Assembly: GCA_030699905.1 (NCBI GenBank)
Contig: JAUYKQ010000025.1
Span: forward strand, 1 to 55,206
DNA from: a bacterium
GTDB taxonomy: Bacteria > Patescibacteriota > Minisyncoccia > Phycocordibacterales > GCA-002787175
Direction of reading: 5' to 3'
Length of the DNA stretch: 55,206 bases
In this document: in pieces, positions 1-55,206 of the stretch
Layout of the letters: each line of letters begins with the position of its first letter
How positions within the stretch are numbered: the stretch's first letter is position 1
Notes under the pieces: model-generated
What the model saw: the letters and a program-made list of their open reading frames with translations, nothing else
Database searches by the model: none
What the model was told of the DNA's origin: nothing
Made by a program: the position numbers and the translations under genes

Positions 1-22
1 TTCACATTCCATGTGATACGTA
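1..22 (-). repeat. edge of a further rRNA hairpin insertion (E0), truncated by the window
   Basis: tcacattccatgtgat is identical to the right edge of E3 (1836-1851) and close to that of E7. Confidence 0.5.
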
Positions 23-140
23 CCGCCGTTATTTGACCTTCTGGCATTGGTCAAGTGTCACCCCCTATACATCCTCTTTCGAGTTCGCAGGGAGCTGTGT
101 TTTTGATAAACAGTCGCCAGGCATACTTTAGCTGCGGCCC

Positions 141-287
141 AGCGCGCAAAGCGCGCAAATCACAAGTTTGTAAAGTAAAAAGTTTATCAAGTTTATCAAG
201 TAAGAACGGAAAATTTTGTTTTTACTTTATAAACTTTACAACTTTATGAACTTTCAACTTGATGAACTGCGTGCTTTGCACGCCAGG
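141..287 (-). repeat. rRNA hairpin insertion E1 (variable helix-63-like position of domain IV)
   Basis: Clamp gcgcgcaaagcgcgc ... gcgtgctttgcacgc encloses AT-rich arms of aagtttat/aagtaa words. Conserved 23S sequence resumes on both sides. Confidence 0.75.
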
Positions 288-820
288 CAGGCCTTATCGC
301 TAACTTACGGCCGCTTTTTTGCCGAGTTCCTTGGAGACCTCTCACTCGTTCGCCTTACTCTACTCGAGCAGATCACCTGTGTCGGTTTGCGGTACGGTTT
401 TCATATAACTGAAGCTTAGAGGATTTTCTCGGAAGGCTCTTCGCGAAGATTTTCCCCCGAAGGAGAATTTCTCCCGAAAACGCGCATGGTATTAAAACCA
501 GCTCTTCGGATTTTCCTGAAAAGCTACGCTCATTTCAAGAGACGACTAATCCAATAAAGCGCCTCCGCTTGTTTCCTTCGTCCCCCCATCGCATTATATG
601 AAAGTCACGGAATATTAACCGTGTGTCCATCGGGTCCGGCATTCGCCATCCCCTTAGGCCCGACTAACCCTTGGCTGACAATCATCGCCAAGGAAACCTT
701 GATCTTTCGGCGTGCGGGTTTCTCACCCGCATTGTGGTTACTTGTGCCAACATTCTTGCTTCCAAACGCTCCACCATGGGTCACCCCTTTGGCTTCATCG
801 CAGATTGGAATATTCTCCTA

Positions 821-950
821 CCGCGCCTCGCGCAAAGCACGCGAACGCCGATTGTCGCCGATAAGACGCCGATGTTCGCGGATGAAATTCATCCGCGTTA
901 ATCCGCGTTTTATCCGCATATTATCCGCGTTCTTGTGCTTTGCACAAGGC
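821..950 (-). repeat. rRNA hairpin insertion E1b (helix-45-like position)
   Basis: Clamp cgcgcaaagcacgcg ... cttgtgctttgcacaag. Arms are built of cgccgat words on the left and atccgcg words on the right. Confidence 0.7.
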
Positions 951-1189
951 ACCCTCAGTTTCGGTACTACGCTTAGCCCCGATTATCTTCGGCGCAAATT
1001 CTCTTAGCGAGTGAGCTGTTACGCTTTCTTTGAATGATGGCTGCTTCTGAGCCTACATCCTCGCTGTCTTTGAAAATTCACCACCTTGAGATGCACTTAG
1101 CGTAGATTTAGGGACCTTAACTTGAGATCCGGGCTGTTTCCCTTTTGACGAACGGAGCTTAGCCCCCGCCGTCTAACTGCCACACTCTA

Positions 1190-1317
1190 CCGCGCAAAGC
1201 GCGGAAGTTACAAGTTCATCAAGTTTGTAAAGTCTGTAAAGTTTGACGGGGAAATTCCCCTTCCGACTTTATGAACTTTATAACTTTATAACTTTATAAA
1301 CTCCGTGCTTTGCACGG
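1190..1317 (-). repeat. rRNA hairpin insertion E2 (domain II)
   Basis: ccgcgcaaagcgcgg ... ccgtgctttgcacgg clamp. Arms are caagttcatcaagtttgtaaag / ctttatgaactttataactttat. Loop is gacggggaaattcccc. Confidence 0.75.
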
Positions 1318-1696
1318 TTCTTCTGGTATTCGGAGTTTGATAGGTCAAGCGAGCTTTCGCCCTGTCTTAACCTTCCAGTGCTCTACCCCCAAAAGGAACG
1401 TGTGACGCTAACCCAAAAGCTATTTCGGAGAAAACCAGCTATTACCAGATTCGATTAGCTTTTCACTCCTTACCACAGGTCATCCGATAGTATTGCACGG
1501 CTAACCGGTTCGGGCCTCCATCCGCCTTTCGGCGAACTTCACCCTGCCCATGGCAAGCTCATCTGGCTTCGGGTCTTTAGTATACGACAAACGCGCTATT
1601 CACACTCGGTTTCCCTACGGCTCCGTGCTTTAGAGGCACTTAGCCACGCCGCATACTAAAACTCGTTGGCTCATTCTTCAATAGGCACGCCGTGAC

Positions 1697-1860
1697 CGTC
1701 GCATCACGCGAAACGCGAAATCAGTTTATAAAGTAAAAAGTTATAAAGTTCATCAAGTAAGAAAAGCGAGCCTCTAAAATCCGGCATCGGTTTTACTTTA
1801 TGAACTTGCAACTTTATGAACTTGATAAACTTAAATCACATTCCATGTGATGCGGCGGCT
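1697..1860 (-). repeat. rRNA hairpin insertion E3 (helix-25-like position)
   Basis: ccgtcgcatcac ... gtgatgcggcgg stem base, internal mini-hairpins gcgaaacgc and cacattccatgtg, and AT-rich word arms. 142/155 nt identical to E7 by manual alignment. Confidence 0.8.
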
Positions 1861-2163
1861 CCGACTCCTTGTAAGCATATGGTTTCAGGTCTATTTCACT
1901 CCCCTCACCGGGGTTCTTTTCACCTTTCCCTCGCGGTACTAGTTCACTATCGGTCTAAAGAAGTATTTAGCCTTACCGGTTAGTTCCGGCAGATTCCCCC
2001 AAGCCATTCGTGTCTTGAGGTACTCAAGAACAAAAACAAAGAAGTTATTTTGCTTTCATGTACGGGGCTATTACCCTCTGGGGCAGTTCTTTCCAGAACT
2101 TTCCATTAACAAAATAATTTGTAACTTCCCTCGTATAAATACAACGTTTTTGTCTTACAACCC

Positions 2164-2308
2164 CTCGCGCGAAGCGCGCTGAACTCGACACGAATCTACG
2201 AATAGAAGATGCGAATGACACGAATAAAATCAAGTTTTGTTAATTTTATTCGTGTCATTCGTTCTTTACATTCGTGTCATCAGTGTCATGTACAGTGTGC
2301 TTCGCACA
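2164..2308 (-). repeat. rRNA hairpin insertion E4 (uses the cgaata/gcgaat word family)
   Basis: cgcgcgaagcgcgc ... gtgtgcttcgcacaa clamp. Arms are acacgaatctacgaatagaagatgcgaatgacacgaataaaat / attttattcgtgtcattcgttctttacattcgtgt. Confidence 0.75.
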
Positions 2309-2352
2309 AGGTTTGGGCTTCTGCGCTTTCGCTCGCCGCTACTGACGCAATG

Positions 2353-2510
2353 GGCGCGCTCCGCACGCAAGTTACAAGTTGAAAGTTTGAAAGTTGAAAG
2401 TCAAAAGTTGAAAGTCAAAGAAGGACGGAGTCCTTTCTTCACTTTACGAACTTTATGGACTTTTTACTTTATAAACTTTTTACTCTATAAACTGCATGCG
2501 AAGCACGCTT
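2353..2510 (-). repeat. rRNA hairpin insertion E5 (domain I)
   Basis: gcgctccgcacgc ... gcatgcgaagcacgc clamp. Arms are made of gaaagtt/caaaagtt words paired to actttat/aacttt words. Loop is ggacggagtcc. Confidence 0.75.
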
Positions 2511-2552
2511 GTTTTCTTTTCCTCCAGGTACTGAAATGTTTTACTTCCCTGG

Positions 2553-2690
2553 GTGCGCTCGCGCGAAGCGCGAGCAAGTCAAAAGTTCATAAAGTTATAA
2601 AGTTTATAAAGTAAAAACAAAATCTGTCGTTCTTACTTGATAAACTTGATAAACTTTTCACTTTATAACTCGTTCGCGCTTCGCGCGTCT
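2553..2690 (-). repeat. rRNA hairpin insertion E6 (helix-9/10-like position)
   Basis: gcgctcgcgcgaagcgcgagc ... gttcgcgcttcgcgcg clamp. Arms are aaagttcataaagttataaagtttataaagt / acttgataaacttgataaacttttcacttt. Confidence 0.75.
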
Positions 2691-2847
2691 CGTGCAAGCA
2701 CGAGGGGTTTCCCCATTCGGACATCTCCGGATCAAAGGTTGCTAGGCACCTCCCCGAAGCTTATCGCAGCCAAGCTACGTCCTTCATCGCCTTCTTTAGC
2801 CAAGGCATCCACCATATGCTCTTAATTTCCTATTAGGAAACTTGTAT

Positions 2848-3012
2848 CCGTCCGCATCACGCGAAACGCGAAATCAGTTTATAAAGTATAAAGTTATAAG
2901 GTTCATAAAGTAAGAAAAGCGATCCTGCAAAATCCGGAATCGGTCTTACTTTATAAACTTGCAACTTTATGAACTTGATGAACTTAATTCACATCCCATG
3001 TGATGCGGACGG
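2848..3012 (-). repeat. E3-like hairpin element E7 lying just upstream (5') of the mature 23S 5' end
   Basis: ccgtccgcatcac ... gtgatgcggacgg perfect stem base. 2854-3008 is 142/155 identical to 1701-1855. Confidence 0.8.
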
Positions 3013-3646
3013 TTCTTAATCCTGTTACATGGAATCTGAAGCTTTCCGCCACAACGCAGAAAACTCGCACCATCACCAATTAACGCTTTCACATCAACAA
3101 ATTTAGTTTTGAGCGTAAAACAAAGTTTTACAGCCAAAAATCATGAATTTGGGTGAAAGGTTGACTGAAGACGGTATCACTCCACATAACTTTCAATATC
3201 GCGCCAACCAAATTGGCGCGAGTTACCTTTTCCGTTTTCGGCACGCAAGACCCCTCGCATTTGCCGCAACGGGATTAATTTGTCAAAGAGGCAAGCTCTC
3301 TCTGTCAATTACGTTATTCTGTATCCGCTTCGCCGCTCTTTTATAAGAACCGCGGAGCCGACACGGAAAGGGTTCATTTTTAATAAAAAACCGCCCTCTT
3401 GTCGTGAGCGGAATTTAAAGCACAACCAAAGGCACGGGTGCTTTATTTTTTCCGCTTTTTAAATCGGGTAGTCACCATAAAATGTAGCTCCAAGTATATA
3501 CCAACCGTATTTATTGTCAATCTCTTGAATAACCCCACCTATTCTTGTGCTCTCGCGGAAAGAAGCGAGAGAATTTTCAATAAATCAATTTTCAAACAAA
3601 GAAACAAGCAAGGCGGGATGAATATTGACCACGAATTTGATGCATT

Positions 3647-3697
3647 GAAAATTTCGGGATTTGATTGAAAATTGAAAATTGCAAAATTGAAAATTTT
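3647..3697. repeat. half copy of the gaaaattg word element
   Basis: gaaaatttcgggatttgattgaaaattgaaaattgcaaaattgaaaatttt closely matches the right arm of the 6121-6231 hairpin. Confidence 0.6.
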
Positions 3698-3756
3698 CTC
3701 TGTCATTCTGATGACGGAGGATTTAAAAATCCCTCCCCCTTCGGGTACCCAAAGAT

Positions 3757-3784
3757 AAAACCCGCGCCTACGGCGCGGGTTTTA
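3757..3784 (-). terminator. intrinsic terminator (bidirectional shape)
   Basis: acccgcgcc-tacg-ggcgcgggt stem flanked by A-run and T-run, 80 nt downstream of the 3864 stop. Confidence 0.7.
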
Positions 3785-3863
3785 TCTTTGTGATTTTGCA
3801 AACTCCAAACCTTGCTACCACACCAAACATTAGCCCAAGTTAAGAGACAAATCCTTTTACTTC

Positions 3864-4556
3864 TTACTTTTCTCTGGTTGCTATTTCCACCCTTATCTTT
3901 TCTATAAGTTTAGAGGCCGCGTCCTTGCCCCCCAGTCCGAAAGCCAACCCAAACCCCAAAGCCAAGGCCACCACAAATCCCGTAAACAGCGTCTGAACAA
4001 AGGGAGTGGCGACACCGAGATGGAAAAGAGCGATAAGTACGGCAAAAATCCAAATGGCCCACCTTGAAGCCACGCCGATAAAATTCGCGGACTTAACACC
4101 TGCCGCTTGTGCTCCTCCTCTTACTACGCGGTCAACAACGTCGGAAATAACGGCGGCGACCAGAAGAATAAGAACGGCCACTATAACCTGCGGTAGATAA
4201 TTAAGCACTACATTACGCAAGAATTCGTTTACTTGCGTCAATCCCAAAACGTCAAAAGAAGCGACCAAGAACACGACAATGATAAACCATTTTACCAAAC
4301 CGCCGATAAATTCTCCCGAATCAAGCTTAAAACCCGCCCTTTCTATCATCAAGTCAACTTTCGCGCTTTTAAGAGCGGCGTCAACTTTAAGAGCCCTGAT
4401 TATCTGTGACACGACTCTGCCCAAAAGTCCTCCCACCGCCCATCCGATAAGGAAAATGATAATGGCGATGATCAAACTCGGCACAAAATCGGCTACACCC
4501 ATCCAAATATCGCGGAATGAATCTCTCAAAACATCACTCCAAGTTTCTAATGTCAT
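3864..4556 (-). CDS. polytopic membrane protein, conserved-TM-helix-repeat / MscS-like N-terminal type
   Basis: 230-aa ORF with ATG start and repeated hydrophobic helices (IIAIIIFLIGWAVGG, VAVLILLVAAVISD, WAIWIFAVLIALF). Confidence 0.6.
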   Translation of the reverse strand: MTLETWSDVLRDSFRDIWMGVADFVPSLIIAIIIFLIGWAVGGLLGRVVSQIIRALKVDAALKSAKVDLMIERAGFKLDSGEFIGGLVKWFIIVVFLVASFDVLGLTQVNEFLRNVVLNYLPQVIVAVLILLVAAVISDVVDRVVRGGAQAAGVKSANFIGVASRWAIWIFAVLIALFHLGVATPFVQTLFTGFVVALALGFGLAFGLGGKDAASKLIEKIRVEIATREK

Positions 4557-4722
4557 AAAAGTTTGTTTATGTTGTTAGCTGATTGTTAATCTAATACGTC
4601 CGGCTTGCGCCCCGACCTATGGACGTTTTTTTTCCTCCTTCAATTATACCAACAGTTGGACATGTTAAAATAATGAGTGTGGAAAACTCGTATCCGAACG
4701 GCGAACTACGAAAATCCATAAC

Positions 4723-4791
4723 ATAATGCGAACCTACGAACTATTCGAATACTACGAACAAGGAGAACGGTTTCCTTAGTATTCGCATTAT
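4723..4791. repeat. about 69-nt hairpin element (tacgaa/gcgaat words); inverted copy at 27598-27666
   Basis: gcgaatacta...tagtattcgc stem. rc differs from 27598-27666 at about 6 positions. Overlaps the stop codon of the 4788 gene. Confidence 0.7.
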
Positions 4792-5420
4792 ATTCTCTTC
4801 TCATTCAGCCCTATTTTATCCAAAAGCGTCTTATGCGGATAGTCCAAAATATCCCTGATTAACTTGTCATACATTCCAAGGCGGTATTTAAAGTCGTCAG
4901 TCGCAAAAACGGCGAAAGAAAGCTCTTTGCCTATCTCCGCCTCAATATCCTTGATAATGTTTTCCAAAACCTTGTCTTTAATGCGGTCTCCAACAACCAA
5001 AATATCCACTCTGCTGTCAAAATCCCGTATAAAAACTCCCGCCACTACGACAAGTTTAATCTTGCCGGCAAAGTTAAGTTTCCTGACAATCTCTTCGTTT
5101 TTTATAAGCACCGTATATATGAGGAGCTGTTGAAACTGCGAAAGATACGGAAACCCTTTTTTCAAAATCCAGCCATCTTCTCTTTTTTTCCTAAGAACTT
5201 TCTTATTTTCCTTTGTCTGTTCAACCGTCCGTGTAAACACTTTACCCGTTATGAGCCCTGACTTTTTGAGAACAAGAAGTTCGCGTCTGACGGCGCTATC
5301 TCCCAACTTGGCCCTTCGCGCGATATCCTTGCTTGAAAAAGCTGTTTTAGGGTTGAACAAAAACAATCGCATGATTTTTACACGCGCTTCGCTCCCGAAC
5401 AGTTTGCTTAAAATCTCCAT
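4788..5420 (-). CDS. winged-helix DNA-binding protein with small nucleotidyltransferase-like C-terminus
   Basis: ORF-track start (5474) is GTG; first ATG is at 5420 (MEILSKLFGSEARVKIMRLF...DIARRAKLGDSAVRRELLVLKKSGLI). C-terminal RVDILVVGD. Confidence 0.6.
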   Translation of the reverse strand: MEILSKLFGSEARVKIMRLFLFNPKTAFSSKDIARRAKLGDSAVRRELLVLKKSGLITGKVFTRTVEQTKENKKVLRKKREDGWILKKGFPYLSQFQQLLIYTVLIKNEEIVRKLNFAGKIKLVVVAGVFIRDFDSRVDILVVGDRIKDKVLENIIKDIEAEIGKELSFAVFATDDFKYRLGMYDKLIRDILDYPHKTLLDKIGLNEKRI

Positions 5421-5544
5421 AATGCTAAAAACCGCGATTTGTTGAAAAATCGAGAAAATATACCACCAATCCACATATTATATCATTTTTTTAAAATTCC
5501 GCCATGCCCGCCCCGTTAGAAACGAGGGTTTAACAGGACTCGCC

Positions 5545-5596
5545 GAAAAAACAGAAAGCGGGTTTGCTTCGCAAACCCGCTTTCTGTTGTTTTTAT
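5545..5596 (-). terminator. intrinsic terminator after rplL (bidirectional shape)
   Basis: acagaaagcgggtttgc-ttcg-gcaaacccgctttctgt 17-bp stem with flanking A/T runs. Confidence 0.8.
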
Positions 5597-5628
5597 ACAA
5601 TCCCCTCCGGTTCCGGTAACGACCCCCT

Positions 5629-6111
5629 TTACTTCAAAGTCACTTTTCCTCCCGCCTCTTCTATTTTTTTCTTCAGTGCCTCCGCCTCTTCTTTTTTCAT
5701 TCCTTTCTTTAGTTCCGAAGGCGCGGCATCCACCAAGTCCTTCGCCTCCTTAAGACCGAGACCGAGAACTTCTTTAACCGCTTTTATAACCGCGATTTTC
5801 TGGGCTCCCGTTTCCGTGAGTTCAACGTCAAAAACACTCTTCTCTTCCTTTGCCTCGCCTCCTCCTGCGGAGGCGGGCCCTACGGCCACAGCCGCGGCTG
5901 ACACGCCGAATTTCTTTTCCAATAGCTTCACCAGCTCGTTTAGTTCCAAAACCGACATGCTTTCAATCTGCTCAACCAGTTTCTTGAATTTTTCCGGAAT
6001 TTCCACGTTCTCTCCCGAATCTTTGGCTTCCGCGACCGCTTCCGCCACGACCGGAGCTTTCTCACCTTCTTTTTTTTCCTCTGTTTGAGGAACTGTTGTT
6101 GTATCTGACAT
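5629..6111 (-). CDS. rplL: ribosomal protein L7/L12 with about 40-aa acidic N-terminal extension
   Basis: ...[25 protein letters not shown]...[24 protein letters not shown]...GGKVTLK. Track start 6123 is TTG; first ATG is at 6111. Confidence 0.9.
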
Positions 6112-6120
6112 AATGTAATT

Positions 6121-6231
6121 CAATTTTCAATTTTCAATTTTGCAATTTTCATTGAATTTTTCAATATTCAATTTCCAAATTGGAAATTTCGGGATTTGAT
6201 TGAAAATTGATAATTGTAAATTGAAAATTTT
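6121..6231. repeat. about 110-nt hairpin of caattttc/gaaaattg words in the rplJ-rplL spacer
   Basis: Left arm caattttcaattttcaattttgcaattttc, perfect palindrome tttccaaattggaaa at the centre, right arm ttgattgaaaattgataattgtaaattgaaaatttt. Confidence 0.8.
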
Positions 6232-6260
6232 AATCTAAAATCTATTAATATTCTGGCGAT

Positions 6261-6752
6261 TTATGCGGTTTTTTGTTCTGCGACTTTACTAAGAGCTACT
6301 ACCAGCCCCTGTATCGGCGAATTTATGACATTGACAAACATTCCGCGAAGAATTTGAATGGAAGGAATACTGGCTATTTCGGTCATTTCCGCTTTATTCC
6401 TAAACTTCCCTTCAAATATACCGCCGAGAATTGAAATTCTTTCTTCAAACTTTTTCTGGAAAGAATATATCTCGCGCGAGGACGCCACCTCATCAGAGGA
6501 AAAAGCGACCCCGAGCTCCCCTGCAAGTTCCGGAACATCGCCTGAAACTTTGGAGTCGGAAAAAGCGCGTTTGACGAGCGTCTTTTTCGCGACATAGTAT
6601 CCCACACCGACATCACGAAGCTCCTTTCGCATCTTGGTAGCTTCAGAAACATTCAGTCCGTGGAAATTGGCGAAAGTTACGGATTTCGCGTTTTTCAAAA
6701 TATCTCTTAATTTGACTATGACTTCTTCTTTCTTTTGTTTTGTAATAGGCAT
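6261..6752 (-). CDS. rplJ: ribosomal protein L10
   Basis: MPITKQKKEEVIVKLRDILKNAKSVTFANFHGLNVSEATKMRKELR... L10 N-terminal pattern, immediately upstream of rplL. Confidence 0.85.
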   Translation of the reverse strand: MPITKQKKEEVIVKLRDILKNAKSVTFANFHGLNVSEATKMRKELRDVGVGYYVAKKTLVKRAFSDSKVSGDVPELAGELGVAFSSDEVASSREIYSFQKKFEERISILGGIFEGKFRNKAEMTEIASIPSIQILRGMFVNVINSPIQGLVVALSKVAEQKTA

Positions 6753-6760
6753 GAGAGTTA

Positions 6761-6833
6761 TCTCTAATCAATACATAATCAATCACTAATCAATCCCTAA
6801 TTAAGAACCGAATTTTCTCTAATCAGATTTAGA
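6761..6833. repeat. ctaatcaat / cccgaat word element upstream of rplJ
   Basis: tctctaatcaatacataatcaatcactaatcaatccctaatt...ttctctaatcagatttagag. Same words occur at 25967-26013 and 52788-52875. Confidence 0.6.
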
Positions 6834-7158
6834 GCCAGATTCGGGAGCGCATATTCGCATCCAATTCGGGATTATTCGAGTAAACACTTTCGACCTTTTT
6901 AAAGCCAAACTCCGTCCAGAAGGACGGAGCCAAATAGAAATCCGTGCAAAAAAGCACAGAAACCTCGGCAGGATCCTTGCGGATTATTAAAGCTTTCGCT
7001 TCCTGTCCCGAAGCCGACCTTTCGGTCAGCTTCGGGACCCCGACTAACGTCGGGGCTGTCTTTGGCCTTATGAAGGAAACATTACCAAAAACGCGCCCTT
7101 TTGGCAAATTTTGCAATAAGGGCTTTGCGTATTCTGCATTGCCAGCCGATGGGTGGGC

Positions 7159-7242
7159 GTCGCAAGGGAAGTTCCAAAAAAGTGACCGCTCCAAGGGCGC
7201 TTGCCTAGGGCTCAGTCACTTTGTTGGAACTTCCCTTGCGAC
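7159..7242. repeat. MITE-like palindromic element, copy A (diverged outer arms)
   Basis: gtcgcaagggaagttccaaaaaagtgaccgctccaagggcgcttgcctagggctcagtcactttgttggaacttcccttgcgac. Core is shared with 12323, 20038 and 33419. Confidence 0.75.
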
Positions 7243-7279
7243 GCAGAGTCAAAACAGGAGCTCTGTAATTTGAGATATT

Positions 7280-10200
7280 TTATTCGCCATCTGAATCACC
7301 TTCGTCATCTTCCCCTTCCTCTCCATCTTCCTCTGCTTCCTCGTCCTCATCTTCTTCGCCTTTTTTCCCATCTTCTCCTTCACTCCCTTCTTCATCACCA
7401 TCTTCTGTTCCTTCTTCTTTTTCTGTTTCTTCTTCCTCCGCCATACCGGCCCATGGAATAAACAAAACATTTCCGAAAACCACATCTCCCAAACCAGCCG
7501 GATTATCCGTTTCGTGTTTCGGCCCGGACAAATCTCCCCAATCGTTGTTTTTCGCTTCAACCGGTTCATCCGTGGCGGAATAAACGGCCGTTTCATTGGC
7601 GAAAAACTCGCTCCCGCTTATTAAAACTTGACCGCCGTAAACTTCGGCCCCGATACCGTTTCCCGATATATCGCTTTGCTCTACCGAAAGTTTTCCTCCA
7701 TAGATACTGATTCCAACGTTGCTGTACGATATTTCTGAATTTGAAATCTCCGTTTCGCCGTCGTAAATTTCAACCCCTATATCATTTAGAGTAATCTCGC
7801 TATCTTTTATTTCCACGACTCCCCCGTAAACTTCAATGGCCGTACCGGAAAAGTTTTCGGCTTTTATGTCTTCCAGCAAAAGGGTTCCGCCGTCCTCGTT
7901 ATATACTTCAATACCGCTACCTAAACCTCCGGCAAAATAAACGCGGTATATTTCAGCATCGCTTGAATACAGAGCAAGGGCGGCATTGTCCGCAATATTT
8001 TTTATTTCACCGTCTTCAAAATGAAGAGACGAACCTTCATATGCGACAATCACATCTTCTTGCATAATGTCTGAAAAAACCGCTTCCGAAAGGACGAGGG
8101 AACCGCCGTCATAGACGAGAACCGCTTCGTTTTCAATCCTTTCGGCGAAAAATTCGGACACGGAAACTTCGGTCGGACCAGCCACCACCAGCGCATTCTC
8201 GCTGTCAGATACGGAAATATCGGTCGCGGTGAAATAACCACCGTTTAGGAATTCAATGCCCTCTCCCCACTTCAGAGCAATGTGCGACAAAACCGAATCC
8301 TCCGCTTCTTTGTAAACAAGGAATTTCCACGGCTTTACGGCATCAGGAGAAGTGTCGCCGTCGCCATTTGTGTCCCCTCCCGATTCGTCGTCAAATATGG
8401 AAGTCAAAACCACAGGACTTTCTTTTGTCCCTCCAGAAATGAATTTGCCGGAAAGATAAAGAGAAGCGCCAGGAGCGAATTTTATAACTGTTCCCTCTTC
8501 TGCCTGAAAGACAGCGCCGGACAAAACGACCTGATCCTTCGCTATGAGATAAGGCCCTTCCGAAGCGGCGACTCTCACTTCACCCGCGATATGCTCCCCT
8601 TTGTTTATAAGATACGAAACGCTATTTTTAACTCCCGGTGTTCCGTTTACACTGTTCCCTTCGGCGTCTTTTCCCCTACGTATGATTTCAAGATTGTTGC
8701 CCCAATTTTCAGAGTCGGCTCCCGACAAAAAACTGTTTCGTCTTTCCATGGAAAGTTTTCCTGCATTTTCTCCAGCTGTCCATCCGGAATCCGCGTCGGG
8801 AGTGGAATCAAACGTTACGTCATTGAAATTCAGCTCAAGCTTTCCACCTCCGTTTGAAAGAGACCACTGTGACGCCCCGTTTCCGTAAAGCATATCGGGC
8901 GCCACGTCTGAAAAGGGCCCCGTCTCGTCCGTGGCATTTGCCATGCGTCCCAATACGAAATGTGACATAGGAGCAATCTCTCCCGAAAGCTCTATTTCCA
9001 AATCGTCAGAAACAGCTCGGATAGACCAGCCGGATAAATTTATGGAAAACGGCGTATTATTGTAAAGTTCCAGCCACTCGTGCCTTGAATTATCTTCCGT
9101 CCCCATCCATGCCACTTCGTTTATGACTACGGGAGAAGTGAAAACGGAAACTTCCATCGCACTTGTAGTAGACATGTTACCCGCGCCGTCCTCGGCCGAG
9201 ACCGAAACAGAGTGAGAACCGCCGTCTGACAGAGAGGCAACAGTGCTTGTCGCCTCTGTGGAAGAAACCTCCCCGTCAATATTCAAAAAATAATGAGTCA
9301 CGTCGTCTCCGGTAGACGTCCAATGAATATAAACTTCCGTATCAGTCAAAAGACAGCCGTCCTCCGCAAGAGAACTCTCGCAAGCCGGAATATAAATACT
9401 GACTTCCGGTGACTGAGAGTCCACGCTGAAAGAAACAGTCGTCGGATCGGAAACATTGTCGCTCTCGTCCGTTGCAAAAAAAGATATGTCATGTTCACCG
9501 TCTTCAAAAGACAGAGTCAAAGACCAGATGCCACTTTCGGAGACAATGGATGTTTCCGAGTTGAAGCTGTTGCTTACAGTGGTGGCGCCTTCCGCGACAC
9601 CGCTAAATATCAATATCCCGTCTGTAAACACTTCGGAAAAATCCGCCGGCTCCGTGACAGAGGGTGACTCCGGCGGTTTGGTCTCTGAACTTTCCTTGTC
9701 GGTAACGTCTTCAACAGTCAAACTACTCTCGCCTTTTCGGCTTCCTCCGCCGGAGCCACCCGAGAGTCCCGAAAACACCACAGCCACTTCTTTCAAATCT
9801 TGTGACTGCGGGGAAAAAGAAGAGTCGGCCAAAGCGGGCGGATTGTTTTGGCTGTCCAAAACAATCCGCCCGTTTTCACCCCCCGCCTCCGCTACAGCCG
9901 ATACTTCCTCTTCGTCCCCCCTACTGTTATCCACCTCTCGCGAATTAAAAAGCCCCTCCACGTTTTCACCGCTTACTGCGCCTGAGTCGCCTATGTTTTG
10001 AGATGTATTCTGCGCCACTACAGAAGAAGACACTTTGTCAGAAGAGTCCGTGGCTACGGCGGAAGACGCCACCAGTGTTTCAGGGTCAACGTCTTCTAAA
10101 ACGGAAAACAGGAGCTTCCCCGCTCCGGACACCGCCCCTAAAACAGCTCGGCCTGTTTTGTGAGCAACTTTCGCGGAAACCTCCGCAGTTTTCATTACAC

Positions 10201-11140
10201 CACTGCCTATCGCGGTAACCGCTTTTGTTCCTGTTTCGGTTACCACCTCTCCGGTTTTATAAACGGCCTTGGTTGTAACCGAGGCCACTTTGACAGCGCC
10301 CTCCGCCGTGGGGTCAGCTAACGTAAACATTAGACCTGTCGCCTTATGAAAAAAGGACAGCTCCACAGGGTCAATGCATTTCCCTTCCCCATCTCCCCGC
10401 GTCTCAAGTTTTTCCAAAGCCGTTTTTATATCCGAAACGATTCTCCCTCCCTCATACTTTAAATACGTCTCCGAAAAGCTGTGGCCGGAAGGATCGTTTT
10501 CATTTTTTTCAATGGAAACATTCGGTGCCATTATTCCACCTATAAATTTCGCCTCTTTAACCACTTTGGCTATGACTGTGTCGTTGTCGGACGTAATCCA
10601 ACGGCCACCGCCGGCCACCCAACTGGTGGGAGTGGCCACGCTATAGACACCTATAGAGCCGACCGGCACTCCACCGTCTTTGCCCGCCACAGCCGTGTAA
10701 ATACTGTTAGCATAAAAATTGCCCTGTGAATGGGCAACTAAAAGAACCTTTTGAGTTTTAACTTTCTCGCTCGCGTCCCTGAGCATTTCTCTAAAATCGT
10801 AGTCGTCAGACACGCCGTTTTCGTCATCGTAAAGGCCTTGAAGAATGGACTTTGTAATGTCGCCAAACCCAGCCAAGTGGGATGGGTTGTGGAGGTAGTC
10901 AATGGTTACTGGTTCAGACTTAAAAACTTGCGGTAATTGCCGTCTTAAGTTGTCGTTGTTTCTCTTTGCTCCATCTTCGTCAGTGAAAACCCCATTTATT
11001 GTCAAAATTGTATAACCTAAAGAAAAACAACTTTGATTTTGTGCTTGAACGGAATGACCGGGCAACAAAAACAGTATTATGACCGGCAAATACAAACTAA
11101 CTACTAATTCTCTATATTTTCTTGATGGGACGTAAAGCAT
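7280..11140 (-). CDS. 1286-aa secreted multidomain protein: esterase/lipase-like, Ig-like, lamin-tail (LTD) and parallel beta-helix repeats, plus poly-acidic tail
   Basis: Signal peptide LYLPVIILFLLPGHSVQAQ. LLVAHSQGNFY nucleophile elbow. VVINEVAWMGTEDNSRHEWLELYNNTPFSINLSGWSI (LTD). Repeated G(I/V)(E/S)(V/I)YGG beta-helix turns. C-terminal EEEETEKEEGTEDGDEEGSEGEDG... Confidence 0.8.
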   Translation of the reverse strand: MLYVPSRKYRELVVSLYLPVIILFLLPGHSVQAQNQSCFSLGYTILTINGVFTDEDGAKRNNDNLRRQLPQVFKSEPVTIDYLHNPSHLAGFGDITKSILQGLYDDENGVSDDYDFREMLRDASEKVKTQKVLLVAHSQGNFYANSIYTAVAGKDGGVPVGSIGVYSVATPTSWVAGGGRWITSDNDTVIAKVVKEAKFIGGIMAPNVSIEKNENDPSGHSFSETYLKYEGGRIVSDIKTALEKLETRGDGEGKCIDPVELSFFHKATGLMFTLADPTAEGAVKVASVTTKAVYKTGEVVTETGTKAVTAIGSGVMKTAEVSAKVAHKTGRAVLGAVSGAGKLLFSVLEDVDPETLVASSAVATDSSDKVSSSVVAQNTSQNIGDSGAVSGENVEGLFNSREVDNSRGDEEEVSAVAEAGGENGRIVLDSQNNPPALADSSFSPQSQDLKEVAVVFSGLSGGSGGGSRKGESSLTVEDVTDKESSETKPPESPSVTEPADFSEVFTDGILIFSGVAEGATTVSNSFNSETSIVSESGIWSLTLSFEDGEHDISFFATDESDNVSDPTTVSFSVDSQSPEVSIYIPACESSLAEDGCLLTDTEVYIHWTSTGDDVTHYFLNIDGEVSSTEATSTVASLSDGGSHSVSVSAEDGAGNMSTTSAMEVSVFTSPVVINEVAWMGTEDNSRHEWLELYNNTPFSINLSGWSIRAVSDDLEIELSGEIAPMSHFVLGRMANATDETGPFSDVAPDMLYGNGASQWSLSNGGGKLELNFNDVTFDSTPDADSGWTAGENAGKLSMERRNSFLSGADSENWGNNLEIIRRGKDAEGNSVNGTPGVKNSVSYLINKGEHIAGEVRVAASEGPYLIAKDQVVLSGAVFQAEEGTVIKFAPGASLYLSGKFISGGTKESPVVLTSIFDDESGGDTNGDGDTSPDAVKPWKFLVYKEAEDSVLSHIALKWGEGIEFLNGGYFTATDISVSDSENALVVAGPTEVSVSEFFAERIENEAVLVYDGGSLVLSEAVFSDIMQEDVIVAYEGSSLHFEDGEIKNIADNAALALYSSDAEIYRVYFAGGLGSGIEVYNEDGGTLLLEDIKAENFSGTAIEVYGGVVEIKDSEITLNDIGVEIYDGETEISNSEISYSNVGISIYGGKLSVEQSDISGNGIGAEVYGGQVLISGSEFFANETAVYSATDEPVEAKNNDWGDLSGPKHETDNPAGLGDVVFGNVLFIPWAGMAEEEETEKEEGTEDGDEEGSEGEDGKKGEEDEDEEAEEDGEEGEDDEGDSDGE

Positions 11141-11160
11141 GAATTTGTGCAGTGTTTAGA

Positions 11161-11811
11161 CTAATTTTGGAAGTTTGATACGTCAATATCACAGACAGGT
11201 TTAGGAGAGTTAGAATAAGACCCCAAATAGCTGTAGAACTTCTCCTTTACAGTCTTTCTGTAACTATTGTTAAGATGCTTTTCATCGACAAAACTCATGT
11301 ATTCATTAATCTTCTCTAAGTCACTGTAACTCCTGGATGATTCCGGACCTTCCCTGGGGACCATAACATCAGCGATGCAATCACCCGCTCTCGAGTTTTC
11401 TTCAATTACGGCATTTACCGTCCCCTCATTCACCACATCCTGTGTCATCTCCAGCTGGAGCGCAAGAGCATACTGCAAAAGTGCCGCTCTTGTTTTAGCG
11501 GAGTCAGGATATTTATCAAAAATCGCCAGCTCCACATCATCTCTTATTCCATTCCCGTTCGCGTCTATTCCCTCCACCGTATCATCGGCCTCTTCCCCAG
11601 GGTCAGGCGGAAGGTTTTCTCCCATCACATCGGCCAGGGTCAATTTAGTCGCGTGTATCTTCTCCACCTCCCTCTCCGTCCTATCCTCCAAGCCCAAATA
11701 TATGGCCCTGCCTATCACCAAAACAACAAACCCTAATACCAAAATACCTGCCACCCATTTGACTATTTTAATCATAAATTTCATTGTAGCAAAACTTTCT
11801 CCCCCCGCCAT
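11161..11811 (-). CDS. membrane-anchored hypothetical protein (start uncertain: 11811, 11784 or 11775)
   Basis: 216-aa ORF with one N-terminal TM (VKWVAGILVLGFVVLVIGRAIYL). 21 nt downstream of it lies the 7280 gene start. Confidence 0.6.
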   Translation of the reverse strand: MAGGESFATMKFMIKIVKWVAGILVLGFVVLVIGRAIYLGLEDRTEREVEKIHATKLTLADVMGENLPPDPGEEADDTVEGIDANGNGIRDDVELAIFDKYPDSAKTRAALLQYALALQLEMTQDVVNEGTVNAVIEENSRAGDCIADVMVPREGPESSRSYSDLEKINEYMSFVDEKHLNNSYRKTVKEKFYSYLGSYSNSPKPVCDIDVSNFQN

Positions 11812-11880
11812 TCCAAGTGTGGATAACTGATTGTATCAACTACAGAGTGTCAATGTCCACAATGAATGTGCTAAACTTCA

Positions 11881-11913
11881 AAAACGCCTAATACTGGCAG
11901 TATTAGGCGTTTT
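11881..11913 (-). terminator. intrinsic terminator (bidirectional shape)
   Basis: aaaacgcctaatact-ggc-agtattaggcgtttt. Confidence 0.7.
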
Positions 11914-11974
11914 TGCGTTGCTGATATCACTACCAGGTATTGATACAACAGAGCCCGTACCGTATCACAGTTGA

Positions 11975-12002
11975 TTGACGTTATCGGACAATGTAGTAAA
12001 AT
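11975..12002 (+). promoter_or_regulatory. sigma70-like promoter candidate
   Basis: TTGACG (11975-80), 16-nt spacer, TAAAAT (11997-12002). Confidence 0.4.
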
Positions 12003-12008
12003 CTAAAT

Positions 12009-12137
12009 ACACGTTTCTTTTTACGGTTCAGCTAGAGATACGCCACGGCGCGTGTGCGTCGAAAGGCGGTAAAGGCCATGGTATTGCTCATAGAAACGTG
12101 TTCCCGCAGACCGAAAGGTTTGCGGGATTTTTTTAAT
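12009..12137 (+). ncRNA. candidate about 130-nt small RNA (promoter to intrinsic terminator, no ORF)
   Basis: Long-range stem cacgtttct/agaaacgtg. Internal GAAA-capped hairpin gcgtc-gaaa-ggcg. Terminator cccgcagacc-gaaa-ggtttgcggg followed by TTTTTTT at 12105-12137. Confidence 0.35.
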
Positions 12138-12284
12138 TTACCCTGCAATTTCCTTAACGCTCTCTCCCCTCTTTCTTTCAATCTCATAAAATCCCACAGC
12201 CACAAAAACAACAACAGCCAGTCCCAACATGGCCATAAAACCCACTAAAAATTTAAAAAATGTTTTGTTAAAAACTCCGTTCAT
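12138..12284 (-). CDS. possible 48-aa single-TM peptide (below ORF-track cutoff)
   Basis: Manual translation: MNGVFNKTFFKFLVGFMAMLGLAVVVFVAVGFYEIERKRGESVKEIAG*. No obvious SD. Convergent with the candidate sRNA. Confidence 0.3.
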   Translation of the reverse strand: MNGVFNKTFFKFLVGFMAMLGLAVVVFVAVGFYEIERKRGESVKEIAG

Positions 12285-12322
12285 GGTGGATAAACTTACA
12301 AATAGAGCGTACGAATAATTTT

Positions 12323-12451
12323 GAATTACGAAATAAGGCAGGCACCCCCCACGAGGAAAGTCACAAAAAAGTGACTAAGACCGGGCAAGCGCCCTTGGAG
12401 CGGTCACTTTTTGGGGAGCTTTCCGAGTGGGGGGCAGATGTTTCGTAATTC
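12323..12451. repeat. MITE-like palindromic element, copy B (inverted relative to copy D)
   Basis: gaattacgaaata...cccccacgaggaaagtcacaaaaaagtgactaagaccgggcaagcgcccttggagcggtcacttttt...tttcgtaattc. Confidence 0.85.
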
Positions 12452-12616
12452 AAAGATTTGACTAAATTGTAACCCGCCTATTGATTTAATGCCAACTTTT
12501 CGGGCGTAACCCCTCACACCTATCAGAAAGTGGTTTTATTCCTCCTTTTTAAAGGAGGTGTCACATTCTTATGTGACGGAGGATTTCCAAAATCCCTCCC
12601 CCCCCGCGTCCCCTCG

Positions 12617-14821
12617 TTACTCGCCTTTCATTTCTTGAACGGCCTCCACAAAAGCAGGGTCACTATCGAAAACCTCCGGCGCCTCTTTTCTGACTATCTC
12701 GGCCAGTCGCAAAGATTCTTCAAGATCGCCCGTCAAAAAGTTTAATTTCGCAAGTTCATAAACAGCCGTATAGTCATGAGAATCGCCTTCCACCACATCT
12801 TCCATAAAAAACTTGGCCGTCTCCCAGTCCCGCACTCCGATATAATACGGAAGCGCTTGGCCGGCCACCTTTGCGTCACTTGTATAGTATTCAAGACCCT
12901 TGCCCGACTCTTCGGCCGCCCGTTCGCTTTCCCCCATTGCCCTGTATAAATTGGCGATGACGAAATACGGCTCCGGGTCTTTAGGAACCCTGGTTATGTA
13001 TTCTCTCAAAATATCTATCGCTTGCCCATACGCCTCCATTTTTTCCGCCGACGATACGTCCGCCCCTTGTCGTATGAAAATATTGGCCTTCAAAAACCAC
13101 GGCTGACTTCTTTTTGGAGAAATGTTTATGGTTTTTTCTATTATTTCCTCCAAAAACTTTGTGTCTCTTTCCGCTTCCATCGGCGTGAGGTCTAAAACAT
13201 GCGCGAGGTACATGGCCGTGCGACCGTCATAAGGATATTTTTCCAAGTTTTGAGATAAGATTTTCACCGCGTATTCAAAAGCCAAAACCCGCTCATCGCC
13301 GGAGAGCATTGTTACTTGTCTGTCCGTGTACATGGAATATGCCTGATAGCCGTATTCCAAATCAGCGTATGTGTTGAGCGATAGACCCTTTTCAAAATAT
13401 TCCACGGCTTTCCCTACATCAGAAACGTGTTTATTGTATCCCGAAGCCAAAGCAATATTGGCCCGAAGAGGTGTTACAAAAATCGGCAAAACCAAAGACA
13501 AAACCAAAAGTCCCGCGATAGAAGCCAAAACGGCACGTGGACGAAAAACAGACCCTTTTTTGATTTCCTTCTCCTCTGAAAATATAAAGACCGAACCGGT
13601 AAAAACAAACAAGAGCCATAGCGTCATGGCCGTGTCAAAGACAAAGAAATTGTGTATGGAATAGAACATGGCCATTGCCAAGAAAAATATTCCGTTAACA
13701 TCTCCTTTTTTCCACATTTTCCAGCCGAGAAACCCGAGAAGCAGAATAACTCCGCAATAGAAAAACAAACCGAAAATTCCGTACTGCAGTAGATAGTCAA
13801 AAAAAGAATTATGAGACCGGTCAAACCACTGTTCTTTTATTTGAGTGGGGTCGTAGACCTCGTTAAACAAAGGCGCTATATGCTCCGCTCCGTAGCCCAG
13901 TATCGGCTTTTCCGCCACTTTTGGCAAAAAACTTTTCCAAATAAACAGACGGCTTGAAATCGTACTTTCACTTACGGACACAAGAGCCAAACGGCTTATC
14001 GGCTCAAAAGGAATTTTAGCTATCTCCGAGCGGAAAGTGAAAAACGTCCCCCCTAATATGGCAACGGCTACGACAAAAATACGCGCCCAGAAACGGAGTT
14101 TGGGATGAGTCGCCCTGAAACTCGCGTAAATCAAAGCTACCGCGCCTATGATGATAAAAGCCAGCATCGCGCCACGGGTGGCGGTCAGAAATATCACAAT
14201 GGCCTGCAGGAGTGCGCCGCCGTAGGCGGCGCTCTGCCACTTCCCTTTTAGTTCCGTCGCCGTCGCCAAAGTGGCAAAAAACGTCATTCCCAGATACCCC
14301 GCCAGAAACGCGGCGTTGCCAAATGTTCCACCGATACGCCCGCGCGGCTCGTCAACAATCGGGAAATTTATTCCCAAAGAGACCTCCAGCCATTGAACCA
14401 AAGCAAAGACCGCGGTAAGAGTCCCCACCCACGCCACCGTCTTATACAAAACGGAAAGAAACTTTTTATCCGCGTAAAGCACCACAAGGTAAAAAAAACC
14501 GACCGCGGAAAGCAGTGTCAAAAGTCCGTCCCCTCTTTCAAATGTGGACCAGAAACTGTGGTAGAAATCCACGCCCAAAGCCGAAGTCAGAAAAGCCACC
14601 GCGACAAGTCCCGCCGGAATCCAAACAACTTTGTTTTTCAACCTCCCCCAATAAAATTCTCTGCCGGAAAAAACAAGATAGACGAAACAAGCAAAAGCTA
14701 AAACAAAGAGCCCCCTAAAAAGAAGCGTTTTGAGCGTTACGTGCGGAAAAAGCAATCCGTCAACAAAGACAAGCGGTAAAACGACGGGAGCAATAAGCAA
14801 CCAGTGAAAAAAATTATACAT
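12617..14821 (-). CDS. O-antigen ligase/polymerase-like polytopic membrane protein with C-terminal TPR domain
   Basis: 734 aa. About 12 TM helices in the N-terminal 430 aa, then TPR-like repeats (AVEYFEKGLSLN, YRAMGESERAAEESGKGLEYY). Confidence 0.75.
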   Translation of the reverse strand: MYNFFHWLLIAPVVLPLVFVDGLLFPHVTLKTLLFRGLFVLAFACFVYLVFSGREFYWGRLKNKVVWIPAGLVAVAFLTSALGVDFYHSFWSTFERGDGLLTLLSAVGFFYLVVLYADKKFLSVLYKTVAWVGTLTAVFALVQWLEVSLGINFPIVDEPRGRIGGTFGNAAFLAGYLGMTFFATLATATELKGKWQSAAYGGALLQAIVIFLTATRGAMLAFIIIGAVALIYASFRATHPKLRFWARIFVVAVAILGGTFFTFRSEIAKIPFEPISRLALVSVSESTISSRLFIWKSFLPKVAEKPILGYGAEHIAPLFNEVYDPTQIKEQWFDRSHNSFFDYLLQYGIFGLFFYCGVILLLGFLGWKMWKKGDVNGIFFLAMAMFYSIHNFFVFDTAMTLWLLFVFTGSVFIFSEEKEIKKGSVFRPRAVLASIAGLLVLSLVLPIFVTPLRANIALASGYNKHVSDVGKAVEYFEKGLSLNTYADLEYGYQAYSMYTDRQVTMLSGDERVLAFEYAVKILSQNLEKYPYDGRTAMYLAHVLDLTPMEAERDTKFLEEIIEKTINISPKRSQPWFLKANIFIRQGADVSSAEKMEAYGQAIDILREYITRVPKDPEPYFVIANLYRAMGESERAAEESGKGLEYYTSDAKVAGQALPYYIGVRDWETAKFFMEDVVEGDSHDYTAVYELAKLNFLTGDLEESLRLAEIVRKEAPEVFDSDPAFVEAVQEMKGE

Positions 14822-14899
14822 AATCCAAATCTACAAAACAGAACTTATGATTTTTAAAATGCCGCAGGTTCAGGTCTTTAAACACTTCCTTTTATCCGA

Positions 14900-15463
14900 T
14901 TAATACTCCCCCGCTTGCCCCGCCTCCTCTTTTACCGCTTTTATTTCTTCCTCGTTTTCAGGGAAATATCTTTCCAGAAAATTTATCTTTGCGTTGTAAT
15001 AAACCGGTATGGGCTGGGCTTCAATAGCGCGGTCATACGCTTCACGGGCGCTGTCTAACGCCCCGAGCTGAACCATCAAAGCTCCCATATTATTCCAAGC
15101 CAATCCTGAATTTTGAGAATCAATGACAAGCGCTCTGCCCAAGTTTTCATAGGCCTTTTCTCCGTCGCCCAGCGAATCGTACTGGCTTGCCAAGCTTATA
15201 TAAAGTTCGTAGTCCGTGTACTCCCCATTTCCAAAAAGTCCTCTCAATCGCGTGATATTGGCATTGGCTCGCTCTTCAAGTTCTCCCCCGTCCTTGTATG
15301 CCCCTTCAAAGTTCCATGACGAAATAGTGTCAGACGATTTGACGGGATACGGGTGGACAAAAGGCGTTTCCGTTTCAACGTCAGGTTTATTAAATATCCG
15401 AAAACCGATTAGAGCTATAACTACGGCTATAAAAACCCAAATGATAGCATTTTTAGTTTGCAT
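14900..15463 (-). CDS. membrane-anchored TPR-repeat protein
   Basis: N-terminal TM IIWVFIAVVIALIGFRIF. TPR-like YISLASQYDSLGDGEKAYENLGRALVID, MGALMVQLGALDSAREAYDRAIEA. Confidence 0.7.
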   Translation of the reverse strand: MQTKNAIIWVFIAVVIALIGFRIFNKPDVETETPFVHPYPVKSSDTISSWNFEGAYKDGGELEERANANITRLRGLFGNGEYTDYELYISLASQYDSLGDGEKAYENLGRALVIDSQNSGLAWNNMGALMVQLGALDSAREAYDRAIEAQPIPVYYNAKINFLERYFPENEEEIKAVKEEAGQAGEY

Positions 15464-15624
15464 AATTTGATTATATCACAACCGACTTTGGATAAAAACA
15501 ACCCAGTTCTAACTCTAAGTGCAACGCCAATGTGACTGCTCTCACCTCTTATTCATAAATCCTAAATCATAAATCGTATCTCTCGTACCTATCCTTCTTA
15601 ACTAAACTTAATTAAACTTACAAC

Positions 15625-15656
15625 AAAAAACCACACCGTTATGGTGTGGTTTTTTG
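15625..15656 (-). terminator. intrinsic terminator after the surface-protein gene (bidirectional shape)
   Basis: aaaaaaccacacc-gtta-tggtgtggtttttt. Confidence 0.8.
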
Positions 15657-15781
15657 TTTGTTAGACGGAAAGCCCATGGGGCTCTCGTCTATACGTGTCG
15701 GGCCGAAATCCCGACTGGAGGAGAACCGTGAATATTCTTCACGATACCCTTACCAAACCGACTTAGAATCCTGCGGAACGA

Positions 15782-18700
15782 TTACCGATGGTCACCGATG
15801 GTTACCGGCAATGTGTTCACAAGATAGTCGTCAGCCCAGTCATCTGTCGTTACGGCGTGTACGGTAGTTACCGTAGACGAGCGATCAGACCAGACAAACG
15901 AGTGACCTGTGTCGGCTATAGAGCCGGCAATATCAGCGAAGGAATCGGTTACAACGGCTGTAGAGGGTTTCTCTACGCTGATTCGCAAGTGGTCGCCAGT
16001 ACCAACTCCGGTTACAGAACCGCGAAGTTCGTAAGTAGCGGACTCGCCTTTACCGATTTCCTCTTCAGTAGTGCCAGTTCTTGTGCCTACTATGAAGACA
16101 ATATCACCTGTCGTGGCATCAGCCGCGAATGACTCCATCGTACCGGTACCGTCTGTGGCAGTCGTGGTCGCGAAGACACCTGTAACCTGTGTATTTCCTC
16201 TCCACAGCGCCAAGGTCGTGGTAGCTCCTATTTGAACTCCACTGCCTTTGCTGACCTTAAACATAATTTGTTTCCAAGTTATGTCAGCTGCATTATCCGC
16301 TTTTATGGTAACGCGTCCGAGTACCGTTTCGCCAGAGCTCAAAGTTGTCGGTTCATCGCCAGCCGCCGAAATTGTCGGAACGGAATCGCGTACATATACC
16401 GTACCTCTACCAGACGTACCGGCAGAGTTAAGGTCGGCATCGGCGGCTTCATCGTCAACCGTACCAGCCGCGTCAATCGCCTTGAATCCTTCGTCAAAGT
16501 CAATAAGAGCCGAGATTGCTCTACCGGATATATTAGCGCCGGCGTCAGCAAGGGTCGGAATTTTGACATAAACGTCAAGATTCTTTTCTGTGTTTTTCGG
16601 AATTTCAAAGTCCAGACCAGCGAATGTTGATGTGGAATGGGTCTCTGCTGCGCCAGTTGAGACGTCATCAATTCCTCGTGAGGCCTGTCCTCCGTCCCAC
16701 TTTAGAGTTATGGTTTCTACTGAAGTGGCGGCATTGGCAGGAATCTTGATTTTCAACTCTTGAACAGTGAACTGGGAATCCTGCGCTGTAAATCGGAATG
16801 AACCGACTTTAACATCACTTGTTCCCGCAAGAGCGATGTAGTCAGCCGGCGTAGCTCCAGTGTTTGCTGCTACAGTCAAAGTACCTGAACCGAGAGTAAT
16901 TGTCTGAAGAACGAGGTCTGACCCGACAGTGGCTGATTGAGCCGTCATGGCTCCGTTACCACCGGAAGTCGTATCAACCTGCGCTGTCCAAGATCCCGCG
17001 TTGGAACCCGCCTTAAAGTCAGCGTAGACGTCAATTGTCTTGCTTCCGGAAGCGGGAATTGTGAAGTTGACCGAGAAGCCGTTAGAAGTGGAAGGGCTGG
17101 CTTTGGTCGTTCCGAGTTGAGCGCCTGAAGAGCTGTCTTTTAGCATCAAGTTCGTTACAGAAGCTGATTCATCAGAAGAAAGTTCAATAGTAATGGTATT
17201 AACATTGACTCCTTCCGTAGAACCGGCTGCAAGCGTGAATGAACCCACTTTCACATTGTTGCTACCCGCAACGTATGTCTGGTTACCAAATCCTGAAGAT
17301 TTGGAAGCGGTCAAACTGGTGGCGGACATAGTTCTTGAGAATCCTTCTACTTCCGCTACCGCGCTTACCGTGTCGCCGGAATTCATGGCTTCGGTATCAG
17401 CGGCCGCAATAGAGAATCCTACGTCAATTGTAGCAGCAGCAGCGAAGTTGGTAGCGTCGGCCTCTTTGGCATCGCCGTAGATTTCAACTACCATAGTTTC
17501 TCCGGCTCTGGCAATAAACGATGAACCGAATGTAAACTCAGTTCCCGTTTCACTACTAGCCGAACCTACATCCTTTGTAGAGCCAACCTGAACGCCGTTT
17601 ACGAACACTTTGACGTTGTCCATGCCGTCTCCAGCAGTGGTATCAACATCAACAGTGACGGCCTCTATTTTGACATCTTCGCCCGTGGCTCGGACATCAA
17701 ACTTGGACCACAAAACGTTGGTCGCTCCGACTGTTACGTTGCCTGACGGAGAATCCGTGGAACGGCTGACAGAAAGAGATCCGGCGGCAATAGTGTTAGC
17801 ACTGCCGGCGGCGATAGCAAACGAACTGCTTGAGAGAACCGGCTGGCCGAGCTGAATGTCTCTGGCGCGTACGTCCGCGGCGCGACGAATCTGGATGTTG
17901 TAAGTTTCACTTGAACCTTTTACGACATCGGCCGTAACTTTAATTATACGAGTTCCCGTTTCAAGACGAACAGGGCTTGCGGTGAGGTCAAAGGTGGCGC
18001 GCTTGTCAGTAAACTGGCCTACAGCGCTTCCAACCTGTACTCCGTCAATAAAGAGGCGGATGTTTCTAAGGTCTCCGTCCGATGAAGTACCGCGGTTTTC
18101 AAACGCGATTGACTCCAAATTCATTGCGTGAGTTCCAACAACCGCTTGAGTTTCAAAGACACGGACATCGTTTGCGGGATTTTCCGTTCCGCCATCAGGG
18201 CCCGTGTAAGTGAATGTCAAAGTACCGAGCGTGGCGGAAGAAATGGTCTGAATACCGCCGGTTATCGGGAATGTAGCGCTGGAGTCAAGAGTTCCGCTCG
18301 CGCTTACTGAATCCAACTGTACTCCAACCTGCTCTCCGCCTGTTGAGGCGGTGATGTCGGAACGTACGCTGATGGTTACCGTTCCGCCAGCCGGTACTGT
18401 AAAGACACCGTTGGGGTTGTTGTAGCTGAATGCCGTATTGCTTATGCCTGCGGCATCAGTAATACGAGTAGCTCCTTGGAATAGATAGACATTGGAAAGT
18501 GTAGAGTCAGCGGATGTCCCTATTCTCTTGAAGGCAAGGTTCGTAACATTGATAGCAACAGAGGTCGGGTTGGCAAAAGTGAATTTGGCCAACTCGCCAA
18601 CCGCTTGTCCTTGCACAAGTGCTACTCCGAACGGAGAGTCAGGAGCAAGCATTACCTTAAGTCCTGTTCCCGTCGGAGGAGGAGGTGTCGTTCCACCACC

Positions 18701-19237
18701 ATTTGAAGGAGGAGGAGTTGTACCACCACCAAGAGAATTCAAGAAGTCCCTCGTTGCGGGACCTACGTATCCTGTTCCCGAAGAAAGTCCGACAGGGGCG
18801 AGGACTGAAGCGGCATACTTGTTCTGGAACTTGATTACCGCCGTTTTTGTAAGAGCGCCGAAGTAAGTCGTTTCGCTTCCGGGAGAACCGACTCCTGAAG
18901 AAGCGATTCTCGTATCCGCGCTTTGATTCAGAATCATCTGAAGCTGTCTTACATCTTCACCTGAAGACCCTTGCATAAGGTTTCTATTAAATGTGTATCC
19001 TGTCGTTGGTGTGCCTGAAGGCGGCGCTGTCGGAGTTCCCCCCGTCAAAGACGCGTGCACATTATTTATCGTTGTCTGATCGACTCCGAACGACTGAAGA
19101 AGGGCGATGATTGTATTCACCTGATCAGTAGTCAGAGCCGCGCTTGCCGTCTGTACTCCCACCAATGAAAAGGCAAGAGCCAAACCGACAAACCCAGCGA
19201 CAAATTTCTTTGTCTGTGATTTGTATAAATAACTCAT
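15782..19237 (-). CDS. about 1151-aa cell-surface protein: signal/anchor, peptidoglycan-binding domain, many T/S/G/A-rich beta-sandwich repeats
   Basis: Track start 19258 is TTG; ATG at 19237 (MSYLYKSQTKKFVAGFVGLALAFSLVGVQTASA). PG_binding_1-like GSSGEDVRQLQMILNQ...YFGALTKTAVIKFQNKYA. Confidence 0.8.
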   Translation of the reverse strand: MSYLYKSQTKKFVAGFVGLALAFSLVGVQTASAALTTDQVNTIIALLQSFGVDQTTINNVHASLTGGTPTAPPSGTPTTGYTFNRNLMQGSSGEDVRQLQMILNQSADTRIASSGVGSPGSETTYFGALTKTAVIKFQNKYAASVLAPVGLSSGTGYVGPATRDFLNSLGGGTTPPPSNGGGTTPPPPTGTGLKVMLAPDSPFGVALVQGQAVGELAKFTFANPTSVAINVTNLAFKRIGTSADSTLSNVYLFQGATRITDAAGISNTAFSYNNPNGVFTVPAGGTVTISVRSDITASTGGEQVGVQLDSVSASGTLDSSATFPITGGIQTISSATLGTLTFTYTGPDGGTENPANDVRVFETQAVVGTHAMNLESIAFENRGTSSDGDLRNIRLFIDGVQVGSAVGQFTDKRATFDLTASPVRLETGTRIIKVTADVVKGSSETYNIQIRRAADVRARDIQLGQPVLSSSSFAIAAGSANTIAAGSLSVSRSTDSPSGNVTVGATNVLWSKFDVRATGEDVKIEAVTVDVDTTAGDGMDNVKVFVNGVQVGSTKDVGSASSETGTEFTFGSSFIARAGETMVVEIYGDAKEADATNFAAAATIDVGFSIAAADTEAMNSGDTVSAVAEVEGFSRTMSATSLTASKSSGFGNQTYVAGSNNVKVGSFTLAAGSTEGVNVNTITIELSSDESASVTNLMLKDSSSGAQLGTTKASPSTSNGFSVNFTIPASGSKTIDVYADFKAGSNAGSWTAQVDTTSGGNGAMTAQSATVGSDLVLQTITLGSGTLTVAANTGATPADYIALAGTSDVKVGSFRFTAQDSQFTVQELKIKIPANAATSVETITLKWDGGQASRGIDDVSTGAAETHSTSTFAGLDFEIPKNTEKNLDVYVKIPTLADAGANISGRAISALIDFDEGFKAIDAAGTVDDEAADADLNSAGTSGRGTVYVRDSVPTISAAGDEPTTLSSGETVLGRVTIKADNAADITWKQIMFKVSKGSGVQIGATTTLALWRGNTQVTGVFATTTATDGTGTMESFAADATTGDIVFIVGTRTGTTEEEIGKGESATYELRGSVTGVGTGDHLRISVEKPSTAVVTDSFADIAGSIADTGHSFVWSDRSSTVTTVHAVTTDDWADDYLVNTLPVTIGDHR

Positions 19238-19370
19238 AATTTTCTTAATAATTTGCAATCTATACTCCGGGTTACTTTATAAAACATTCGGAGATTTGAA
19301 ATTGCATTTTGTGACAAACCTGATCTTGTAATACCAAGTTCGTCTCTTTTGGCTTTTACGCCGGTCTTTA

Positions 19371-19483
19371 CAGACCTGCTGTGTTGTAGCAATATCCCGA
19401 ATCAGACCCGAATTTAATTCGCGAATATTCGCGAAAAGAATTTAGAAAAAGATTTAGAGACATTACTGCGACACAGCAGATCT
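19371..19483. repeat. long hairpin with cccgaat / ttagag / cgcgaata words in its loop region
   Basis: cagacctgctgtgttgtagcaat (19371-93) pairs with attactgcgacacagcagatctg (19461-83). Confidence 0.6.
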
Positions 19484-20037
19484 GTTTCGACAAAAACCCG
19501 CTTAAGCCGCTTTTAAACTAAACTGCTAATACTAAACTAAACCCACTTCAACACGCACCGAGACCAAGGATGTTTTTATTACAAACTTGGTTCCGACGCA
19601 GTCAACATTAAGACGTGAAGCATATTCTTTCATTACAACCAAATAGGGACATTCTTCCTTGCTGTAAGTTTACGCCATATTCATATTGTCAACGAACCAT
19701 CACAACGCTGTCAGACCATGTAAACAAAAAACTCTCTCGTGTCAGTATTCCAAACATGACAGAGCTGTAAATACAGCTCCCGCATGTTTCAATGAATTAT
19801 ATACCCAGAAATATGGCCTGCCAACAAAATATAATGTGGATAACTTTCCAAAGCACCTCCCGTTTCCTCTTATTTGGTCCCAAAGGAGGGAAAAAGAGGC
19901 CAAAACGTTAGGGTTTCTGAAAAATAACCCATTAAAGCAGTATCGCATATAGGAGGCAAAGAGTCAATTTCAGGCCACTAAATGGGAGGGGGGAGCAAAG
20001 AATGAGATAGGAGATAGGATTTAGGAGATAGGAATTA

Positions 20038-20170
20038 GGAATCACGAAATACGGCAGGCACCCCCAAGAGGAAGTTGCAAAAAAGTGACCGCTCCAAGGG
20101 CGCTTGCCCGGTCTTAGTCACTTTTTTGCGACTTTCCTCTTGGGGGTAAAAAGCGGGTATTTCGTAATTC
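20038..20170. repeat. MITE-like palindromic element, copy C
   Basis: ggaatcacgaaatacggcaggcacccccaagaggaagttgcaaaaaagtgaccgctccaagggcgcttgcccggtcttagtcacttttttgcgactttcctcttggggg...tatttcgtaattc. Confidence 0.85.
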
Positions 20171-20231
20171 ACAGTAGTAATGAAGAATTTAAGGAGGAGA
20201 GAATTTGCAATTTTCTTGCCATTTTACGCGG

Positions 20232-21044
20232 TTACGATAGAGAATATCTGCTCCAACGACGCTCCCCTTCCTTCTTAAGGACACCCTCGCTCACCAAAGA
20301 AAGAAGCTCTCTTTGTATTGTCTTTTCACTGCAACCGGCAATTACTGACGAAAAGTCCTTTACGGTCAAGTTGCTCTTTGTTCCCAGTATTTCCAAGATA
20401 ATATCTCTCCTTCCCCGCTTGCGTTCAACTATTTTCGGCTTTATCGCCATTTGTCCTTTATAAATTTCTTCCGGGCCCGACTGCGTGTTCACCTGTTTTT
20501 TTCTTGACACAAAATCGTTTTGCTGGATATCAAAGTTTTTATCTTTCTCATCTATTTTTCCACCTTCTTCCACATGTCCTTTATGCCCGTCAATTTCAAA
20601 AAAGTCCTTTGCCAAAAATATTCCGCCACGTTCTCCGTCCTCTTCTCCGACACTCAAACCCTTCACGATTCTTTCTATCTCTTGGCTTATTACTTTATAG
20701 TTCATCTCCGAAACGGAACCAGCCAAATATGAAACTTCAAGCAGGGCAGTTATCTCAACAAAGTCCAACAACAAATTTTTGACAGGATCCCCGAACGAGA
20801 TTTTTGGATTGCCTGTTAAGGACAGTGCTTTGGAAATCAGACGCGCCCCGAGATTTCTAATAGTGGTCTTTAGAGGTTCAGTATCGGACATCAGGTTGGT
20901 CACAAGAAACAAAGCGGCCGCAATTTTTTCTGTCTTTTTAAATATGAAAAATAAGTCGCTGTCTTTATGAAACAGCTTAAAAACAAGAGGGTTTAGGCCC
21001 TTATTTACCACACTCACTTGAATAAATTTGTCCTTTTTGTCCAT
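20232..21044 (-). CDS. putative transcription regulator with C-terminal winged helix
   Basis: 270 aa. C-terminus LTVKDFSSVIAGCSEKTIQRELLSLVSEGVLKKEGERRWSRYSL (DeoR/HTH_11-like). Confidence 0.6.
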   Translation of the reverse strand: MDKKDKFIQVSVVNKGLNPLVFKLFHKDSDLFFIFKKTEKIAAALFLVTNLMSDTEPLKTTIRNLGARLISKALSLTGNPKISFGDPVKNLLLDFVEITALLEVSYLAGSVSEMNYKVISQEIERIVKGLSVGEEDGERGGIFLAKDFFEIDGHKGHVEEGGKIDEKDKNFDIQQNDFVSRKKQVNTQSGPEEIYKGQMAIKPKIVERKRGRRDIILEILGTKSNLTVKDFSSVIAGCSEKTIQRELLSLVSEGVLKKEGERRWSRYSLS

Positions 21045-21170
21045 TACTGTTGTCTTTTATATGGCTTGTCCTATATCGCATTTGTCCTTTGTACCTTCTC
21101 AAGGTGTCCTTTATACTCGCCTCTCATCTTTAAAGGACTTTTTCTCTTAAACCCATTATAAGGGACACTC
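21027..21170. promoter_or_regulatory. array of TGTCC(T/A)T(T/A) boxes in the divergent regulator/ftsK promoter region
   Basis: ttgtccttt, ttgtccatt, ttgtcctat, ttgtccttt and gtgtccttt direct, plus inverted aaaggac and aagggaca. Confidence 0.45.
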
Positions 21171-21235
21171 CCTAAAAGTCAAAACTTGGTACGCCTATGA
21201 GCGTCGTTTTTTGATGTCGGCTTTCTACAGCCGTC

Positions 21236-21244
21236 TGGTATAAT
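21236..21244 (+). promoter_or_regulatory. extended -10 (TGgTATAAT) 6 nt before the ftsK ATG, implying a near-leaderless mRNA
   Basis: ctggtataatgtttgtATG. Confidence 0.5.
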
Positions 21245-21250
21245 GTTTGT

Positions 21251-23497
21251 ATGGCTAAGAAAAATAAACGAAAAAAAACCAAGGACTCTGAATTTGAAGA
21301 GGGAGCAAGAGAAGGCACATTACAAGCGATTGTTACCGTTGTCTTTTTTGTGGCCGGAATCTTTCTTATACTGTCGGCTTTTGACAAAGCGGGCATCGTG
21401 GGAAGTCACACTTACAGCTTTTTATCAAAACTTTTAGGCATCGGCTATTTTCTACTGCCTCTCGTACTTTTTATGATGGGAGTCAGTTTCTGGACATATA
21501 TAAAAGAAGGTTTCCCTTTGGTTAAAATAGGCGGAGGGACTCTGTTTCTTCTGGCCGGACTCGGTATTACAAATATCGCTTTTGAAAAAGGAGGCGGAGC
21601 CGTGGGAAACATAATTTCCCTACCCCTTCTTAACTTCTTTGACATATACGCCACTGTGGTTATATTGACAGCCGTTTTTTTAATTTCTCTGCTCGTGATA
21701 TTTGAAACGCGTTTTACCGTCGACCCCATAAGGTCTCTTCTGTCCAAGTTCGGCAGAAAAGAAGACGATTCCTCGGTGGTAACCGAAGAGGAAGAAGAGC
21801 GTATTGATAAAGCCACCAAAGAGGCCGGCTACGATGACGAAGACGGGGAGGAAAAAGAACCGGAGATAAAAAATTCTTTTGCCAAAGAAAAAAAAGCGTC
21901 CGAAGACAGCGAATTTGGTCTTATCGCTCCGTTTAAGGCGATGCACAAAGAGTATAAACCGCCTTCTCTTTCCCTATTGGAAGAAGACAGAGGCAAACCC
22001 GGAGTCGGCGACATCAAAGTCAACGCGACCATAATAAAACGCACTCTTTTGAATTTCGGCATACACGTGGAGATGGATGAAATAACGGTCGGGCCGTCAG
22101 TAACACGGTATGCTTTAAAACCGGCGGAGGGAGTAAAATTGTCCCGCATAGTAGCTTTGCAAAACGACTTGTCTTTGGCCTTGGCCGCCCACCCTCTTCG
22201 CATAGAAGCGCCTATACCGGGCAAAGCTCTTGTCGGCATTGAGATGCCGAACACAACCAAAGCCACTTTAGGTCTGGGAACTCTTTTGAAATCACCCGAC
22301 TATGGCGAATCGGAAAAACCTCTTCTTGTCGGCCTCGGCAAGGGCATATCCGGAAAGGCGCATTTCGCGAACATCGCCAAGATGCCCCACCTTCTCATAG
22401 CAGGCACGACGGGCTCAGGAAAATCTGTAACCATACACGCGCTTATCACTTCCCTTCTGTATCGCAACTCCATGGAGAACTTGAAACTCATAATGATAGA
22501 CCCGAAACGCGTAGAGCTCACTCTTTATAAAAAAATACCTCATCTTTTGACTCCGGTCATTACCGAACCGAAAAAAGCCATTTTGGCTTTGAAATGGGCG
22601 GCAAAAGAAATGGATCGCCGATACGATATATTGGAGTCGGAGTCGGTGCGAGACATTGAGTCCTATCACAAAAACATACTGGAACCGGCTCTGAAGAAGT
22701 CAAGCAAAAAAGACAGCGAGGCAGATGGCGCGAAATTGCCCGAACTTATGCCCTATATTGTCGTGGTCATAGACGAACTGGCGGATATTATGAGCAGTTA
22801 CCCAAGAGAAATGGAGTCAGCCATCGTGCGATTGGCCCAAATGAGTCGCGCCGTGGGAATCCACCTTATTATTTCAACCCAACGTCCGTCCGTGAATGTC
22901 ATTACCGGTCTCATAAAAGCCAACGTGCCGGCGCGCATCGCCCTTCAAGTTTCTTCTCAAATTGACTCAAGAACCATTTTGGACACGGGCGGAGCCGAAA
23001 AACTTCTGGGAGCGGGAGACATGCTGTTCCTTTCGGGAGAAATGGGAAAACCTCTTCGTATACAATCGGCCTTTGTTTCAGAAAATGAAGTTAAAAACGT
23101 AGTGAAATACTTGGCGGAAACATACGCGGACGAAGCCACTCAAGAACTGACTCTTTCCGGCGAGGGAGAAAACACAGGGGCTTCTTCTGATATCTTTAAT
23201 TCCATGAACGAAGATGAGGACATTGACGACAACCTATACGAAGAAGCCCGCCAAGCCATTGTGGCGGCAGGCAAAGCGTCCACTTCATATATTCAACGCA
23301 AACTTCGCGTAGGATATGCCAGAGCCGCCCGCCTCATGGACATGCTGGAGGAAAGAGGCGTTATAGGGCCGGCCGATGGTTCGAGACCCCGTGAGGTCTT
23401 TGACGCTCCGTCGTCTTCAGCCATACCGGAAGAAGTTGACCATTCTCAAGAAAACATTCAACCGGACGAGGACGAAAATCAAAAAACATATGATTAG
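21251..23497 (+). CDS. ftsK: DNA translocase FtsK/SpoIIIE
   Basis: N-terminal TM helices, acidic linker, Walker A AGTTGSGKSV, IVVVIDELADIM, C-terminal gamma wHTH ASTSYIQRKLRVGYARAARLMDMLEERGVIGP. Confidence 0.92.
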   Translation: MAKKNKRKKTKDSEFEEGAREGTLQAIVTVVFFVAGIFLILSAFDKAGIVGSHTYSFLSKLLGIGYFLLPLVLFMMGVSFWTYIKEGFPLVKIGGGTLFLLAGLGITNIAFEKGGGAVGNIISLPLLNFFDIYATVVILTAVFLISLLVIFETRFTVDPIRSLLSKFGRKEDDSSVVTEEEEERIDKATKEAGYDDEDGEEKEPEIKNSFAKEKKASEDSEFGLIAPFKAMHKEYKPPSLSLLEEDRGKPGVGDIKVNATIIKRTLLNFGIHVEMDEITVGPSVTRYALKPAEGVKLSRIVALQNDLSLALAAHPLRIEAPIPGKALVGIEMPNTTKATLGLGTLLKSPDYGESEKPLLVGLGKGISGKAHFANIAKMPHLLIAGTTGSGKSVTIHALITSLLYRNSMENLKLIMIDPKRVELTLYKKIPHLLTPVITEPKKAILALKWAAKEMDRRYDILESESVRDIESYHKNILEPALKKSSKKDSEADGAKLPELMPYIVVVIDELADIMSSYPREMESAIVRLAQMSRAVGIHLIISTQRPSVNVITGLIKANVPARIALQVSSQIDSRTILDTGGAEKLLGAGDMLFLSGEMGKPLRIQSAFVSENEVKNVVKYLAETYADEATQELTLSGEGENTGASSDIFNSMNEDEDIDDNLYEEARQAIVAAGKASTSYIQRKLRVGYARAARLMDMLEERGVIGPADGSRPREVFDAPSSSAIPEEVDHSQENIQPDEDENQKTYD

Positions 23498-23846
23498 GAA
23501 ATTAGGAATCGGTCTCTTGGTATTTGTGGTACTGGCCGTAATCGGCACGGGCTATATGTATTTACGGTCGCTTGATTTCCTACGGGGACCCATTCTTATT
23601 TTGGGCAGTATTCAAAATGGCTCTACTGTTGGCAATTCGTTAGTGGCCGTATCCGGTTCGGTGGAAAATATCGCCTTTCTGACCTTAAACGGCAGGCAGA
23701 TTTTTACCAACGAGGAGGGCTCTTTTCTGGAAAAATTGCTACTCGCCCCCGGCTATAATATAATCACACTTGAAGCCAAAGACAGGTTTGGCAGAGTGAA
23801 AACGGAAAGATTGGAGCTTGTATATGAACCCGAAATTATAAATTAA
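23490..23846 (+). CDS. small membrane-anchored protein, unknown function
   Basis: ATG at 23490 overlaps the ftsK stop by 8 nt. MIRKLGIGLLVFVVLAVIGTGYMYL anchor followed by a beta-rich domain. Confidence 0.6.
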   Translation: MIRKLGIGLLVFVVLAVIGTGYMYLRSLDFLRGPILILGSIQNGSTVGNSLVAVSGSVENIAFLTLNGRQIFTNEEGSFLEKLLLAPGYNIITLEAKDRFGRVKTERLELVYEPEIIN

Positions 23847-23864
23847 CTTCTGAATAACAAAACG

Positions 23865-24914
23865 ATGTCCAAAAAAATCTCACCGAAAAAAGAAACGACG
23901 GAAGAAGCGACGACTTCGCCGTCTTCCTCTCTGCCCCCTTCCCACAAAGAAGTGGACGAGGCTCTTCGCGCCATAAAAACCAAATTCGGAGACGACGCCA
24001 TAATGAAGCTGGGCGAAAAACCGAAGGTGAATGTAAACGCCATTCCCACCGGCTCTATCGGTCTTGACGCCGCTCTCGGAGTGGGAGGCCTTCCTCGCGG
24101 TAGAATTGTTGAAATATTCGGCCCGGAGTCAAGCGGTAAAACCACTTTAGCCCTCCACGTAGTCGCCGAAGCCCAGAAAAAAGGCGGAATATGCGCGTAC
24201 ATTGACGCCGAACACGCCATGGACCCGGAGTACTCCAAGAAGCTCGGAGTGAAAATAGACGAGCTTTTAATATCCCAACCGGATACGGGCGAACAGGCGC
24301 TTGAAATAGTGGAATCGCTTGTCAGGTCGGGGAAAATAGACGTCGTGGTCATTGACTCCGTTGCCGCTCTTACCCCGAAAGACGAAATAGAGGGAGACAT
24401 GGGGCAAAGTCATATGGGAAAGCAGGCGCGACTCATGTCGCAGGCCCTTAGGAAACTTACCGCTATCGTCGCCCGTTCAAAAACCATAGTAATATTTATA
24501 AACCAGATACGTATGCAGATAGGAGTTATGTTTGGTAATCCCGAAACGACCCCTGGCGGTAAGGCGCTTAAGTTTTACACATCCGTGCGCTTGGACGTTC
24601 GCCGTATCGCTCAAATAAAAAAGGGTGAAGAAATAATGGGAGGTCGTGTCCGCGTAAAGGTGGTAAAAAACAAAGTGGCCGCCCCGTTTAGACAGACGGA
24701 ATTTGACCTTATGTATAACGAAGGAATATCTCGCGAAGGCGAACTTATAGCATTGGGCGAAAAGTTTGGTCTTGTTCAAAAAAGCGGAAGCTCTTACTCC
24801 TATGGCGAAGTAAAACTCGGCCGCGGCTACGACTCTACTCGCCAGTTTCTTCGTGACAATGGAAAAATCGCGGAACAGATTCTGAAAGAAATTCTCGCGA
24901 AATTAAAAGAGTAA
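23865..24914 (+). CDS. recA: recombinase RecA
   Basis: [19 protein letters not shown] Walker [47 protein letters not shown]. Confidence 0.95.
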
Positions 24915-24960
24915 CACGATGCGAATTTACTAATTAGACAATTCGAATGACGCGAATAAA
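24915..24960. repeat. left arm of a cgaata-word hairpin that encloses the GxxExxY ORF
   Basis: cacgatgcgaatttactaattagacaattcgaatgacgcgaataaa followed by ATG. Complementary blocks are found in 25351-25399. Confidence 0.7.
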
Positions 24961-25347
24961 ATGGGAGAGGTAGAAAAAATTATACACAAAGAACTCTCGT
25001 ATAGAATTACCGGAATATTATTTAGAACACACAGAGAGCTGGGGAGAATGTGCCGCGAAAGACAATACGGAGATTTGTTAGAAACGCTATTAAAAGAGAG
25101 CAAACTTGAGTACGAGAGAGAAAAGGCGTTGCCGATGGAAAAGCTTGACCGACAAAATACTAATGTGGTAGATTTCTGTATCGACAATAAAATATTGTTG
25201 GATTTAAAGGCCAAGCCATTTGTAACGAAAGAGGACTTCTACCAGATGAGACGTTATCTTGAAGCTGCTGGCTATAATCTCGGTTTAATAGTTAATTTTA
25301 GGAACACCTATCTAAAACCTATCCGCGTCATAAATACGGTTCATTAG
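24961..25347 (+). CDS. GxxExxY-family protein (PD-(D/E)XK-like fold)
   Basis: 128 aa: ...ELGRMCRERQYGDLLETLLKESKLEYEREKALP...VDFCIDNKILLDLKA...RRYLEAAGYNLGLIVNF. Confidence 0.7.
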   Translation: MGEVEKIIHKELSYRITGILFRTHRELGRMCRERQYGDLLETLLKESKLEYEREKALPMEKLDRQNTNVVDFCIDNKILLDLKAKPFVTKEDFYQMRRYLEAAGYNLGLIVNFRNTYLKPIRVINTVH

Positions 25348-25350
25348 CAT

Positions 25351-25399
25351 CATTTTATTCGTAAATTCGAATCCCCTATCCGCAGATTCGCATCGAGTC
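25351..25399. repeat. right arm of the hairpin enclosing the GxxExxY ORF
   Basis: cattttattcgtaaattcgaatcccctatccgcagattcgcatcgagtc. attcgcatc pairs with gatgcgaat (24918-26); cattttattcg pairs with cgaataaaatg (24953-63). Confidence 0.7.
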
Positions 25400-25405
25400 A
25401 CTCCC

Positions 25406-25966
25406 ATGCTTGAATACAACGAAATCCTAAAAGGTAGATTTATCATTTTAGACAAAGCGCCGTATGAGGTTCTTGACGCGCGGATTTTTCGCATGCAACA
25501 GAGAAAACCGGTAAATCAGACCAAGCTCAAAAACATCATAACAGGCAAAGTTACCGAACGTACTTTCGGTCAATCCGAAAAGGCAGAGGAAGCTGATTTG
25601 GAAAAGCGGGAAATAAAATATTTGTACAACAACAAAGGACAGTGGTGGTTTTGCGAAGCCAATGATCCGAGCAAGAGATTTCAACTAAGCGAAGAGCTTT
25701 TGGGCCAGGGCAAAAAATTTCTGAAAGCAAACTCTCTGGTTACCGCCTTGTATTTCAACGAAGAAATAATAGGCGTCAGCCTTCCTATCAAAGTGGAACT
25801 GAAGGTTGTGGAAGCGGCTCCTGCTGTTAAAGGCAATACCGTGCAAGGAGGCACAAAGCAAGTTACGCTTGAAACCGGCGCGACTGTAAACACGCCGATG
25901 TTCGTTAAAGAAGGAGATGTGCTTCGGATAAATACCGAGACGGGAGAATACGTAGAACGTGTGTAA
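25406..25966 (+). CDS. efp: elongation factor P
   Basis: 186 aa, three-domain EF-P pattern: ...APYEVLDARIFRMQQRKPVNQTKLKNIITGK...VKGNTVQGGTKQVTLETGATVNTPMFVKEGDVLRINTETGEYVERV. Confidence 0.9.
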   Translation: MLEYNEILKGRFIILDKAPYEVLDARIFRMQQRKPVNQTKLKNIITGKVTERTFGQSEKAEEADLEKREIKYLYNNKGQWWFCEANDPSKRFQLSEELLGQGKKFLKANSLVTALYFNEEIIGVSLPIKVELKVVEAAPAVKGNTVQGGTKQVTLETGATVNTPMFVKEGDVLRINTETGEYVERV

Positions 25967-26013
25967 AATCACTAATCAATCCCGAATTTTAAACCCAAAT
26001 ACTCCCGAATACT
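25967..26013. repeat. ctaatcaat / cccgaat word element after efp
   Basis: aatcactaatcaatcccgaattttaaacccaaatactcccgaatact. Confidence 0.55.
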
Positions 26014-26048
26014 AAAACCCCTAACGCCTGTGGCGTTAGGGGTTTTTT
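26014..26048. terminator. bidirectional intrinsic terminator between efp and rpsR
   Basis: aaaacccctaacgcc-tgt-ggcgttaggggtttttt. Confidence 0.85.
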
Positions 26049-26092
26049 CGGATAAATTCGTGTTCCCAATTCAAGGTTGATTTGGAATAAAA

Positions 26093-26293
26093 TTATCTGG
26101 CTATGTACGGCAAAAACCCCATAAACCTCGCTCTTTTTACCGTCAAAGCGACAGCTCGCTGATGCTTCGCGCAAAGTTCCGTCCTTTTTCTGCTTAGAAT
26201 CCTGCCATGAGGATTAAGAAACTTTTTTAAAAGCTCCGTGTCTTTGTAGTCCACGTATTTCAAGTTATGTTGAGAGAAAAAACATTGATTCAT
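26093..26293 (-). CDS. rpsR: ribosomal protein S18
   Basis: KYVDYKDTELLKKFLNPHGRILSRKRTELCAKHQRAVALTVKRARFMGFLPY. Confidence 0.9.
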   Translation of the reverse strand: MNQCFFSQHNLKYVDYKDTELLKKFLNPHGRILSRKRTELCAKHQRAVALTVKRARFMGFLPYIAR

Positions 26294-26295
26294 AA

Positions 26296-26448
26296 GTGTG
26301 TAGCGTGTAGCGTGTAGCGTGTAGCGTCAAAATCGTGTAGCGCGAAGCGTATAACGTGTAGCGTCAGAGTATTTCTTTTCCGGCGTTACACGTTACAAGT
26401 TACAAGTTTTAGATTATGGCGTTACAAGCTATACGTTACACGATTAGC
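26296..26448. repeat. about 150-nt hairpin of gtgtagcgt / acgttaca words in the ssb-rpsR spacer
   Basis: gtgtagcgt x4 on the left, gttacacgttacaagttacaag on the right. 26355-26404 is identical to 52126-52175 (50 nt). Confidence 0.85.
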
Positions 26449-26450
26449 GA

Positions 26451-26915
26451 TTAAAATGGTATGTCTTCTGCGTTTATGTCTTCTTCCGGATATTGTATTG
26501 AATCTTCGGCCCCTTTCTCTGTTGCTCCCTTTTCCGGATTGTTTTGAGCGTTGTTATTAGATGGTCCTCCTTGAGTTCTGTTCTGACCGATAGGCCCGAA
26601 CTGCACTCTCTCGGCCACGACTTCCGTGCGATACTTCTTCTGTCCCGTTTGCTTATCGTCCCAGCTTCGTGTCTGCATCCTACCTTCCACGAAAGCGCCG
26701 CTTCCTTTTTTCAAATACTGAGCTGATGTCTCGGCCTGTCTTCCAAAAACCACAACATTATGAAAGTCGGCCTGATCTTGCCAGTTGCCGTTTTGGTCTT
26801 TGTACCGGCGGTTGGTTGCCATGCCAAACGTGGCCACTTTCGTGCCACTTGGCAGTGACTTCAACTCCGGGTCGCGGGTTAGGTTGCCGTATATAAGAGC
26901 TTTGTTTAAATACAT
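26451..26915 (-). CDS. ssb: single-stranded DNA-binding protein
   Basis: MYLNKALIYGNLTRDPELKSLPSGTKVATFGMATNRRYKD...FHNVVVFGRQAE... OB fold, Gly/Asn-rich linker, C-terminal EDIPF. Confidence 0.92.
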   Translation of the reverse strand: MYLNKALIYGNLTRDPELKSLPSGTKVATFGMATNRRYKDQNGNWQDQADFHNVVVFGRQAETSAQYLKKGSGAFVEGRMQTRSWDDKQTGQKKYRTEVVAERVQFGPIGQNRTQGGPSNNNAQNNPEKGATEKGAEDSIQYPEEDINAEDIPF

Positions 26916-26919
26916 ATAC

Positions 26920-27036
26920 TCGATGCTAATTTACGAATAAAAGATGCGAATATGGCGAATTTGGAATCCACGAATGATTTTCTGTCTTCATTTTATTCGC
27001 GTCATTCGTTCTTCTATTCGTATATTCGTGTCGTGT
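26920..27036. repeat. about 115-nt hairpin of cgaata/gcgaat words in the rpsF-ssb spacer
   Basis: cgatgctaatttacgaataaaagatgcgaatatggcgaatttggaatccacgaatg / cattttattcgcgtcattcgttcttctattcgtatattcgtgtcg. Confidence 0.8.
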
Positions 27037-27038
27037 AC

Positions 27039-27506
27039 TTATTCTACCACCAACTCTTCTATGGTTTTATCCAGCTCTTCTTCCGAAATTGGCGATTTTT
27101 CCGCTGGTTTCTTTCTTTCTTCCCTCACCCTTCCCTCTTTTTGCTGAAGGGCTTTAATGGGAGCCATCGTGTTTTCTCTTACCGTCTTTACAACTATAAA
27201 GCGCAAGATATCATTCTGACTTTCAAAGTCATTGCTTATGGAAATCACCGCTTCGCTTGAGGCCTCAAATTTTATCCACCCGAAATAAGCTGAATTGAAA
27301 TCCTGATACTTTCCGGCTATCTGCTTGCGCAGTTTGTACGCCAGATGCATGTTCCTCGGATAATCCTCAGATATTACAACCGCTTTGTGCTTTTCAAGAA
27401 TCGCCTTCAGCTCTCCGAGAGAGACCGCGAGCTTTTCCTCCGGCACAAGCGGTAGGATATGGTAGCCGATTTCATATATTCTCGGCTCCGCTTGTTCGTT
27501 TTCCAT
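27039..27506 (-). CDS. rpsF: ribosomal protein S6 with C-terminal extension
   Basis: YEIGYHILPLVPEEKLAVSLGELKAILEKHKAVVISEDYPRNMHLAYKLRK; canonical rpsF-ssb-rpsR order. Confidence 0.85.
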   Translation of the reverse strand: MENEQAEPRIYEIGYHILPLVPEEKLAVSLGELKAILEKHKAVVISEDYPRNMHLAYKLRKQIAGKYQDFNSAYFGWIKFEASSEAVISISNDFESQNDILRFIVVKTVRENTMAPIKALQQKEGRVREERKKPAEKSPISEEELDKTIEELVVE

Positions 27507-27597
27507 GTTTGTTGAATCTTTACTTGTAATGCCGATACACTACCATTTTTGAGCATGGTTTGCAAACAGAGTATGTATAATCCTAATACTACGAACG

Positions 27598-27666
27598 ATA
27601 TGCGAATACTACAAAAACCGTTCTCCTTGTTCGTAGTATTCGCATAATTCGCAGGTTCGCATTATA
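27598..27666. repeat. about 69-nt hairpin element, inverted copy of 4723-4791
   Basis: atatgcgaatactacaaaaaccgttctccttgttcgtagtattcgcataattcgcaggttcgcattat. Confidence 0.7.
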
Positions 27667-27682
27667 GATTTCGGACCTTGAA

Positions 27683-28642
27683 TTATACCTTGAACATCTG
27701 CCGTGCATTTTTCAAGAGCTGTGCTTGCACGTATTTGAGCGGCATCCCCTTTATCTCCGCTATTCGCTTCACCACCTCCGCTACGTAAATCGGCTCGTTT
27801 CTTTTCCCTCTATGAGGAGCAGGCGTTACATACGGGCAATCGGTTTCCGAAAGAATTCTGTCAATCGGCGCGTATTTTACAAGTTCGTCGTAGTCGCGGG
27901 TGAAAGTGATAACGCCCGTAAAAGATACGTTGAATCCGACATCCAAAATCTCTTTTAGCTCGTCAATTGAGCCGGCAAAGAAGTGGAAATTGCCGCGTGG
28001 AGATGATTTATGATTTACCCTGTGAAATTCGCTAGAAGCGAAAGCCGAAGACGGTTTTTTCACAGGGTTTACGATATATGATTTAAGAATAGAAACCGCG
28101 TCTCTGTAGGCTGAAATCCCCCTCTCCCCCTCTTTGAGGGGGAGATGTCCGGAGGACAGAGGGGGTGCCGGATTTCTCACATGAAGCATAAGCGGCTTTC
28201 CTACTTCAATCGCCAATTCTATCTGCTTCCGGAACGCCTCTTCCTGTTTTTTATGTTCCGTGTTCCATGTTCCATGTTCCATGCGGTAGTAGTCCAATCC
28301 ACACTCCCCTATCCCCACCACTTTCGGGTGCTTTGCCAGATTTTTGTAATACTCGTAATCAAATTCTTCTCCGCGCGAGGTGAACTCTCGGTTCCCTTCC
28401 CCCAGCTCTTTCTCATCATGAAAACTCTTGTCGGTGTGTATCGGGTGCGTTCCGACGATTGCGTAGACGCCTTCTTTATATTTCTCGGCAATCTCCACCG
28501 CTTTTTTGCTCGTATCTTTCTGCGTGCCGACATTTATCATCCACGTATTATTCTCCAAGGCGCGAGAAATAACCTCGTCCCTGTCCGAGTCGTAAGCGGC
28601 AAAGTTTACGTGCGCGTGGCAATCAATAAAAGATGGATTCAT
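27683..28642 (-). CDS. TatD-family metal-dependent hydrolase carrying three in-frame insertions
   Basis: FIDCHAHVNF, GIGECGLDYY, KPLMLHVRN, FHFFAGS, LSETDCPYVTPAPHRGKRNEP. 319 aa versus about 255-260 for canonical TatD. Confidence 0.85.
   Translation of the reverse strand: MNPSFIDCHAHVNFAAYDSDRDEVISRALENNTWMINVGTQKDTSKKAVEIAEKYKEGVYAIVGTHPIHTDKSFHDEKELGEGNREFTSRGEEFDYEYYKNLAKHPKVVGIGECGLDYYRMEHGTWNTEHKKQEEAFRKQIELAIEVGKPLMLHVRNPAPPLSSGHLPLKEGERGISAYRDAVSILKSYIVNPVKKPSSAFASSEFHRVNHKSSPRGNFHFFAGSIDELKEILDVGFNVSFTGVITFTRDYDELVKYAPIDRILSETDCPYVTPAPHRGKRNEPIYVAEVVKRIAEIKGMPLKYVQAQLLKNARQMFKV
28003..28084 (-). repeat. in-frame hairpin insertion 1 in tatD-like CDS
   Basis: atgatttatgatttaccctgtgaaa ... 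tttcacagggtttacgatatatgattt encodes IVNPVKKPSSAFASSEFHRVNHKSS, which has no counterpart in canonical TatD. Confidence 0.7.
28113..28176 (-). repeat. in-frame hairpin insertion 2 in tatD-like CDS
   Basis: gaaatccccctct-ccccctctttgagggggag-...-agagggggtgccggatttc encodes PAPPLSSGHLPLKEGERGIS. Confidence 0.7.
28253..28283 (-). repeat. in-frame gttccatg word array in tatD-like CDS
   Basis: atgttccgtgttccatgttccatgttccatg encodes MEHGTWNTEH. The same array occurs in ileS at 40703-40731. Confidence 0.75.
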
Positions 28643-28821
28643 GATTTATGATTTAAGAATTAGGAATAAGACAAGAAGAGTATAGAATAATCTTTGCGCC
28701 AAAAAAGACAACTTGCGTCATTTCTGCAAAAGCACATAGCTCTGGAGCATTGTCTTATTTGACTCGCATTGTAGATTCCACAAACACGGTTCTAAGAAAC
28801 AATGTTGGCTGTCCGCATTAA

Positions 28822-29376
28822 TTATTCAGAACCATACACCTGAGACATAATGGTGCAAGAAGAACCAGCTACATATACACAAGAATCATACCAATTACAA
28901 GTAGGGTATTGCGAGGATTGGCATGTGGTGCCGTTTGGATAACTACCCGTACGCGCGAGTGGCTGGCTTTCAAACCATAAAACTCGCAAAGCATATCTAG
29001 TGCCACCGGAATCGTAATATTGATATTGTTTTTGTGGGTATGACGGGTCAGTCGGTACTTGTACCATAAAATTATTATTTTTCAATTCATTTGAAAAACA
29101 GTCCGTTCCTGTAATGGTTACAGTGCCACATTTTGGATAAAATCCAAATTTATCGTAGTAAAACTGAATTGCAGTATTAATTTGTCGTAAATCGGAAAGT
29201 CTCCGCGCATCCCTCGCCTTCTCTCTCGCACTGTTTAATGACGACAAAACCACCGACGACAGCAGGCCTATGATGGCTATCACCACTAAAAGTTCTATTA
29301 AAGTGAACCCGCCTGAAATTTTCTGACGAAAATTTTGGCGGGTGAACCCTCGCTTTACATTTTTTTCATTACTCAT
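28822..29376 (-). CDS. type IV pilin / pseudopilin-like protein
   Basis: Prepilin leader then GFTLIELLVVIAIIGLLSSVVL. Track start 29391 is GTG; first ATG is at 29376. Confidence 0.8.
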   Translation of the reverse strand: MSNEKNVKRGFTRQNFRQKISGGFTLIELLVVIAIIGLLSSVVLSSLNSAREKARDARRLSDLRQINTAIQFYYDKFGFYPKCGTVTITGTDCFSNELKNNNFMVQVPTDPSYPQKQYQYYDSGGTRYALRVLWFESQPLARTGSYPNGTTCQSSQYPTCNWYDSCVYVAGSSCTIMSQVYGSE

Positions 29377-29481
29377 ATAAAAATTCAGCACCTATGTCTG
29401 CCTCTATGATTCTACCACAATCTGACTATCCCATGAGAAAGATAATCGTTTATGAAGTTTATTGTCCCTGTCCCCATTTGG

Positions 29482-30930
29482 CTATTTGCGCGGAAACAGC
29501 GGTTCTGCCGGCGACTTGTTTGACCTGACCAAATCCTTTATCTTTTCCGATGTCTCGGGAAGTATCGGCGAGAGCATTTCAGCAATCTCATAGACCCCAA
29601 CAACCAATTCGGCGATAATCCGCTTTGCTTTTTCCGGCTCTGATTTGACCAATTTAAATGGTTCCGTTTCTTGTATCTTCTGATCGGTTTTTGAAATGTG
29701 TTCCCATACAATGTCCGCAACTTTTTTTATGTTGTACTCATCCATCGCTTTTATGTATTCTTTCGGAAATTTGTATTTGTTTGCAGTATCAGCATATTCA
29801 TTCGCAGTATTCGGATTATATTGCTCAGCCATCTTCATCACGCGACTTACAAGATTGCCGATGCCATTGGCCAAATCGGCGTTGTAGGCCTCTTTGAATT
29901 TTTCAAGAGTGATATCTCCGTCTTCAAAAGGCGAAATGTGCCGAGCCAAATAATAACGCACTGCTTCGGCTCCGTATTCGTCTATGAGTGTCTTCGGGTC
30001 AATGACGTTTCCAAGGGTCTTGCTCATCTTCTTGCCACCGGAAGTAATAAATCCATGCACCAAAATTGCGCGAGGAAGTGGCAGTCCCACAGAAAGAAGC
30101 ATCCCCGGCCAAATGGCGGCGTGGAAACGCAGAATGTCTTTGCCTATAACATGGACATCGGCCGGCCAAAACTTGTCATATAAAGCGCGGTCTTCTCTGC
30201 CAAAACCGAGAGCGCTTACATAATTTACAAGAGCATCGCACCAAACATACATTTTCTGGCTCGGGTCGTCCGGCACGGGAATGCCAACCGAGACCTTATC
30301 AGAGGGCCTCGAGAAACTCACATCTTCCAATCCCCTTTCCAGTAAGGCCACGATTTCATTTCTGCGCGTTTCTGGAATAATTTTAAGTTCGCCGCTTTCT
30401 ATTTTTTCCTTGATTTTCAGAGTATATTTTGAAAGCTTGAAAAAATAATTTTCTTCTTTGACAACTTGCGGCTCTTCGTTATGGTCAGGACATTTTCCGT
30501 CAATTAAGTCCTTTTCCATAACAAATGCTTCATGCCCCACGCAGTACAAACCTTCATAAGAGCGTTTTTCAATATCTCCGGCCGAGGCAAGTTTTTTCCA
30601 AAACTCCACCGCTCCCGGCCAATGCGCCTTTTCGTCCGACGTCCGAATAAACTGGTCATAAGAAATATCCAAATCGGCAAAAAGGCGTTTGAAATTTTCT
30701 GAAATCTCGTCTAAATATTCCTTGGTCTCTTTTGTCGCTTTCTTGGCCGCCTTTGCCACTTTTTCCGCGTTCTCGTCCGAGCCGGTCAAAAAGTAGGTTT
30801 CTTTCCCCGCCAGACGACTGTACCGCGCCAAAACATCCGCCAGAGTGGTGGTGTAGGCGTGTCCCAAATGCAAATTCGCGTTAGGATAAAAAATCGGGAC
30901 AGTAATGTAAAAAGTGTTCTTTTGTAACAT
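29482..30930 (-). CDS. metG: methionyl-tRNA synthetase (short form)
   Basis: PIFYPNANLHLGHAYTT (HIGH) and GGKKMSKTLGNVIDP (KMSKS). Confidence 0.9.
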   Translation of the reverse strand: MLQKNTFYITVPIFYPNANLHLGHAYTTTLADVLARYSRLAGKETYFLTGSDENAEKVAKAAKKATKETKEYLDEISENFKRLFADLDISYDQFIRTSDEKAHWPGAVEFWKKLASAGDIEKRSYEGLYCVGHEAFVMEKDLIDGKCPDHNEEPQVVKEENYFFKLSKYTLKIKEKIESGELKIIPETRRNEIVALLERGLEDVSFSRPSDKVSVGIPVPDDPSQKMYVWCDALVNYVSALGFGREDRALYDKFWPADVHVIGKDILRFHAAIWPGMLLSVGLPLPRAILVHGFITSGGKKMSKTLGNVIDPKTLIDEYGAEAVRYYLARHISPFEDGDITLEKFKEAYNADLANGIGNLVSRVMKMAEQYNPNTANEYADTANKYKFPKEYIKAMDEYNIKKVADIVWEHISKTDQKIQETEPFKLVKSEPEKAKRIIAELVVGVYEIAEMLSPILPETSEKIKDLVRSNKSPAEPLFPRK

Positions 30931-30965
30931 GGAAAAACTCTAACAGAGTGGCAAAGTAAAATCAA

Positions 30966-32084
30966 TTATTTCACCATTTCAGGAATTTCCTTTGCCTTTT
31001 TTTTCTCCGCGTCTTCAAACAGCTCCATAAGTGTCGCCGCCAATGGAACAGATAATATAAGTCCCAAAAACCCCGCCAACTTGGCTCCGACAATCAAAGC
31101 GATTATAACGATAATGGGTGGCACACCGATGATTTTCCGAACCACGAGCGGATAAATCAAATGATTCTCAAATTGTTGGATTATAAGATATAAACCGACC
31201 GCCAAGAGAGCCAAAGACACTCCGCCATCTATGTACGCCACCGCCACTGCCGGTATGGCCGCCAGTATCGGGCCGAAAAGTGGAATTATTTCAAAAATGC
31301 CGGCAAGTACTCCGAAAAACATGGCGTTTCTGACACCAAGAATAGTGAGACCGAGATAAACCAAAACACCGACAAGAACAGCAAGCAAAAGCTGTCCCTG
31401 CAACCAATATCCGATTTTGAGTTGTACCCTCTGCCAAAGACCTATGACATACTTTTCATGGTTGCGAGGAGTTACGACTTGCAAAAATTTAGCTATTCCG
31501 TTTTCCTGGACCGCAAGATAAAAAGACAAAACGATAATCAGAATAAAACTCAATATCCCTCCGAAAATTACGCTTACCGTCTGGACAAAACCCTCGGAAA
31601 CATTACTGATGGCTCGGCTTAACGTGGAGACCACCTCTCTTATTGAAAGAGCTCCGGAAAAACTTCTGACGGCTATTTCCGACTCAACGATACCTCTGGA
31701 AAGTCCTTCCGCAAATTGTCTCTCTCCTTCCAAACTGTCGCTTGACAGTCCGAGAGGGTCCCAAAGAGACACCGAATCAATATATCTCGGAACTTCCGAA
31801 ATCAAACCTGATGTTTCTTTGAGAAAAGTCGGCACAAAAGAATAGAAAAGACCGACAAATATTCCGGCGCAAGAGGCGTATATGAGAAGCACCGACAAAA
31901 GTCGCGACAGTCCGCGCCGGCGCAAAAACAGAGCCATCGGTTCAATGGCAGAGGCGATAAGGGTAGCGGTCAAAACCACAAGAACCAAATCACGCACTAC
32001 GTACAGTATAAAAAACAGGAAAATCACCGCGATGGCCTTGATAATAGTGCCTGAAGTTATTGTAATAGAGATGTTTCTATCCAT
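30966..32084 (-). CDS. AI-2E family transporter (PerM/UPF0118-like)
   Basis: 372 aa, about 8 TM helices, pattern ...FGVLAGIFEIIPLFGPILAAIPAVAVA... Confidence 0.75.
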   Translation of the reverse strand: MDRNISITITSGTIIKAIAVIFLFFILYVVRDLVLVVLTATLIASAIEPMALFLRRRGLSRLLSVLLIYASCAGIFVGLFYSFVPTFLKETSGLISEVPRYIDSVSLWDPLGLSSDSLEGERQFAEGLSRGIVESEIAVRSFSGALSIREVVSTLSRAISNVSEGFVQTVSVIFGGILSFILIIVLSFYLAVQENGIAKFLQVVTPRNHEKYVIGLWQRVQLKIGYWLQGQLLLAVLVGVLVYLGLTILGVRNAMFFGVLAGIFEIIPLFGPILAAIPAVAVAYIDGGVSLALLAVGLYLIIQQFENHLIYPLVVRKIIGVPPIIVIIALIVGAKLAGFLGLILSVPLAATLMELFEDAEKKKAKEIPEMVK

Positions 32085-32105
32085 TCCAATATGATACCAC
32101 CTTGT

Positions 32106-33374
32106 TTAGAAATGAAGAATGTCTTCAAACTCTTTGGTTTCCTCATAAGGCCCTATCACTGCCATATTGAGTTTTTCATTCTTGAAAATGTCTTTTGCCA
32201 AGTCGTAAACATGGCCGGCGTTAACCGCGTTTATTTCCGCGACAGCTTCCTCCGGTTTTTTTAATTCTTTTTTTAGGACCTCCTGGTATCCGTAATAATC
32301 GGCAAGAGAATCAGACGATTCAAGCGACAATAAAAAATTGCCCGTAAGATAGTCCTTGGCTTTTTTAACTTCTTCGTCTTCAACGGTGTTTTCTTTGATT
32401 TTTTTAAACTCGCCTAAAATCGCCTCAATGACTTCTTTGATTTTTCCGTGCTGGACTCCCGCCGATACGGCCAAGTATCCGTGGTCTGTATAGGCGTCCG
32501 TTTCGGCGCGAACATAATATGCCGCCCCCATTTCCTCCCTGACTTTTTGGAAAAGCCGAGAACTCATGCCTCCGCCCAAAATAGCGGTTAAAACTTTCAA
32601 TGTGGCATTGCGTTTATCATAAACATCAAAAGTTCTGGCGCCGATGACAACATGGGACTGATCTGTTTTTTTGTACGACGCGCAAACGGCCGGAGATGCC
32701 TGCAGTTCTTCCACTTTTGTTTTTTTATGTTTCTCTCCAGCGCTTATGGCGGTAAATTTTTCCATAACGGCGTTTTTGGCCGCTTCTTCGTCAATGTTTC
32801 CGCAGATGAGAACTGTCGTGGCGCCTGAAACATAGTTTCTCTCCCGATATTCAGCTAATGCGTCTCTGGTTGTGGCTTTTACCGTCTCTTTCGTCCCCAC
32901 TATATTCCACCCCGCCGGCTGGTCTCCATATAAAACTTCAAAAAATAATTCTCCCACTTTTCTTTGAGGCAAATCCTCATACATGTTTATCTCCTCTATT
33001 ATCACTCCCTTTTCTTTTTCAATTTCTTTTTCGGGCAATGTGGGATTCAAATACAAGTCAGAAACAATGTCCAGAATTTTGTCTTTGTGCTTGTAATCCG
33101 CCTTGGCGAAATAGCCGGTAAATTCATGCGAGGTAAAAGCATTGCATTGTGAGCCGATAGAGTCAAGCTCTTTCGCTATATGTAGCGCCGTTGGCCGCGC
33201 CCCGGTGCCCTTAAAACACATATGCTCCAAAAAATGCGAAATACCGCTTATGTCTTTGCTCTCGTATTTAGAACCTGCTTCCACCAGTACCATGACTGTT
33301 ACCGTCGGATTGTCCTTCATGGGGACCGTGATAAGTCGCAGGCCGTTTGATAAAATTGTTTTATTAAATTTCAT
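32106..33374 (-). CDS. M16 (pitrilysin/insulinase) family zinc peptidase
   Basis: GISHFLEHMCFKGT (HxxEH zinc motif), 422 aa. Confidence 0.85.
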   Translation of the reverse strand: MKFNKTILSNGLRLITVPMKDNPTVTVMVLVEAGSKYESKDISGISHFLEHMCFKGTGARPTALHIAKELDSIGSQCNAFTSHEFTGYFAKADYKHKDKILDIVSDLYLNPTLPEKEIEKEKGVIIEEINMYEDLPQRKVGELFFEVLYGDQPAGWNIVGTKETVKATTRDALAEYRERNYVSGATTVLICGNIDEEAAKNAVMEKFTAISAGEKHKKTKVEELQASPAVCASYKKTDQSHVVIGARTFDVYDKRNATLKVLTAILGGGMSSRLFQKVREEMGAAYYVRAETDAYTDHGYLAVSAGVQHGKIKEVIEAILGEFKKIKENTVEDEEVKKAKDYLTGNFLLSLESSDSLADYYGYQEVLKKELKKPEEAVAEINAVNAGHVYDLAKDIFKNEKLNMAVIGPYEETKEFEDILHF

Positions 33375-33418
33375 ATGAAAGAATGATTGAAAACTCCAAT
33401 ATGAACTTAAGATACTGT

Positions 33419-33553
33419 GAATTACGAAACACTTGCTTACCCCCCCACTCGGAAAGCTCCCAAAAAAGTGACCGCTCCAAGGGCGCTTGCCCGGGGCTCA
33501 GTCACTTTTTTGTGACTTTCCTCGTGGGGGGGCGTCTGCCGTATTTCGTAATT
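33419..33553. repeat. MITE-like palindromic element, copy D (most complete)
   Basis: gaattacgaaacacttgcttacccccccactcggaaagctcccaaaaaagtgaccgctccaagggcgcttgcccggggctcagtcacttttttgtgactttcctcgtgggggggcgtctgccgtatttcgtaatt. Confidence 0.85.
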
Positions 33554-33603
33554 AAAGATAAGATAAGCACAGATTAACATGGATTTAAAAACGGACAAAC
33601 ACA

Positions 33604-33621
33604 AAGGCCCCGAAGGGCCTT
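33604..33621 (-). terminator. short stem-loop after the 33628 gene
   Basis: aaggccc-cgaa-gggcctt, with a T-rich tract on the minus strand. Confidence 0.5.
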
Positions 33622-33627
33622 GAAAAG

Positions 33628-34092
33628 CTAAATGTCGAAACCAAGGAATGTAGGATTTTTTATATCCACTTTCCTACGTACCGTCCGTTGACTCTTTAAA
33701 CAGAGGCATCTTTCCGTCGTGTCAAGGATTAAGAAATCTTCACACGGTAAAATTTGCCCGTATCGCTGGTCAGGAATCTTCGCCACCTCAAGACAAGTAG
33801 CGACGTTAGGCACTTTTTCCGGCGGGTCTCTGGAAATCAGAAGCTCCGGAGCCAAAATCCGCACGGCGTTTATGTCTTTGGGCTCCAAGGGAACCTGAAA
33901 CACAACTGTTTTTAGATTTTTTTCACCACCCAAAATCAGACGTCCGTCCGAAAACAGACGGAAGATTCCGTGTGAAAAAAAATGTTGAGCCCTTTGTGTG
34001 GCCCATGTTGTGAGATCATTTACCCGCGCGTCACCTGAATGCGGGCTGTATTGAATACGTACATTGAATCGGATATTAAATTTTGCTTTCAT
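33628..34092 (-). CDS. hypothetical protein, no recognisable motif
   Basis: 154-aa ORF with ATG start and its own stem-loop downstream. Confidence 0.5.
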   Translation of the reverse strand: MKAKFNIRFNVRIQYSPHSGDARVNDLTTWATQRAQHFFSHGIFRLFSDGRLILGGEKNLKTVVFQVPLEPKDINAVRILAPELLISRDPPEKVPNVATCLEVAKIPDQRYGQILPCEDFLILDTTERCLCLKSQRTVRRKVDIKNPTFLGFDI

Positions 34093-34205
34093 CTACCCTA
34101 AAGATACACTTTCTATTCCCCATGTCAAAAGAATGTATTAGTCCGCCACCAACAAGGGAAGTTGGGGAATAGGTAAATCACAAAAAGGCGCCTGACCTGA
34201 AATAT

Positions 34206-34231
34206 AAAATGTAGACGATCGTCTGCATTTT
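34206..34231 (-). terminator. intrinsic terminator after glyQS
   Basis: aaaatgtagacgatcgtctgcatttt (palindrome gacgatcgtc at the centre). Confidence 0.65.
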
Positions 34232-34270
34232 ATTGACGGAACAAACCGTACACAATATTACACATTTTAG

Positions 34271-35602
34271 TTATTTCGTCACGAGTTTTGATATATGTGC
34301 TGAAAGTTCGTTTACCCCCACCCTCTCCTGCTCTCCAGTATCGCGGTCTCTTACGGTGACATCGTGTTTTTCAAGCGAATCAAAATCAACAGTTACGCAA
34401 AACGGCGTACCGATTTCGTCTTGCCTGCGGTAGCGCTTGCCGATGTTTCCGTTGTCGTCAAAGGCAATCATGGAGCATGGAACTTGTAGCATAGAGCATA
34501 AATCCTTACGGACTTCCCTCGCCTTTTCCACCAGTTCCGGTTTATTTTTAAGAAGAGGAAAGACGGCTACTTTAACGGGAGCAAGCGCCGGTTTTAATTT
34601 CAAGTAGGCGCGAATCTCGCCGTTCATTTCATCTTCGGTGTAGGCGCTGGAAAGGACAGCGAGCACAGTCCTGTCAACCCCAAGAGATGGTTCAATAACG
34701 TGGGGCAAAAACGGCTCACCGCCGCCCTCTTCGCGATACGTCAAATCAACACCGCTTGAAGAGGCGTGGTTTTGCAAATCATAGTCAGTGCGATAAGCCA
34801 GTCCGTACAATTCTTTTCTGCCAAAAGGAAAATCGTATTCAAAATCAATGGTCCGTTTTGAATAGTGCGCTCTTTCGGAATCTGCCACTTCAAGCTCGTA
34901 CACTTTTTCCTTAGGTAAACCGATTTTTTCTATCCAGCTGTTCATTAGTTTTCGCCACTCTTCAAACTCGCCCTTCCAGTCGTCCGGACGAACAAAATAC
35001 TCAACCTCCATTTGCTCAAACTCTCTGGCGCGAAAAAGAAAATCTCTCGGAGAAATTTCGTTTCTAAATGCCTTGCCCATCTGTGCTATTCCAAAAGGCA
35101 ATTTTGGATGGAAAGAGTCAGAAACGTTTTTGAAATTTGTAAAAATGCCCTGGGCGGTTTCGGGACGCAGATATGATACCGATTCGCTATCTTCAGAAGC
35201 TCCGACATGGGTTTTAAACATCATGTTAAACTGTCTTTCTGCTCCGAGTGTCCCCCCACAATCAAAACACTTGTCTTTGTTTTCAAGCTGGTCAATTCTA
35301 AATTTCTTTTTGCATTTTGAACATTCCACCATCGGGTCAGAAAATCCGCCAACATGTCCGCTGGCCTCCAAAACTTTTTGACTGGTTAGGGTAGCCGCGT
35401 CAATTCCATACATATTTTCTCTATCCGTAACAAACATCTCCCACCACAAGTTTTTTATGTTATTTTTCAGCGCAAGACCGTAAGGTCCGTAATCCCAAAA
35501 CCCCGAAAAACCGCCGTATATTTCGGACGCGGGATACACAAACCCCCTTCTCTTGCAAAGTGAGACGATTTTTTCCATTTGGTTATTTTTCTCTTCTTTC
35601 AT
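34271..35602 (-). CDS. glyQS: glycyl-tRNA synthetase, alpha2 (GlyQS) type
   Basis: GKAFRNEISPRDFLFRAREFEQMEVEYF (class II motif 2), GVDRTVLAVL (motif 3 region), anticodon-binding IGKRYRRQDEIGTPFCVTVD. Confidence 0.9.
   Translation of the reverse strand: MKEEKNNQMEKIVSLCKRRGFVYPASEIYGGFSGFWDYGPYGLALKNNIKNLWWEMFVTDRENMYGIDAATLTSQKVLEASGHVGGFSDPMVECSKCKKKFRIDQLENKDKCFDCGGTLGAERQFNMMFKTHVGASEDSESVSYLRPETAQGIFTNFKNVSDSFHPKLPFGIAQMGKAFRNEISPRDFLFRAREFEQMEVEYFVRPDDWKGEFEEWRKLMNSWIEKIGLPKEKVYELEVADSERAHYSKRTIDFEYDFPFGRKELYGLAYRTDYDLQNHASSSGVDLTYREEGGGEPFLPHVIEPSLGVDRTVLAVLSSAYTEDEMNGEIRAYLKLKPALAPVKVAVFPLLKNKPELVEKAREVRKDLCSMLQVPCSMIAFDDNGNIGKRYRRQDEIGTPFCVTVDFDSLEKHDVTVRDRDTGEQERVGVNELSAHISKLVTK
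34469..34499 (-). repeat. probable in-frame word patch in glyQS
   Basis: catggagcatggaacttgtagcatagagcat encodes CSMLQVPCSM directly before the conserved DDNGNIGKRYRR block. Confidence 0.45.
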
Positions 35603-35659
35603 ATTTTTATTCTGCGGTTTTTCTTATGTTCCACGTTTCGTGTTTCGTGTTACACGATA

Positions 35660-37612
35660 TTACTCTATTACCACTCCTTGCCCTCGCCCGAAGGCGGGAT
35701 CAGCGGAAAGTTCTGTTGTTATAGGTCCGCCTGCTGTCGCGCTTAAACGCGCGCCTGTAAATTTATCGTCACCTGTCACTTCCGCCACACTCATAAGAGT
35801 GGGAGTGGAACCTACCTGACTTGAACTCGGCTCCAAGGAAATCTGAAAAGTCATTTCTTTTACCGGCTTGGAATATCCGGCTTGAGCCGAAACATCTCCA
35901 GCCCTCCAAATCACCTGCCCGCTTACCGGATTATATGACAGTTCTCCTTCAGAAGCGTTCGGACTGCCTATCCATTTTACATAAGACGGCAGATTGGCCG
36001 AAACAGTAACATTTCCAGCGTCGTTTGAAGTGTTCGTCAAAGTCCACACTACAGTATATGTGGTTTCTTGGTCAACTTTTGGAGGTATAGGACCACTGTT
36101 TACCAACACCCCCGTATGATAGAGCGCTCGAGAATACAATCCCAAAACGGAAGACACTTTCACTTCCCTGTTTATGGAGGTCGTCGTTATTTGCGGGACT
36201 TGATTTTCACCCACTCTGTTTCCTTCCGCGCTTACTTCCACCAAAAGCTCCGGATTTTTTATAGAAGCCACCGCGTCCGCCACTCCCACGGTGCTGAAAG
36301 TGAAGCTGACCCTACCGCTATCCCCGGGATTTAGGATGTCAAAATCACGGCTGTTGGTCTGGTCCCATATTATTGAATTGTCGGACGAACGGTAAAAACC
36401 TCCTTCCGCGTCTACGGAACCTTTTTTTATCGCCGGGCCGGAAAGTTTTGCGATTATTTTCGCTCCGGTTATTTTATCGGGCGTGTTGTTTCTCCACATA
36501 ACATCGGCTCTTATTATTTTCCCACTGTCCGCCACGTATCCCCTACCCGTATCGCCATTTAAAGAAAGTTCAAGTCCGATAAAAGGTTTTTCTATGGCTA
36601 TTTCTTTTGAAGCGGTCAGGAAAGGAATTCCTATAAATCTTGCGTCATTTTTATCAGCCGTTCCTATGGTGAAACGGAAGATGCGGACTTCTTCGTCTTG
36701 GCCTTCTATTTTGCCCGTCAACCGAATGATCTGTTTGGCGTTGGGTTTTAAATCTCCGATGTTCCAAGTGTTTTCACCGACAGATGGTTTTGGCACAGCC
36801 GATTCAAAAACAAAGCCAAAAGGATACTCGGCTTTCAAAAGTAGATTCTTGATATCGGAAGTTGAATTAGAAAAAATATTTACGGTAAACTCCGTTTTCT
36901 GACCACTGCTCACTGTCCCCACGGAATCCACTGTTACTGAAACGGGAGAAGAATTTATTATCACTTCATACAGTTTACTTTTTTTTACCAAAGCATTGGA
37001 ACCTCGGACGCGATACTCGGTAGATATTGCTATCTCTTTCCTCTGTCCTTCTTCTCCAAAAAGGACTGCCGATATTTTTTTACTGGACGACTGTCCCGGC
37101 TCTATATTTCCCAAAAGCTCCCTGTATCTCGTGAGTTCTTTTGTTACGTCTTTCGGGTCACGCGAACCTTCCGGATATTCTATAAGAAGATAAGTGGACT
37201 CCAGCGCCACGTTGTTCTGATTTTCAACGGACACTTCAAAAGACATCTCTTCCCCGCCACTTACGGAAACCGGCCCGATGATGTTTATACCAACGTTCTC
37301 CGACTTAATGAGATTGCCACCGGATAGAAACATGAAAACAGCCACAGACAAAGAAGCGACAAAAAATATTGCCGCTGTCATAAAGAGCTTGGCCGCGCCA
37401 GACAGTTTTTTTGGAACTCTTGCCATCTGTTCGTCTAACCCGCTTAAATCGCCATCTCCGCTTTTCCATTCGTCCGCAATTTCAACGTTGTGCTTTTTGA
37501 ATTTCCCGCTATGGGAATGCACGTCGCCCGTGGCATGGTTTCTGGAATAGATATGCTCTTTTAAGCCCTCTATTTTATCCTTTTCGGAATCGTTACCATT
37601 TAAAGGAAGCAT
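35660..37612 (-). CDS. single-pass membrane protein with repeated beta-sandwich (CARDB/DUF11-like) domains
   Basis: The track N-terminus (to 37693) reads through a repeat element. ATG at 37612 (MLPLNGNDSEK...). TM is LFMTAAIFFVASLSVAVFMFL. Confidence 0.7.
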   Translation of the reverse strand: MLPLNGNDSEKDKIEGLKEHIYSRNHATGDVHSHSGKFKKHNVEIADEWKSGDGDLSGLDEQMARVPKKLSGAAKLFMTAAIFFVASLSVAVFMFLSGGNLIKSENVGINIIGPVSVSGGEEMSFEVSVENQNNVALESTYLLIEYPEGSRDPKDVTKELTRYRELLGNIEPGQSSSKKISAVLFGEEGQRKEIAISTEYRVRGSNALVKKSKLYEVIINSSPVSVTVDSVGTVSSGQKTEFTVNIFSNSTSDIKNLLLKAEYPFGFVFESAVPKPSVGENTWNIGDLKPNAKQIIRLTGKIEGQDEEVRIFRFTIGTADKNDARFIGIPFLTASKEIAIEKPFIGLELSLNGDTGRGYVADSGKIIRADVMWRNNTPDKITGAKIIAKLSGPAIKKGSVDAEGGFYRSSDNSIIWDQTNSRDFDILNPGDSGRVSFTFSTVGVADAVASIKNPELLVEVSAEGNRVGENQVPQITTTSINREVKVSSVLGLYSRALYHTGVLVNSGPIPPKVDQETTYTVVWTLTNTSNDAGNVTVSANLPSYVKWIGSPNASEGELSYNPVSGQVIWRAGDVSAQAGYSKPVKEMTFQISLEPSSSQVGSTPTLMSVAEVTGDDKFTGARLSATAGGPITTELSADPAFGRGQGVVIE

Positions 37613-37653
37613 CGGTAAATTATAGCACAGCGAAAAAGTTATTAGAATATCTT

Positions 37654-37694
37654 GAATTACGAAATACGGCAGGCGTCCCCCGAGGAAAGTCACA
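37654..37694. repeat. MITE-like element, truncated half copy E abutting the recO stop codon
   Basis: gaattacgaaatacggcaggcgtcccccgaggaaagtcaca equals one arm of copies B and D. Confidence 0.7.
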
Positions 37695-38280
37695 GATGAC
37701 TTTCTCTAAGCGCTCTGTTTATTTCTCCCAACGCCGTCTTTCTCACTCCTGCCATTTGAGAGACGACCTCTTCTGAAAAGAACGGACTTTCCACAAAACC
37801 CCCGATTTCTTTAGAGTCCCCTATGTAACCGAGACAATGCAGAATTCTAAGCACCGCTATGGTTTCCACGTTCAACAGCCGACTTCGGGAAAGCGCGGAT
37901 TCTTTTATAAAATTAAATGTCTCCTCAAGAACGGAAAAAAGACGCTCGTTTTTTTCTTCCCCGTAAAGTAACCTCCGCAAAAGACCGAAAATTCGCGCGC
38001 ATACAAAAAGGGCATCTTTGTTTGTAAAAAAACAGTCGTAAAAATTCACCATTTGCTCCGCCCCCGTTATTCTCCATGTGTCTTTGCCCCGAACCAAAGA
38101 AATGTGAGAAAAAGAAAATTCCCGCAAATGCCCCCGCAGTTTGGAATCCGTCCTTCTGACGCTTTGAGCGGATGCCCACAACATCCCAAGCTCTCTCGTA
38201 AAAATCAAAAACGTGGCATTCGCTTCTTTAACCGTCGCCACTTTTATCACAAAAGCGTCTGTGTGATGTATGTGATACAT
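37690..38280 (-). CDS. recO: DNA repair protein RecO
   Basis: N-terminal OB-fold pattern DAFVIKVATVKEANATFLIFTRELGMLWASAQSVRR..SKLRGHL, then VLRILHCLGYIG helical domain. Confidence 0.75.
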   Translation of the reverse strand: MYHIHHTDAFVIKVATVKEANATFLIFTRELGMLWASAQSVRRTDSKLRGHLREFSFSHISLVRGKDTWRITGAEQMVNFYDCFFTNKDALFVCARIFGLLRRLLYGEEKNERLFSVLEETFNFIKESALSRSRLLNVETIAVLRILHCLGYIGDSKEIGGFVESPFFSEEVVSQMAGVRKTALGEINRALRESHL

Positions 38281-38372
38281 AAAAAACTTAAAGTTTGAAA
38301 TGTGAAGTGAAAAGTTAAAAAGAAACCCGTGACGCTTGCGCGAGACGGGTGGTTGTTGGGAGGGGCGACGTG

Positions 38373-38537
38373 CTACCGAGGAGATAGCAAACTGTACGCG
38401 ACCGTAAAAACGGCCACCGCGTTTGCTAACAAAATCAAGAGTCGCCAGTGTTTCGCCACTGTCCTGCCGTTTCTGTCAAAGCGCCAGTTTAGCCATACGG
38501 CGCCAGTCCAAACCAGCAAAGGTACTATTGTTTTCAT
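38373..38537 (-). CDS. possible 54-aa two-TM peptide (below ORF-track cutoff)
   Basis: Manual translation: MKTIVPLLVWTGAVWLNWRFDRNGRTVAKHWRLLILLANAVAVFTVAYSLLSPR*. No clear SD. Confidence 0.3.
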   Translation of the reverse strand: MKTIVPLLVWTGAVWLNWRFDRNGRTVAKHWRLLILLANAVAVFTVAYSLLSPR

Positions 38538-38644
38538 AATTAACCAGCCGTCATATTACCACACTTTTGTATATTTTGCATACCAAAAATAAAGCGCGCC
38601 AAAATGATTGGACGCGCTGTGATACGACTGTGAAAATCCCTCGA

Positions 38645-40055
38645 TCACAAAATCGGTTCAGGAAGGTATTCGATTACTTCCTTCGGAAACTTTCTCGTGA
38701 CTTCGGAGATTTTTGCATAAACCCGCGTGACTTGGTCTTCGGCCAGTCCGTGATCGGGACGAAGAAGTTCTTCAATTTTCTCACGGTTTAGAGGGAAGTC
38801 GTCATCCTCGGAAAGTTTATGAACAAACCGATTGTCACCTCCACCCCTGACCTCTCTGACCGCCGAGAGGGCGTGTTTTTTGATCAGGCCATGAGCCCTC
38901 TCTCTGCCCATTCCCTTCTTCACCGCCTCCATAAGAAAGCGCGTGCTGGAAAGAAACGGAAGGTAATGCTCCAGCTCCTTTTCTATCACTCCCTGAAAGA
39001 TTTCCATCTCTTTCAAAACGGTAAGGGCAGATTCGCACATGCCGTCGTAAGCGAAAAAAACTCCCGGAAAAACGACACGGCGCACCACCGAACAGCTCAC
39101 GTCTCCCTCAAGCCATTGGTCCCCGACAAGCCGACTGACCATGTCTTGGAAACCACAAAGGACATTGAGAAGTCCGCAGATGCGTTCGGATGTGCGACTG
39201 TTGACCTTGAGCGGTTGAGGCCGTTTGGCCTTCCTTGAATCCTTCATGGAGAAGCTCGTGTCCGGCCATGAGACGGATCATTTTGGCAAAATTGCCGAGA
39301 GCGGACCCCATCTGTACCAAAACACTCACTACTTCAAAGTCAAGCGAGCGCGGATAGACCTGTCCCGTGCTGTCCAAAACCCGAGAGAATCCGAGATGCT
39401 CCATGATTTTTCTCTCAAACGCCTCCACTTTTTCAGCACTGCCCAAAAGATGGAGCATATCCTGTTGTGTTCCCATGGCGCCTTTTATCCCCCGTAGAGG
39501 ATAGTTGGCGACGAGATGTTCCAGCCGATCAAATCCGATGAGAAGCTCCTCCGCCAAAGTGGCAAAGCGTTTGCCGAGCGTGGTTGTCTGCCCGGGGACA
39601 TTGTGGGAGCGCCCACAGATATCCAAGGTTTTAAAATAGAGCGAGTTTAATCCGAAACCATAAAGTACCGCTACGGTACGCTCTCTCGCATGAAGCAGTG
39701 ACCGGCGAATCTGAAACTGTTCAATATTGTCAGTCAGTTCGCGAGACGTGAAGCCCTGATGAATGAGTTCGTAACCGGCCAAGGTGTTGAATTCATCAAT
39801 ACGGGCTTTGACATCTTGTCTTGTGGTAATCTCTCGATATCTAATAGAGCCGAGATGAACTAATTCCACCACCCTCTCATACGCCACGATGGCTTCTTCC
39901 GGAATCGCAAGGCCGAGGTCTTTCTGGGCTTTGAGAGTAGCGACCCAAAGTCGCCGTTCCAACTTGATTTTCTCCTCTTCTCCCCAGCGGTTTACCAGAG
40001 GCGTGCTCGCGTAGCGAGCCGCCAGCACATCTTTTAAAGGAACTTTTGCTTCCAT
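38645..40055 (-). pseudogene. purB: adenylosuccinate lyase, split into two overlapping ORFs by a frameshift at the signature loop
   Basis: ORF 39108-40055 carries the N-terminal and central fumarate-lyase-fold blocks up to ...MAGHELLHEGFKEGQ. ORF 38645-39247 resumes in another frame at KVNSRTSERICGL... and continues to the ADSL C-terminal domain. Confidence 0.6.
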
Positions 40056-40218
40056 AATTTCTTCCTTTCCGTAGTTTTCTGTTTGTCTTTCTTTTTTTTC
40101 TTACCAACCTGCTTTGATACTACTTTTTTACCAAAAAAAAGCAAATGTCGTTTTTTTAAAACGACGCATGAAGAACATAATTAGGGTTAAGCAATTGCCG
40201 GTTTTGCCGGTTGTTTAT

Positions 40219-43200
40219 CTATATGTCAAGCGAGAAAAAGAGATTTTCTATAGCAATGTTTTCCGTCGCCACGTCTTCAAAACTCATATCCTTAAGTCCC
40301 GCCGTTTTCTGAATTTCACTTTTATTTTTTTCAAGAAACGCTTTGCCTGTATCATCGGCCTTGACTTTTAGCACGACAGAATCGCTCGGGTTTAGCCCTT
40401 TCTTTTTGCGTAAATCCTGCACGGCGCGGATGAATTCCCGCACCGTTCCCTCCTCCTTAAGCTTTGGCGTTATTTCCGTATCAATCTCCACTTCTCCGGA
40501 AATCGTGTCGTCCAAAACAACCTCTTTTACATTCACCTCGTCTTTCACAAGGTTTATCATTTGCTCGTCTCCGACTTTAAACTTTAAACTTTTAACTTTT
40601 AACTTGTTTAGCGGCTGTCTCACTTTTATACTCGCTTTCGCTCTCTGCTCCAGTGCCAGCGAAACAATCCTTCTCACCTCTTCCATATCTTCAAGCATTT
40701 TTGTTCCATGTTCCATGTTCCATGTTCCATGTTTCGGCCATTCTTCCAGATGCACGCTTTTATCATGTAGCGTGTAGCATGTATCGTGTAGCGACTGATA
40801 CAAATGTTCGGCAAAAAACGGTGTAAACGGCGCCAAAAGTTTTGATAGTTCTATCAAGACATGTCGCAGAGTTGTCAGAGCTTCTTTGTCCCCCTCCTTT
40901 ATGCGGTCACGCGAACGCCGAAGATACCACTGCGACAGATCGCCGATAAATTCACGTATCGCTCTTGCCGGCTCAAGAAGCTTGTAATTATCAAGCCCTT
41001 CAGTTACTTCCCCAACCAGTTGACCCAACCTCGCGAGAACCCATTTGTCCAAAACATGCCCCTTCTCGGATGTTGCATGTTCCATGTTGTGTGTTCCATC
41101 TTTTGAATACAAAAGATAAAACTGCAGAACATTATCGGCGAGGTTAAACACCTTCTTCACTATCTCGTCCACCGTCTTTTCATCATAATTTTTCGCTTCC
41201 CCCGGCTGATTGACCGAGTACATCCAAAAACGCAAAGCGTCCGCTCCGTATTTTTCCATCTGCTCCTTTGGGTCAATAACGTTGCCGAGCGACTTGCTCA
41301 TCTTTTTACCCTTGGCTTCCAAAAGATGGCCGAGAGAAATGACGTTTTTGTAAGCCGCTCCTTTGCCCATCAAAACGCCGATTGCGTGCAAAGTGTAAAA
41401 CCATCCGCGCGTTTGGTCTATCGCCTCGCAAATATAATCGGCCGGATACCCCTTTTCATCTATGTAGTCCTTGTTTTTAAAAGGGTAATGGTCCTCCGCA
41501 AAAGGCATGGCACCCGAATCAAACCAAACGTCCATGACCTCTTTGACTCTTTTCATCTCGCCTCCGCATTTACAAATTAAAGAAATTTCGTCTACGCGAG
41601 GTTTGTGCGGGTCCAGTTCTTTACCGGTCGAGTTGTCAACATAGACGAAAGACGCCTCGGCGTATCCCCCCAAAAGCCCGCGTTTAAAAGTCCTTCTTTC
41701 TTGCCACAAATTCGTAACCTCCTGAAGCGACAAATTTTTCAAATAGCGCAAAAGAAAAATAAGAGGCCCTTCGTGGGACACTATGGCCACTGTTTCGCCT
41801 TTGTGCTTTTCCAAAATCTCGCGAACAAAATCAGACATTCTGTCTTCCACCTGCTTCCAGCTCTCCCCCGTCTGCCCTCTTGGAGTGAGGTAATACTTTT
41901 CATCAGGAAGACCGTTGTAGTCAAGACGATTTCTATTTATGAGAGAGTCCTGAGGTTCTTTGCCGTCCCATTGCCCGCTTTTTACCTCCCAAAGACGGTC
42001 GTCCAAAATGTTTTTGATTTTAATATTTTCCGCCACAATGTCTGCCGTTTCTCGAGCGCGTAAGACAGGAGATGAATACAAAGCATCAACGCCAAGCGCC
42101 GCCAGTTTCTTGCCCGCTTCTTTGGCTTGCTTTTTGCCCTCTTTTGTCAGAGGATATTTATCTCTTTCGCTGTCAAAAATACCGTCAATGTTTTTCTGGC
42201 TCTCTCCGTGGCGCAAAAGTATCAAACGAGTCAAAGGCCTGCCCGCTCCCAACTTAAATATTTCTTCAAATGACCCAACGACCCGCGTTTTTCCGCATCC
42301 CTTCTGCTTGCTATCGGTTTTTTGTAACTCTTCACCTTCAAAAATCTTAAATTCCGAACCTGAAATCTTGCCCGTTTGGATTTGCGGACAAATCCAAACG
42401 GGCAAAGGCGTTCCCCAATACCTCTCTCTTGAAATAGCCCAATCCTTTATATCCTTCAGCCACTCTCCAAACCTGCCCTCTTTTATATATTCCGGCTCCC
42501 AGTTTATTTTTTTATTTTCCTTTACGAGTTTGTCTTTTATTTTTTTGTCGGACATTTTTATATACCAAGAGTCCCGGGCGAAATATATAAGCGCGCTATG
42601 GCATCGCCAACAGTGAGGATAGCTATGCTCATATTTTTCTTTCGCGAAGAGAAGTCCGCGATGAGCCAAGTCCTTTATTATCTCCACGTCCGTACTTTCG
42701 GTCTTCACTTGTTTGCCCGAGAGAAACCCTGTTTCCTTCTTGAAAGTACCGTCTTCATTTACCAAATGATACTTGGGTAGCCCTTCTTTTGTTCCCAACT
42801 GAAAGTCGTCTTGTCCGTACATAACCGCCGTGTGCACGATTCCCGTGCCGTCTTCTGTCGTAACAAAATCCGCCGAATAAACCTTGAAAGCAGGATTTAG
42901 GGCTTCAGGATTTAGGGCTTTAGCAAGAAATGGATACAGAGGTTCGTATTCAAGTCCGACTAATTCCCCTCCCGTAAATTCCTCAATGATTTCGAACTCT
43001 TTATCTTTTAGAACATTCCCTATCCTCTCTTTTGCCAGTATGTATTCTTCCTTTATTCCTGATTCTTGATTCGTAATTCCGATCCGAACATATGTTATGT
43101 TCGGATTTACCGCAAGAGCCACATTCCCCGGCAATGTCCACGGCGTGGTCGTCCAAGCCAACATATAAGTTGGTTTGCCATTTTGAATTTTTAATTTTGA

Positions 43201-43863
43201 ATTTATTTCGGATTTCGGATTTCGGATTTGGAATTTCGCCGTTATCGACAAGTCCTTGACTGTCTCATATCCTTGAGCCAACTCGTGTGACGAAAGCGCC
43301 GTCCCGCATCTCGGGCACCACGGCACTACTTTGTAGTCCTTATACAAAAGCCCCTGCTCGTCTATTTTCTTTACTATGTTCCAAACCGATTCTATATAAT
43401 ACGGCTTGTAGGTAACATACGGGTGTTCCAAGTCAATCCAATAGCCCACCCTCTCCGTAAATTCTTCCCATTCGCGCACGTATTTCCAAACGCTCTCTTT
43501 GCATTTTTGATTGAACTTTTCAACGCCATACTCTTCAACTTCTTTTTTTGACTTAAGCCCGAGTTCTTTTTCCACCTGTATTTCAACAGGCAGTCCATGA
43601 GTATCCCAACCGCCTTTTCTCCGCACGTAAAAGCCACGCATTGTTTTGTATCGCGGTATGGCATCTTTAAACGCTCGGGACTCCAAGTGGTGAATTCCCG
43701 GCTTGCCATTGGCGGTAGGAGGCCCTTCGTAAAAAATGAATTCCTTGCCGGAGTCCTTGTTTTTTTCAAGAGTTTTTTCAAAAATACGGTTTTCCCTCCA
43801 CAACTCCAGTATTTCTTGCTCCTTTTTTGCCCTTTCCGAGCGGACATCTTTTTTGTCAGTCAT
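40219..43863 (-). CDS. ileS: isoleucyl-tRNA synthetase (type 2-like) with a nested histidine-phosphatase domain and several word-repeat insertions
   Basis: PPTANGKPGIHH (HIGH), TTPWTLPGN, ISRERYWGTPLPVW, VMDVWFDSG, GKKMSKSLGNVIDP (KMSKS). ATG at 43863 (MTDKKDVRSE...). Confidence 0.9.
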   Translation of the reverse strand: MTDKKDVRSERAKKEQEILELWRENRIFEKTLEKNKDSGKEFIFYEGPPTANGKPGIHHLESRAFKDAIPRYKTMRGFYVRRKGGWDTHGLPVEIQVEKELGLKSKKEVEEYGVEKFNQKCKESVWKYVREWEEFTERVGYWIDLEHPYVTYKPYYIESVWNIVKKIDEQGLLYKDYKVVPWCPRCGTALSSHELAQGYETVKDLSITAKFQIRNPKSEINSKLKIQNGKPTYMLAWTTTPWTLPGNVALAVNPNITYVRIGITNQESGIKEEYILAKERIGNVLKDKEFEIIEEFTGGELVGLEYEPLYPFLAKALNPEALNPAFKVYSADFVTTEDGTGIVHTAVMYGQDDFQLGTKEGLPKYHLVNEDGTFKKETGFLSGKQVKTESTDVEIIKDLAHRGLLFAKEKYEHSYPHCWRCHSALIYFARDSWYIKMSDKKIKDKLVKENKKINWEPEYIKEGRFGEWLKDIKDWAISRERYWGTPLPVWICPQIQTGKISGSEFKIFEGEELQKTDSKQKGCGKTRVVGSFEEIFKLGAGRPLTRLILLRHGESQKNIDGIFDSERDKYPLTKEGKKQAKEAGKKLAALGVDALYSSPVLRARETADIVAENIKIKNILDDRLWEVKSGQWDGKEPQDSLINRNRLDYNGLPDEKYYLTPRGQTGESWKQVEDRMSDFVREILEKHKGETVAIVSHEGPLIFLLRYLKNLSLQEVTNLWQERRTFKRGLLGGYAEASFVYVDNSTGKELDPHKPRVDEISLICKCGGEMKRVKEVMDVWFDSGAMPFAEDHYPFKNKDYIDEKGYPADYICEAIDQTRGWFYTLHAIGVLMGKGAAYKNVISLGHLLEAKGKKMSKSLGNVIDPKEQMEKYGADALRFWMYSVNQPGEAKNYDEKTVDEIVKKVFNLADNVLQFYLLYSKDGTHNMEHATSEKGHVLDKWVLARLGQLVGEVTEGLDNYKLLEPARAIREFIGDLSQWYLRRSRDRIKEGDKEALTTLRHVLIELSKLLAPFTPFFAEHLYQSLHDTCYTLHDKSVHLEEWPKHGTWNMEHGTKMLEDMEEVRRIVSLALEQRAKASIKVRQPLNKLKVKSLKFKVGDEQMINLVKDEVNVKEVVLDDTISGEVEIDTEITPKLKEEGTVREFIRAVQDLRKKKGLNPSDSVVLKVKADDTGKAFLEKNKSEIQKTAGLKDMSFEDVATENIAIENLFFSLDI
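40575..40606 (-). repeat. in-frame word patch in ileS (aactttaa words)
   Basis: ctttaaactttaaacttttaacttttaacttg encodes KLKVKSLKFKV. Confidence 0.55.
40703..40731 (-). repeat. in-frame gttccatg x4 array in ileS
   Basis: gttccatgttccatgttccatgttccatg encodes HGTWNMEHGT. Confidence 0.75.
40764..40793 (-). repeat. in-frame gtgtagcg-family word patch in ileS
   Basis: catgtagcgtgtagcatgtatcgtgtagcg encodes HDTCYTLHD. Same words as the intergenic hairpins at 26296 and 52104. Confidence 0.7.
41072..41100 (-). repeat. in-frame gttccatg-like patch in ileS
   Basis: gttgcatgttccatgttgtgtgttccatc encodes DGTHNMEHAT. Confidence 0.6.
41620..42235 (-). other. histidine phosphatase (PGAM / His_Phos_1-like) domain nested inside ileS
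   Basis: TRLILLRHGESQKN (RHG), YSSPVLRARETADIV, VAIVSHEGPLIFLL. Canonical IleRS sequence lies on both sides, with no stop codons. Confidence 0.75.
42367..42407 (-). repeat. 17-bp perfect hairpin inside ileS
   Basis: ttgcccgtttggatttg-cgga-caaatccaaacgggcaa. The mRNA-sense 5' arm encodes conserved LPVWIC; the 3' arm encodes the non-canonical QIQTGK. Confidence 0.85.
42891..42924 (-). repeat. in-frame tandem duplication/word patch in ileS
   Basis: caggatttagggcttcaggatttagggctttagc encodes KALNPEALNPA (tandem ALNPE/ALNPA). Confidence 0.65.
43181..43238 (-). repeat. in-frame word patch in ileS (cggattt / gaatttt words)
   Basis: ttttgaatttttaattttgaatttatttcggatttcggatttcggatttggaatttcg encodes NPKSEINSKLKIQNGK. 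Confidence 0.65.
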
Positions 43864-43969
43864 ATATAGACAGTTTAAGGTATTTTCGGCCTTTTTCCAA
43901 ACGTGTACACCGGCCATGAACAACAAACCGTATGCCAATGGAACCACAGTGTTCGTTTCAGCGCAAACT

Positions 43970-45058
43970 TTACTTCACCGCGTAATTTAGCGCGGCGAAT
44001 TCGTATTGTTCAATAAAAAGTTCTTTGAACGACACTAATGAATTGAGTTCGTAGAAAACAAGCATCGCTTCCCTGTATTCGTTCTCGTCCGCGCTTCTAT
44101 ATGAGAGTGGCGCACGACCGTGAGCGAGAAGAATGGCGTTTGCCATAAGCCGCGATGTTCTCTTGTTACCATCTTCAAATGGCTGAATATAACTTAAACC
44201 CAAAAGGGCAACCATGGCCTTTGCGCACGGTTCAGTCATTCTTAGAACGGCAAGCGAAAGCGCCTCCACCGCTTCCGCGATCTGATAACCGTTATCAAGC
44301 GGCCGATATTTTGACCCGAGCACTCCGACAGGTTTCAAGCGAAATCCGAAACCGACACCCAAATCTTTTACCAGTATCTCGTGAATCTTTTCCAAATTAG
44401 CGCGAGTAAGCGTCTGAAATTCTTTTGCGTTTTCGTGGACGAAATAAAAAGCGTCTTTATGATTTAGTATCATTCTTGCCTCTGCCCTGTCGTGTCCCGG
44501 TGCTTCCTTGTTTTCCAGAATCAGTTTTTCCGTATCAAGAAGCGTATAGGTATTGCCTTCTATTTTTGACGACTTCCACGACAGTTCAATAACAAGCCTT
44601 TCCAGTTCTTTTTTTCTTATCGCCTCGGGAAGGTCTGCCGTCCGCCCTTCGTACTCGGCCGTTGATTTATTAAAAGAGGCGAGTTCGTTATCCGAGAAAA
44701 TGTCATTTGGCATCTCCGAAAAAAGGTTGAAATTGTAGCCGGAAAGTCCGAAACGCTTGTCGGGGTCAGAGGCGCAATACGACCCTGCGTCCACTTCCGC
44801 AAAAAGCCTCCCCACAACGGATATTTCATACGCTGTCGACCTGCCTTTGCCGACAGGTCTTAAAAGCCCGGTTCCTGCCATTTCCGACAGTGTTCTTTTG
44901 ACAGTAACGAGTGAAGTGCTATCCCCCTGTTTGAGTAATTCATCACGCACAAAAGAGGACCGGACCGACCGGTTTTTCAAGAAAATGGACAGGATTTTTT
45001 GTTGTTTTTGGCTTATTTTTAGCACAATCGTATCATTTAGACCTTCTAATCGTATCAT
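43970..45058 (-). CDS. Fic/DOC-family protein with N-terminal wHTH and a degenerate active-site motif
   Basis: Fic core reads IQPFEDGNKRTSRLMA instead of HPFx(D/E)GNGRxxR. N-terminal inhibitory-helix-like SSKIEGN. Track start 45076 is TTG; ATG is at 45058. Confidence 0.75.
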   Translation of the reverse strand: MIRLEGLNDTIVLKISQKQQKILSIFLKNRSVRSSFVRDELLKQGDSTSLVTVKRTLSEMAGTGLLRPVGKGRSTAYEISVVGRLFAEVDAGSYCASDPDKRFGLSGYNFNLFSEMPNDIFSDNELASFNKSTAEYEGRTADLPEAIRKKELERLVIELSWKSSKIEGNTYTLLDTEKLILENKEAPGHDRAEARMILNHKDAFYFVHENAKEFQTLTRANLEKIHEILVKDLGVGFGFRLKPVGVLGSKYRPLDNGYQIAEAVEALSLAVLRMTEPCAKAMVALLGLSYIQPFEDGNKRTSRLMANAILLAHGRAPLSYRSADENEYREAMLVFYELNSLVSFKELFIEQYEFAALNYAVK

Positions 45059-45112
45059 TTTGATACGATTAAGCAAACTCCTTATTCACAGCAGTACGAC
45101 TGCTGTGAATCA

Positions 45113-46834
45113 TTACATCTTCTCCGGCGTCTTAATACCGAGAAGCCATAGCCCGTTTTTCATCACTTGAGCAAAAGCGGCTGTCAGGGCAACCTTGTAA
45201 GGAGAAGACGGGTCGCCTTTGTCCACTATTTTTTCTTTGGCGTACCAAGAATTGAACTGGCTCGCCAATTCAGTGAGGTAAGTGACAAGATGGTGTGGGG
45301 CGTATTCTTCCCCCGCCCTTTCCACCACTTCCGGAAATCTAATCAGCATCCTGTCCACCGCTCCCGCTTTTCCTTCCATTTTTAAATCGGAAATCTCAAA
45401 TCCTAAATCTTCTTCGTCTGCTTTCTTCATCACCGCCTTCGCTCGCACATAGGAATATTGCAAATACGGGCCCGAATCCCCTTCAAAAGAAACCGATTTT
45501 TCAAAATCAAAAACAATATCTCCTCCTATGGCTTGTCGCAGTATGGAATACTTTATTGCTCCGACCGCGATAATTTCAGATGTTTCTTCTCTTTTTTCTT
45601 CAGAAAAATCTCGTTCTTTCATTTTTTCCTTAACCAAATTCTTAACCTGCTTCAAAAGCGCCTCGCCTGTTATGACATTTCCTTTTCGCGAAGACATCTT
45701 ACCCTCTGCAAAACGCATCATCCCATGACTTATATGCGTGGTCTTCCGTCCAATTTTCTCATCTACTTCGCGCAAGGCGGAGAGCACAACCTTAAAATAA
45801 TCGTCCTGTTCGCTTGCGGTTACAATTATAGACCTTTCAAGGTTTTCGTGACGTTTAAATTTTTCCGTGTTTAAACCCATCTCTTTGGCTTCGTATGTAG
45901 GCAACCCCTTTGAAGTCACAAAGACCCTTTTATGCAGTCCTCTTTTCTCACCATCAAATATGACGGCTCCTTCGCTTTCTTCAAATACTCCTTTTTTCAA
46001 AAACTCCAGCGTTATTTCCTTTCCTCTGCCCGCCACTTCACTTTCAAAAATGTATTCATCAAATTTTGTGCCCAAAACGGCGTAAAGTTCTTCAAAATGT
46101 TCCAAGCTCCATGTTCGGCCTTTTTCATATATTTTATTCGCTTCCGCGTCTGACTTTTCATAAAGAATTTTGTTTAGCGCGTCTATTTCGGCTTTATCTT
46201 CCTTGGAATTCTCATAAGCATTGGAACCGAATACATACGCTTCGCCCAAAAAAGCGGTTTTTTCCGACAACGAGTCGCTGTCTTTCGGAACGCTGTCAAG
46301 TTTATTTTTGTATCCCCAAACAGCTTTTGCGATATGAAGTCCCGTGTCGCTCGGGTAGCACATTCTCACGACCTTCGCTCCGGAAAACTCCGTCAAACGG
46401 GAGATGGATTCTCCTATGGCATTACTCATCAAATGCCCGATATGAAACGGCTTGAAAATATTAGGGTCGGTGTATTCCACCATTACTTTTTCATCCACAA
46501 GATGCTCACTTTTTCCAAACCCTTCTTTTTCCTCCAAAATATCTGTTACGCCAAGGGCAAAAACTTTTGGTTTTAGATGGAAGTTTATAAATCCCGCTCC
46601 CGCCACCTCTGCTTTTTCCACTTCTTCGGGCTGATTTGCAGTGACACGCTCTACCAAATCATTCGCGAGCTCCCGCGGACTTTTGCCGACCTTCTTTGCG
46701 TAAACAAGCGCCGCGTTTGTGGCGTAGTCCCCATGCGCCAAATCAGCCGGATGGGTGATGATTATTTCGCCTGCCGATATTCCGAGTTCGGCCAGAGCTG
46801 ATTTTATTTGTAAAATTATTTTTTCCTTTATCAT
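45113..46834 (-). CDS. argS: arginyl-tRNA synthetase
   Basis: DPNIFKPFHIGHLMSNAIGES (HIGH), GKMSSRKGNVI (KMSK-like), C-terminal DALR anticodon-binding domain. Confidence 0.9.
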   Translation of the reverse strand: MIKEKIILQIKSALAELGISAGEIIITHPADLAHGDYATNAALVYAKKVGKSPRELANDLVERVTANQPEEVEKAEVAGAGFINFHLKPKVFALGVTDILEEKEGFGKSEHLVDEKVMVEYTDPNIFKPFHIGHLMSNAIGESISRLTEFSGAKVVRMCYPSDTGLHIAKAVWGYKNKLDSVPKDSDSLSEKTAFLGEAYVFGSNAYENSKEDKAEIDALNKILYEKSDAEANKIYEKGRTWSLEHFEELYAVLGTKFDEYIFESEVAGRGKEITLEFLKKGVFEESEGAVIFDGEKRGLHKRVFVTSKGLPTYEAKEMGLNTEKFKRHENLERSIIVTASEQDDYFKVVLSALREVDEKIGRKTTHISHGMMRFAEGKMSSRKGNVITGEALLKQVKNLVKEKMKERDFSEEKREETSEIIAVGAIKYSILRQAIGGDIVFDFEKSVSFEGDSGPYLQYSYVRAKAVMKKADEEDLGFEISDLKMEGKAGAVDRMLIRFPEVVERAGEEYAPHHLVTYLTELASQFNSWYAKEKIVDKGDPSSPYKVALTAAFAQVMKNGLWLLGIKTPEKM

Positions 46835-47460
46835 AGGTTCGTAATCTCCCTAATTATTCCGGCCAACTCTTTCTTTACGACTTCCGGCTCTGCGTTCGCG
46901 TCAACTATTTTGTGTTCAACCCTCTTGGAAAATTCAAAATATCCTTCTTTTGTGCGTCTGTGAAAATCTATTTCTCTTTCATCAAAGTGGCTCTTGACTT
47001 CTGTTTTCCTGCTTATCCGTCTTATTCCTTCTTCAACTTCAACATCCAACATTATATAGATATCGGGTTTAAAGTCGCGAAGATAGACCTCTCTTGTTTC
47101 CCAAAATAAATCTTTCAAATGCCACGCCTCTTGTCCGCAAATTTGAAAAGCGTATGTTGAAGAATCAAATCTGTCAGATATTACGTTTACTCCCGCTTCA
47201 AGGGCAGGTAAAATTTTTCGCTTCATATGCTCATGCCTGCCCGCCCAAGCAAGAGCAAATTGAGTTTCGGCTGTGGCAAATATCGCGTCTTTGTCAATCA
47301 TCAAGTTTCTTATTTTTTCTGAAAACGGCGTTCCGCCCGGTTCGCGAGTGAAAATAAAATTATCGGACGGAAGCTCTTTGGCAAGCAAATTCACCATAAG
47401 CGATTTCCCCGCCCCATCGCATCCGTCTATCACGATGAATTTTCCCCGCTTTTCGTTCAT
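46831..47460 (-). CDS. tmk: thymidylate kinase
   Basis: GKFIVIDGCDGAGKS P-loop, ISDRFDSSTYAFQ. 4-nt overlap with the argS start. Confidence 0.9.
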   Translation of the reverse strand: MNEKRGKFIVIDGCDGAGKSLMVNLLAKELPSDNFIFTREPGGTPFSEKIRNLMIDKDAIFATAETQFALAWAGRHEHMKRKILPALEAGVNVISDRFDSSTYAFQICGQEAWHLKDLFWETREVYLRDFKPDIYIMLDVEVEEGIRRISRKTEVKSHFDEREIDFHRRTKEGYFEFSKRVEHKIVDANAEPEVVKKELAGIIREITNL

Positions 47461-47535
47461 GTGATAATCCTACTGTTTAAATGAAAAAAAGAAAAGCGTC
47501 CAGACAAAAGTTGTGGACGCTTGAAGAAAGTGTAC

Positions 47536-47718
47536 CTATTGGGGTTTTTTGTTTGGAGCCGGTTTTTCTTTTTCTCGCCTCTTTAATTCTGTTGTGCGCA
47601 ACCTGTTGCGCTCTGCTGTTTTGGCCTCCTGGTCGGCCAAAATTCGCCGGCGCCGACTTTCTTCCAAGCCAGACCGGACAGATTCTATGCCGGTTCTTTT
47701 ATAAATTCTCGCTTTCAT
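47536..47718 (-). CDS. small highly basic protein, unknown function
   Basis: 60 aa, with strong SD (AAGGAG 4 nt upstream of the ATG). MKARIYKRTGIESVRSGLEESRRRRILADQEAKTAERNRL... Confidence 0.55.
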   Translation of the reverse strand: MKARIYKRTGIESVRSGLEESRRRRILADQEAKTAERNRLRTTELKRREKEKPAPNKKPQ

Positions 47719-47799
47719 TGTGCTCCTTAGATTTTATGTTCACCTCAACTTCTCACTTTCCTAAGTGTATCAGACACACCAAAAATTTCTACTGGAAAT

Positions 47800-49020
47800 T
47801 TATGAGCGCAAAATTTTATCTATTTTTTTGGCAATCAATCGCATATCTTTTTCTTTCTTTCCGCGCGTGGTTTCCGCCGCAGTTCCCAGCCGAATGCCGG
47901 AAGGGTCAACTGGTTTTCGGGTATCAAACGGAATAGTATTTTCATTAACGATAATTCCGGCTCGTTCCAGTTTGTCCGCCGCTTCGCGCCCACCGATACC
48001 TTTCCCGCCCTGCCATACGTCAACGCGCAGAAGATGCGTCTCTGTCCCTCCCTCCACAATTCTCCAACCGAGCTTGGCTAATTCGTCCGACAGAGCTTCT
48101 GCGTTCTTCACTACCTGCGTAGCGTATTTCTTGAATGCCGGCGTATCGGCTTCTTTGAGGGCGACGGCCACCGCCGCGATAGCGTTGAAATGAGGGCCCC
48201 CAAAAAGACCGGGAATGATAATCTTGTCTATTTTCTTATCCAACTCACGCTCATCCTTTCGCGTAAATATCATGGCCGAACGAGGACCTCTAAGCGTCTT
48301 ATGCGTCGTCGTGGTTACGATATCGGCATAAGCAAAAGGCGACGGATAAACCTTGCCGGCAACAAGCCCGGCGAAATGAGACATATCCACCATTAAGTAC
48401 GCTTTCTTTCCACTTTGCTCAGGGTAAACCACCGCATCGGCAATTTCTCTAAATTTCTTAAAATCAACAATATGAGCGTACGCGGTAAATCCCGCAACGA
48501 TGATATTCGGTTGATTTGAAACGGCGATTTTTTTGACTTCTTCATAATCAAGTCGTTCGTCTGTTTTACTGACGCCATACGGCACTTGCGTCCAGAACTT
48601 TCCCGTCATGGATACCGGCTGACCATGCGTGAGATGCCCGCCATGGGAAAGCGTCATGCCCATAATTTTACCTTTCGTGGTCGGCTGTTGGTTGTCGGCT
48701 GTCGGTGGCAAAAGCGCCGAATACACGGCGAAATTTGCAGGAGAGCCGGAAAGCGGCTGAACGTTTACACCCCACTCGTCTTCGCTTAGACCGAAAAGTT
48801 TGAGAGCTCGTTTTCTGGCAAGGTTTTCAATCTCATCCACCACCGCGCATCCGCGATAATAGCGCCTGCCAGGATACCCTTCCCCGTACTTGTCGGTAAG
48901 CTCGCTTCCTAAGGCGGCAAGCACGTCTTTTGAAACGTAATTCTCCGAAGCGATTAAATTTATCACTCCCTTCTGCCGCTTTTTTTCAGCATCAATTAGT
49001 TTTTTTATTTGTTTGTCCAT
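47800..49020 (-). CDS. glyA: serine hydroxymethyltransferase with two short in-frame insertions
   Basis: ATG at 49020 (MDKQIKKLIDAEKKRQ). LIASENY, HGGHLTHG, VTTTTHKTLRGPR (PLP lysine). Confidence 0.9.
   Translation of the reverse strand: MDKQIKKLIDAEKKRQKGVINLIASENYVSKDVLAALGSELTDKYGEGYPGRRYYRGCAVVDEIENLARKRALKLFGLSEDEWGVNVQPLSGSPANFAVYSALLPPTADNQQPTTKGKIMGMTLSHGGHLTHGQPVSMTGKFWTQVPYGVSKTDERLDYEEVKKIAVSNQPNIIVAGFTAYAHIVDFKKFREIADAVVYPEQSGKKAYLMVDMSHFAGLVAGKVYPSPFAYADIVTTTTHKTLRGPRSAMIFTRKDERELDKKIDKIIIPGLFGGPHFNAIAAVAVALKEADTPAFKKYATQVVKNAEALSDELAKLGWRIVEGGTETHLLRVDVWQGGKGIGGREAADKLERAGIIVNENTIPFDTRKPVDPSGIRLGTAAETTRGKKEKDMRLIAKKIDKILRS
48681..48708 (-). repeat. in-frame word patch in glyA
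   Basis: tcggctgttggttgtcggctgtcggtgg encodes PPTADNQQPT, inserted into the conserved ALL.PGD..LGM block. Confidence 0.6.
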
Positions 49021-49292
49021 AGAAATATAATGTGAATCCACGAATAATATGCGAATACTACGAACGCGCGAACCGATAAGGGGGTTACAACATAACAGGG
49101 TGAAAATTAATGTTTCCAAATTGTACCACCAAAGGGCAAAAAGAAAAGATGGTCTATTATCGCAAAAAGGTGCACTGAGTATATTCATTTTTTGTGAAGT
49201 TTCTGCGTACACCCTCCGTCCACGACACTGGATTCGGCGGCACGTGTCCGTAAACTCGTACTGATTCACCTACTACCACATGTAATATATCA

Positions 49293-49329
49293 CGAAAAAT
49301 CCCCAAGTTTTCTGCAATAAAACTTGGGG
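49293..49329 (-). terminator. intrinsic terminator after the GC-rich ORF
   Basis: ccccaagtttt-ctgcaat-aaaacttgggg, followed on the minus strand by ATTTTT. Confidence 0.7.
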
Positions 49330-49381
49330 ATGTGGACTAAATCCAAAGGGTCTAAAAGACCCAAGTGGATAAGTCCGAGGA

Positions 49382-49993
49382 CTAACTTGCGAGCACCGCC
49401 ACCCGATCGTGACGATCGAACCCGTAATCGAGCCAGCAGTAGTACAGGTTCCACTCCGCACCGTCGCGGTAGAGAAACCTCACGCAACGGCCACCGTCCG
49501 AGTGGCGGAAAACCGTTTTTGGAAAAACGATCACATTCACGTCGCACGGAAGATACTTCCAGTTTTCTGGCTTTGAGTAGAAATCGAACGCGCAAGCGTT
49601 CATCGAGTCGAGTTTGTTAGCCCGAGCGATGAATTCTTTGCAATCGATATTTTCTTCGCCATCTTCGAGCACCTGTGCGGTTGTGAGTCGTGCCGGGTCA
49701 ACGATGCCACAAGGAGTGTGTTCAATGATCGGGTTTTGCTTATCCGCCCAGTCGGGGATTTCCGGCTGGACGTTGCAGTTGATGAAACTCTTGACGAGCT
49801 CCAACGCCTGCTGAAGCAAAGCGAGGACGCCGTTAACATTAAGGATTCCTTTGAGGAACCTCTGGCGTAGTTCGCTTTCGCGACGGGTGTAGGTTTCCAC
49901 CTGTTGGGCGGTGGGTTTCTGGTTTTTCCGATCGTCTGTAACAATTTTCGTCGTCATAACAATCTTCTTTTTTTGTTTGCCCGATGTTTTCAC
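49382..49993 (-). CDS. GC-rich orphan protein; C-terminus related to that of 53897-54700 (start GTG 49993 or ATG 49957)
   Basis: 203-aa ORF. C-terminus VIVFPKTVFRHSDGGRCVRFLYRDGAEWNLYYCWLDYGFDRHDRVAVL. Confidence 0.55.
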   Translation of the reverse strand: MKTSGKQKKKIVMTTKIVTDDRKNQKPTAQQVETYTRRESELRQRFLKGILNVNGVLALLQQALELVKSFINCNVQPEIPDWADKQNPIIEHTPCGIVDPARLTTAQVLEDGEENIDCKEFIARANKLDSMNACAFDFYSKPENWKYLPCDVNVIVFPKTVFRHSDGGRCVRFLYRDGAEWNLYYCWLDYGFDRHDRVAVLAS

Positions 49994-50248
49994 AGCGGGC
50001 GGTTTTTGTTTTTTACTAGAACCACCACATTAGTAGTCATAGCCCTCATCCGCGGAAATCAGCGTTTTACTTGCCCCGTTGCCGTCTTCGGCCTTTCGGG
50101 GTCTGCATTTCTTTCTGCACTCATCCGCGTATAGGGGCTATGACCACTCGCCTACCTTCGTTAAAACTTCGGCAAGACAAAGCAAGTCTTATCAAAAAAC
50201 TATACCTTCTATTTTATAGTATACACCTAAACGTCATATTTGTCAACA

Positions 50249-50271
50249 TACACACATTTTGGACGGCCGTC
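50249..50271. promoter_or_regulatory. 23-nt box abutting the -10 of the PaaX-like gene; repeated in its terminator
   Basis: tacacacattttggacggccgtc is also present at 50899-50921. Confidence 0.5.
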
Positions 50272-50277
50272 TATAAT
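50272..50277 (+). promoter_or_regulatory. -10 TATAAT, 6 nt before the ATG (near-leaderless)
   Basis: gtcTATAATgagtgtATG. Confidence 0.45.
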
Positions 50278-50283
50278 GAGTGT

Positions 50284-50853
50284 ATGGGCAGAATAGAAGA
50301 AAATTCAAAGCGGAAAAATCGCAAAGGGGAAATTCAAAAAATGATACTTGGAAGCATCGCGGCAGTGGGAATTGTCGGCACGGCGCTTGTAGCACCAAAT
50401 GTCTTGGGAGCGATGGCCAAACTCGGAATCATAAGCACTAAAAGGCAGAGAGAAGTGGTAAATCGCGCTCGCACTCGCCTGCTTGAAAGGGGCTTGCTTT
50501 GCCAAAATAAGAATGGCTTTCTTGAAATCACGAAGGCCGGAGAGGAAAAACTGCGCCAGCTGAAACTCGCCGACTTTAAACTTAACAAGCCGAAAAAATG
50601 GGACAAGAAATGGAGGATACTTATATTTGACATAAAAGAATGCCGGCGGAAAACCCGCAACCAATTACGACAAACTCTTCGCCTTATAGGATTTGAAAAG
50701 TTGCAACAGAGCGTTTGGGTATATCCTTATGACTGTGAGGATCTTATCGCTCTTTTAAAAGCCGACTTTATGATTGGAAAAGATATGCTCTATATTATAG
50801 CGGATGAAATAGAGGGTAGCGGCCGACTCAAAAAAATCTTTAACTTAGAGTAA
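50284..50853 (+). CDS. PaaX-like transcription regulator (wHTH plus PaaX_C-like domain)
   Basis: VVNRARTRLLERGLLCQNKNGFLEITKAGEEKL, then KKWDKKWRILIFDIKECRRKTRNQLRQTLRLIGFEKLQQSVWVYPYD. Confidence 0.65.
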   Translation: MGRIEENSKRKNRKGEIQKMILGSIAAVGIVGTALVAPNVLGAMAKLGIISTKRQREVVNRARTRLLERGLLCQNKNGFLEITKAGEEKLRQLKLADFKLNKPKKWDKKWRILIFDIKECRRKTRNQLRQTLRLIGFEKLQQSVWVYPYDCEDLIALLKADFMIGKDMLYIIADEIEGSGRLKKIFNLE

Positions 50854-50893
50854 AAGTTGAATTGAATAAAAACGGTAACTCCCATGTTTCTCA

Positions 50894-50945
50894 CCCCCTA
50901 CACACATTTTGGACGGCCGTCCAAAATGTGTGTAGGGGGGTTTTC
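50894..50945 (+). terminator. intrinsic terminator formed by a perfect 46-nt palindrome
   Basis: ccccctacacacattttggacgg|ccgtccaaaatgtgtgtaggggg followed by gttttc. Confidence 0.75.
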
Positions 50946-51130
50946 GGTAAGAATTTCCACGAGTAAGCTCCGTGAGTAAACTCCGCATATAAGCACTTAC
51001 AGCTTATTGCTAAAAAGTATCACTTTTAGCAATAAGCATCGCTTCTCCATGAATTTATGGAGTTTCTACGCCAAACCCACACAGCGCAAACTGTGCGCCA
51101 GAAGTTTACAATCCAACCGTGAGAATTTTT

Positions 51131-52102
51131 TTAGGACTTGCTTGCCGTGCGGTCTTTTTCATCAAACCCTCCGGCAACTGTCATCTCTCCTTTTAGGCGC
51201 GGGTGAGAGTCATAGTTTTCAAGAGTTACTAATTCGGGCTTGAATGTTTCCAAGCTTTTCACTTCATCGTTTATGACAAGACGAGGGAAAGGTTTTGGCT
51301 CCCGAGTTATCTGCTCTTTCACCTGTTCAATATGGTTTTCGTAAATATGAGCATCGCCGAAAGTGTGGACAAATTCTCCGGGTTCATATCCGCATATTTT
51401 CGCCACGATCATAGTTAAAGCGGAATAACTTGCGATATTGAATGGGACCCCGAGAAACATATCCGCGCTTCGCTGATAAAGTTGGCAGGACAATTTATTG
51501 CCGGCAACGTTAAAATGAAAAAGAATGTGGCAAAGCGGAAAAGAAAGCGCTTCGCCCGGTCGGGCCATGGCGTAAAGATAAGTCGGATTCCAAGCGGAAA
51601 GAATGGCGTGCTTGCGTTCCGGATAATTCTTCAGAGTGTTTATAACCCATGCAAGCTGGTCTATTTTCCTTCCATCATCGCTCGCCGTCCATGCCCTCCA
51701 CTGCTCTCCGTATATGTGAGGTAGCTCGCCGTGTTCTTTGGCAAACTCATCGTCGGTTTTTATCTTATCAACAAATTCTTCAAGAGAAAGAATCGGCAGT
51801 TCGCCTTTGTCCGATTTTTTCTTGTAAATTTTGTAAGGATAATCGTTCCATATCGGCACTTTATTATCCACCAAATATTTTATATTTGTCTGCCCCGACA
51901 TAAACCAGTAAAGCTCGTGAAGGATGCTGTTCCATGGTACTTTTTTGGTTGTCAAAAGAGGAAAACCCTTTGACAAGTCAAACCTGATTTGCCTTCCAAA
52001 GACGCTCACAAGCCCTATGCCGGTATTGTGGTCGTGCTTTAAGACACCGTTTTCTAAGATGTCCTTGAGAAGATTTAAATATTGTTGTTCGGGGTGAAGC
52101 AT
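51131..52102 (-). CDS. thyA: thymidylate synthase ThyA
   Basis: WNPTYLYAMARPGEALSFPLCHILFHFNV (catalytic Cys region), LYQRSADMFLGVPFNIASYSALT, GDAHIYENH. Confidence 0.9.
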   Translation of the reverse strand: MLHPEQQYLNLLKDILENGVLKHDHNTGIGLVSVFGRQIRFDLSKGFPLLTTKKVPWNSILHELYWFMSGQTNIKYLVDNKVPIWNDYPYKIYKKKSDKGELPILSLEEFVDKIKTDDEFAKEHGELPHIYGEQWRAWTASDDGRKIDQLAWVINTLKNYPERKHAILSAWNPTYLYAMARPGEALSFPLCHILFHFNVAGNKLSCQLYQRSADMFLGVPFNIASYSALTMIVAKICGYEPGEFVHTFGDAHIYENHIEQVKEQITREPKPFPRLVINDEVKSLETFKPELVTLENYDSHPRLKGEMTVAGGFDEKDRTASKS

Positions 52103-52103
52103 G

Positions 52104-52212
52104 GCGTATAGCGTGAAGCGTGTAGCGTGTAGCGTCAGAGTATTTCTTTTCCGGCGTTACACGTTACAAGTTACACGTTGTATATTATGGCGTTACAAGT
52201 TACATGTTTTGC
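52104..52212. repeat. about 110-nt gtgtagcgt / acgttaca hairpin in the dcd-thyA spacer
   Basis: Shares a 50-nt identical core (52126-52175) with 26355-26404. Confidence 0.85.
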
Positions 52213-52215
52213 GAA

Positions 52216-52779
52216 TCATTTCTTCTTCCGAGAAGAAATGATTCTCGGCGGGATATATCCAACCCTGTTGTTGCCGTTATACCGCCCCGTCTCGCGATAA
52301 TTTTGCTCGGTTTGGCTTGAGAGTGGCGAGAATGTGAGCTGGGCGATGGACATGCCGGGGCGAAGTATTATCGGCACATTGTTTAGGTTGCAAAGTTCAA
52401 GCGCGACATTTAGGAAGTGTCCGGGGTTTATAAGGGCGGCCGAATTGTGGACCAAAAGACCGATGCGAGCCAGAGACGACTTGCCGTTTACTTCAATAAG
52501 ATAGTGGTCAGAACCGAAATATTCTTTGGAATAGCCGAGAAGAGAAACGCCCGGATGAAGCACGAAAGCGTCGCCGTCTTTGATATTGACTTCGCGGGTC
52601 TTAGGGAAGACCTTGTTAACAGGGTCAATAAAAGTGGTGGTATGCGAGTCGGTAACGATAAATTTGCCCGCCAGAGTAATGTCATAGCTTGCCGGCTGAA
52701 GCTTCCCAACGTCAAAAGGCCTAAGCGTAATGTGCTTTTCCTTGACGGCTTTTTTGATGTCGGTATCTGATAAAAACAT
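52216..52779 (-). CDS. dcd: dCTP deaminase (dUTPase superfamily)
   Basis: MFLSDTDIKKAVKEKHITLRPFDVGKLQPASYDITLAGKF...GKSSLARIGLLVH. Confidence 0.88.
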   Translation of the reverse strand: MFLSDTDIKKAVKEKHITLRPFDVGKLQPASYDITLAGKFIVTDSHTTTFIDPVNKVFPKTREVNIKDGDAFVLHPGVSLLGYSKEYFGSDHYLIEVNGKSSLARIGLLVHNSAALINPGHFLNVALELCNLNNVPIILRPGMSIAQLTFSPLSSQTEQNYRETGRYNGNNRVGYIPPRIISSRKKK

Positions 52780-52787
52780 GGCTTTTA

Positions 52788-52875
52788 TTCTCTAATCAAT
52801 CCCGAATCTCTGTCCCTAATCTTCTCGAATCCTCATTCGGGTTATTCGGGTTTTAAATTAGAGATTGATTAGTGA
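52788..52875. repeat. ctaatcaat / cccgaat word hairpin in the CYTH-dcd spacer
   Basis: ctctaatcaatcccgaat...attcgggttattcggg...attagagattgattag. Confidence 0.7.
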
Positions 52876-53610
52876 CTATTCAATAGTAAAAACTTTGTCC
52901 GTTCCATAATACTCCGCCCAGTGCTCATTGTAAAACTCAAACATCCGCTCCAACCTGTCCTGTGCGAGTTCTTCGACTCCGATTTCTCCCATAAAATCCC
53001 TTATTTCTTTTTCAATCATCTTTACATCATCGCCCTCTTTGCCTGATTTCTCAAATTCAGCCAAATAGCCGTAACCGGCATTTTTATCTATGGTTATCTG
53101 CATATTGTGGGTCTTGCTTTCATACTCCTCCCTCTCGCGCGACCACTTGGCTTGATAAGTAAGACCGGCATCCAAAAGGATTTTATCAAGTTCGTCTAAT
53201 GTTTTAAAAACTTCTTCTTGAAACTCAACCCTGGAAACGCCGTTTGCGCTTGTATCGTCGCCTACGGACGCTTTCATTACAAAGTACACTTTACCGTCCG
53301 CATCCCTCGTACGTATGGAAACCTTTTTTCCTTCCTCGCAAATCTTTTTAAGAGCTTCTTTTTTATCTTCGGCGACAAGAGGTCCGATAATTTCGCACAC
53401 CTTACTCAAGATTTTCCCCCCATTCGCATGAGCGGCATTCGTGGCTGCCGCAATCCCTTGCGCAGCTTGGGATGGCACATTGAAGTAATGATTGAGCTGT
53501 TTATGCTCCCCTTTTTTTGTGAGGGACTTATCCTTTTCGGCAAGCTTTTTTTTGGCCTCTTCGGCTCTTTCTTTGGAACCGAGAAGGGATTTTATTTCTA
53601 TTTCATACAT
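52876..53610 (-). CDS. CYTH-domain protein (CyaB/ThTPase-like triphosphate tunnel enzyme)
   Basis: ATG at 53610: MYEIEIKSLLG (ExExK motif). The upstream part of the track ORF is GC-rich read-through. Confidence 0.7.
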   Translation of the reverse strand: MYEIEIKSLLGSKERAEEAKKKLAEKDKSLTKKGEHKQLNHYFNVPSQAAQGIAAATNAAHANGGKILSKVCEIIGPLVAEDKKEALKKICEEGKKVSIRTRDADGKVYFVMKASVGDDTSANGVSRVEFQEEVFKTLDELDKILLDAGLTYQAKWSREREEYESKTHNMQITIDKNAGYGYLAEFEKSGKEGDDVKMIEKEIRDFMGEIGVEELAQDRLERMFEFYNEHWAEYYGTDKVFTIE

Positions 53611-53612
53611 AA

Positions 53613-53689
53613 CACGACACGAATAAAATACATGAGTATTATAAGCTGATTTGAGGGTTGTGGAAAGACTGGCACGACACGAATAAAAT
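53613..53689 (-). promoter_or_regulatory. 17-nt perfect direct repeats bracketing a TATAAT -10
   Basis: cacgacacgaataaaat at 53613-29 and at 53673-89. rc of 53638-43 is TATAAT. Confidence 0.45.
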
Positions 53690-53834
53690 TGAAGAAGGGA
53701 CGGGCTGGATTGCCACACTGCGTTCGCAATGACGGAGAGAGCGACAAAAGCAAAAGAGTGGATTGGCTGGTTTCCAACGCGCCACCCGTATGGCGTGTTG
53801 AAATGGCTGTATAGAGCGGTATAAATGGATAATA

Positions 53835-53870
53835 AAACCCGCCTTTCGCGAAGCACGCGAAAGGCGGGTT
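53835..53870 (-). terminator. intrinsic terminator after the second GC-rich ORF
   Basis: aaacccgcctttcgcg-aagca-cgcgaaaggcgggtt, with TTTTATT on the minus strand. Confidence 0.8.
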
Positions 53871-53896
53871 GGAAACTAACTGTACAGACGGAGCAA

Positions 53897-54700
53897 CTAT
53901 CCCCTCTTTTCTTCAAGGACAATTGCCTCGCGGAAGCCGCAGTGGGCACACTCGTTGTCGTCATCGTAACGGCCGAAGAACACCCAGCTATCGCCCGCAT
54001 GCCAGGAGCCGCACGCGACGCGACCGCCAACCGGAAAAGTGTTTTCCGGAAACACCGTCGCGGTCACTCCGGGGTCCAGAAACTGCTTTTCTACTTCATA
54101 TAGCAGTCCCTGACCTATGCCGTATCCGCGCAGGTGAAGCGGACGCGTTTGACGACCGCTGAACCAGTGCCGCGCGTACTTCGGCGGAAGTCCCATCGTT
54201 GCCGGTGTTGGCGTCGGCGAGCGCTCCATGAGAGAGAGCGTCGTTCCTTCGGCGATTGCGCCGGTGGACTCTCCGACATCGGTCCCTCCCCAGACGATGA
54301 GATTTTGCGCTTTGAGAACTTCCACCATCTGCCAGTTGGTAAGCCCTGCCGGATCGAAAATCGGCAGAATATGTTTCCATGGAAGCCGGGCCGGCAACGC
54401 AAACATCTCCCGAAGATTTACCGTCATGCCGAGATACTTCTCGGTAAACTGCTCCGCATGGCCAAGCCACGCAAAGCAGTCCGTTTCTTCAATCGGATAG
54501 CCCGTAATCTCAACGGGAACCGCCGGAATCGGAATGGTACCCGGAAGTACGAAGCCATACTTAAATGCTGGTGCTACTTCTTGTTTTTGCGCAAGGTAGT
54601 ATTTTTCCACCTCCTCTGTTAATCCCGCTACGCAGACTTGGCTTGCAACAAGCAGAGTAAAGTCGTGCGTTGATTTTCTGATTAAGGGTTCCGTAGACAT
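53897..54700 (-). CDS. GC-rich orphan protein; C-terminus related to that of 49382-49993
   Basis: 267 aa, ATG with AAAGGAA SD. C-terminus TVFPENTFPVGGRVACGSWHAGDSWVFFGRYDDDNECAHCGFREAIVL. Confidence 0.6.
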   Translation of the reverse strand: MSTEPLIRKSTHDFTLLVASQVCVAGLTEEVEKYYLAQKQEVAPAFKYGFVLPGTIPIPAVPVEITGYPIEETDCFAWLGHAEQFTEKYLGMTVNLREMFALPARLPWKHILPIFDPAGLTNWQMVEVLKAQNLIVWGGTDVGESTGAIAEGTTLSLMERSPTPTPATMGLPPKYARHWFSGRQTRPLHLRGYGIGQGLLYEVEKQFLDPGVTATVFPENTFPVGGRVACGSWHAGDSWVFFGRYDDDNECAHCGFREAIVLEEKRG

Positions 54701-54821
54701 ACGGGTTCCTTTCTTTTTTGATTTTCCTGTGAAGAACAGTTCAAACGGTGCGTATTTGCGCCGTTTTCTGTCCGAAAATATCTTACCACACCTATCGCCA
54801 ATTCGTCAATCTTGCAAAATG

Positions 54822-54849
54822 CTGAAAGTATGAAATACTGAAAGTATGA
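54822..54849 (+). promoter_or_regulatory. 12-nt perfect direct repeat at the antitoxin start (possible operator)
   Basis: ctgaaagtatga at 54822-33 and at 54838-49. Confidence 0.35.
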
Positions 54850-55079
54850 GAAATATCATAAACATCAACGAACGCGGGACGCTTACGCTCCCTAAAGCTC
54901 TGCGAAAAAAGCTCGGCATAAGCGGCGAAGGGCAGGTCATTGCCGAAGAAACGAGCGATGGTGTCGTGCTTAAAGCGGGAGCGGCTTTCCCTATTGAAAT
55001 CTATACCGACGAGCGTATCGCGGAATTTCAGAAGAATAACGAGGAAGCGCTTAAAAAGTTCTCGCTCAAGAAGCGATGA
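54846..55079 (+). CDS. AbrB/SpoVT-fold antitoxin (VapB-like)
   Basis: RGTLTLPKALRKKLGISGEGQVIAEETSDGVVLK. ATGA overlap with the next ORF. Confidence 0.75.
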   Translation: MRNIININERGTLTLPKALRKKLGISGEGQVIAEETSDGVVLKAGAAFPIEIYTDERIAEFQKNNEEALKKFSLKKR

Positions 55080-55206
55080 GAGTGTTTTTGGACGCGAATA
55101 TCCTATTTTCCGCCGCGATGCCAAAAAGTCGCATCGGGGGTTTAGTGCGCCTCGCCAAGCGCCATGCGACTCTGCTTACCAATTCATACGCGGCAGAAGA
55201 GGCACG
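55076..55206 (+). CDS. PIN-domain toxin (VapC-like), N-terminal fragment cut by the window end
   Basis: Manual translation: MRVFLDANILFSAAMPKSRIGGLVRLAKRHATLLTNSYAAEEA... Confidence 0.6.
   Translation, partial: MRVFLDANILFSAAMPKSRIGGLVRLAKRHATLLTNSYAAEEA

What the first reader, a model, noticed from the sequence alone, without database searches (positions are those of the whole stretch)
41620..42300. Complete histidine-phosphatase (PGAM-like) domain nested inside isoleucyl-tRNA synthetase
Two canonical IleRS blocks bracket the insert: ISRERYWGTPLPVW...VVGSFEEI (rc about 42290-42440) and [34 protein letters not shown] (rc about 41500-41620). In ordinary enzymes only a short linker lies between them. 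Here about 220 extra residues lie between them, in frame and with no stop.

The insert carries the full catalytic signature of branch-1 histidine phosphatases:
- LILLRHGES (RHG)
- SSPVLRARET (second Arg)
- VSHEGP (second His)

The insert therefore looks catalytically competent, not like a decayed remnant. Domain insertions in aaRSs are normally editing or RNA-binding modules. I know of no IleRS with an embedded phosphatase.

Possible roles, all speculative:
- acting on a phosphorylated nucleotide by-product (Ap4A-type compounds or 2'/3'-phosphates on tRNA ends)
- a moonlighting metabolic activity
- a regulatory switch
Basis: partly seen in the sequence, partly recalled or inferred. Interest (0 to 1): 0.85.

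Follow-up and report, generated by a model that had tools for sequence, protein, structure and literature searches.

The report
Phosphatase domain nested inside isoleucyl-tRNA synthetase
This bacterium's essential isoleucine-charging enzyme carries a complete, apparently active phosphatase folded into one of its surface loops; the same arrangement is found across the whole group of ultra-small "candidate phyla radiation" bacteria, sits unremarked in public databases, and nobody knows what it does.

Summary
ORF 40219-43863 (-) encodes an uninterrupted 1214-aa type-2 IleRS. It passes the ileS equivalog cutoff and has a GXHH-variant HIGH motif, KMSKS and an intact editing site. About 205 extra residues lie between its two Zn knuckles. 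They form a complete branch-1 histidine phosphatase domain (PF00300, E = 2.5e-40; AlphaFold pLDDT 93; nearest structures PhoE, PspA and CobC, not dPGM).

It is not unique to this window and is not an assembly artefact. All 120 best full-length homologues carry the domain, as do 133 of the 148 top-scoring 50%-identity cluster representatives I retrieved. They come from Parcubacteria/Paceibacteria, Peregrinibacteria and other Patescibacteria, including genomes named GW2011.

The catalytic residues (Arg, His, Asn, Arg, Glu, His) are invariant in the 120 homologues, although the insert averages only 37% identity against 70% for the IleRS core. Some relatives carry two tandem copies. Others carry the domain in two different IleRS loops.

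I found no paper that describes this. The function is unknown. My leading reading is an autonomous small-molecule phosphomonoesterase permanently tethered to IleRS. Recurrence at three sites hints at a functional link to IleRS. Novelty: an undescribed variant of a known kind, common in its lineage.

The parts
40219..43863 (-). ileS coding sequence: 1214-aa type-2 isoleucyl-tRNA synthetase with nested phosphatase. ATG at 43863; stop codon included at 40219-40221.
   Evidence: ORF. TIGR00392 scores 868 bits against a cutoff of 621. Pfam finds tRNA-synt_1, His_Phos_1, Anticodon_1 and DUF5915. M1 is nearly invariant in homologues. The model matches 1ILE (TMt 0.92) and 8C8W (TMt 0.79).
43687..43698 (-). 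Class I signature motif in its swapped form, G56-I57-H58-H59 (GXHH instead of HXGH).
   Evidence: Sequence PGIHHLESR. G56, I57 and H58 are nearly invariant and H59 invariant in 120 homologues. GXHH is described as a hyper-mupirocin-resistance motif of some IleRS2 enzymes in PMC10485003.
42295..42390 (-). First Zn knuckle (C492...C523) with a hydrophilic expansion of about 30 aa between the two Cys.
   Evidence: Most homologues have CxxC here (145 sequences); only P0103, P0224 and P0320 share an expansion of 22-32 aa. Residues 497-517 have pLDDT below 50. The Cys positions correspond to C461/C464 of 1ILE.
41629..42240 (-). The whole insert relative to insert-free IleRS (aa 542-745): phosphatase domain plus the return segment.
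   Evidence: hmmalign to a profile of 35 insert-free IleRSs places a single insertion between window aa 541 and 746.
41707..42225 (-). Histidine phosphatase (branch 1) core domain, aa 547-719.
   Evidence: PF00300 E = 2.5e-40. Domain-only AlphaFold model: pLDDT 93.0, pTM 0.90. Foldseek best hits are PhoE 1H2E/1EBB, TMt 0.82-0.84.
42208..42213 (-). Arg551-His552 of the RHG motif. His552 is the predicted phospho-accepting nucleophile.
   Evidence: 120/120 in close homologues. 112/112 in diverse cluster representatives.
42190..42192 (-). Asn558, a phosphate-pocket residue.
   Evidence: 120/120; 95/112 in diverse representatives.
42058..42060 (-). Arg602, the second phosphate-binding Arg (SPVLRARET).
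   Evidence: 120/120; 111/112.
41986..41988 (-). Glu626, the predicted general acid/base (RLWEV).
   Evidence: 120/120; 109/112, with Asp in the other 3.
41773..41775 (-). His697, the second catalytic His (VSHEGP).
   Evidence: 120/120; 112/112.
41560..41613 (-). IleRS sequence resumes: [10 protein letters not shown], then the second Zn knuckle (C764-K-C766-GG).
   Evidence: Aligns with 1ILE DPHRPYVDQVELACACGG, C502/C504. Coordinates.
41512..41532 (-). DVWFDSG motif of the second half of the Rossmann core (assigned to strand beta-4 from general knowledge, not tested here).
   Evidence: Invariant D778, V779, W780, D782, S783, G784. Coordinates.
41290..41304 (-). KMSKS signature loop.
   Evidence: K854, M855 and K857 are invariant.
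40249..41049 (-). Anticodon-binding domain (aa 939-1086) and type-2 C-terminal domain DUF5915 (aa 1088-1205).
   Evidence: Pfam PF08264 E = 7.7e-31 and PF19302 E = 2.7e-14.

Best explanation
Shown. The gene is the organism's ordinary, complete type-2 IleRS: GXHH-type HIGH motif, KMSKS, intact CP1 editing motifs, type-2 C-terminus. It sits in a conserved ArgRS-IleRS-RecO-DUF11-GlyRS neighbourhood. A complete PhoE/PspA/CobC-like histidine phosphatase domain of about 200 aa is spliced into the Zn-knuckle hairpin of the connective-peptide region. The site is after the first Cys pair and 'VVGSFEEI', and before 'DPHKPRVDE', the second Cys pair and the DVWFDSG motif. The arrangement is a lineage-wide, old trait of Patescibacteria IleRS.

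Inferred. Both parts fold independently. The phosphatase is catalytically active through the standard two-step mechanism of its superfamily:
- His552 attacks a phosphomonoester to give a phospho-histidine.
- Glu626 acts as acid/base.
- Arg551, Asn558, Arg602 and His697 hold the phosphate.

The IleRS scaffold is undisturbed, so the IleRS part should aminoacylate and edit normally.

Most likely role (about 45%). The domain is an autonomous small-molecule phosphomonoesterase that the lineage needs. It is carried on IleRS as a permanent tether, giving co-expression, stoichiometry and retention with an essential gene. It does not take part in the aminoacylation chemistry itself.

Next most likely (about 35%, listed as a rival). 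The tether is selected because the substrate is linked to IleRS, either a nucleotide by-product or the tRNA.
For: Identity and integrity:
- establish the ORF, the motifs and the family scores.
- Full model: pLDDT 88.9, pTM 0.85. The insert has block-mean pLDDT 91-98, and the IleRS scaffold superposes on 1ILE and 8C8W.
- Domain-only model: pLDDT 93. Nearest folds are PhoE, PspA, CobC, Rv2419c and HFP.

Real and widespread:
- 120 of the 120 best full-length hits carry PF00300.
- 133 of the 148 top 50%-identity cluster representatives carry the insert.
- 265 of 323 sequences have it at the same profile position.
- Fused loci occur in GTDB genomes labelled Paceibacteria, Nomurabacteria, Yanofskybacteria, Minisyncoccia, Spechtbacterales and Peregrinibacteria/Peribacteria.

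Activity under selection:
- R551, H552, N558, R602, E626 and H697 are 120/120 invariant. The insert averages 37% identity against 70% for the core.
- Across 112 diverse representatives (median about 30% identity): R 112, H 112, R 111, E 109 (+3 Asp), H 112.
- Both copies of the tandem variants keep the full catalytic set.

Autonomy and a small-molecule substrate:
- The surface evolves fast while only the active site is fixed.
- The domain is near-neutral (median pI 6.3), like free-standing homologues and unlike an RNA binder.
- The same domain works from three different loops, so no single geometry relative to the IleRS active site is required.

Context:
- The neighbourhood is housekeeping, with no kinase or other partner.
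- No second His_Phos gene lies within 10 kb of ileS in any fused locus, or anywhere in the 55-kb window.
Against: - No activity or substrate has been measured, and substrate specificity in this superfamily cannot be read from sequence.
- The domain recurs in three distinct IleRS loops and in up to two or three copies per enzyme. It is found only in IleRS among the four aaRS genes of this window. A pure hitch-hiker explains this less easily than a functional link to IleRS does.
- I could not examine whole genomes. I therefore do not know whether these organisms lack a free-standing enzyme that the insert would replace, or whether this is their only IleRS.
- The relative position of the two active sites could not be measured, because the tools return no coordinates.
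Confidence: 0.55

Rival explanations
1. Functionally coupled module. The phosphatase acts on something IleRS makes or binds. Candidates are an adenine-nucleotide by-product (AMP, Ap4A-type compounds after cleavage, 2'/3'-phospho-nucleotides) or a phosphorylated tRNA-Ile 3' end. Proximity to IleRS is what selection maintains.
For: - His_Phos domains occur at three different IleRS loops. P0347 has one only at site 2 and P0265 only at site 3. They also occur as tandem pairs, always with intact catalytic residues.
- Embedded domains are closer to each other (100 bits or more) than to the best free-standing homologues (82 bits or less). This suggests one IleRS-dedicated lineage.
- Single relatives also carry a NUDIX domain (P0352) or a P-loop kinase-like domain (P0350) in IleRS loops. 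Both are nucleotide- or RNA-end-directed enzyme types.
- His_Phos domains fused to nucleotide or nucleic-acid enzymes have a precedent in MutT1, Nudix + RHG domain (PMC11784022).
Against: - Three different attachment points argue against a fixed channel to one active site.
- The domain is not basic and its surface is poorly conserved. Neither is expected for a tRNA-docking module.
- The NUDIX and kinase variants are singletons, and no further examples were retrieved.
- No histidine phosphatase known to me acts on RNA ends (own knowledge).
- The RHG domain of MutT1 is itself described as of unknown activity.
Confidence: 0.3
2. Cryptic glycolytic enzyme. The embedded domain is the cofactor-dependent phosphoglycerate mutase that metabolic surveys fail to find in some Parcubacteria.
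For: - The best NCBIfam hit of the insert is the short archaeal dPGM model NF038349, at 115.6 bits.
- Jaffe et al. [quoted passage not shown]
- No other His_Phos gene is present in the 55-kb window.
Against: - The score is far below the model's cutoff (115.6 against 225). pgm_1 scores 46 against a cutoff of 81.7.
- Bona fide dPGMs (1E58, 3PGM, 1QHF) align only over the N-terminal RHG region. PhoE, PspA and CobC align end to end.
- By fold, TMt is 0.82-0.84 to PhoE and about 0.6 to dPGMs.
- The acid/base segment reads 'RLWEVKSGQWDGK'. This aligns with PhoE 'RLREIHLGDWEGK' and differs from the dPGM 'NERHYG' form as I recall it (own knowledge).
- The domain has no free C-terminal tail.
Confidence: 0.08
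3. Regulatory or phosphoprotein phosphatase. The domain removes phosphate from phospho-His, phospho-Ser or phospho-Thr on IleRS itself or on another protein. Alternatively it senses a phospho-metabolite and modulates IleRS.
For: Members of this superfamily act on phospho-proteins. SixA dephosphorylates phospho-His on Ndk (PMC12934123, listed), and MutT1 is linked to dephosphorylation of sensor kinases (PMC12407098, listed). aaRSs are known targets of toxin kinases such as HipA on GltX (own knowledge, not tested here).
Against: - The SixA model scores 40 bits against a cutoff of 74.5.
- The nearest relatives are small-molecule phosphatases.
- No kinase or toxin gene is conserved next to ileS.
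- Nothing here shows that IleRS is phosphorylated.
Confidence: 0.1
4. Artefact or dead passenger. The insert is an assembly chimera, a hidden frameshift, or a decaying, non-catalytic remnant.
For: Some MAG copies are broken by frameshifts or partial gene calls (P0003, P0017, L032). One relative has an in-frame IS200-like fragment in CP1 (P0309). Insertions of foreign sequence into ileS therefore do occur.
Against: - The ORF is uninterrupted and compositionally uniform.
- The same junctions are found in hundreds of independent assemblies.
- The catalytic residues are invariant despite about 30-37% overall identity.
- The fold is predicted with high confidence.
Confidence: 0.02

Closest known systems
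PhoE / YhfR broad-specificity phosphatase of Geobacillus stearothermophilus (PDB 1H2E, 1EBB), with the related PspA phosphoserine phosphatase (4IJ5) and CobC alpha-ribazole phosphatase (6E4B, 6NRU)
   Same: About 200-residue branch-1 histidine phosphatase fold. End-to-end alignment at 30% identity, TMt 0.82-0.84. Same RHG...R...E...H catalytic set and the same 'L.E...G.WEG' acid/base segment.
   Different: Those are free-standing small enzymes, described as oligomers as far as I recall (own knowledge). Here the domain is a single copy nested in a 1214-aa aaRS, with both termini tied to a Zn-knuckle hairpin. No curated equivalog cutoff is reached: cobC 95.5 against 162.9, PspA 89 against 350. 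The substrate is unknown.
Type-2 IleRS (IleRS2) with the non-canonical GXHH signature motif: Thermus thermophilus 1ILE, Priestia megaterium IleRS2 8C8U-8C8W (Brkic et al. 2023, PMC10485003)
   Same: Same enzyme family and domain order. TMt is 0.92 to 1ILE and 0.79 to 8C8W. The GIHH motif matches the described G/AXHH swap. The Zn-knuckle Cys align with C461/C464/C502/C504 of 1ILE.
   Different: The solved enzymes have about 20 residues between the two knuckles. This one has about 225, including an entire second enzyme. Neither that paper nor the 2026 IleRS domain-evolution preprint mentions a phosphatase or Patescibacteria.
CP1 editing domain of class Ia aaRSs
   Same: Precedent for a hydrolytic domain nested inside the Rossmann-fold catalytic domain of the same enzyme (established knowledge; the domain is present and intact here).
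   Different: CP1 is universal in IleRS, ValRS and LeuRS and acts on the enzyme's own mis-made products. The His_Phos insert is lineage-restricted, sits at another site, comes from an unrelated superfamily, and has no demonstrated link to aminoacylation.
Mycobacterial MutT1 (Nudix + RHG histidine phosphatase domain); also Rv2228c-type RNase H/acid phosphatase fusions (NCBIfam NF005567)
   Same: A branch-1 histidine phosphatase domain fused to an enzyme of nucleotide or nucleic-acid metabolism. NF005567 is the second-best NCBIfam hit of the insert, at 97 bits. The MutT1 architecture is taken from PMC11784022.
   Different: Those are end-to-end fusions, not nested insertions. Cutoffs are not met (97 against 326). 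The role of the RHG domain in MutT1 is itself described as unknown.
NCBIfam NF040702 'isoleucine--tRNA ligase, N-acetyltransferase domain-containing'
   Same: A curated example of an IleRS that carries an extra enzymatic domain.
   Different: The extra domain is a GNAT, from a different family. The window protein scores 334 bits against a cutoff of 1999, so it is not a member.

Membership tests
Isoleucyl-tRNA synthetase, type 2 (IleRS2) | Scores above the curated ileS equivalog threshold (TIGR00392). | tested here: met
   868.4 bits against a cutoff of 621.4, matched in two stretches around the insert.
Isoleucyl-tRNA synthetase, type 2 (IleRS2) | Class I signature motifs HIGH (or its described G/AXHH variant) and KMSKS. 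| tested here: met
   GIHH at aa 56-59 and KMSKS at aa 854-858. The variant motif is documented in PMC10485003.
Isoleucyl-tRNA synthetase, type 2 (IleRS2) | CP1 editing domain with the conserved Thr-rich and GTGxVH motifs. | tested here: met
   WTTTPWTLPGN (aa 237-247) and DGTGIVH (aa 338-344) are invariant or nearly invariant in 120 homologues. The region matches the isolated editing-domain structures 1WK8 and 1UE0.
Isoleucyl-tRNA synthetase, type 2 (IleRS2) | Type-2 C-terminal organisation, without the type-1 C-terminal Zn-binding domain. | tested here: met
   DUF5915 at aa 1088-1205. The best sequence and structure matches are IleRS2 enzymes (1ILE, 8C8U-W); type-1 enzymes score lower.
Isoleucyl-tRNA synthetase, type 2 (IleRS2) | Aminoacylates tRNA-Ile and edits Val. 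| not testable with these tools
   Needs enzymology.
Histidine phosphatase superfamily, branch 1 (PF00300) | Scores above the Pfam gathering threshold. | tested here: met
   138.6 bits against 21.7, E = 2.5e-40, profile positions 1-169 of 194.
Histidine phosphatase superfamily, branch 1 (PF00300) | Catalytic core: RHG nucleophilic His with flanking Arg, a second Arg, a second His and an acidic proton donor. | tested here: met
   R551, H552, R602, E626 and H697 (plus N558) are all present and 120/120 conserved. They are 109-112 of 112 in diverse representatives.
Histidine phosphatase superfamily, branch 1 (PF00300) | Alpha/beta fold of the superfamily. | tested here: met
   Domain model pLDDT 93.0. 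Foldseek probability 1.00 and TMt 0.82-0.84 to PhoE.
Histidine phosphatase superfamily, branch 1 (PF00300) | Phosphoryl-transfer activity through a phospho-histidine intermediate. | not testable with these tools
   Needs an assay with H552A and E626A controls.
Cofactor-dependent phosphoglycerate mutase (dPGM) | Reaches a curated dPGM model threshold. | tested here: not met
   NF038349 scores 115.6 against 225. TIGR01258 scores 46.2 against 81.7. All PRK gpmA models are far below cutoff.
Cofactor-dependent phosphoglycerate mutase (dPGM) | Full-length similarity, including the substrate-binding insertion and C-terminal tail of mutases. | tested here: not met
   dPGM chains match only query residues of about 9-103. 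TMt is about 0.6 against 0.82-0.84 for PhoE.
Alpha-ribazole phosphatase CobC / phosphoserine phosphatase PspA / SixA | Reaches the curated equivalog threshold. | tested here: not met
   TIGR03162 scores 95.5 against 162.9. NF045917 scores 89.3 against 350. TIGR00249 scores 40 against 74.5.
Intein or other self-splicing / mobile in-frame element | Hint/intein splicing or homing-endonuclease domains at the insert boundaries. | tested here: not met
   The only Pfam family in the insert is PF00300. Catalytic phosphatase residues are conserved, and the junctions are shared across deep lineages.

The most novel reading that the evidence does not exclude
IleRS in Patescibacteria has acquired a second catalytic activity that is functionally coupled to aminoacylation. 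A histidine phosphatase, kept next to IleRS through repeated duplication and relocation among three loops, processes a phosphorylated nucleotide by-product or a damaged tRNA-Ile end, or gates IleRS activity through phospho-transfer. That would be a new class of accessory catalytic domain in an aminoacyl-tRNA synthetase, specific to a superphylum with minimal metabolism.
Probability: 0.3. Interest if true: 0.85.

Novelty: new variant of a known kind. Interest (0 to 1): 0.62.

Why it matters
Aminoacyl-tRNA synthetases are among the most conserved enzymes known, and extra catalytic domains in them, such as the editing domains, have turned out to be mechanistically important. Here a whole bacterial superphylum carries an apparently active phosphatase inside the catalytic domain of an essential synthetase. 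Its active site has stayed fixed while the rest of the domain has drifted to about 30% identity, and some lineages have duplicated or re-sited it.

- If the activity is linked to IleRS, it would reveal a new auxiliary reaction in tRNA charging or nucleotide housekeeping in organisms with minimal genomes.
- If it is an unrelated housekeeping phosphatase, it is a clear case of an essential enzyme being used as a permanent carrier for another. It would also warn that HMM-based metabolic reconstructions of CPR genomes can miss, or mis-assign, enzymes hidden inside other genes.

Either way the question is directly testable with recombinant protein.

Tried and rejected
1. Assembly chimera or hidden frameshift. 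Rejected: the ORF is continuous, composition is uniform, and hundreds of independent contigs share both junctions.

2. Intein or mobile element. Rejected: no such domains are present.

3. dPGM / cryptic glycolytic mutase. Considered because of the top NCBIfam hit and the PGM gap reported in Parcubacteria. Disfavoured by thresholds, alignment extent and fold.

4. Conserved gene partner next to ileS. Only housekeeping synteny was found (ArgRS, RecO, DUF11, GlyRS). The upstream Fic gene and the downstream purB are not conserved.

5. Fission products. There is no free-standing His_Phos gene beside ileS in fused or non-fused CPR loci, so this test was uninformative.

6. Robustness of the NUDIX- and kinase-bearing IleRS variants. 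A search with the two inserts concatenated returned only one unrelated small Nudix protein and did not even recover the source proteins. These variants stay anecdotal.

7. Co-divergence of insert and core. The correlation is positive (Pearson 0.34; none of 999 permutations reached it) but weak, because insert distances are saturated. The rough NJ core tree cannot decide between one gain with about 13 losses and several gains.

8. Taxonomic census in GTDB. Several TPA auto-labels (Saccharibacteria, Gammaproteobacteria, Spirochaetia) are probably unreliable.

9. Position of the insert relative to the tRNA and the active site. The structure tools return no coordinates, and the yeast IleRS-tRNA paper gives no residue boundaries for CP2 and CP3 in its text.

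10. My recollection that the RHG domain of MutT1 converts 8-oxo-GDP to GMP was not borne out. The paper calls its activity unknown.


Full report
**1.

The window contains one uninterrupted ORF on the minus strand, 40219-43947. This Met is nearly invariant at the N-terminus of 120 homologues. All quoted peptide blocks are at the stated coordinates.

Pfam finds a split tRNA-synt_1 match, His_Phos_1 at aa 547-719 (E = 2.5e-40), Anticodon_1 and DUF5915. NCBIfam's ileS equivalog is passed, at 868 bits against a cutoff of 621. GC content does not change across the insert.

The best solved relative is Thermus thermophilus IleRS (1ILE). There the segment from ...WVCQACG (residue 465) to EPFDPHRPYVD (residue 486) is about 20 residues, where this protein has about 250. 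Aligned to a profile of 35 insert-free IleRSs, the extra material is a single block, aa 542-745. A separate hydrophilic expansion of about 30 aa lies between the two Cys of the first Zn knuckle. It is predicted to be disordered and only three relatives share something similar.

**2. It is a real gene and a complete IleRS**

The enzyme keeps all of the following:
- KMSKS.
- The Thr-rich and GTGIVH editing motifs.
- The DQTRGWF and DVWFDSG core motifs.
- The type-2 C-terminus.

Its HIGH motif reads GIHH. This swapped G/AXHH form has been described for a subset of IleRS2 enzymes and is linked to mupirocin hyper-resistance (PMC10485003).

An AlphaFold model of residues 1-1200, built on a 120-sequence alignment, has mean pLDDT 88.9 and pTM 0.85. 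The IleRS scaffold superposes on 1ILE (TM 0.92, normalised to the target) and on P. megaterium IleRS2 (0.79).

The gene sits among housekeeping genes: SHMT, thymidylate kinase, ArgRS, a Fic protein, IleRS, purB, RecO, a DUF11 protein and a class II aaRS. The ArgRS-IleRS-RecO-DUF11-GlyRS order recurs in about 15 of 33 related loci.

**3. The insert is a complete phosphatase of the short PhoE/PspA/CobC type**

Modelled alone, the domain has pLDDT 93.0 and pTM 0.90.

By sequence it aligns end to end with PhoE/YhfR (1EBB, 1H2E), PspA (4IJ5) and CobC. True dPGMs match only the N-terminal RHG region. By fold the order is the same: PhoE has TMt 0.82-0.84 and dPGMs about 0.6. No curated equivalog threshold (dPGM, CobC, PspA, SixA, GpmB) is reached. 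The substrate therefore cannot be named from sequence.

**4. It is the rule in its lineage, not a curiosity of this contig**

- A junction-spanning query found a dozen fragmentary IleRSs with PF00133 + PF00300, all with the insert at the same place.
- With the full-length query, all 120 best hits (1122-1257 aa, 52-64% identity) carry PF00300. Their labels include Taylorbacteria, Nomurabacteria, Paceibacterota, Minisyncoccia and Parcubacteria GW2011 genomes. Their only names are 'isoleucine--tRNA ligase' or 'class I tRNA ligase family protein'.
- In an exhaustive profile search of 1.84 billion cluster representatives, 133 of the 148 top-scoring representatives I retrieved contain the domain.
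IleRSs of other phyla and of archaea in the same sample lack the insert.
- In insert-free close relatives, WAISR to DVWFDSG spans 66-105 aa. In fused enzymes it spans 256-477 aa.

**5. The active site is under strong selection**

In 120 close homologues the six canonical residues (R551, H552, N558, R602, E626, H697) are invariant. Mean pairwise identity is 37% for the insert and 70% for the IleRS core.

In 112 diverse single-domain representatives the median insert identity is about 30%. The counts there are:

| Residue | Conserved |
|---|---|
| Arg (RHG) | 112/112 |
| His (RHG) | 112/112 |
| Second Arg | 111/112 |
| Glu | 109/112, with Asp in the other 3 |
| Second His | 112/112 |

. A fixed catalytic centre inside a fast-drifting shell is what one expects of an enzyme acting on a small substrate. 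The domain's charge (median pI 6.3) equals that of free-standing homologues and is not basic.

**6. Variants that bear on function**

I mapped every insertion of 60 aa or more onto a common IleRS profile, using 323 sequences.

| Site | Position | Sequences | Content |
|---|---|---|---|
| 1 | The window's site, between the Zn knuckles | 265 | 259 with one His_Phos; 6 with two tandem His_Phos (Peregrinibacteria type) |
| 2 | Between DVWFDSG and DQTRGWF | 5 | 4 His_Phos; 1 P-loop kinase-like domain |
| 3 | After KMSKS, at the start of the anticodon-binding domain | 4 | All His_Phos |

- Pfam confirms that P0347 has the domain only at site 2 and P0265 only at site 3.
- Every complete copy in the two-domain enzymes I examined keeps the full catalytic set; one N-terminally truncated copy (P0319 d1) could be scored only for Arg, Glu and the second His.
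- The domains at sites 2 and 3 resemble site-1 domains of other IleRSs (35-45% identity) more than free-standing phosphatases.
- The window's own insert scores 100 bits or more against many embedded domains, but 82 bits or less against the best free-standing ones.
- This points to one IleRS-associated His_Phos lineage that has been duplicated and re-sited within the gene.

The window's copy belongs to a small sequence class (20 sequences). That class is nested among IleRSs carrying the major class (146 sequences).

Single relatives also carry a NUDIX domain (P0352) or a P-loop kinase-like domain (P0350) in IleRS loops. A follow-up search found no further examples, so I treat these as anecdotes. 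One relative has an in-frame IS200-like fragment (P0309), presumably a mobile-element insertion.

**7. Interpretation**

Firmly supported: this is a functional-looking IleRS2 with a nested, catalytically intact PhoE-like phosphatase, inherited across Patescibacteria.

Inferred: the two enzymes fold and act independently, and the phosphatase uses the standard His-phosphoenzyme mechanism.

The biological role is open. My estimates are:

| Reading | Probability |
|---|---|
| Autonomous small-molecule phosphatase tethered to an essential gene | about 45% |
| Role coupled to IleRS chemistry or tRNA | about 30-35% |
| Phosphoprotein or regulatory role | about 10% |
| Hidden phosphoglycerate mutase | about 8% |

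- The coupled reading is favoured by the repeated placement of the domain in IleRS. It is weakened by the lack of a fixed geometry and of RNA-binding character.
- The mutase reading is motivated by a reported PGM gap in Parcubacteria (PMC7304191). Thresholds, alignment extent and fold speak against it.
- An artefact is effectively excluded.

**8. Novelty**

Nine full-text searches found nothing that describes an IleRS, or any aaRS, with a histidine phosphatase domain. Reading recent IleRS structure and evolution papers gave the same result. The library does not cover most subscription journals.

The architecture is nevertheless abundant in public sequence databases. The discovery is therefore an unremarked lineage-wide feature, not a unique locus. 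I rate it a new variant of a known kind (an aaRS with an accessory domain), of moderate to high interest.

Noticed in passing
window 43687-43698 (-): The class I HIGH signature of this IleRS reads GIHH, with the first and third positions swapped. This is the non-canonical G/AXHH motif reported to give IleRS2 hyper-resistance to mupirocin (PMC10485003). PGIHH is nearly invariant across the 120 fused homologues, so the whole clade is of this type.
   Followed up: yes
window 42298-42384 (-): A hydrophilic expansion of about 30 aa (PQIQTGKISGSEFKIFEGEELQKTDSKQKG) sits between the two Cys of the first Zn knuckle, where most relatives have CxxC. It is predicted to be disordered (pLDDT below 50). Only P0103, P0224 and the non-fused P0320 have similar expansions.
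   Followed up: partly
relatives P0347, P0265, P0359, P0341, P0272, P0321 (protein ids); loci L018, L022, L024, L025: His_Phos domains also occur at two other IleRS loops: between DVWFDSG and DQTRGWF, and after KMSKS at the start of the anticodon-binding domain. In Peregrinibacteria/Peribacteria they occur as tandem pairs at the window's site. Some enzymes have two copies and one may have three. All complete copies keep the catalytic residues.
   Followed up: yes
relatives P0352 (aa 226-343), P0350 (aa 746-869), P0309 (aa 250-440): Single IleRS relatives carry other in-frame inserts: a NUDIX domain in CP1, a P-loop kinase-like domain (AAA_18/AAA_33/Zeta-toxin-like) at site 2, and an IS200/Y1-transposase-like fragment in CP1. 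No further examples were retrieved, so their reality and frequency are uncertain.
   Followed up: partly
alignment of 120 homologues (window aa C492, C523, C764, C766): Each of the four Zn-knuckle Cys is replaced in 12 of the 120 fused homologues, and the knuckles are absent in several class-B fragments (e.g. P0005, P0009). I did not check whether the same sequences lose all four. Zn binding at the insertion hairpin appears dispensable.
   Followed up: partly
window insert versus relatives: Two sequence classes of insert occupy the same site. The window's class (20 sequences, 'LILLRHGES...YVDNSTGKE') sits in a small IleRS sub-clade nested among enzymes with the major class (146 sequences, 'YFVMRHGEAENN...PHNxxYELD'). 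Insert identity drops from 46-63% to 25-39% while core identity falls smoothly. The cause is either accelerated divergence or replacement of the domain at the same site.
   Followed up: partly
window 38645-40055 (-): Adenylosuccinate lyase (purB) appears split into two overlapping ORFs in different frames (39108-40055 and 38645-39247; ADSL_C lies in the second). This indicates a frameshift: a pseudogene or a sequencing error. The region is also richer in GC (0.50-0.53) than its surroundings (about 0.45). The gene is not part of the conserved neighbourhood in relatives.
   Followed up: partly
window 43970-45076 (-): A 368-aa Fic/DOC-domain protein lies immediately upstream of ileS, with a weak sub-threshold FUR-family match at its N-terminus. 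It is not conserved next to ileS in the 32 related loci.
   Followed up: partly
window 1-2835 (-): The partial 23S rRNA match covers model positions 1-1902 but spans 2835 nt. This implies roughly 900 nt of extra sequence (insertions or introns) in the rRNA gene, a feature I recall as reported for CPR rRNA genes (own knowledge). No ORF of 150 aa or more lies in this stretch.
   Followed up: no
window 29482-30930, 34271-35602, 45113-46834 (-): Three other aaRS genes lie in the window: MetRS (482 aa), a class II GlyRS-like enzyme (443 aa) and ArgRS (573 aa). They are of ordinary size and carry no His_Phos or other extra domain. Within this window the insert is specific to IleRS.
   Followed up: yes
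P0003, P0017, locus L032: In some MAGs the fused ileS is broken into partial ORFs, with frameshift-like ends just before or after the phosphatase. These are probably assembly or sequencing errors, or pseudogenes. They explain why the first, junction-only search returned only fragments of 540 aa or less.
   Followed up: no

Follow-up and report, generated by a model that had tools for sequence, protein, structure and literature searches.

Heptanucleotide units form the most abundant class of long simple sequence repeat in many bacteria, and polymerase-contact slippage has been proposed to give rise to them (Mrazek 2007 via PMC4679880). The known families, which include the cyanobacterial STRR, Xanthomonas GGGAATC and Nostoc GGGGA(T/C)T repeats (Mrazek 2007 via PMC4679880; Rehm 2015, PMC4692102), resemble the arrays described here in several respects. 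The unit is 7 nt, period 7 alone is over-represented, and the arrays, most of them of about four units, are dispersed over both strands, with frequent convergent inverted pairs able to form stem-loops; polymerase slippage has been put forward as their origin. In Xanthomonas the GGGAATC arrays have mostly four units and are often convergent inverted pairs (PMC4692102), and the intergenic hairpins of our window (the whole stretch of DNA analysed, 55,206 nt) are likewise inverted array pairs. The known families are 89–93% intergenic with one dominant G-rich word per genome, whereas at least 10 different words are used within the 55-kb window, 8 of its 21 arrays are intragenic (six of them in a single essential synthetase) and arrays also occur in 23S rRNA. 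No literature report of such arrays in the Patescibacteria (CPR) lineage was found.

Marine Beggiatoaceae, cyanobacteria and Bacteroidetes have direct repeats of the word TAACTGA (MacGregor 2015, PMC4679880), which are a second parallel. As here, a heptamer word in sets of 2–6 copies is common to distant phyla without an evident transfer mechanism, many copies lie directly upstream of start codons, and some copies within ORFs are oriented so as to give no stop and mostly encode peripheral parts of the protein (PMC4679880). Nearly all TAACTGA copies are intergenic because the word gives stops in all forward frames, and the few intragenic cases concern hypothetical proteins or termini (PMC4679880), whereas the arrays here lie in the interior of conserved enzymes. 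A further parallel is that of the Rickettsia palindromic elements (Ogata 2000 via PMC10969869), repeated DNA that, like our patches, is inserted in frame into housekeeping genes with nothing in common and yields additional fold-compatible surface peptides; they too occur in RNA genes and intergenic DNA. They are palindromes of ~100–150 bp with a family-specific conserved peptide (PMC10969869); the patches described below are ~30 nt, non-palindromic tandem heptamers read in three frames, and in several cases they take the place of existing sequence instead of extending it.

Word arrays in ileS

The host is a groundwater bacterium of the Parcubacteria type. Its ileS gene encodes a 1214-residue product (P0001; probable start M29 at 43863) with the Pfam domains tRNA-synt_1, Anticodon_1 and DUF5915. 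Among PDB structures the product is matched best by T. thermophilus 1ILE and 8C8W (E ~1e-237), against an E value of 1e-97 for the type-1 enzyme 1FFY, and the homologues, at no more than 67% identity, come from Parcubacteria, Taylorbacteria and Paceibacterota. This is the single IleRS in the window, and the ORF is unbroken across all seven patches, six of which are period-7 arrays and one a 15-nt duplication. They are ~30 bases each and are read through as odd 10-residue loops.

40219..43947, (-) strand: ileS, type-2 isoleucyl-tRNA synthetase ORF (Pfam and PDB matches)
40574..40605, (-) strand: P1 (site F), ACTTTAA x4.6 by Tandem Repeats Finder
40702..40733, (-) strand: P2 (site E), TGTTCCA x4.6 with 100% matches by Tandem Repeats Finder
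40764..40793, (-) strand: P3 (site D), TGTAGCG x4 by Tandem Repeats Finder
41071..41100 (Tandem Repeats Finder: 41070–41099), (-) strand: P4 (site C), ATGTTCC-like x4.3
42891..42920, (-) strand: P5, 15 nt x2 by Tandem Repeats Finder, no heptamer array
43051..43079, (-) strand: extra patch (site B), (A/G)GAATCA-like array
43180..43238, (-) strand: P6 (site A), two abutting arrays

A sequence-only reading had reported at least six patches. Tandem Repeats Finder agrees with its six, which encode the peptides it gave, and a seventh that it missed lies at 43051–43079. Its 8-nt words have a true unit of 7 nt, the quoted 8-mers taking one base of the next unit. The three patches that it placed within 230 nt (P1, P2 and P3) span 40574–40793. 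On the sense strand P1 consists of two AAGTTAA units, two AAGTTTA units and AAGT, encoding LKVKSLKFKV; the unit switches from TAA to TTA, so the in-frame stop of a perfect array is gone. P2 is the exact 30-nt unit CATGGAACATGGAACATGGAACATGGAACA at 40702–40731 plus two phase-matching bases, encoding HGTWNMEHGT, and P4 is a decayed CATGGAA 30-mer with five mismatches in the same codon phase (DGTHNMEHAT). P3 reads (GCTACAY)x4.3 and encodes (L)HDTCYTLHD. The patch at 43051–43079 is a decayed (GGAATCA/AGAATCA) array, encoding ITNQESGIK and orthologous to a better-preserved array in the homologue P0003. Within P6, Tandem Repeats Finder gives ATTTTGA x3.6 at 43180–43204 and ATTTCGG x4.9 at 43205–43238; the sense strand reads (AAATCCG)x3.6, then (AAATTCA/AAATTAA)x3.6, with the joint peptide NPKSEINSKLKIQNGK. 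P5 is an in-frame 15-nt tandem duplication, GCCCTAAATCCTGAA / GCCCTAAATCCTGCT, encoding ALNPEALNPA; the duplication stands as first read, and its classification as a word-array patch falls since it holds no heptamer array.

In the structure model P2, P3 and P4 are predicted as reduced-confidence loops between helices (pLDDT ~64 for P2 and ~53 for P4; P3 follows helix 264–275), and P1 is modelled as beginning in a β-strand and continuing into a loop. Compared with solved IleRS structures, the patches coincide with gaps or variable stretches; they lie in variable parts of a type-2 enzyme.

Across the window, 8–10 arrays have period 7 and 0–3 have any other period, against none under a third-order Markov null. 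In the ileS CDS the six period-7 arrays compare with 0.006 expected under codon permutation, so that the codon-shuffled null named in the sequence-only reading as its possible refutation is rejected, and with 0.70 under synonymous resampling that keeps the protein (maximum three in 1000); no array of any other period is found in this CDS. The gene is a hot spot: of the eight arrays that lie in coding sequences of the window, six are found here, although ileS makes up 8.3% of the total CDS length (binomial P = 8e-6). Period 7 dominates beyond the window too. In ~0.9 Mb of loci from a genome scan with (GGAACAT), mostly Patescibacteria, there are 88 period-7 arrays, leaving out the GGAACAT word itself, against 0–15 across periods 5–11. 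In 120 IleRS homologues, identical tripeptides lie seven residues apart 81 times, against 11–45 times at other distances, and these concentrate at the same few sites.

The words recur between ileS and other loci of the window, where 12 pairs of arrays have an identical rotation- and strand-canonical word against 0.27 expected (P ~3e-16). Three loci outside ileS carry words of its patches.

28254..28283, (-) strand: CATGGAA 30-mer in a TatD-family gene, 1 mismatch, codon phase 2, encoding MEHGTWNTEH
26296..26445, (+) strand: hairpin between ssb and rpsR, arms made of (GTGTAGC)n and (GTTACAC)n arrays
52098..52185, (+) strand: hairpin between dcd and thyA, second copy of the same family with the identical loop GTCAGAGTATTTCTTTTCCGGC

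The GGAACAT word is thus found at 40702–40731, in degenerate form at 41071–41100, and at 28254–28283, as first read for the TatD-family gene. The GTGTAGC word of P3 (40764–40793) is indeed common to the two hairpins upstream of rpsR (26296–26445) and thyA (52098–52185), and the ssb–rpsR hairpin is the source of this vocabulary. The claim of one vocabulary holds for the intergenic hairpins; for rRNA the likeness is looser, the nearest match to the P1 word (2390–2415) having three mismatches in 19 and most rRNA arrays of the window having 8–9-nt units.

Orthologous sites and other genomes

Length changes were measured against 28–120 IleRS orthologues. P2, P3, P6 and the patch at 43051 lie in variable loops that are longer by 4–13 residues: P2 by 4 over the commonest form, P3 by 5 compared with all 28 aligned orthologues, P6 by ~7–13 over the commonest loop forms and the patch at 43051–43079 by ~6. 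P1 shows zero length change, P4 sits in a variable loop with small or no net change, and P5 puts 13 residues in place of the conserved 16-residue segment KDNLSxxEKxKLxNAF (-3), which has that length in 103 of the 120 homologues. The supposition that each patch is an insertion is thus not supported in that form; it suits P2, P3, P6 and the patch at 43051–43079, not P1, P4 or P5. Alignment to conserved residues, which would speak against the sequence-only reading, is found in part, because P1 starts on a strand with the semi-conserved pattern L-K-[VIL]-K and P5 overwrites a conserved segment; the other patches fall in variable stretches.

Six orthologous ileS genes carry differing words at the same six sites, and one word can occupy different sites in different species. 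Site E is exactly 17 codons long in five species (P0001 and four relatives), with three unrelated words. Site F holds AAAGTTA, AATCTTA or AGAATCA arrays in relatives, site C has period-7 peptides in 12 of the 120 homologues, and site A of the homologue P0017 is an orthologous 66-nt block of equal length with other word variants (AAATCAC.., AAATTCC). Wherever a perfect consensus repeat would give an internal in-frame TAA, the codon found there is a different one (TTA, GAA, AAA, AAG or TCT; six arrays in four genes), which means that the arrays undergo translation and selection acts on them as a filter, and upholds the proposal that they survive only in stop-free frames. That all patches keep the reading frame is true and uninformative for an essential gene, and arrays of 31–32 nt, not a multiple of 3, are equally common inside long ORFs elsewhere.

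In public genomes units of fixed size, CATGGAA x4 + CA (30 nt) and AAATCCG x4 + AAAT (32 nt), sit in frame inside many housekeeping enzymes, among them PriA, TsaD, LigA, MiaA, TyrRS and AddA. Among 108 perfect GGAACAT runs, 31 are exactly 30 nt, 43 start with CATGGAA and 48 end with TGGAACA; AAATCCG arrays have a mode of 32 nt, and 69 of 124 start with AAATCCG. The ends of arrays of a given word are fixed across unrelated contexts and phyla, and the same few words recur in the window and in very distant phyla of differing GC content. All three codon phases and both orientations are used in other genes, with the hydrophilic reading favoured (sense:antisense 21:9 for GGAACAT and 42:13 for AAATCCG). 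Where orthologous sites hold arrays, these are much better conserved than synonymous positions and exceed neutral expectation by far. A second Parcubacteria genome (L037) retains the TatD-family array in the same position, with nucleotide identity of 0.90 and third-position identity of 0.80 against 0.56 and 0.34 in the flanks; between the loci L024 and L051 the array is 30/30 identical and the flanks are 65–71% identical.

Origin and maintenance of the arrays

The patches arise at the DNA level, independently of coding; period 7 cycles through the three frames. They are word arrays, not protein-level repeats, as first read. With moderate confidence we regard them as heptanucleotide arrays of the STRR/LSSR type, with origin and homogenisation in DNA and selection for stop-free frames in translated surface loops. 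On an about even balance, they would be members of one class, of ~4–4.6 units and 28–32 nt, spread genome-wide and lineage-wide. The arrays may be created and kept uniform by copy-choice, a nascent strand transiently mispairing one unit out of register by a slipped-strand or template-switch route, which could lengthen a loop or overwrite sequence in place with its length unchanged. The observations show or strongly imply that in ileS arrays are retained at no more than six permissive sites, all of them surface loops at the editing-domain entrance or in the anticodon-binding and C-terminal domains, and only as versions without in-frame stops, with a bias to the orientation encoding hydrophilic peptides, and that they are translated as 10-residue 'three-frame' peptides with no role in aminoacylation. 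The length of the gene and its many tolerant loops are probably the reason why it is hit so often. The fixed size, the fixed ends, the conservation at orthologous sites and the recurring words are not accounted for by simple slippage in place. Slippage by one unit would shift the reading frame of ileS, so homogenisation there must occur without length change, and such a length-neutral process is a candidate.

It is possible, though rather improbable, that the arrays are discrete micro-elements of ~30–32 nt (4.3–4.6 units) copied by insertion or cassette-like replacement through a templated mechanism. They would then be selfish DNA, a tentative reading that likens them to Nostoc small dispersed repeats or in-frame Rickettsia palindromic elements, with the ileS loops merely tolerating copies. 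The Nostoc repeats are reportedly 21–27 nt long, fixed in sequence and associated with tandem heptamer repeats and hairpins, and are said to be unique sequences nested within heptamer arrays, whereas the dispersed unit here is the heptamer array itself. The sharp length modes with fixed ends in unrelated flanks, genomes and phyla suit such elements, as do the unrelated words in the 17-codon linker of site E and the use of one word at different ileS sites across species. The exact 30-mer of P2, the single mismatch of the TatD-family copy and the five of P4 resemble copies of different ages, and in the source metagenome the 31-mers of the arrays reach 10–40x the depth of the gene around them (718 versus about 18 for the P6 word). 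Against this, neither terminal inverted repeats nor target-site duplications were found at the array ends and flanks, flank preferences are weak (T or G before, A-rich after), and no associated enzyme was identified. Only two matches occur among 2.9 million viral contigs, which rules out phages as the vehicle. Long ORFs contain the 32-nt AAATCCG unit as often as other DNA does, though 32 is not a multiple of 3, and simple unit insertion therefore cannot be the event; net ileS length changes are +4, +5, 0 and -3 residues, and +10 does not occur. A perfect AAAGTTA array has stops in all frames, which makes intact insertion into an essential gene impossible.

The in-place appearance of arrays at unchanged length is a prediction of drive acting on point mutations, and an unlikely alternative is that they are functional nucleic-acid sites, either arrays to which a DNA- or RNA-binding protein with repeated domains would attach or signals that a molecular drive would preserve (such as uptake bias plus recombination). 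By analogy with uptake signal sequences in Haemophilus and Neisseria genes, they might be maintained by selection or drive wherever the peptide is tolerable, which we consider doubtful. The uptake sequences of Pasteurellaceae and Neisseriaceae (USS/DUS) are over-represented motifs that lie in both orientations and all frames at tolerant gene positions, form intergenic hairpins as inverted pairs, are kept above neutral expectation and arise in place without length change; each lineage has a single motif, which is not repeated in tandem. Our arrays share the orientations, frames, inverted-pair hairpins, above-neutral maintenance and in-place origin, with nucleotide conservation far above the flanks and fixed lengths and ends, but use many words common to several phyla. 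Many arrays elsewhere lie directly upstream of start codons, matching the TAACTGA repeats (PMC4679880). Against this reading, the number of words in the window fits one sequence-specific reader poorly, and the same words are used in very distant phyla of different GC content; several ileS copies (P4, 43051–43079) are decaying, and orthologous arrays at site A have switched word between species.

Phase-variable genes classically carry intragenic repeat units of a length not divisible by 3 (for background, PMC4679880). The patches have this anatomy, and 7-nt copy-number changes could switch ileS on and off or make variants; such contingency loci are very improbable in a single essential gene, the only IleRS in the window, whose ORF is intact through seven patches. 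The arrays are short (~4 units), with imperfect repeats in several of them, all relatives have these sites filled while their frames are intact, and the two independent runs that contain the locus show one form only (contigs only). That the patches are a chance low-complexity by-product of lysine- and asparagine-rich loops, or an assembly artefact, is barely credible and was rejected: the P1 peptide does resemble residues of homologues (LKVKSEKLKV and similar) and Logan unitigs break at two arrays, but the codon-permutation and synonymous-resampling nulls both fail, homologous in-frame sequence flanks every array on either side, two independent runs contain the locus, and relatives from other studies carry arrays at the same sites.

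The ileS gene and its heptanucleotide arrays

The ileS patches of the sequence-only reading are numbered P1 to P6 here; a seventh is added.

40219-43947, minus strand, ileS ORF of 1242 codons
40574-40605, minus strand, P1
40702-40733, minus strand, P2
40764-40793, minus strand, P3
41071-41100, minus strand, P4
42891-42920, minus strand, P5
43051-43079, minus strand, seventh patch, encoding ITNQESGIK
43180-43238, minus strand, P6

The probable start of IleRS is M29 of the ORF, giving a product of 1214 residues, found as P0001. Pfam matches cover the class-I synthetase core, the anticodon-binding domain and DUF5915 (residues 1116-1233). The closest solved structures are those of Thermus thermophilus IleRS (1ILE) and IleRS2 (8C8U-8C9D, including 8C8W), with E ~1e-237, whereas the type-1 enzyme of Staphylococcus aureus (1FFY) scores weaker (E ~1e-97). 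Because it is nearer to the former structures than to type-1, and has a C-terminal DUF5915-type domain, the product is a type-2 (eukaryote-like) IleRS. The window, an entire contig, comes from a groundwater metagenome. Identity to the nearest public proteins, which carry Taylorbacteria, Parcubacteria or Paceibacterota labels, does not exceed 67%. A complete His_Phos_1 (histidine-phosphatase) domain with intact RHG and SHEG motifs is embedded in the enzyme (window 41707-42225, minus strand; residues 575-747 of the ORF); it follows the zinc-knuckle region and precedes the second half of the catalytic core. Since all of the 120 best IleRS homologues have this domain, it is a lineage-wide feature; we found no literature on a His_Phos_1 domain embedded in IleRS.

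Tandem Repeats Finder (TRF) recovers every patch proposed from the sequence alone, and the peptides assigned to them are correct; the repeat unit, taken as 8 nt, is 7 nt. P5 had been counted among the word arrays but is a 15-nt in-frame duplication, and the seventh patch had been missed. TRF gives each ileS array 3.6-4.9 copies. No period but 7 is enriched in the window, which has 8-10 such arrays vs 0-3 at other periods; a third-order Markov null yields no array of period 7. Within ileS the six observed period-7 arrays compare with 0.006 under codon permutation, so that a codon-shuffled null is rejected, and with 0.70 (maximum 3 in 1000 trials) when synonymous codons are resampled and the protein is kept. 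Because both nulls yield far fewer arrays, the periodicity of the DNA is not a by-product of the peptide. Six of the eight arrays that the window has in coding DNA lie in this one gene, which makes up 8.3% of its coding length (P = 8e-6).

Identical canonical words are shared by 12 pairs of window arrays vs 0.27 expected. The proposed sharing of words with a tatD-like gene and with intergenic hairpins stands: GGAACAT (CATGGAA when rotated) occurs in P2, in decayed form in P4 and at 28254-28283 in the TatD-family gene, and the P3 word GTGTAGC recurs in two hairpins; the rRNA arrays are less closely linked than had been claimed.

26296-26445, in the minus-strand operon ssb-rpsR, heptamer-arm hairpin, z-score -8.6
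52098-52185, in the minus-strand operon dcd-thyA, heptamer-arm hairpin, z-score -7.2

The two hairpins form one family, with arms of heptamer arrays and an identical loop, GTCAGAGTATTTCTTTTCCGGC. Their folding energies are -69.9 and -42.3 kcal/mol, respectively, on the plus strand, against -43.2 and -20.4 kcal/mol on the minus strand, which is the one transcribed; G-U/G-T pairs account for the much better plus-strand fold. A search for known RNA families returned only sub-threshold matches to generic hairpin models, both for these hairpins and for the GTGAC palindromes. The ileS arrays are direct repeats and single arms, a search for complementary partners nearby having found none; the lone inverted repeat reported in the gene (43073-43110) is unconnected with them.

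Heptanucleotide repeats have been known for decades in cyanobacteria, Xanthomonas, Burkholderia and giant sulfur bacteria. The window arrays share with these LSSR/STRR arrays the head-to-tail 7-nt unit with over-representation of period 7, the usual number of about four units and the convergent inverted intergenic pairs that give stem-loops; unlike them they are not mainly intergenic, 8 of 21 lying in CDSs. In Xanthomonas, too, the usual size is four units and convergent pairs are frequent (Rehm 2015, PMC4692102). The summary of Mrazek 2007 given in PMC4679880 names the heptamer as the commonest long SSR unit and polymerase slippage as its proposed origin; the same paper describes a single heptamer word common to several phyla, by a vehicle not known (PMC4679880). 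A DNA uptake signal sequence is one lineage-specific motif, highly over-represented across the genome, whereas the window has at least ten distinct words, and words are shared with distant phyla. The ileS arrays are securely identified as heptanucleotide tandem arrays of the STRR or long-SSR kind that arise at the DNA level. This kind of repeat was already known; for the setting, in Patescibacteria and inside essential enzymes, our literature search found no report.

Length, structure and reading frame of the patches

IleRS was aligned first with 28 and then with 120 orthologues. The claim that each patch is an insertion holds for P2 (17 residues vs 13 in homologues), P3 (a linker of 13 vs 8 in 84 of 120, i.e. 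+5), the seventh patch (22 vs 16) and P6 (a loop of 25 vs common forms of 12 or 18), but fails for P1 and P4, which leave the length unaltered, and for P5, where 13 residues replace a conserved segment of 16 (16 in 103 of 120 homologues). Net effects over the patches are +4, +5, 0, about 0, -3, +6 and +7 to +13 residues. A gain of a whole unit (10 residues) is never seen against these orthologues, and the array flanks show no target-site duplication. The locus shows that arrays may appear without a change of length.

The C-terminal patches were located on an AlphaFold model covering the final 463 residues (pTM 0.71). P4, P3 and P2 occupy loops between helices, modelled with reduced confidence (pLDDT about 53, 70 and 64, respectively), and P1 starts in a strand and runs on into a loop. 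Alignment to solved IleRS structures places the patches at gaps or in variable stretches. Some homologous IleRS proteins carry longer, non-heptamer inserts at such permissive sites (P0009 and P0011 in the P5 region, P0010 at P2, P0012 at P1), for example NPSxxKNxxLPLGKGEL and IPARLNETSRSGG, which suggests that further repeat families may colonise the loops holding heptamer patches.

Were the consensus unit repeated perfectly, six arrays of four ileS genes would contain internal in-frame TAA codons. Every one of these internal positions is a sense codon, TTA in the window gene and GAA, AAA, AAG or TCT elsewhere, as expected if selection removes stop-containing frames. An orientation bias of 2-3 to 1 towards the hydrophilic-peptide reading is found in the arrays of other genomes, among which each of the three codon phases and both orientations are represented. 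The ileS arrays are tolerated only in permissive loops, are purged of stops and are securely predicted to be translated; the locus shows filtering against stops codon by codon. The avoidance of stops and the orientation bias to hydrophilic peptides argue against the patches being an intron, an intein or a translational bypass element. Nor does the 30-nt unit of the CATGGAA word, (CATGGAA)x4 + CA, explain the keeping of frame: the 32-nt unit (AAATCCG)x4 + AAAT is equally frequent inside ORFs.

Arrays in orthologous ileS genes and in other genomes

In the DNA of five orthologous ileS genes, compared with the window gene, period-7 arrays are present in all five, at the same six sites (residue numbering of P0001).

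208-232, site A
260-274, site B
921-936, site C
1024-1035, site D
1042-1059, site E
1085-1103, site F

The words at these sites vary by species. At site E the window gene has CATGGAA, P0007 AGATTCA, P0008 a perfect GGAATCA x4.6, P0003 a decayed GGAATCA and P0029 AAGTTAA, yet the linker is exactly 17 codons in all five; P0017 has a 13-codon form without array. Conversely, the word AAAGTTA occupies site F in the window gene, site E in P0029 and both sites A and F in P0008. At site A the window gene and P0017 have a 66-nt block of equal length, each half of which is uniform for a differing word variant in the two genes. Across the 120 homologues, identical tripeptides occur at a spacing of 7 residues 81 times vs 11-45 times at other spacings, and they cluster at sites A-F.

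A scan with (GGAACAT)x3.3, one genome per species, gives 107 stretches vs about 0.02 expected for a random 23-mer, many in Patescibacteria classes and some in Bacteroidales, cyanobacteria, Thiomargarita and others. The ~0.9 Mb of loci so collected contain 88 period-7 arrays vs 0-15 at other periods. Of the perfect-period runs 31/108 are exactly 30 nt long, which is a sharp mode, and over all of them the ends are fixed across unrelated flanks (start CATGGAA in 43/108, end TGGAACA in 48/108); P2 matches this 30-nt unit exactly, the TatD copy with 1 mismatch and P4 with 5. A metagenome scan with the P6 word, AAATCCG, gives at least 120 stretches; among the matches listed, the arrays have preferred ends and a mode of 32 nt, unchanged inside long ORFs though not a multiple of 3, and inverted pairs occur in loci L114, L117 and L133. 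For further words the length peaks are 27 and 31-32 nt. Open frames of 200 aa or more enclose 55/124 of the AAATCCG arrays (among the matches listed) and 30/108 of the GGAACAT arrays. Among the array-bearing ORFs tested from other genomes, 19 of 20 encode ordinary enzymes, including an AddA-type helicase-nuclease, PriA (twice), TsaD (twice), LigA, MiaA, TyrRS, a Mur ligase, HemE, IspDF, RNase HII, a MetE-like protein and others.

Between the window and L037, a locus of another Parcubacteria genome, the TatD-family array has a nucleotide identity of 0.90 (0.80 at third positions) vs 0.56 (0.34) for its flanks, and in a MetE-like gene of two genomes the array is identical at 30/30 positions with flanks at 65-71%. 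These comparisons show arrays conserved at nucleotide level past neutral expectation. In the source metagenome the depth of array 31-mers is 10-40 times that of the gene, and unitigs are interrupted at the arrays. As to frame-shifting copy-number change of the phase-variable (contingency-locus) kind, the analysis covered the assembled Logan contigs of the two groundwater runs that contain the locus, and these show a single form.

A GGGTGGGTGG-like motif often stands ahead of the 32-nt AAATCCG array in metagenome contigs of high GC content (among the matches listed, L128, L154, L167, L185, L196, L206 and others). In L193 the array ends 5 bases ahead of the start codon for a product that begins MAHKKG, and several CATGGAA arrays of Saccharibacteria adjoin start codons, with a common downstream flank, AAAACTACGACG.

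Origin of the arrays and other repeats of the window

We favour copy-choice with a one-unit misalignment, acting in place, as the process that would generate the arrays, because it covers length-neutral arrays, orthologous arrays that are uniform inside with differing words, and stop-avoiding variants; this is the less secure part of our account. Copy-choice leaves unexplained the fixed ends, the restricted vocabulary and the conservation of certain words, which point either to discrete units that are dispersed or to functional sites or maintenance by drive. Dispersal of discrete units has against it the lack of whole-unit insertions in ileS and the presence of 32-nt units inside ORFs. The ileS arrays also differ from RPE and MITE elements, being direct repeats with neither a palindromic nor a terminal-inverted-repeat unit and without clean whole-unit insertion (with target-site duplication in MITEs); in-frame translation at the surface of housekeeping proteins, as in RPEs, is predicted for them and for arrays of other genomes. 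Function or drive has against it the many words of the window and the decay of some copies.

It is possible, if rather unlikely in our judgement, that a putative active DNA-level system writes and maintains arrays of fixed size (~30-32 nt, four units plus a partial one, about three helical turns) from a limited set of words common to Patescibacteria and other phyla, overwriting permissive sites in place, loops of essential enzymes and rRNA helices among them; the arrays would then be functional sites or an ultra-small selfish element of a new kind, not the result of passive slippage. A phage origin is rejected, the (GGAACAT) array having only 2 matches in IMG/VR.

Weak period-7 arrays also occur in argS (ArgRS; AAATCNN, 45384-45411), in a class-II aaRS gene (ATGCTCY, 34469-34499) and in an intergenic region (ATGTTCC/GTTTCGT, 35626-35653). 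The first two prompted the idea of an aaRS-specific link, which is dismissed because the ORFs with arrays in other genomes (20 tested) encode a wide range of proteins.

The ileS gene is a compact natural experiment, in which six sites of one essential, well-understood enzyme are repeatedly occupied by differing words in relatives and the protein alignment serves as an exact before-and-after reference for each site. It bears on the reasons for a 7-nt unit, for a halt at about four units and for the recurrence of words in distant phyla, and it makes the origin of the arrays testable by population genomics of Patescibacteria. In practice, the patches inflate and distort marker-gene alignments, break assemblies at shared 31-mers and mimic lineage-specific insertions in CPR proteins, and are not adaptations of the protein itself.

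The partial 23S rRNA (window 1-2835, minus strand) spreads 1902 model positions over 2835 bases; much of the ~900 extra bases consists of hairpins of tandem 7-9-nt words (AAGTTTATC, ACTTTATA, AAGTTGA and others). A second repeat family consists of ~95-nt palindromes at 7150-7250, 20055-20150 and 33435-33535 with the conserved core AAAAAAGTGACCGCTCCAAGGGCGCTTGCC...GTCACTTTTTTG, for which no Rfam family scores above threshold. The TatD-family gene (27683-28642, minus strand), which also carries a CATGGAA array, has an in-frame stretch of ~60 residues (window 27997-28170) that is missing from the aligned orthologue, itself ended by a contig edge. This stretch holds two palindromes, CCCTGTGAAA...TTTCACAGGG and a CCCCCTC/GAGGGGG pair, and is an RPE-like in-frame insertion.
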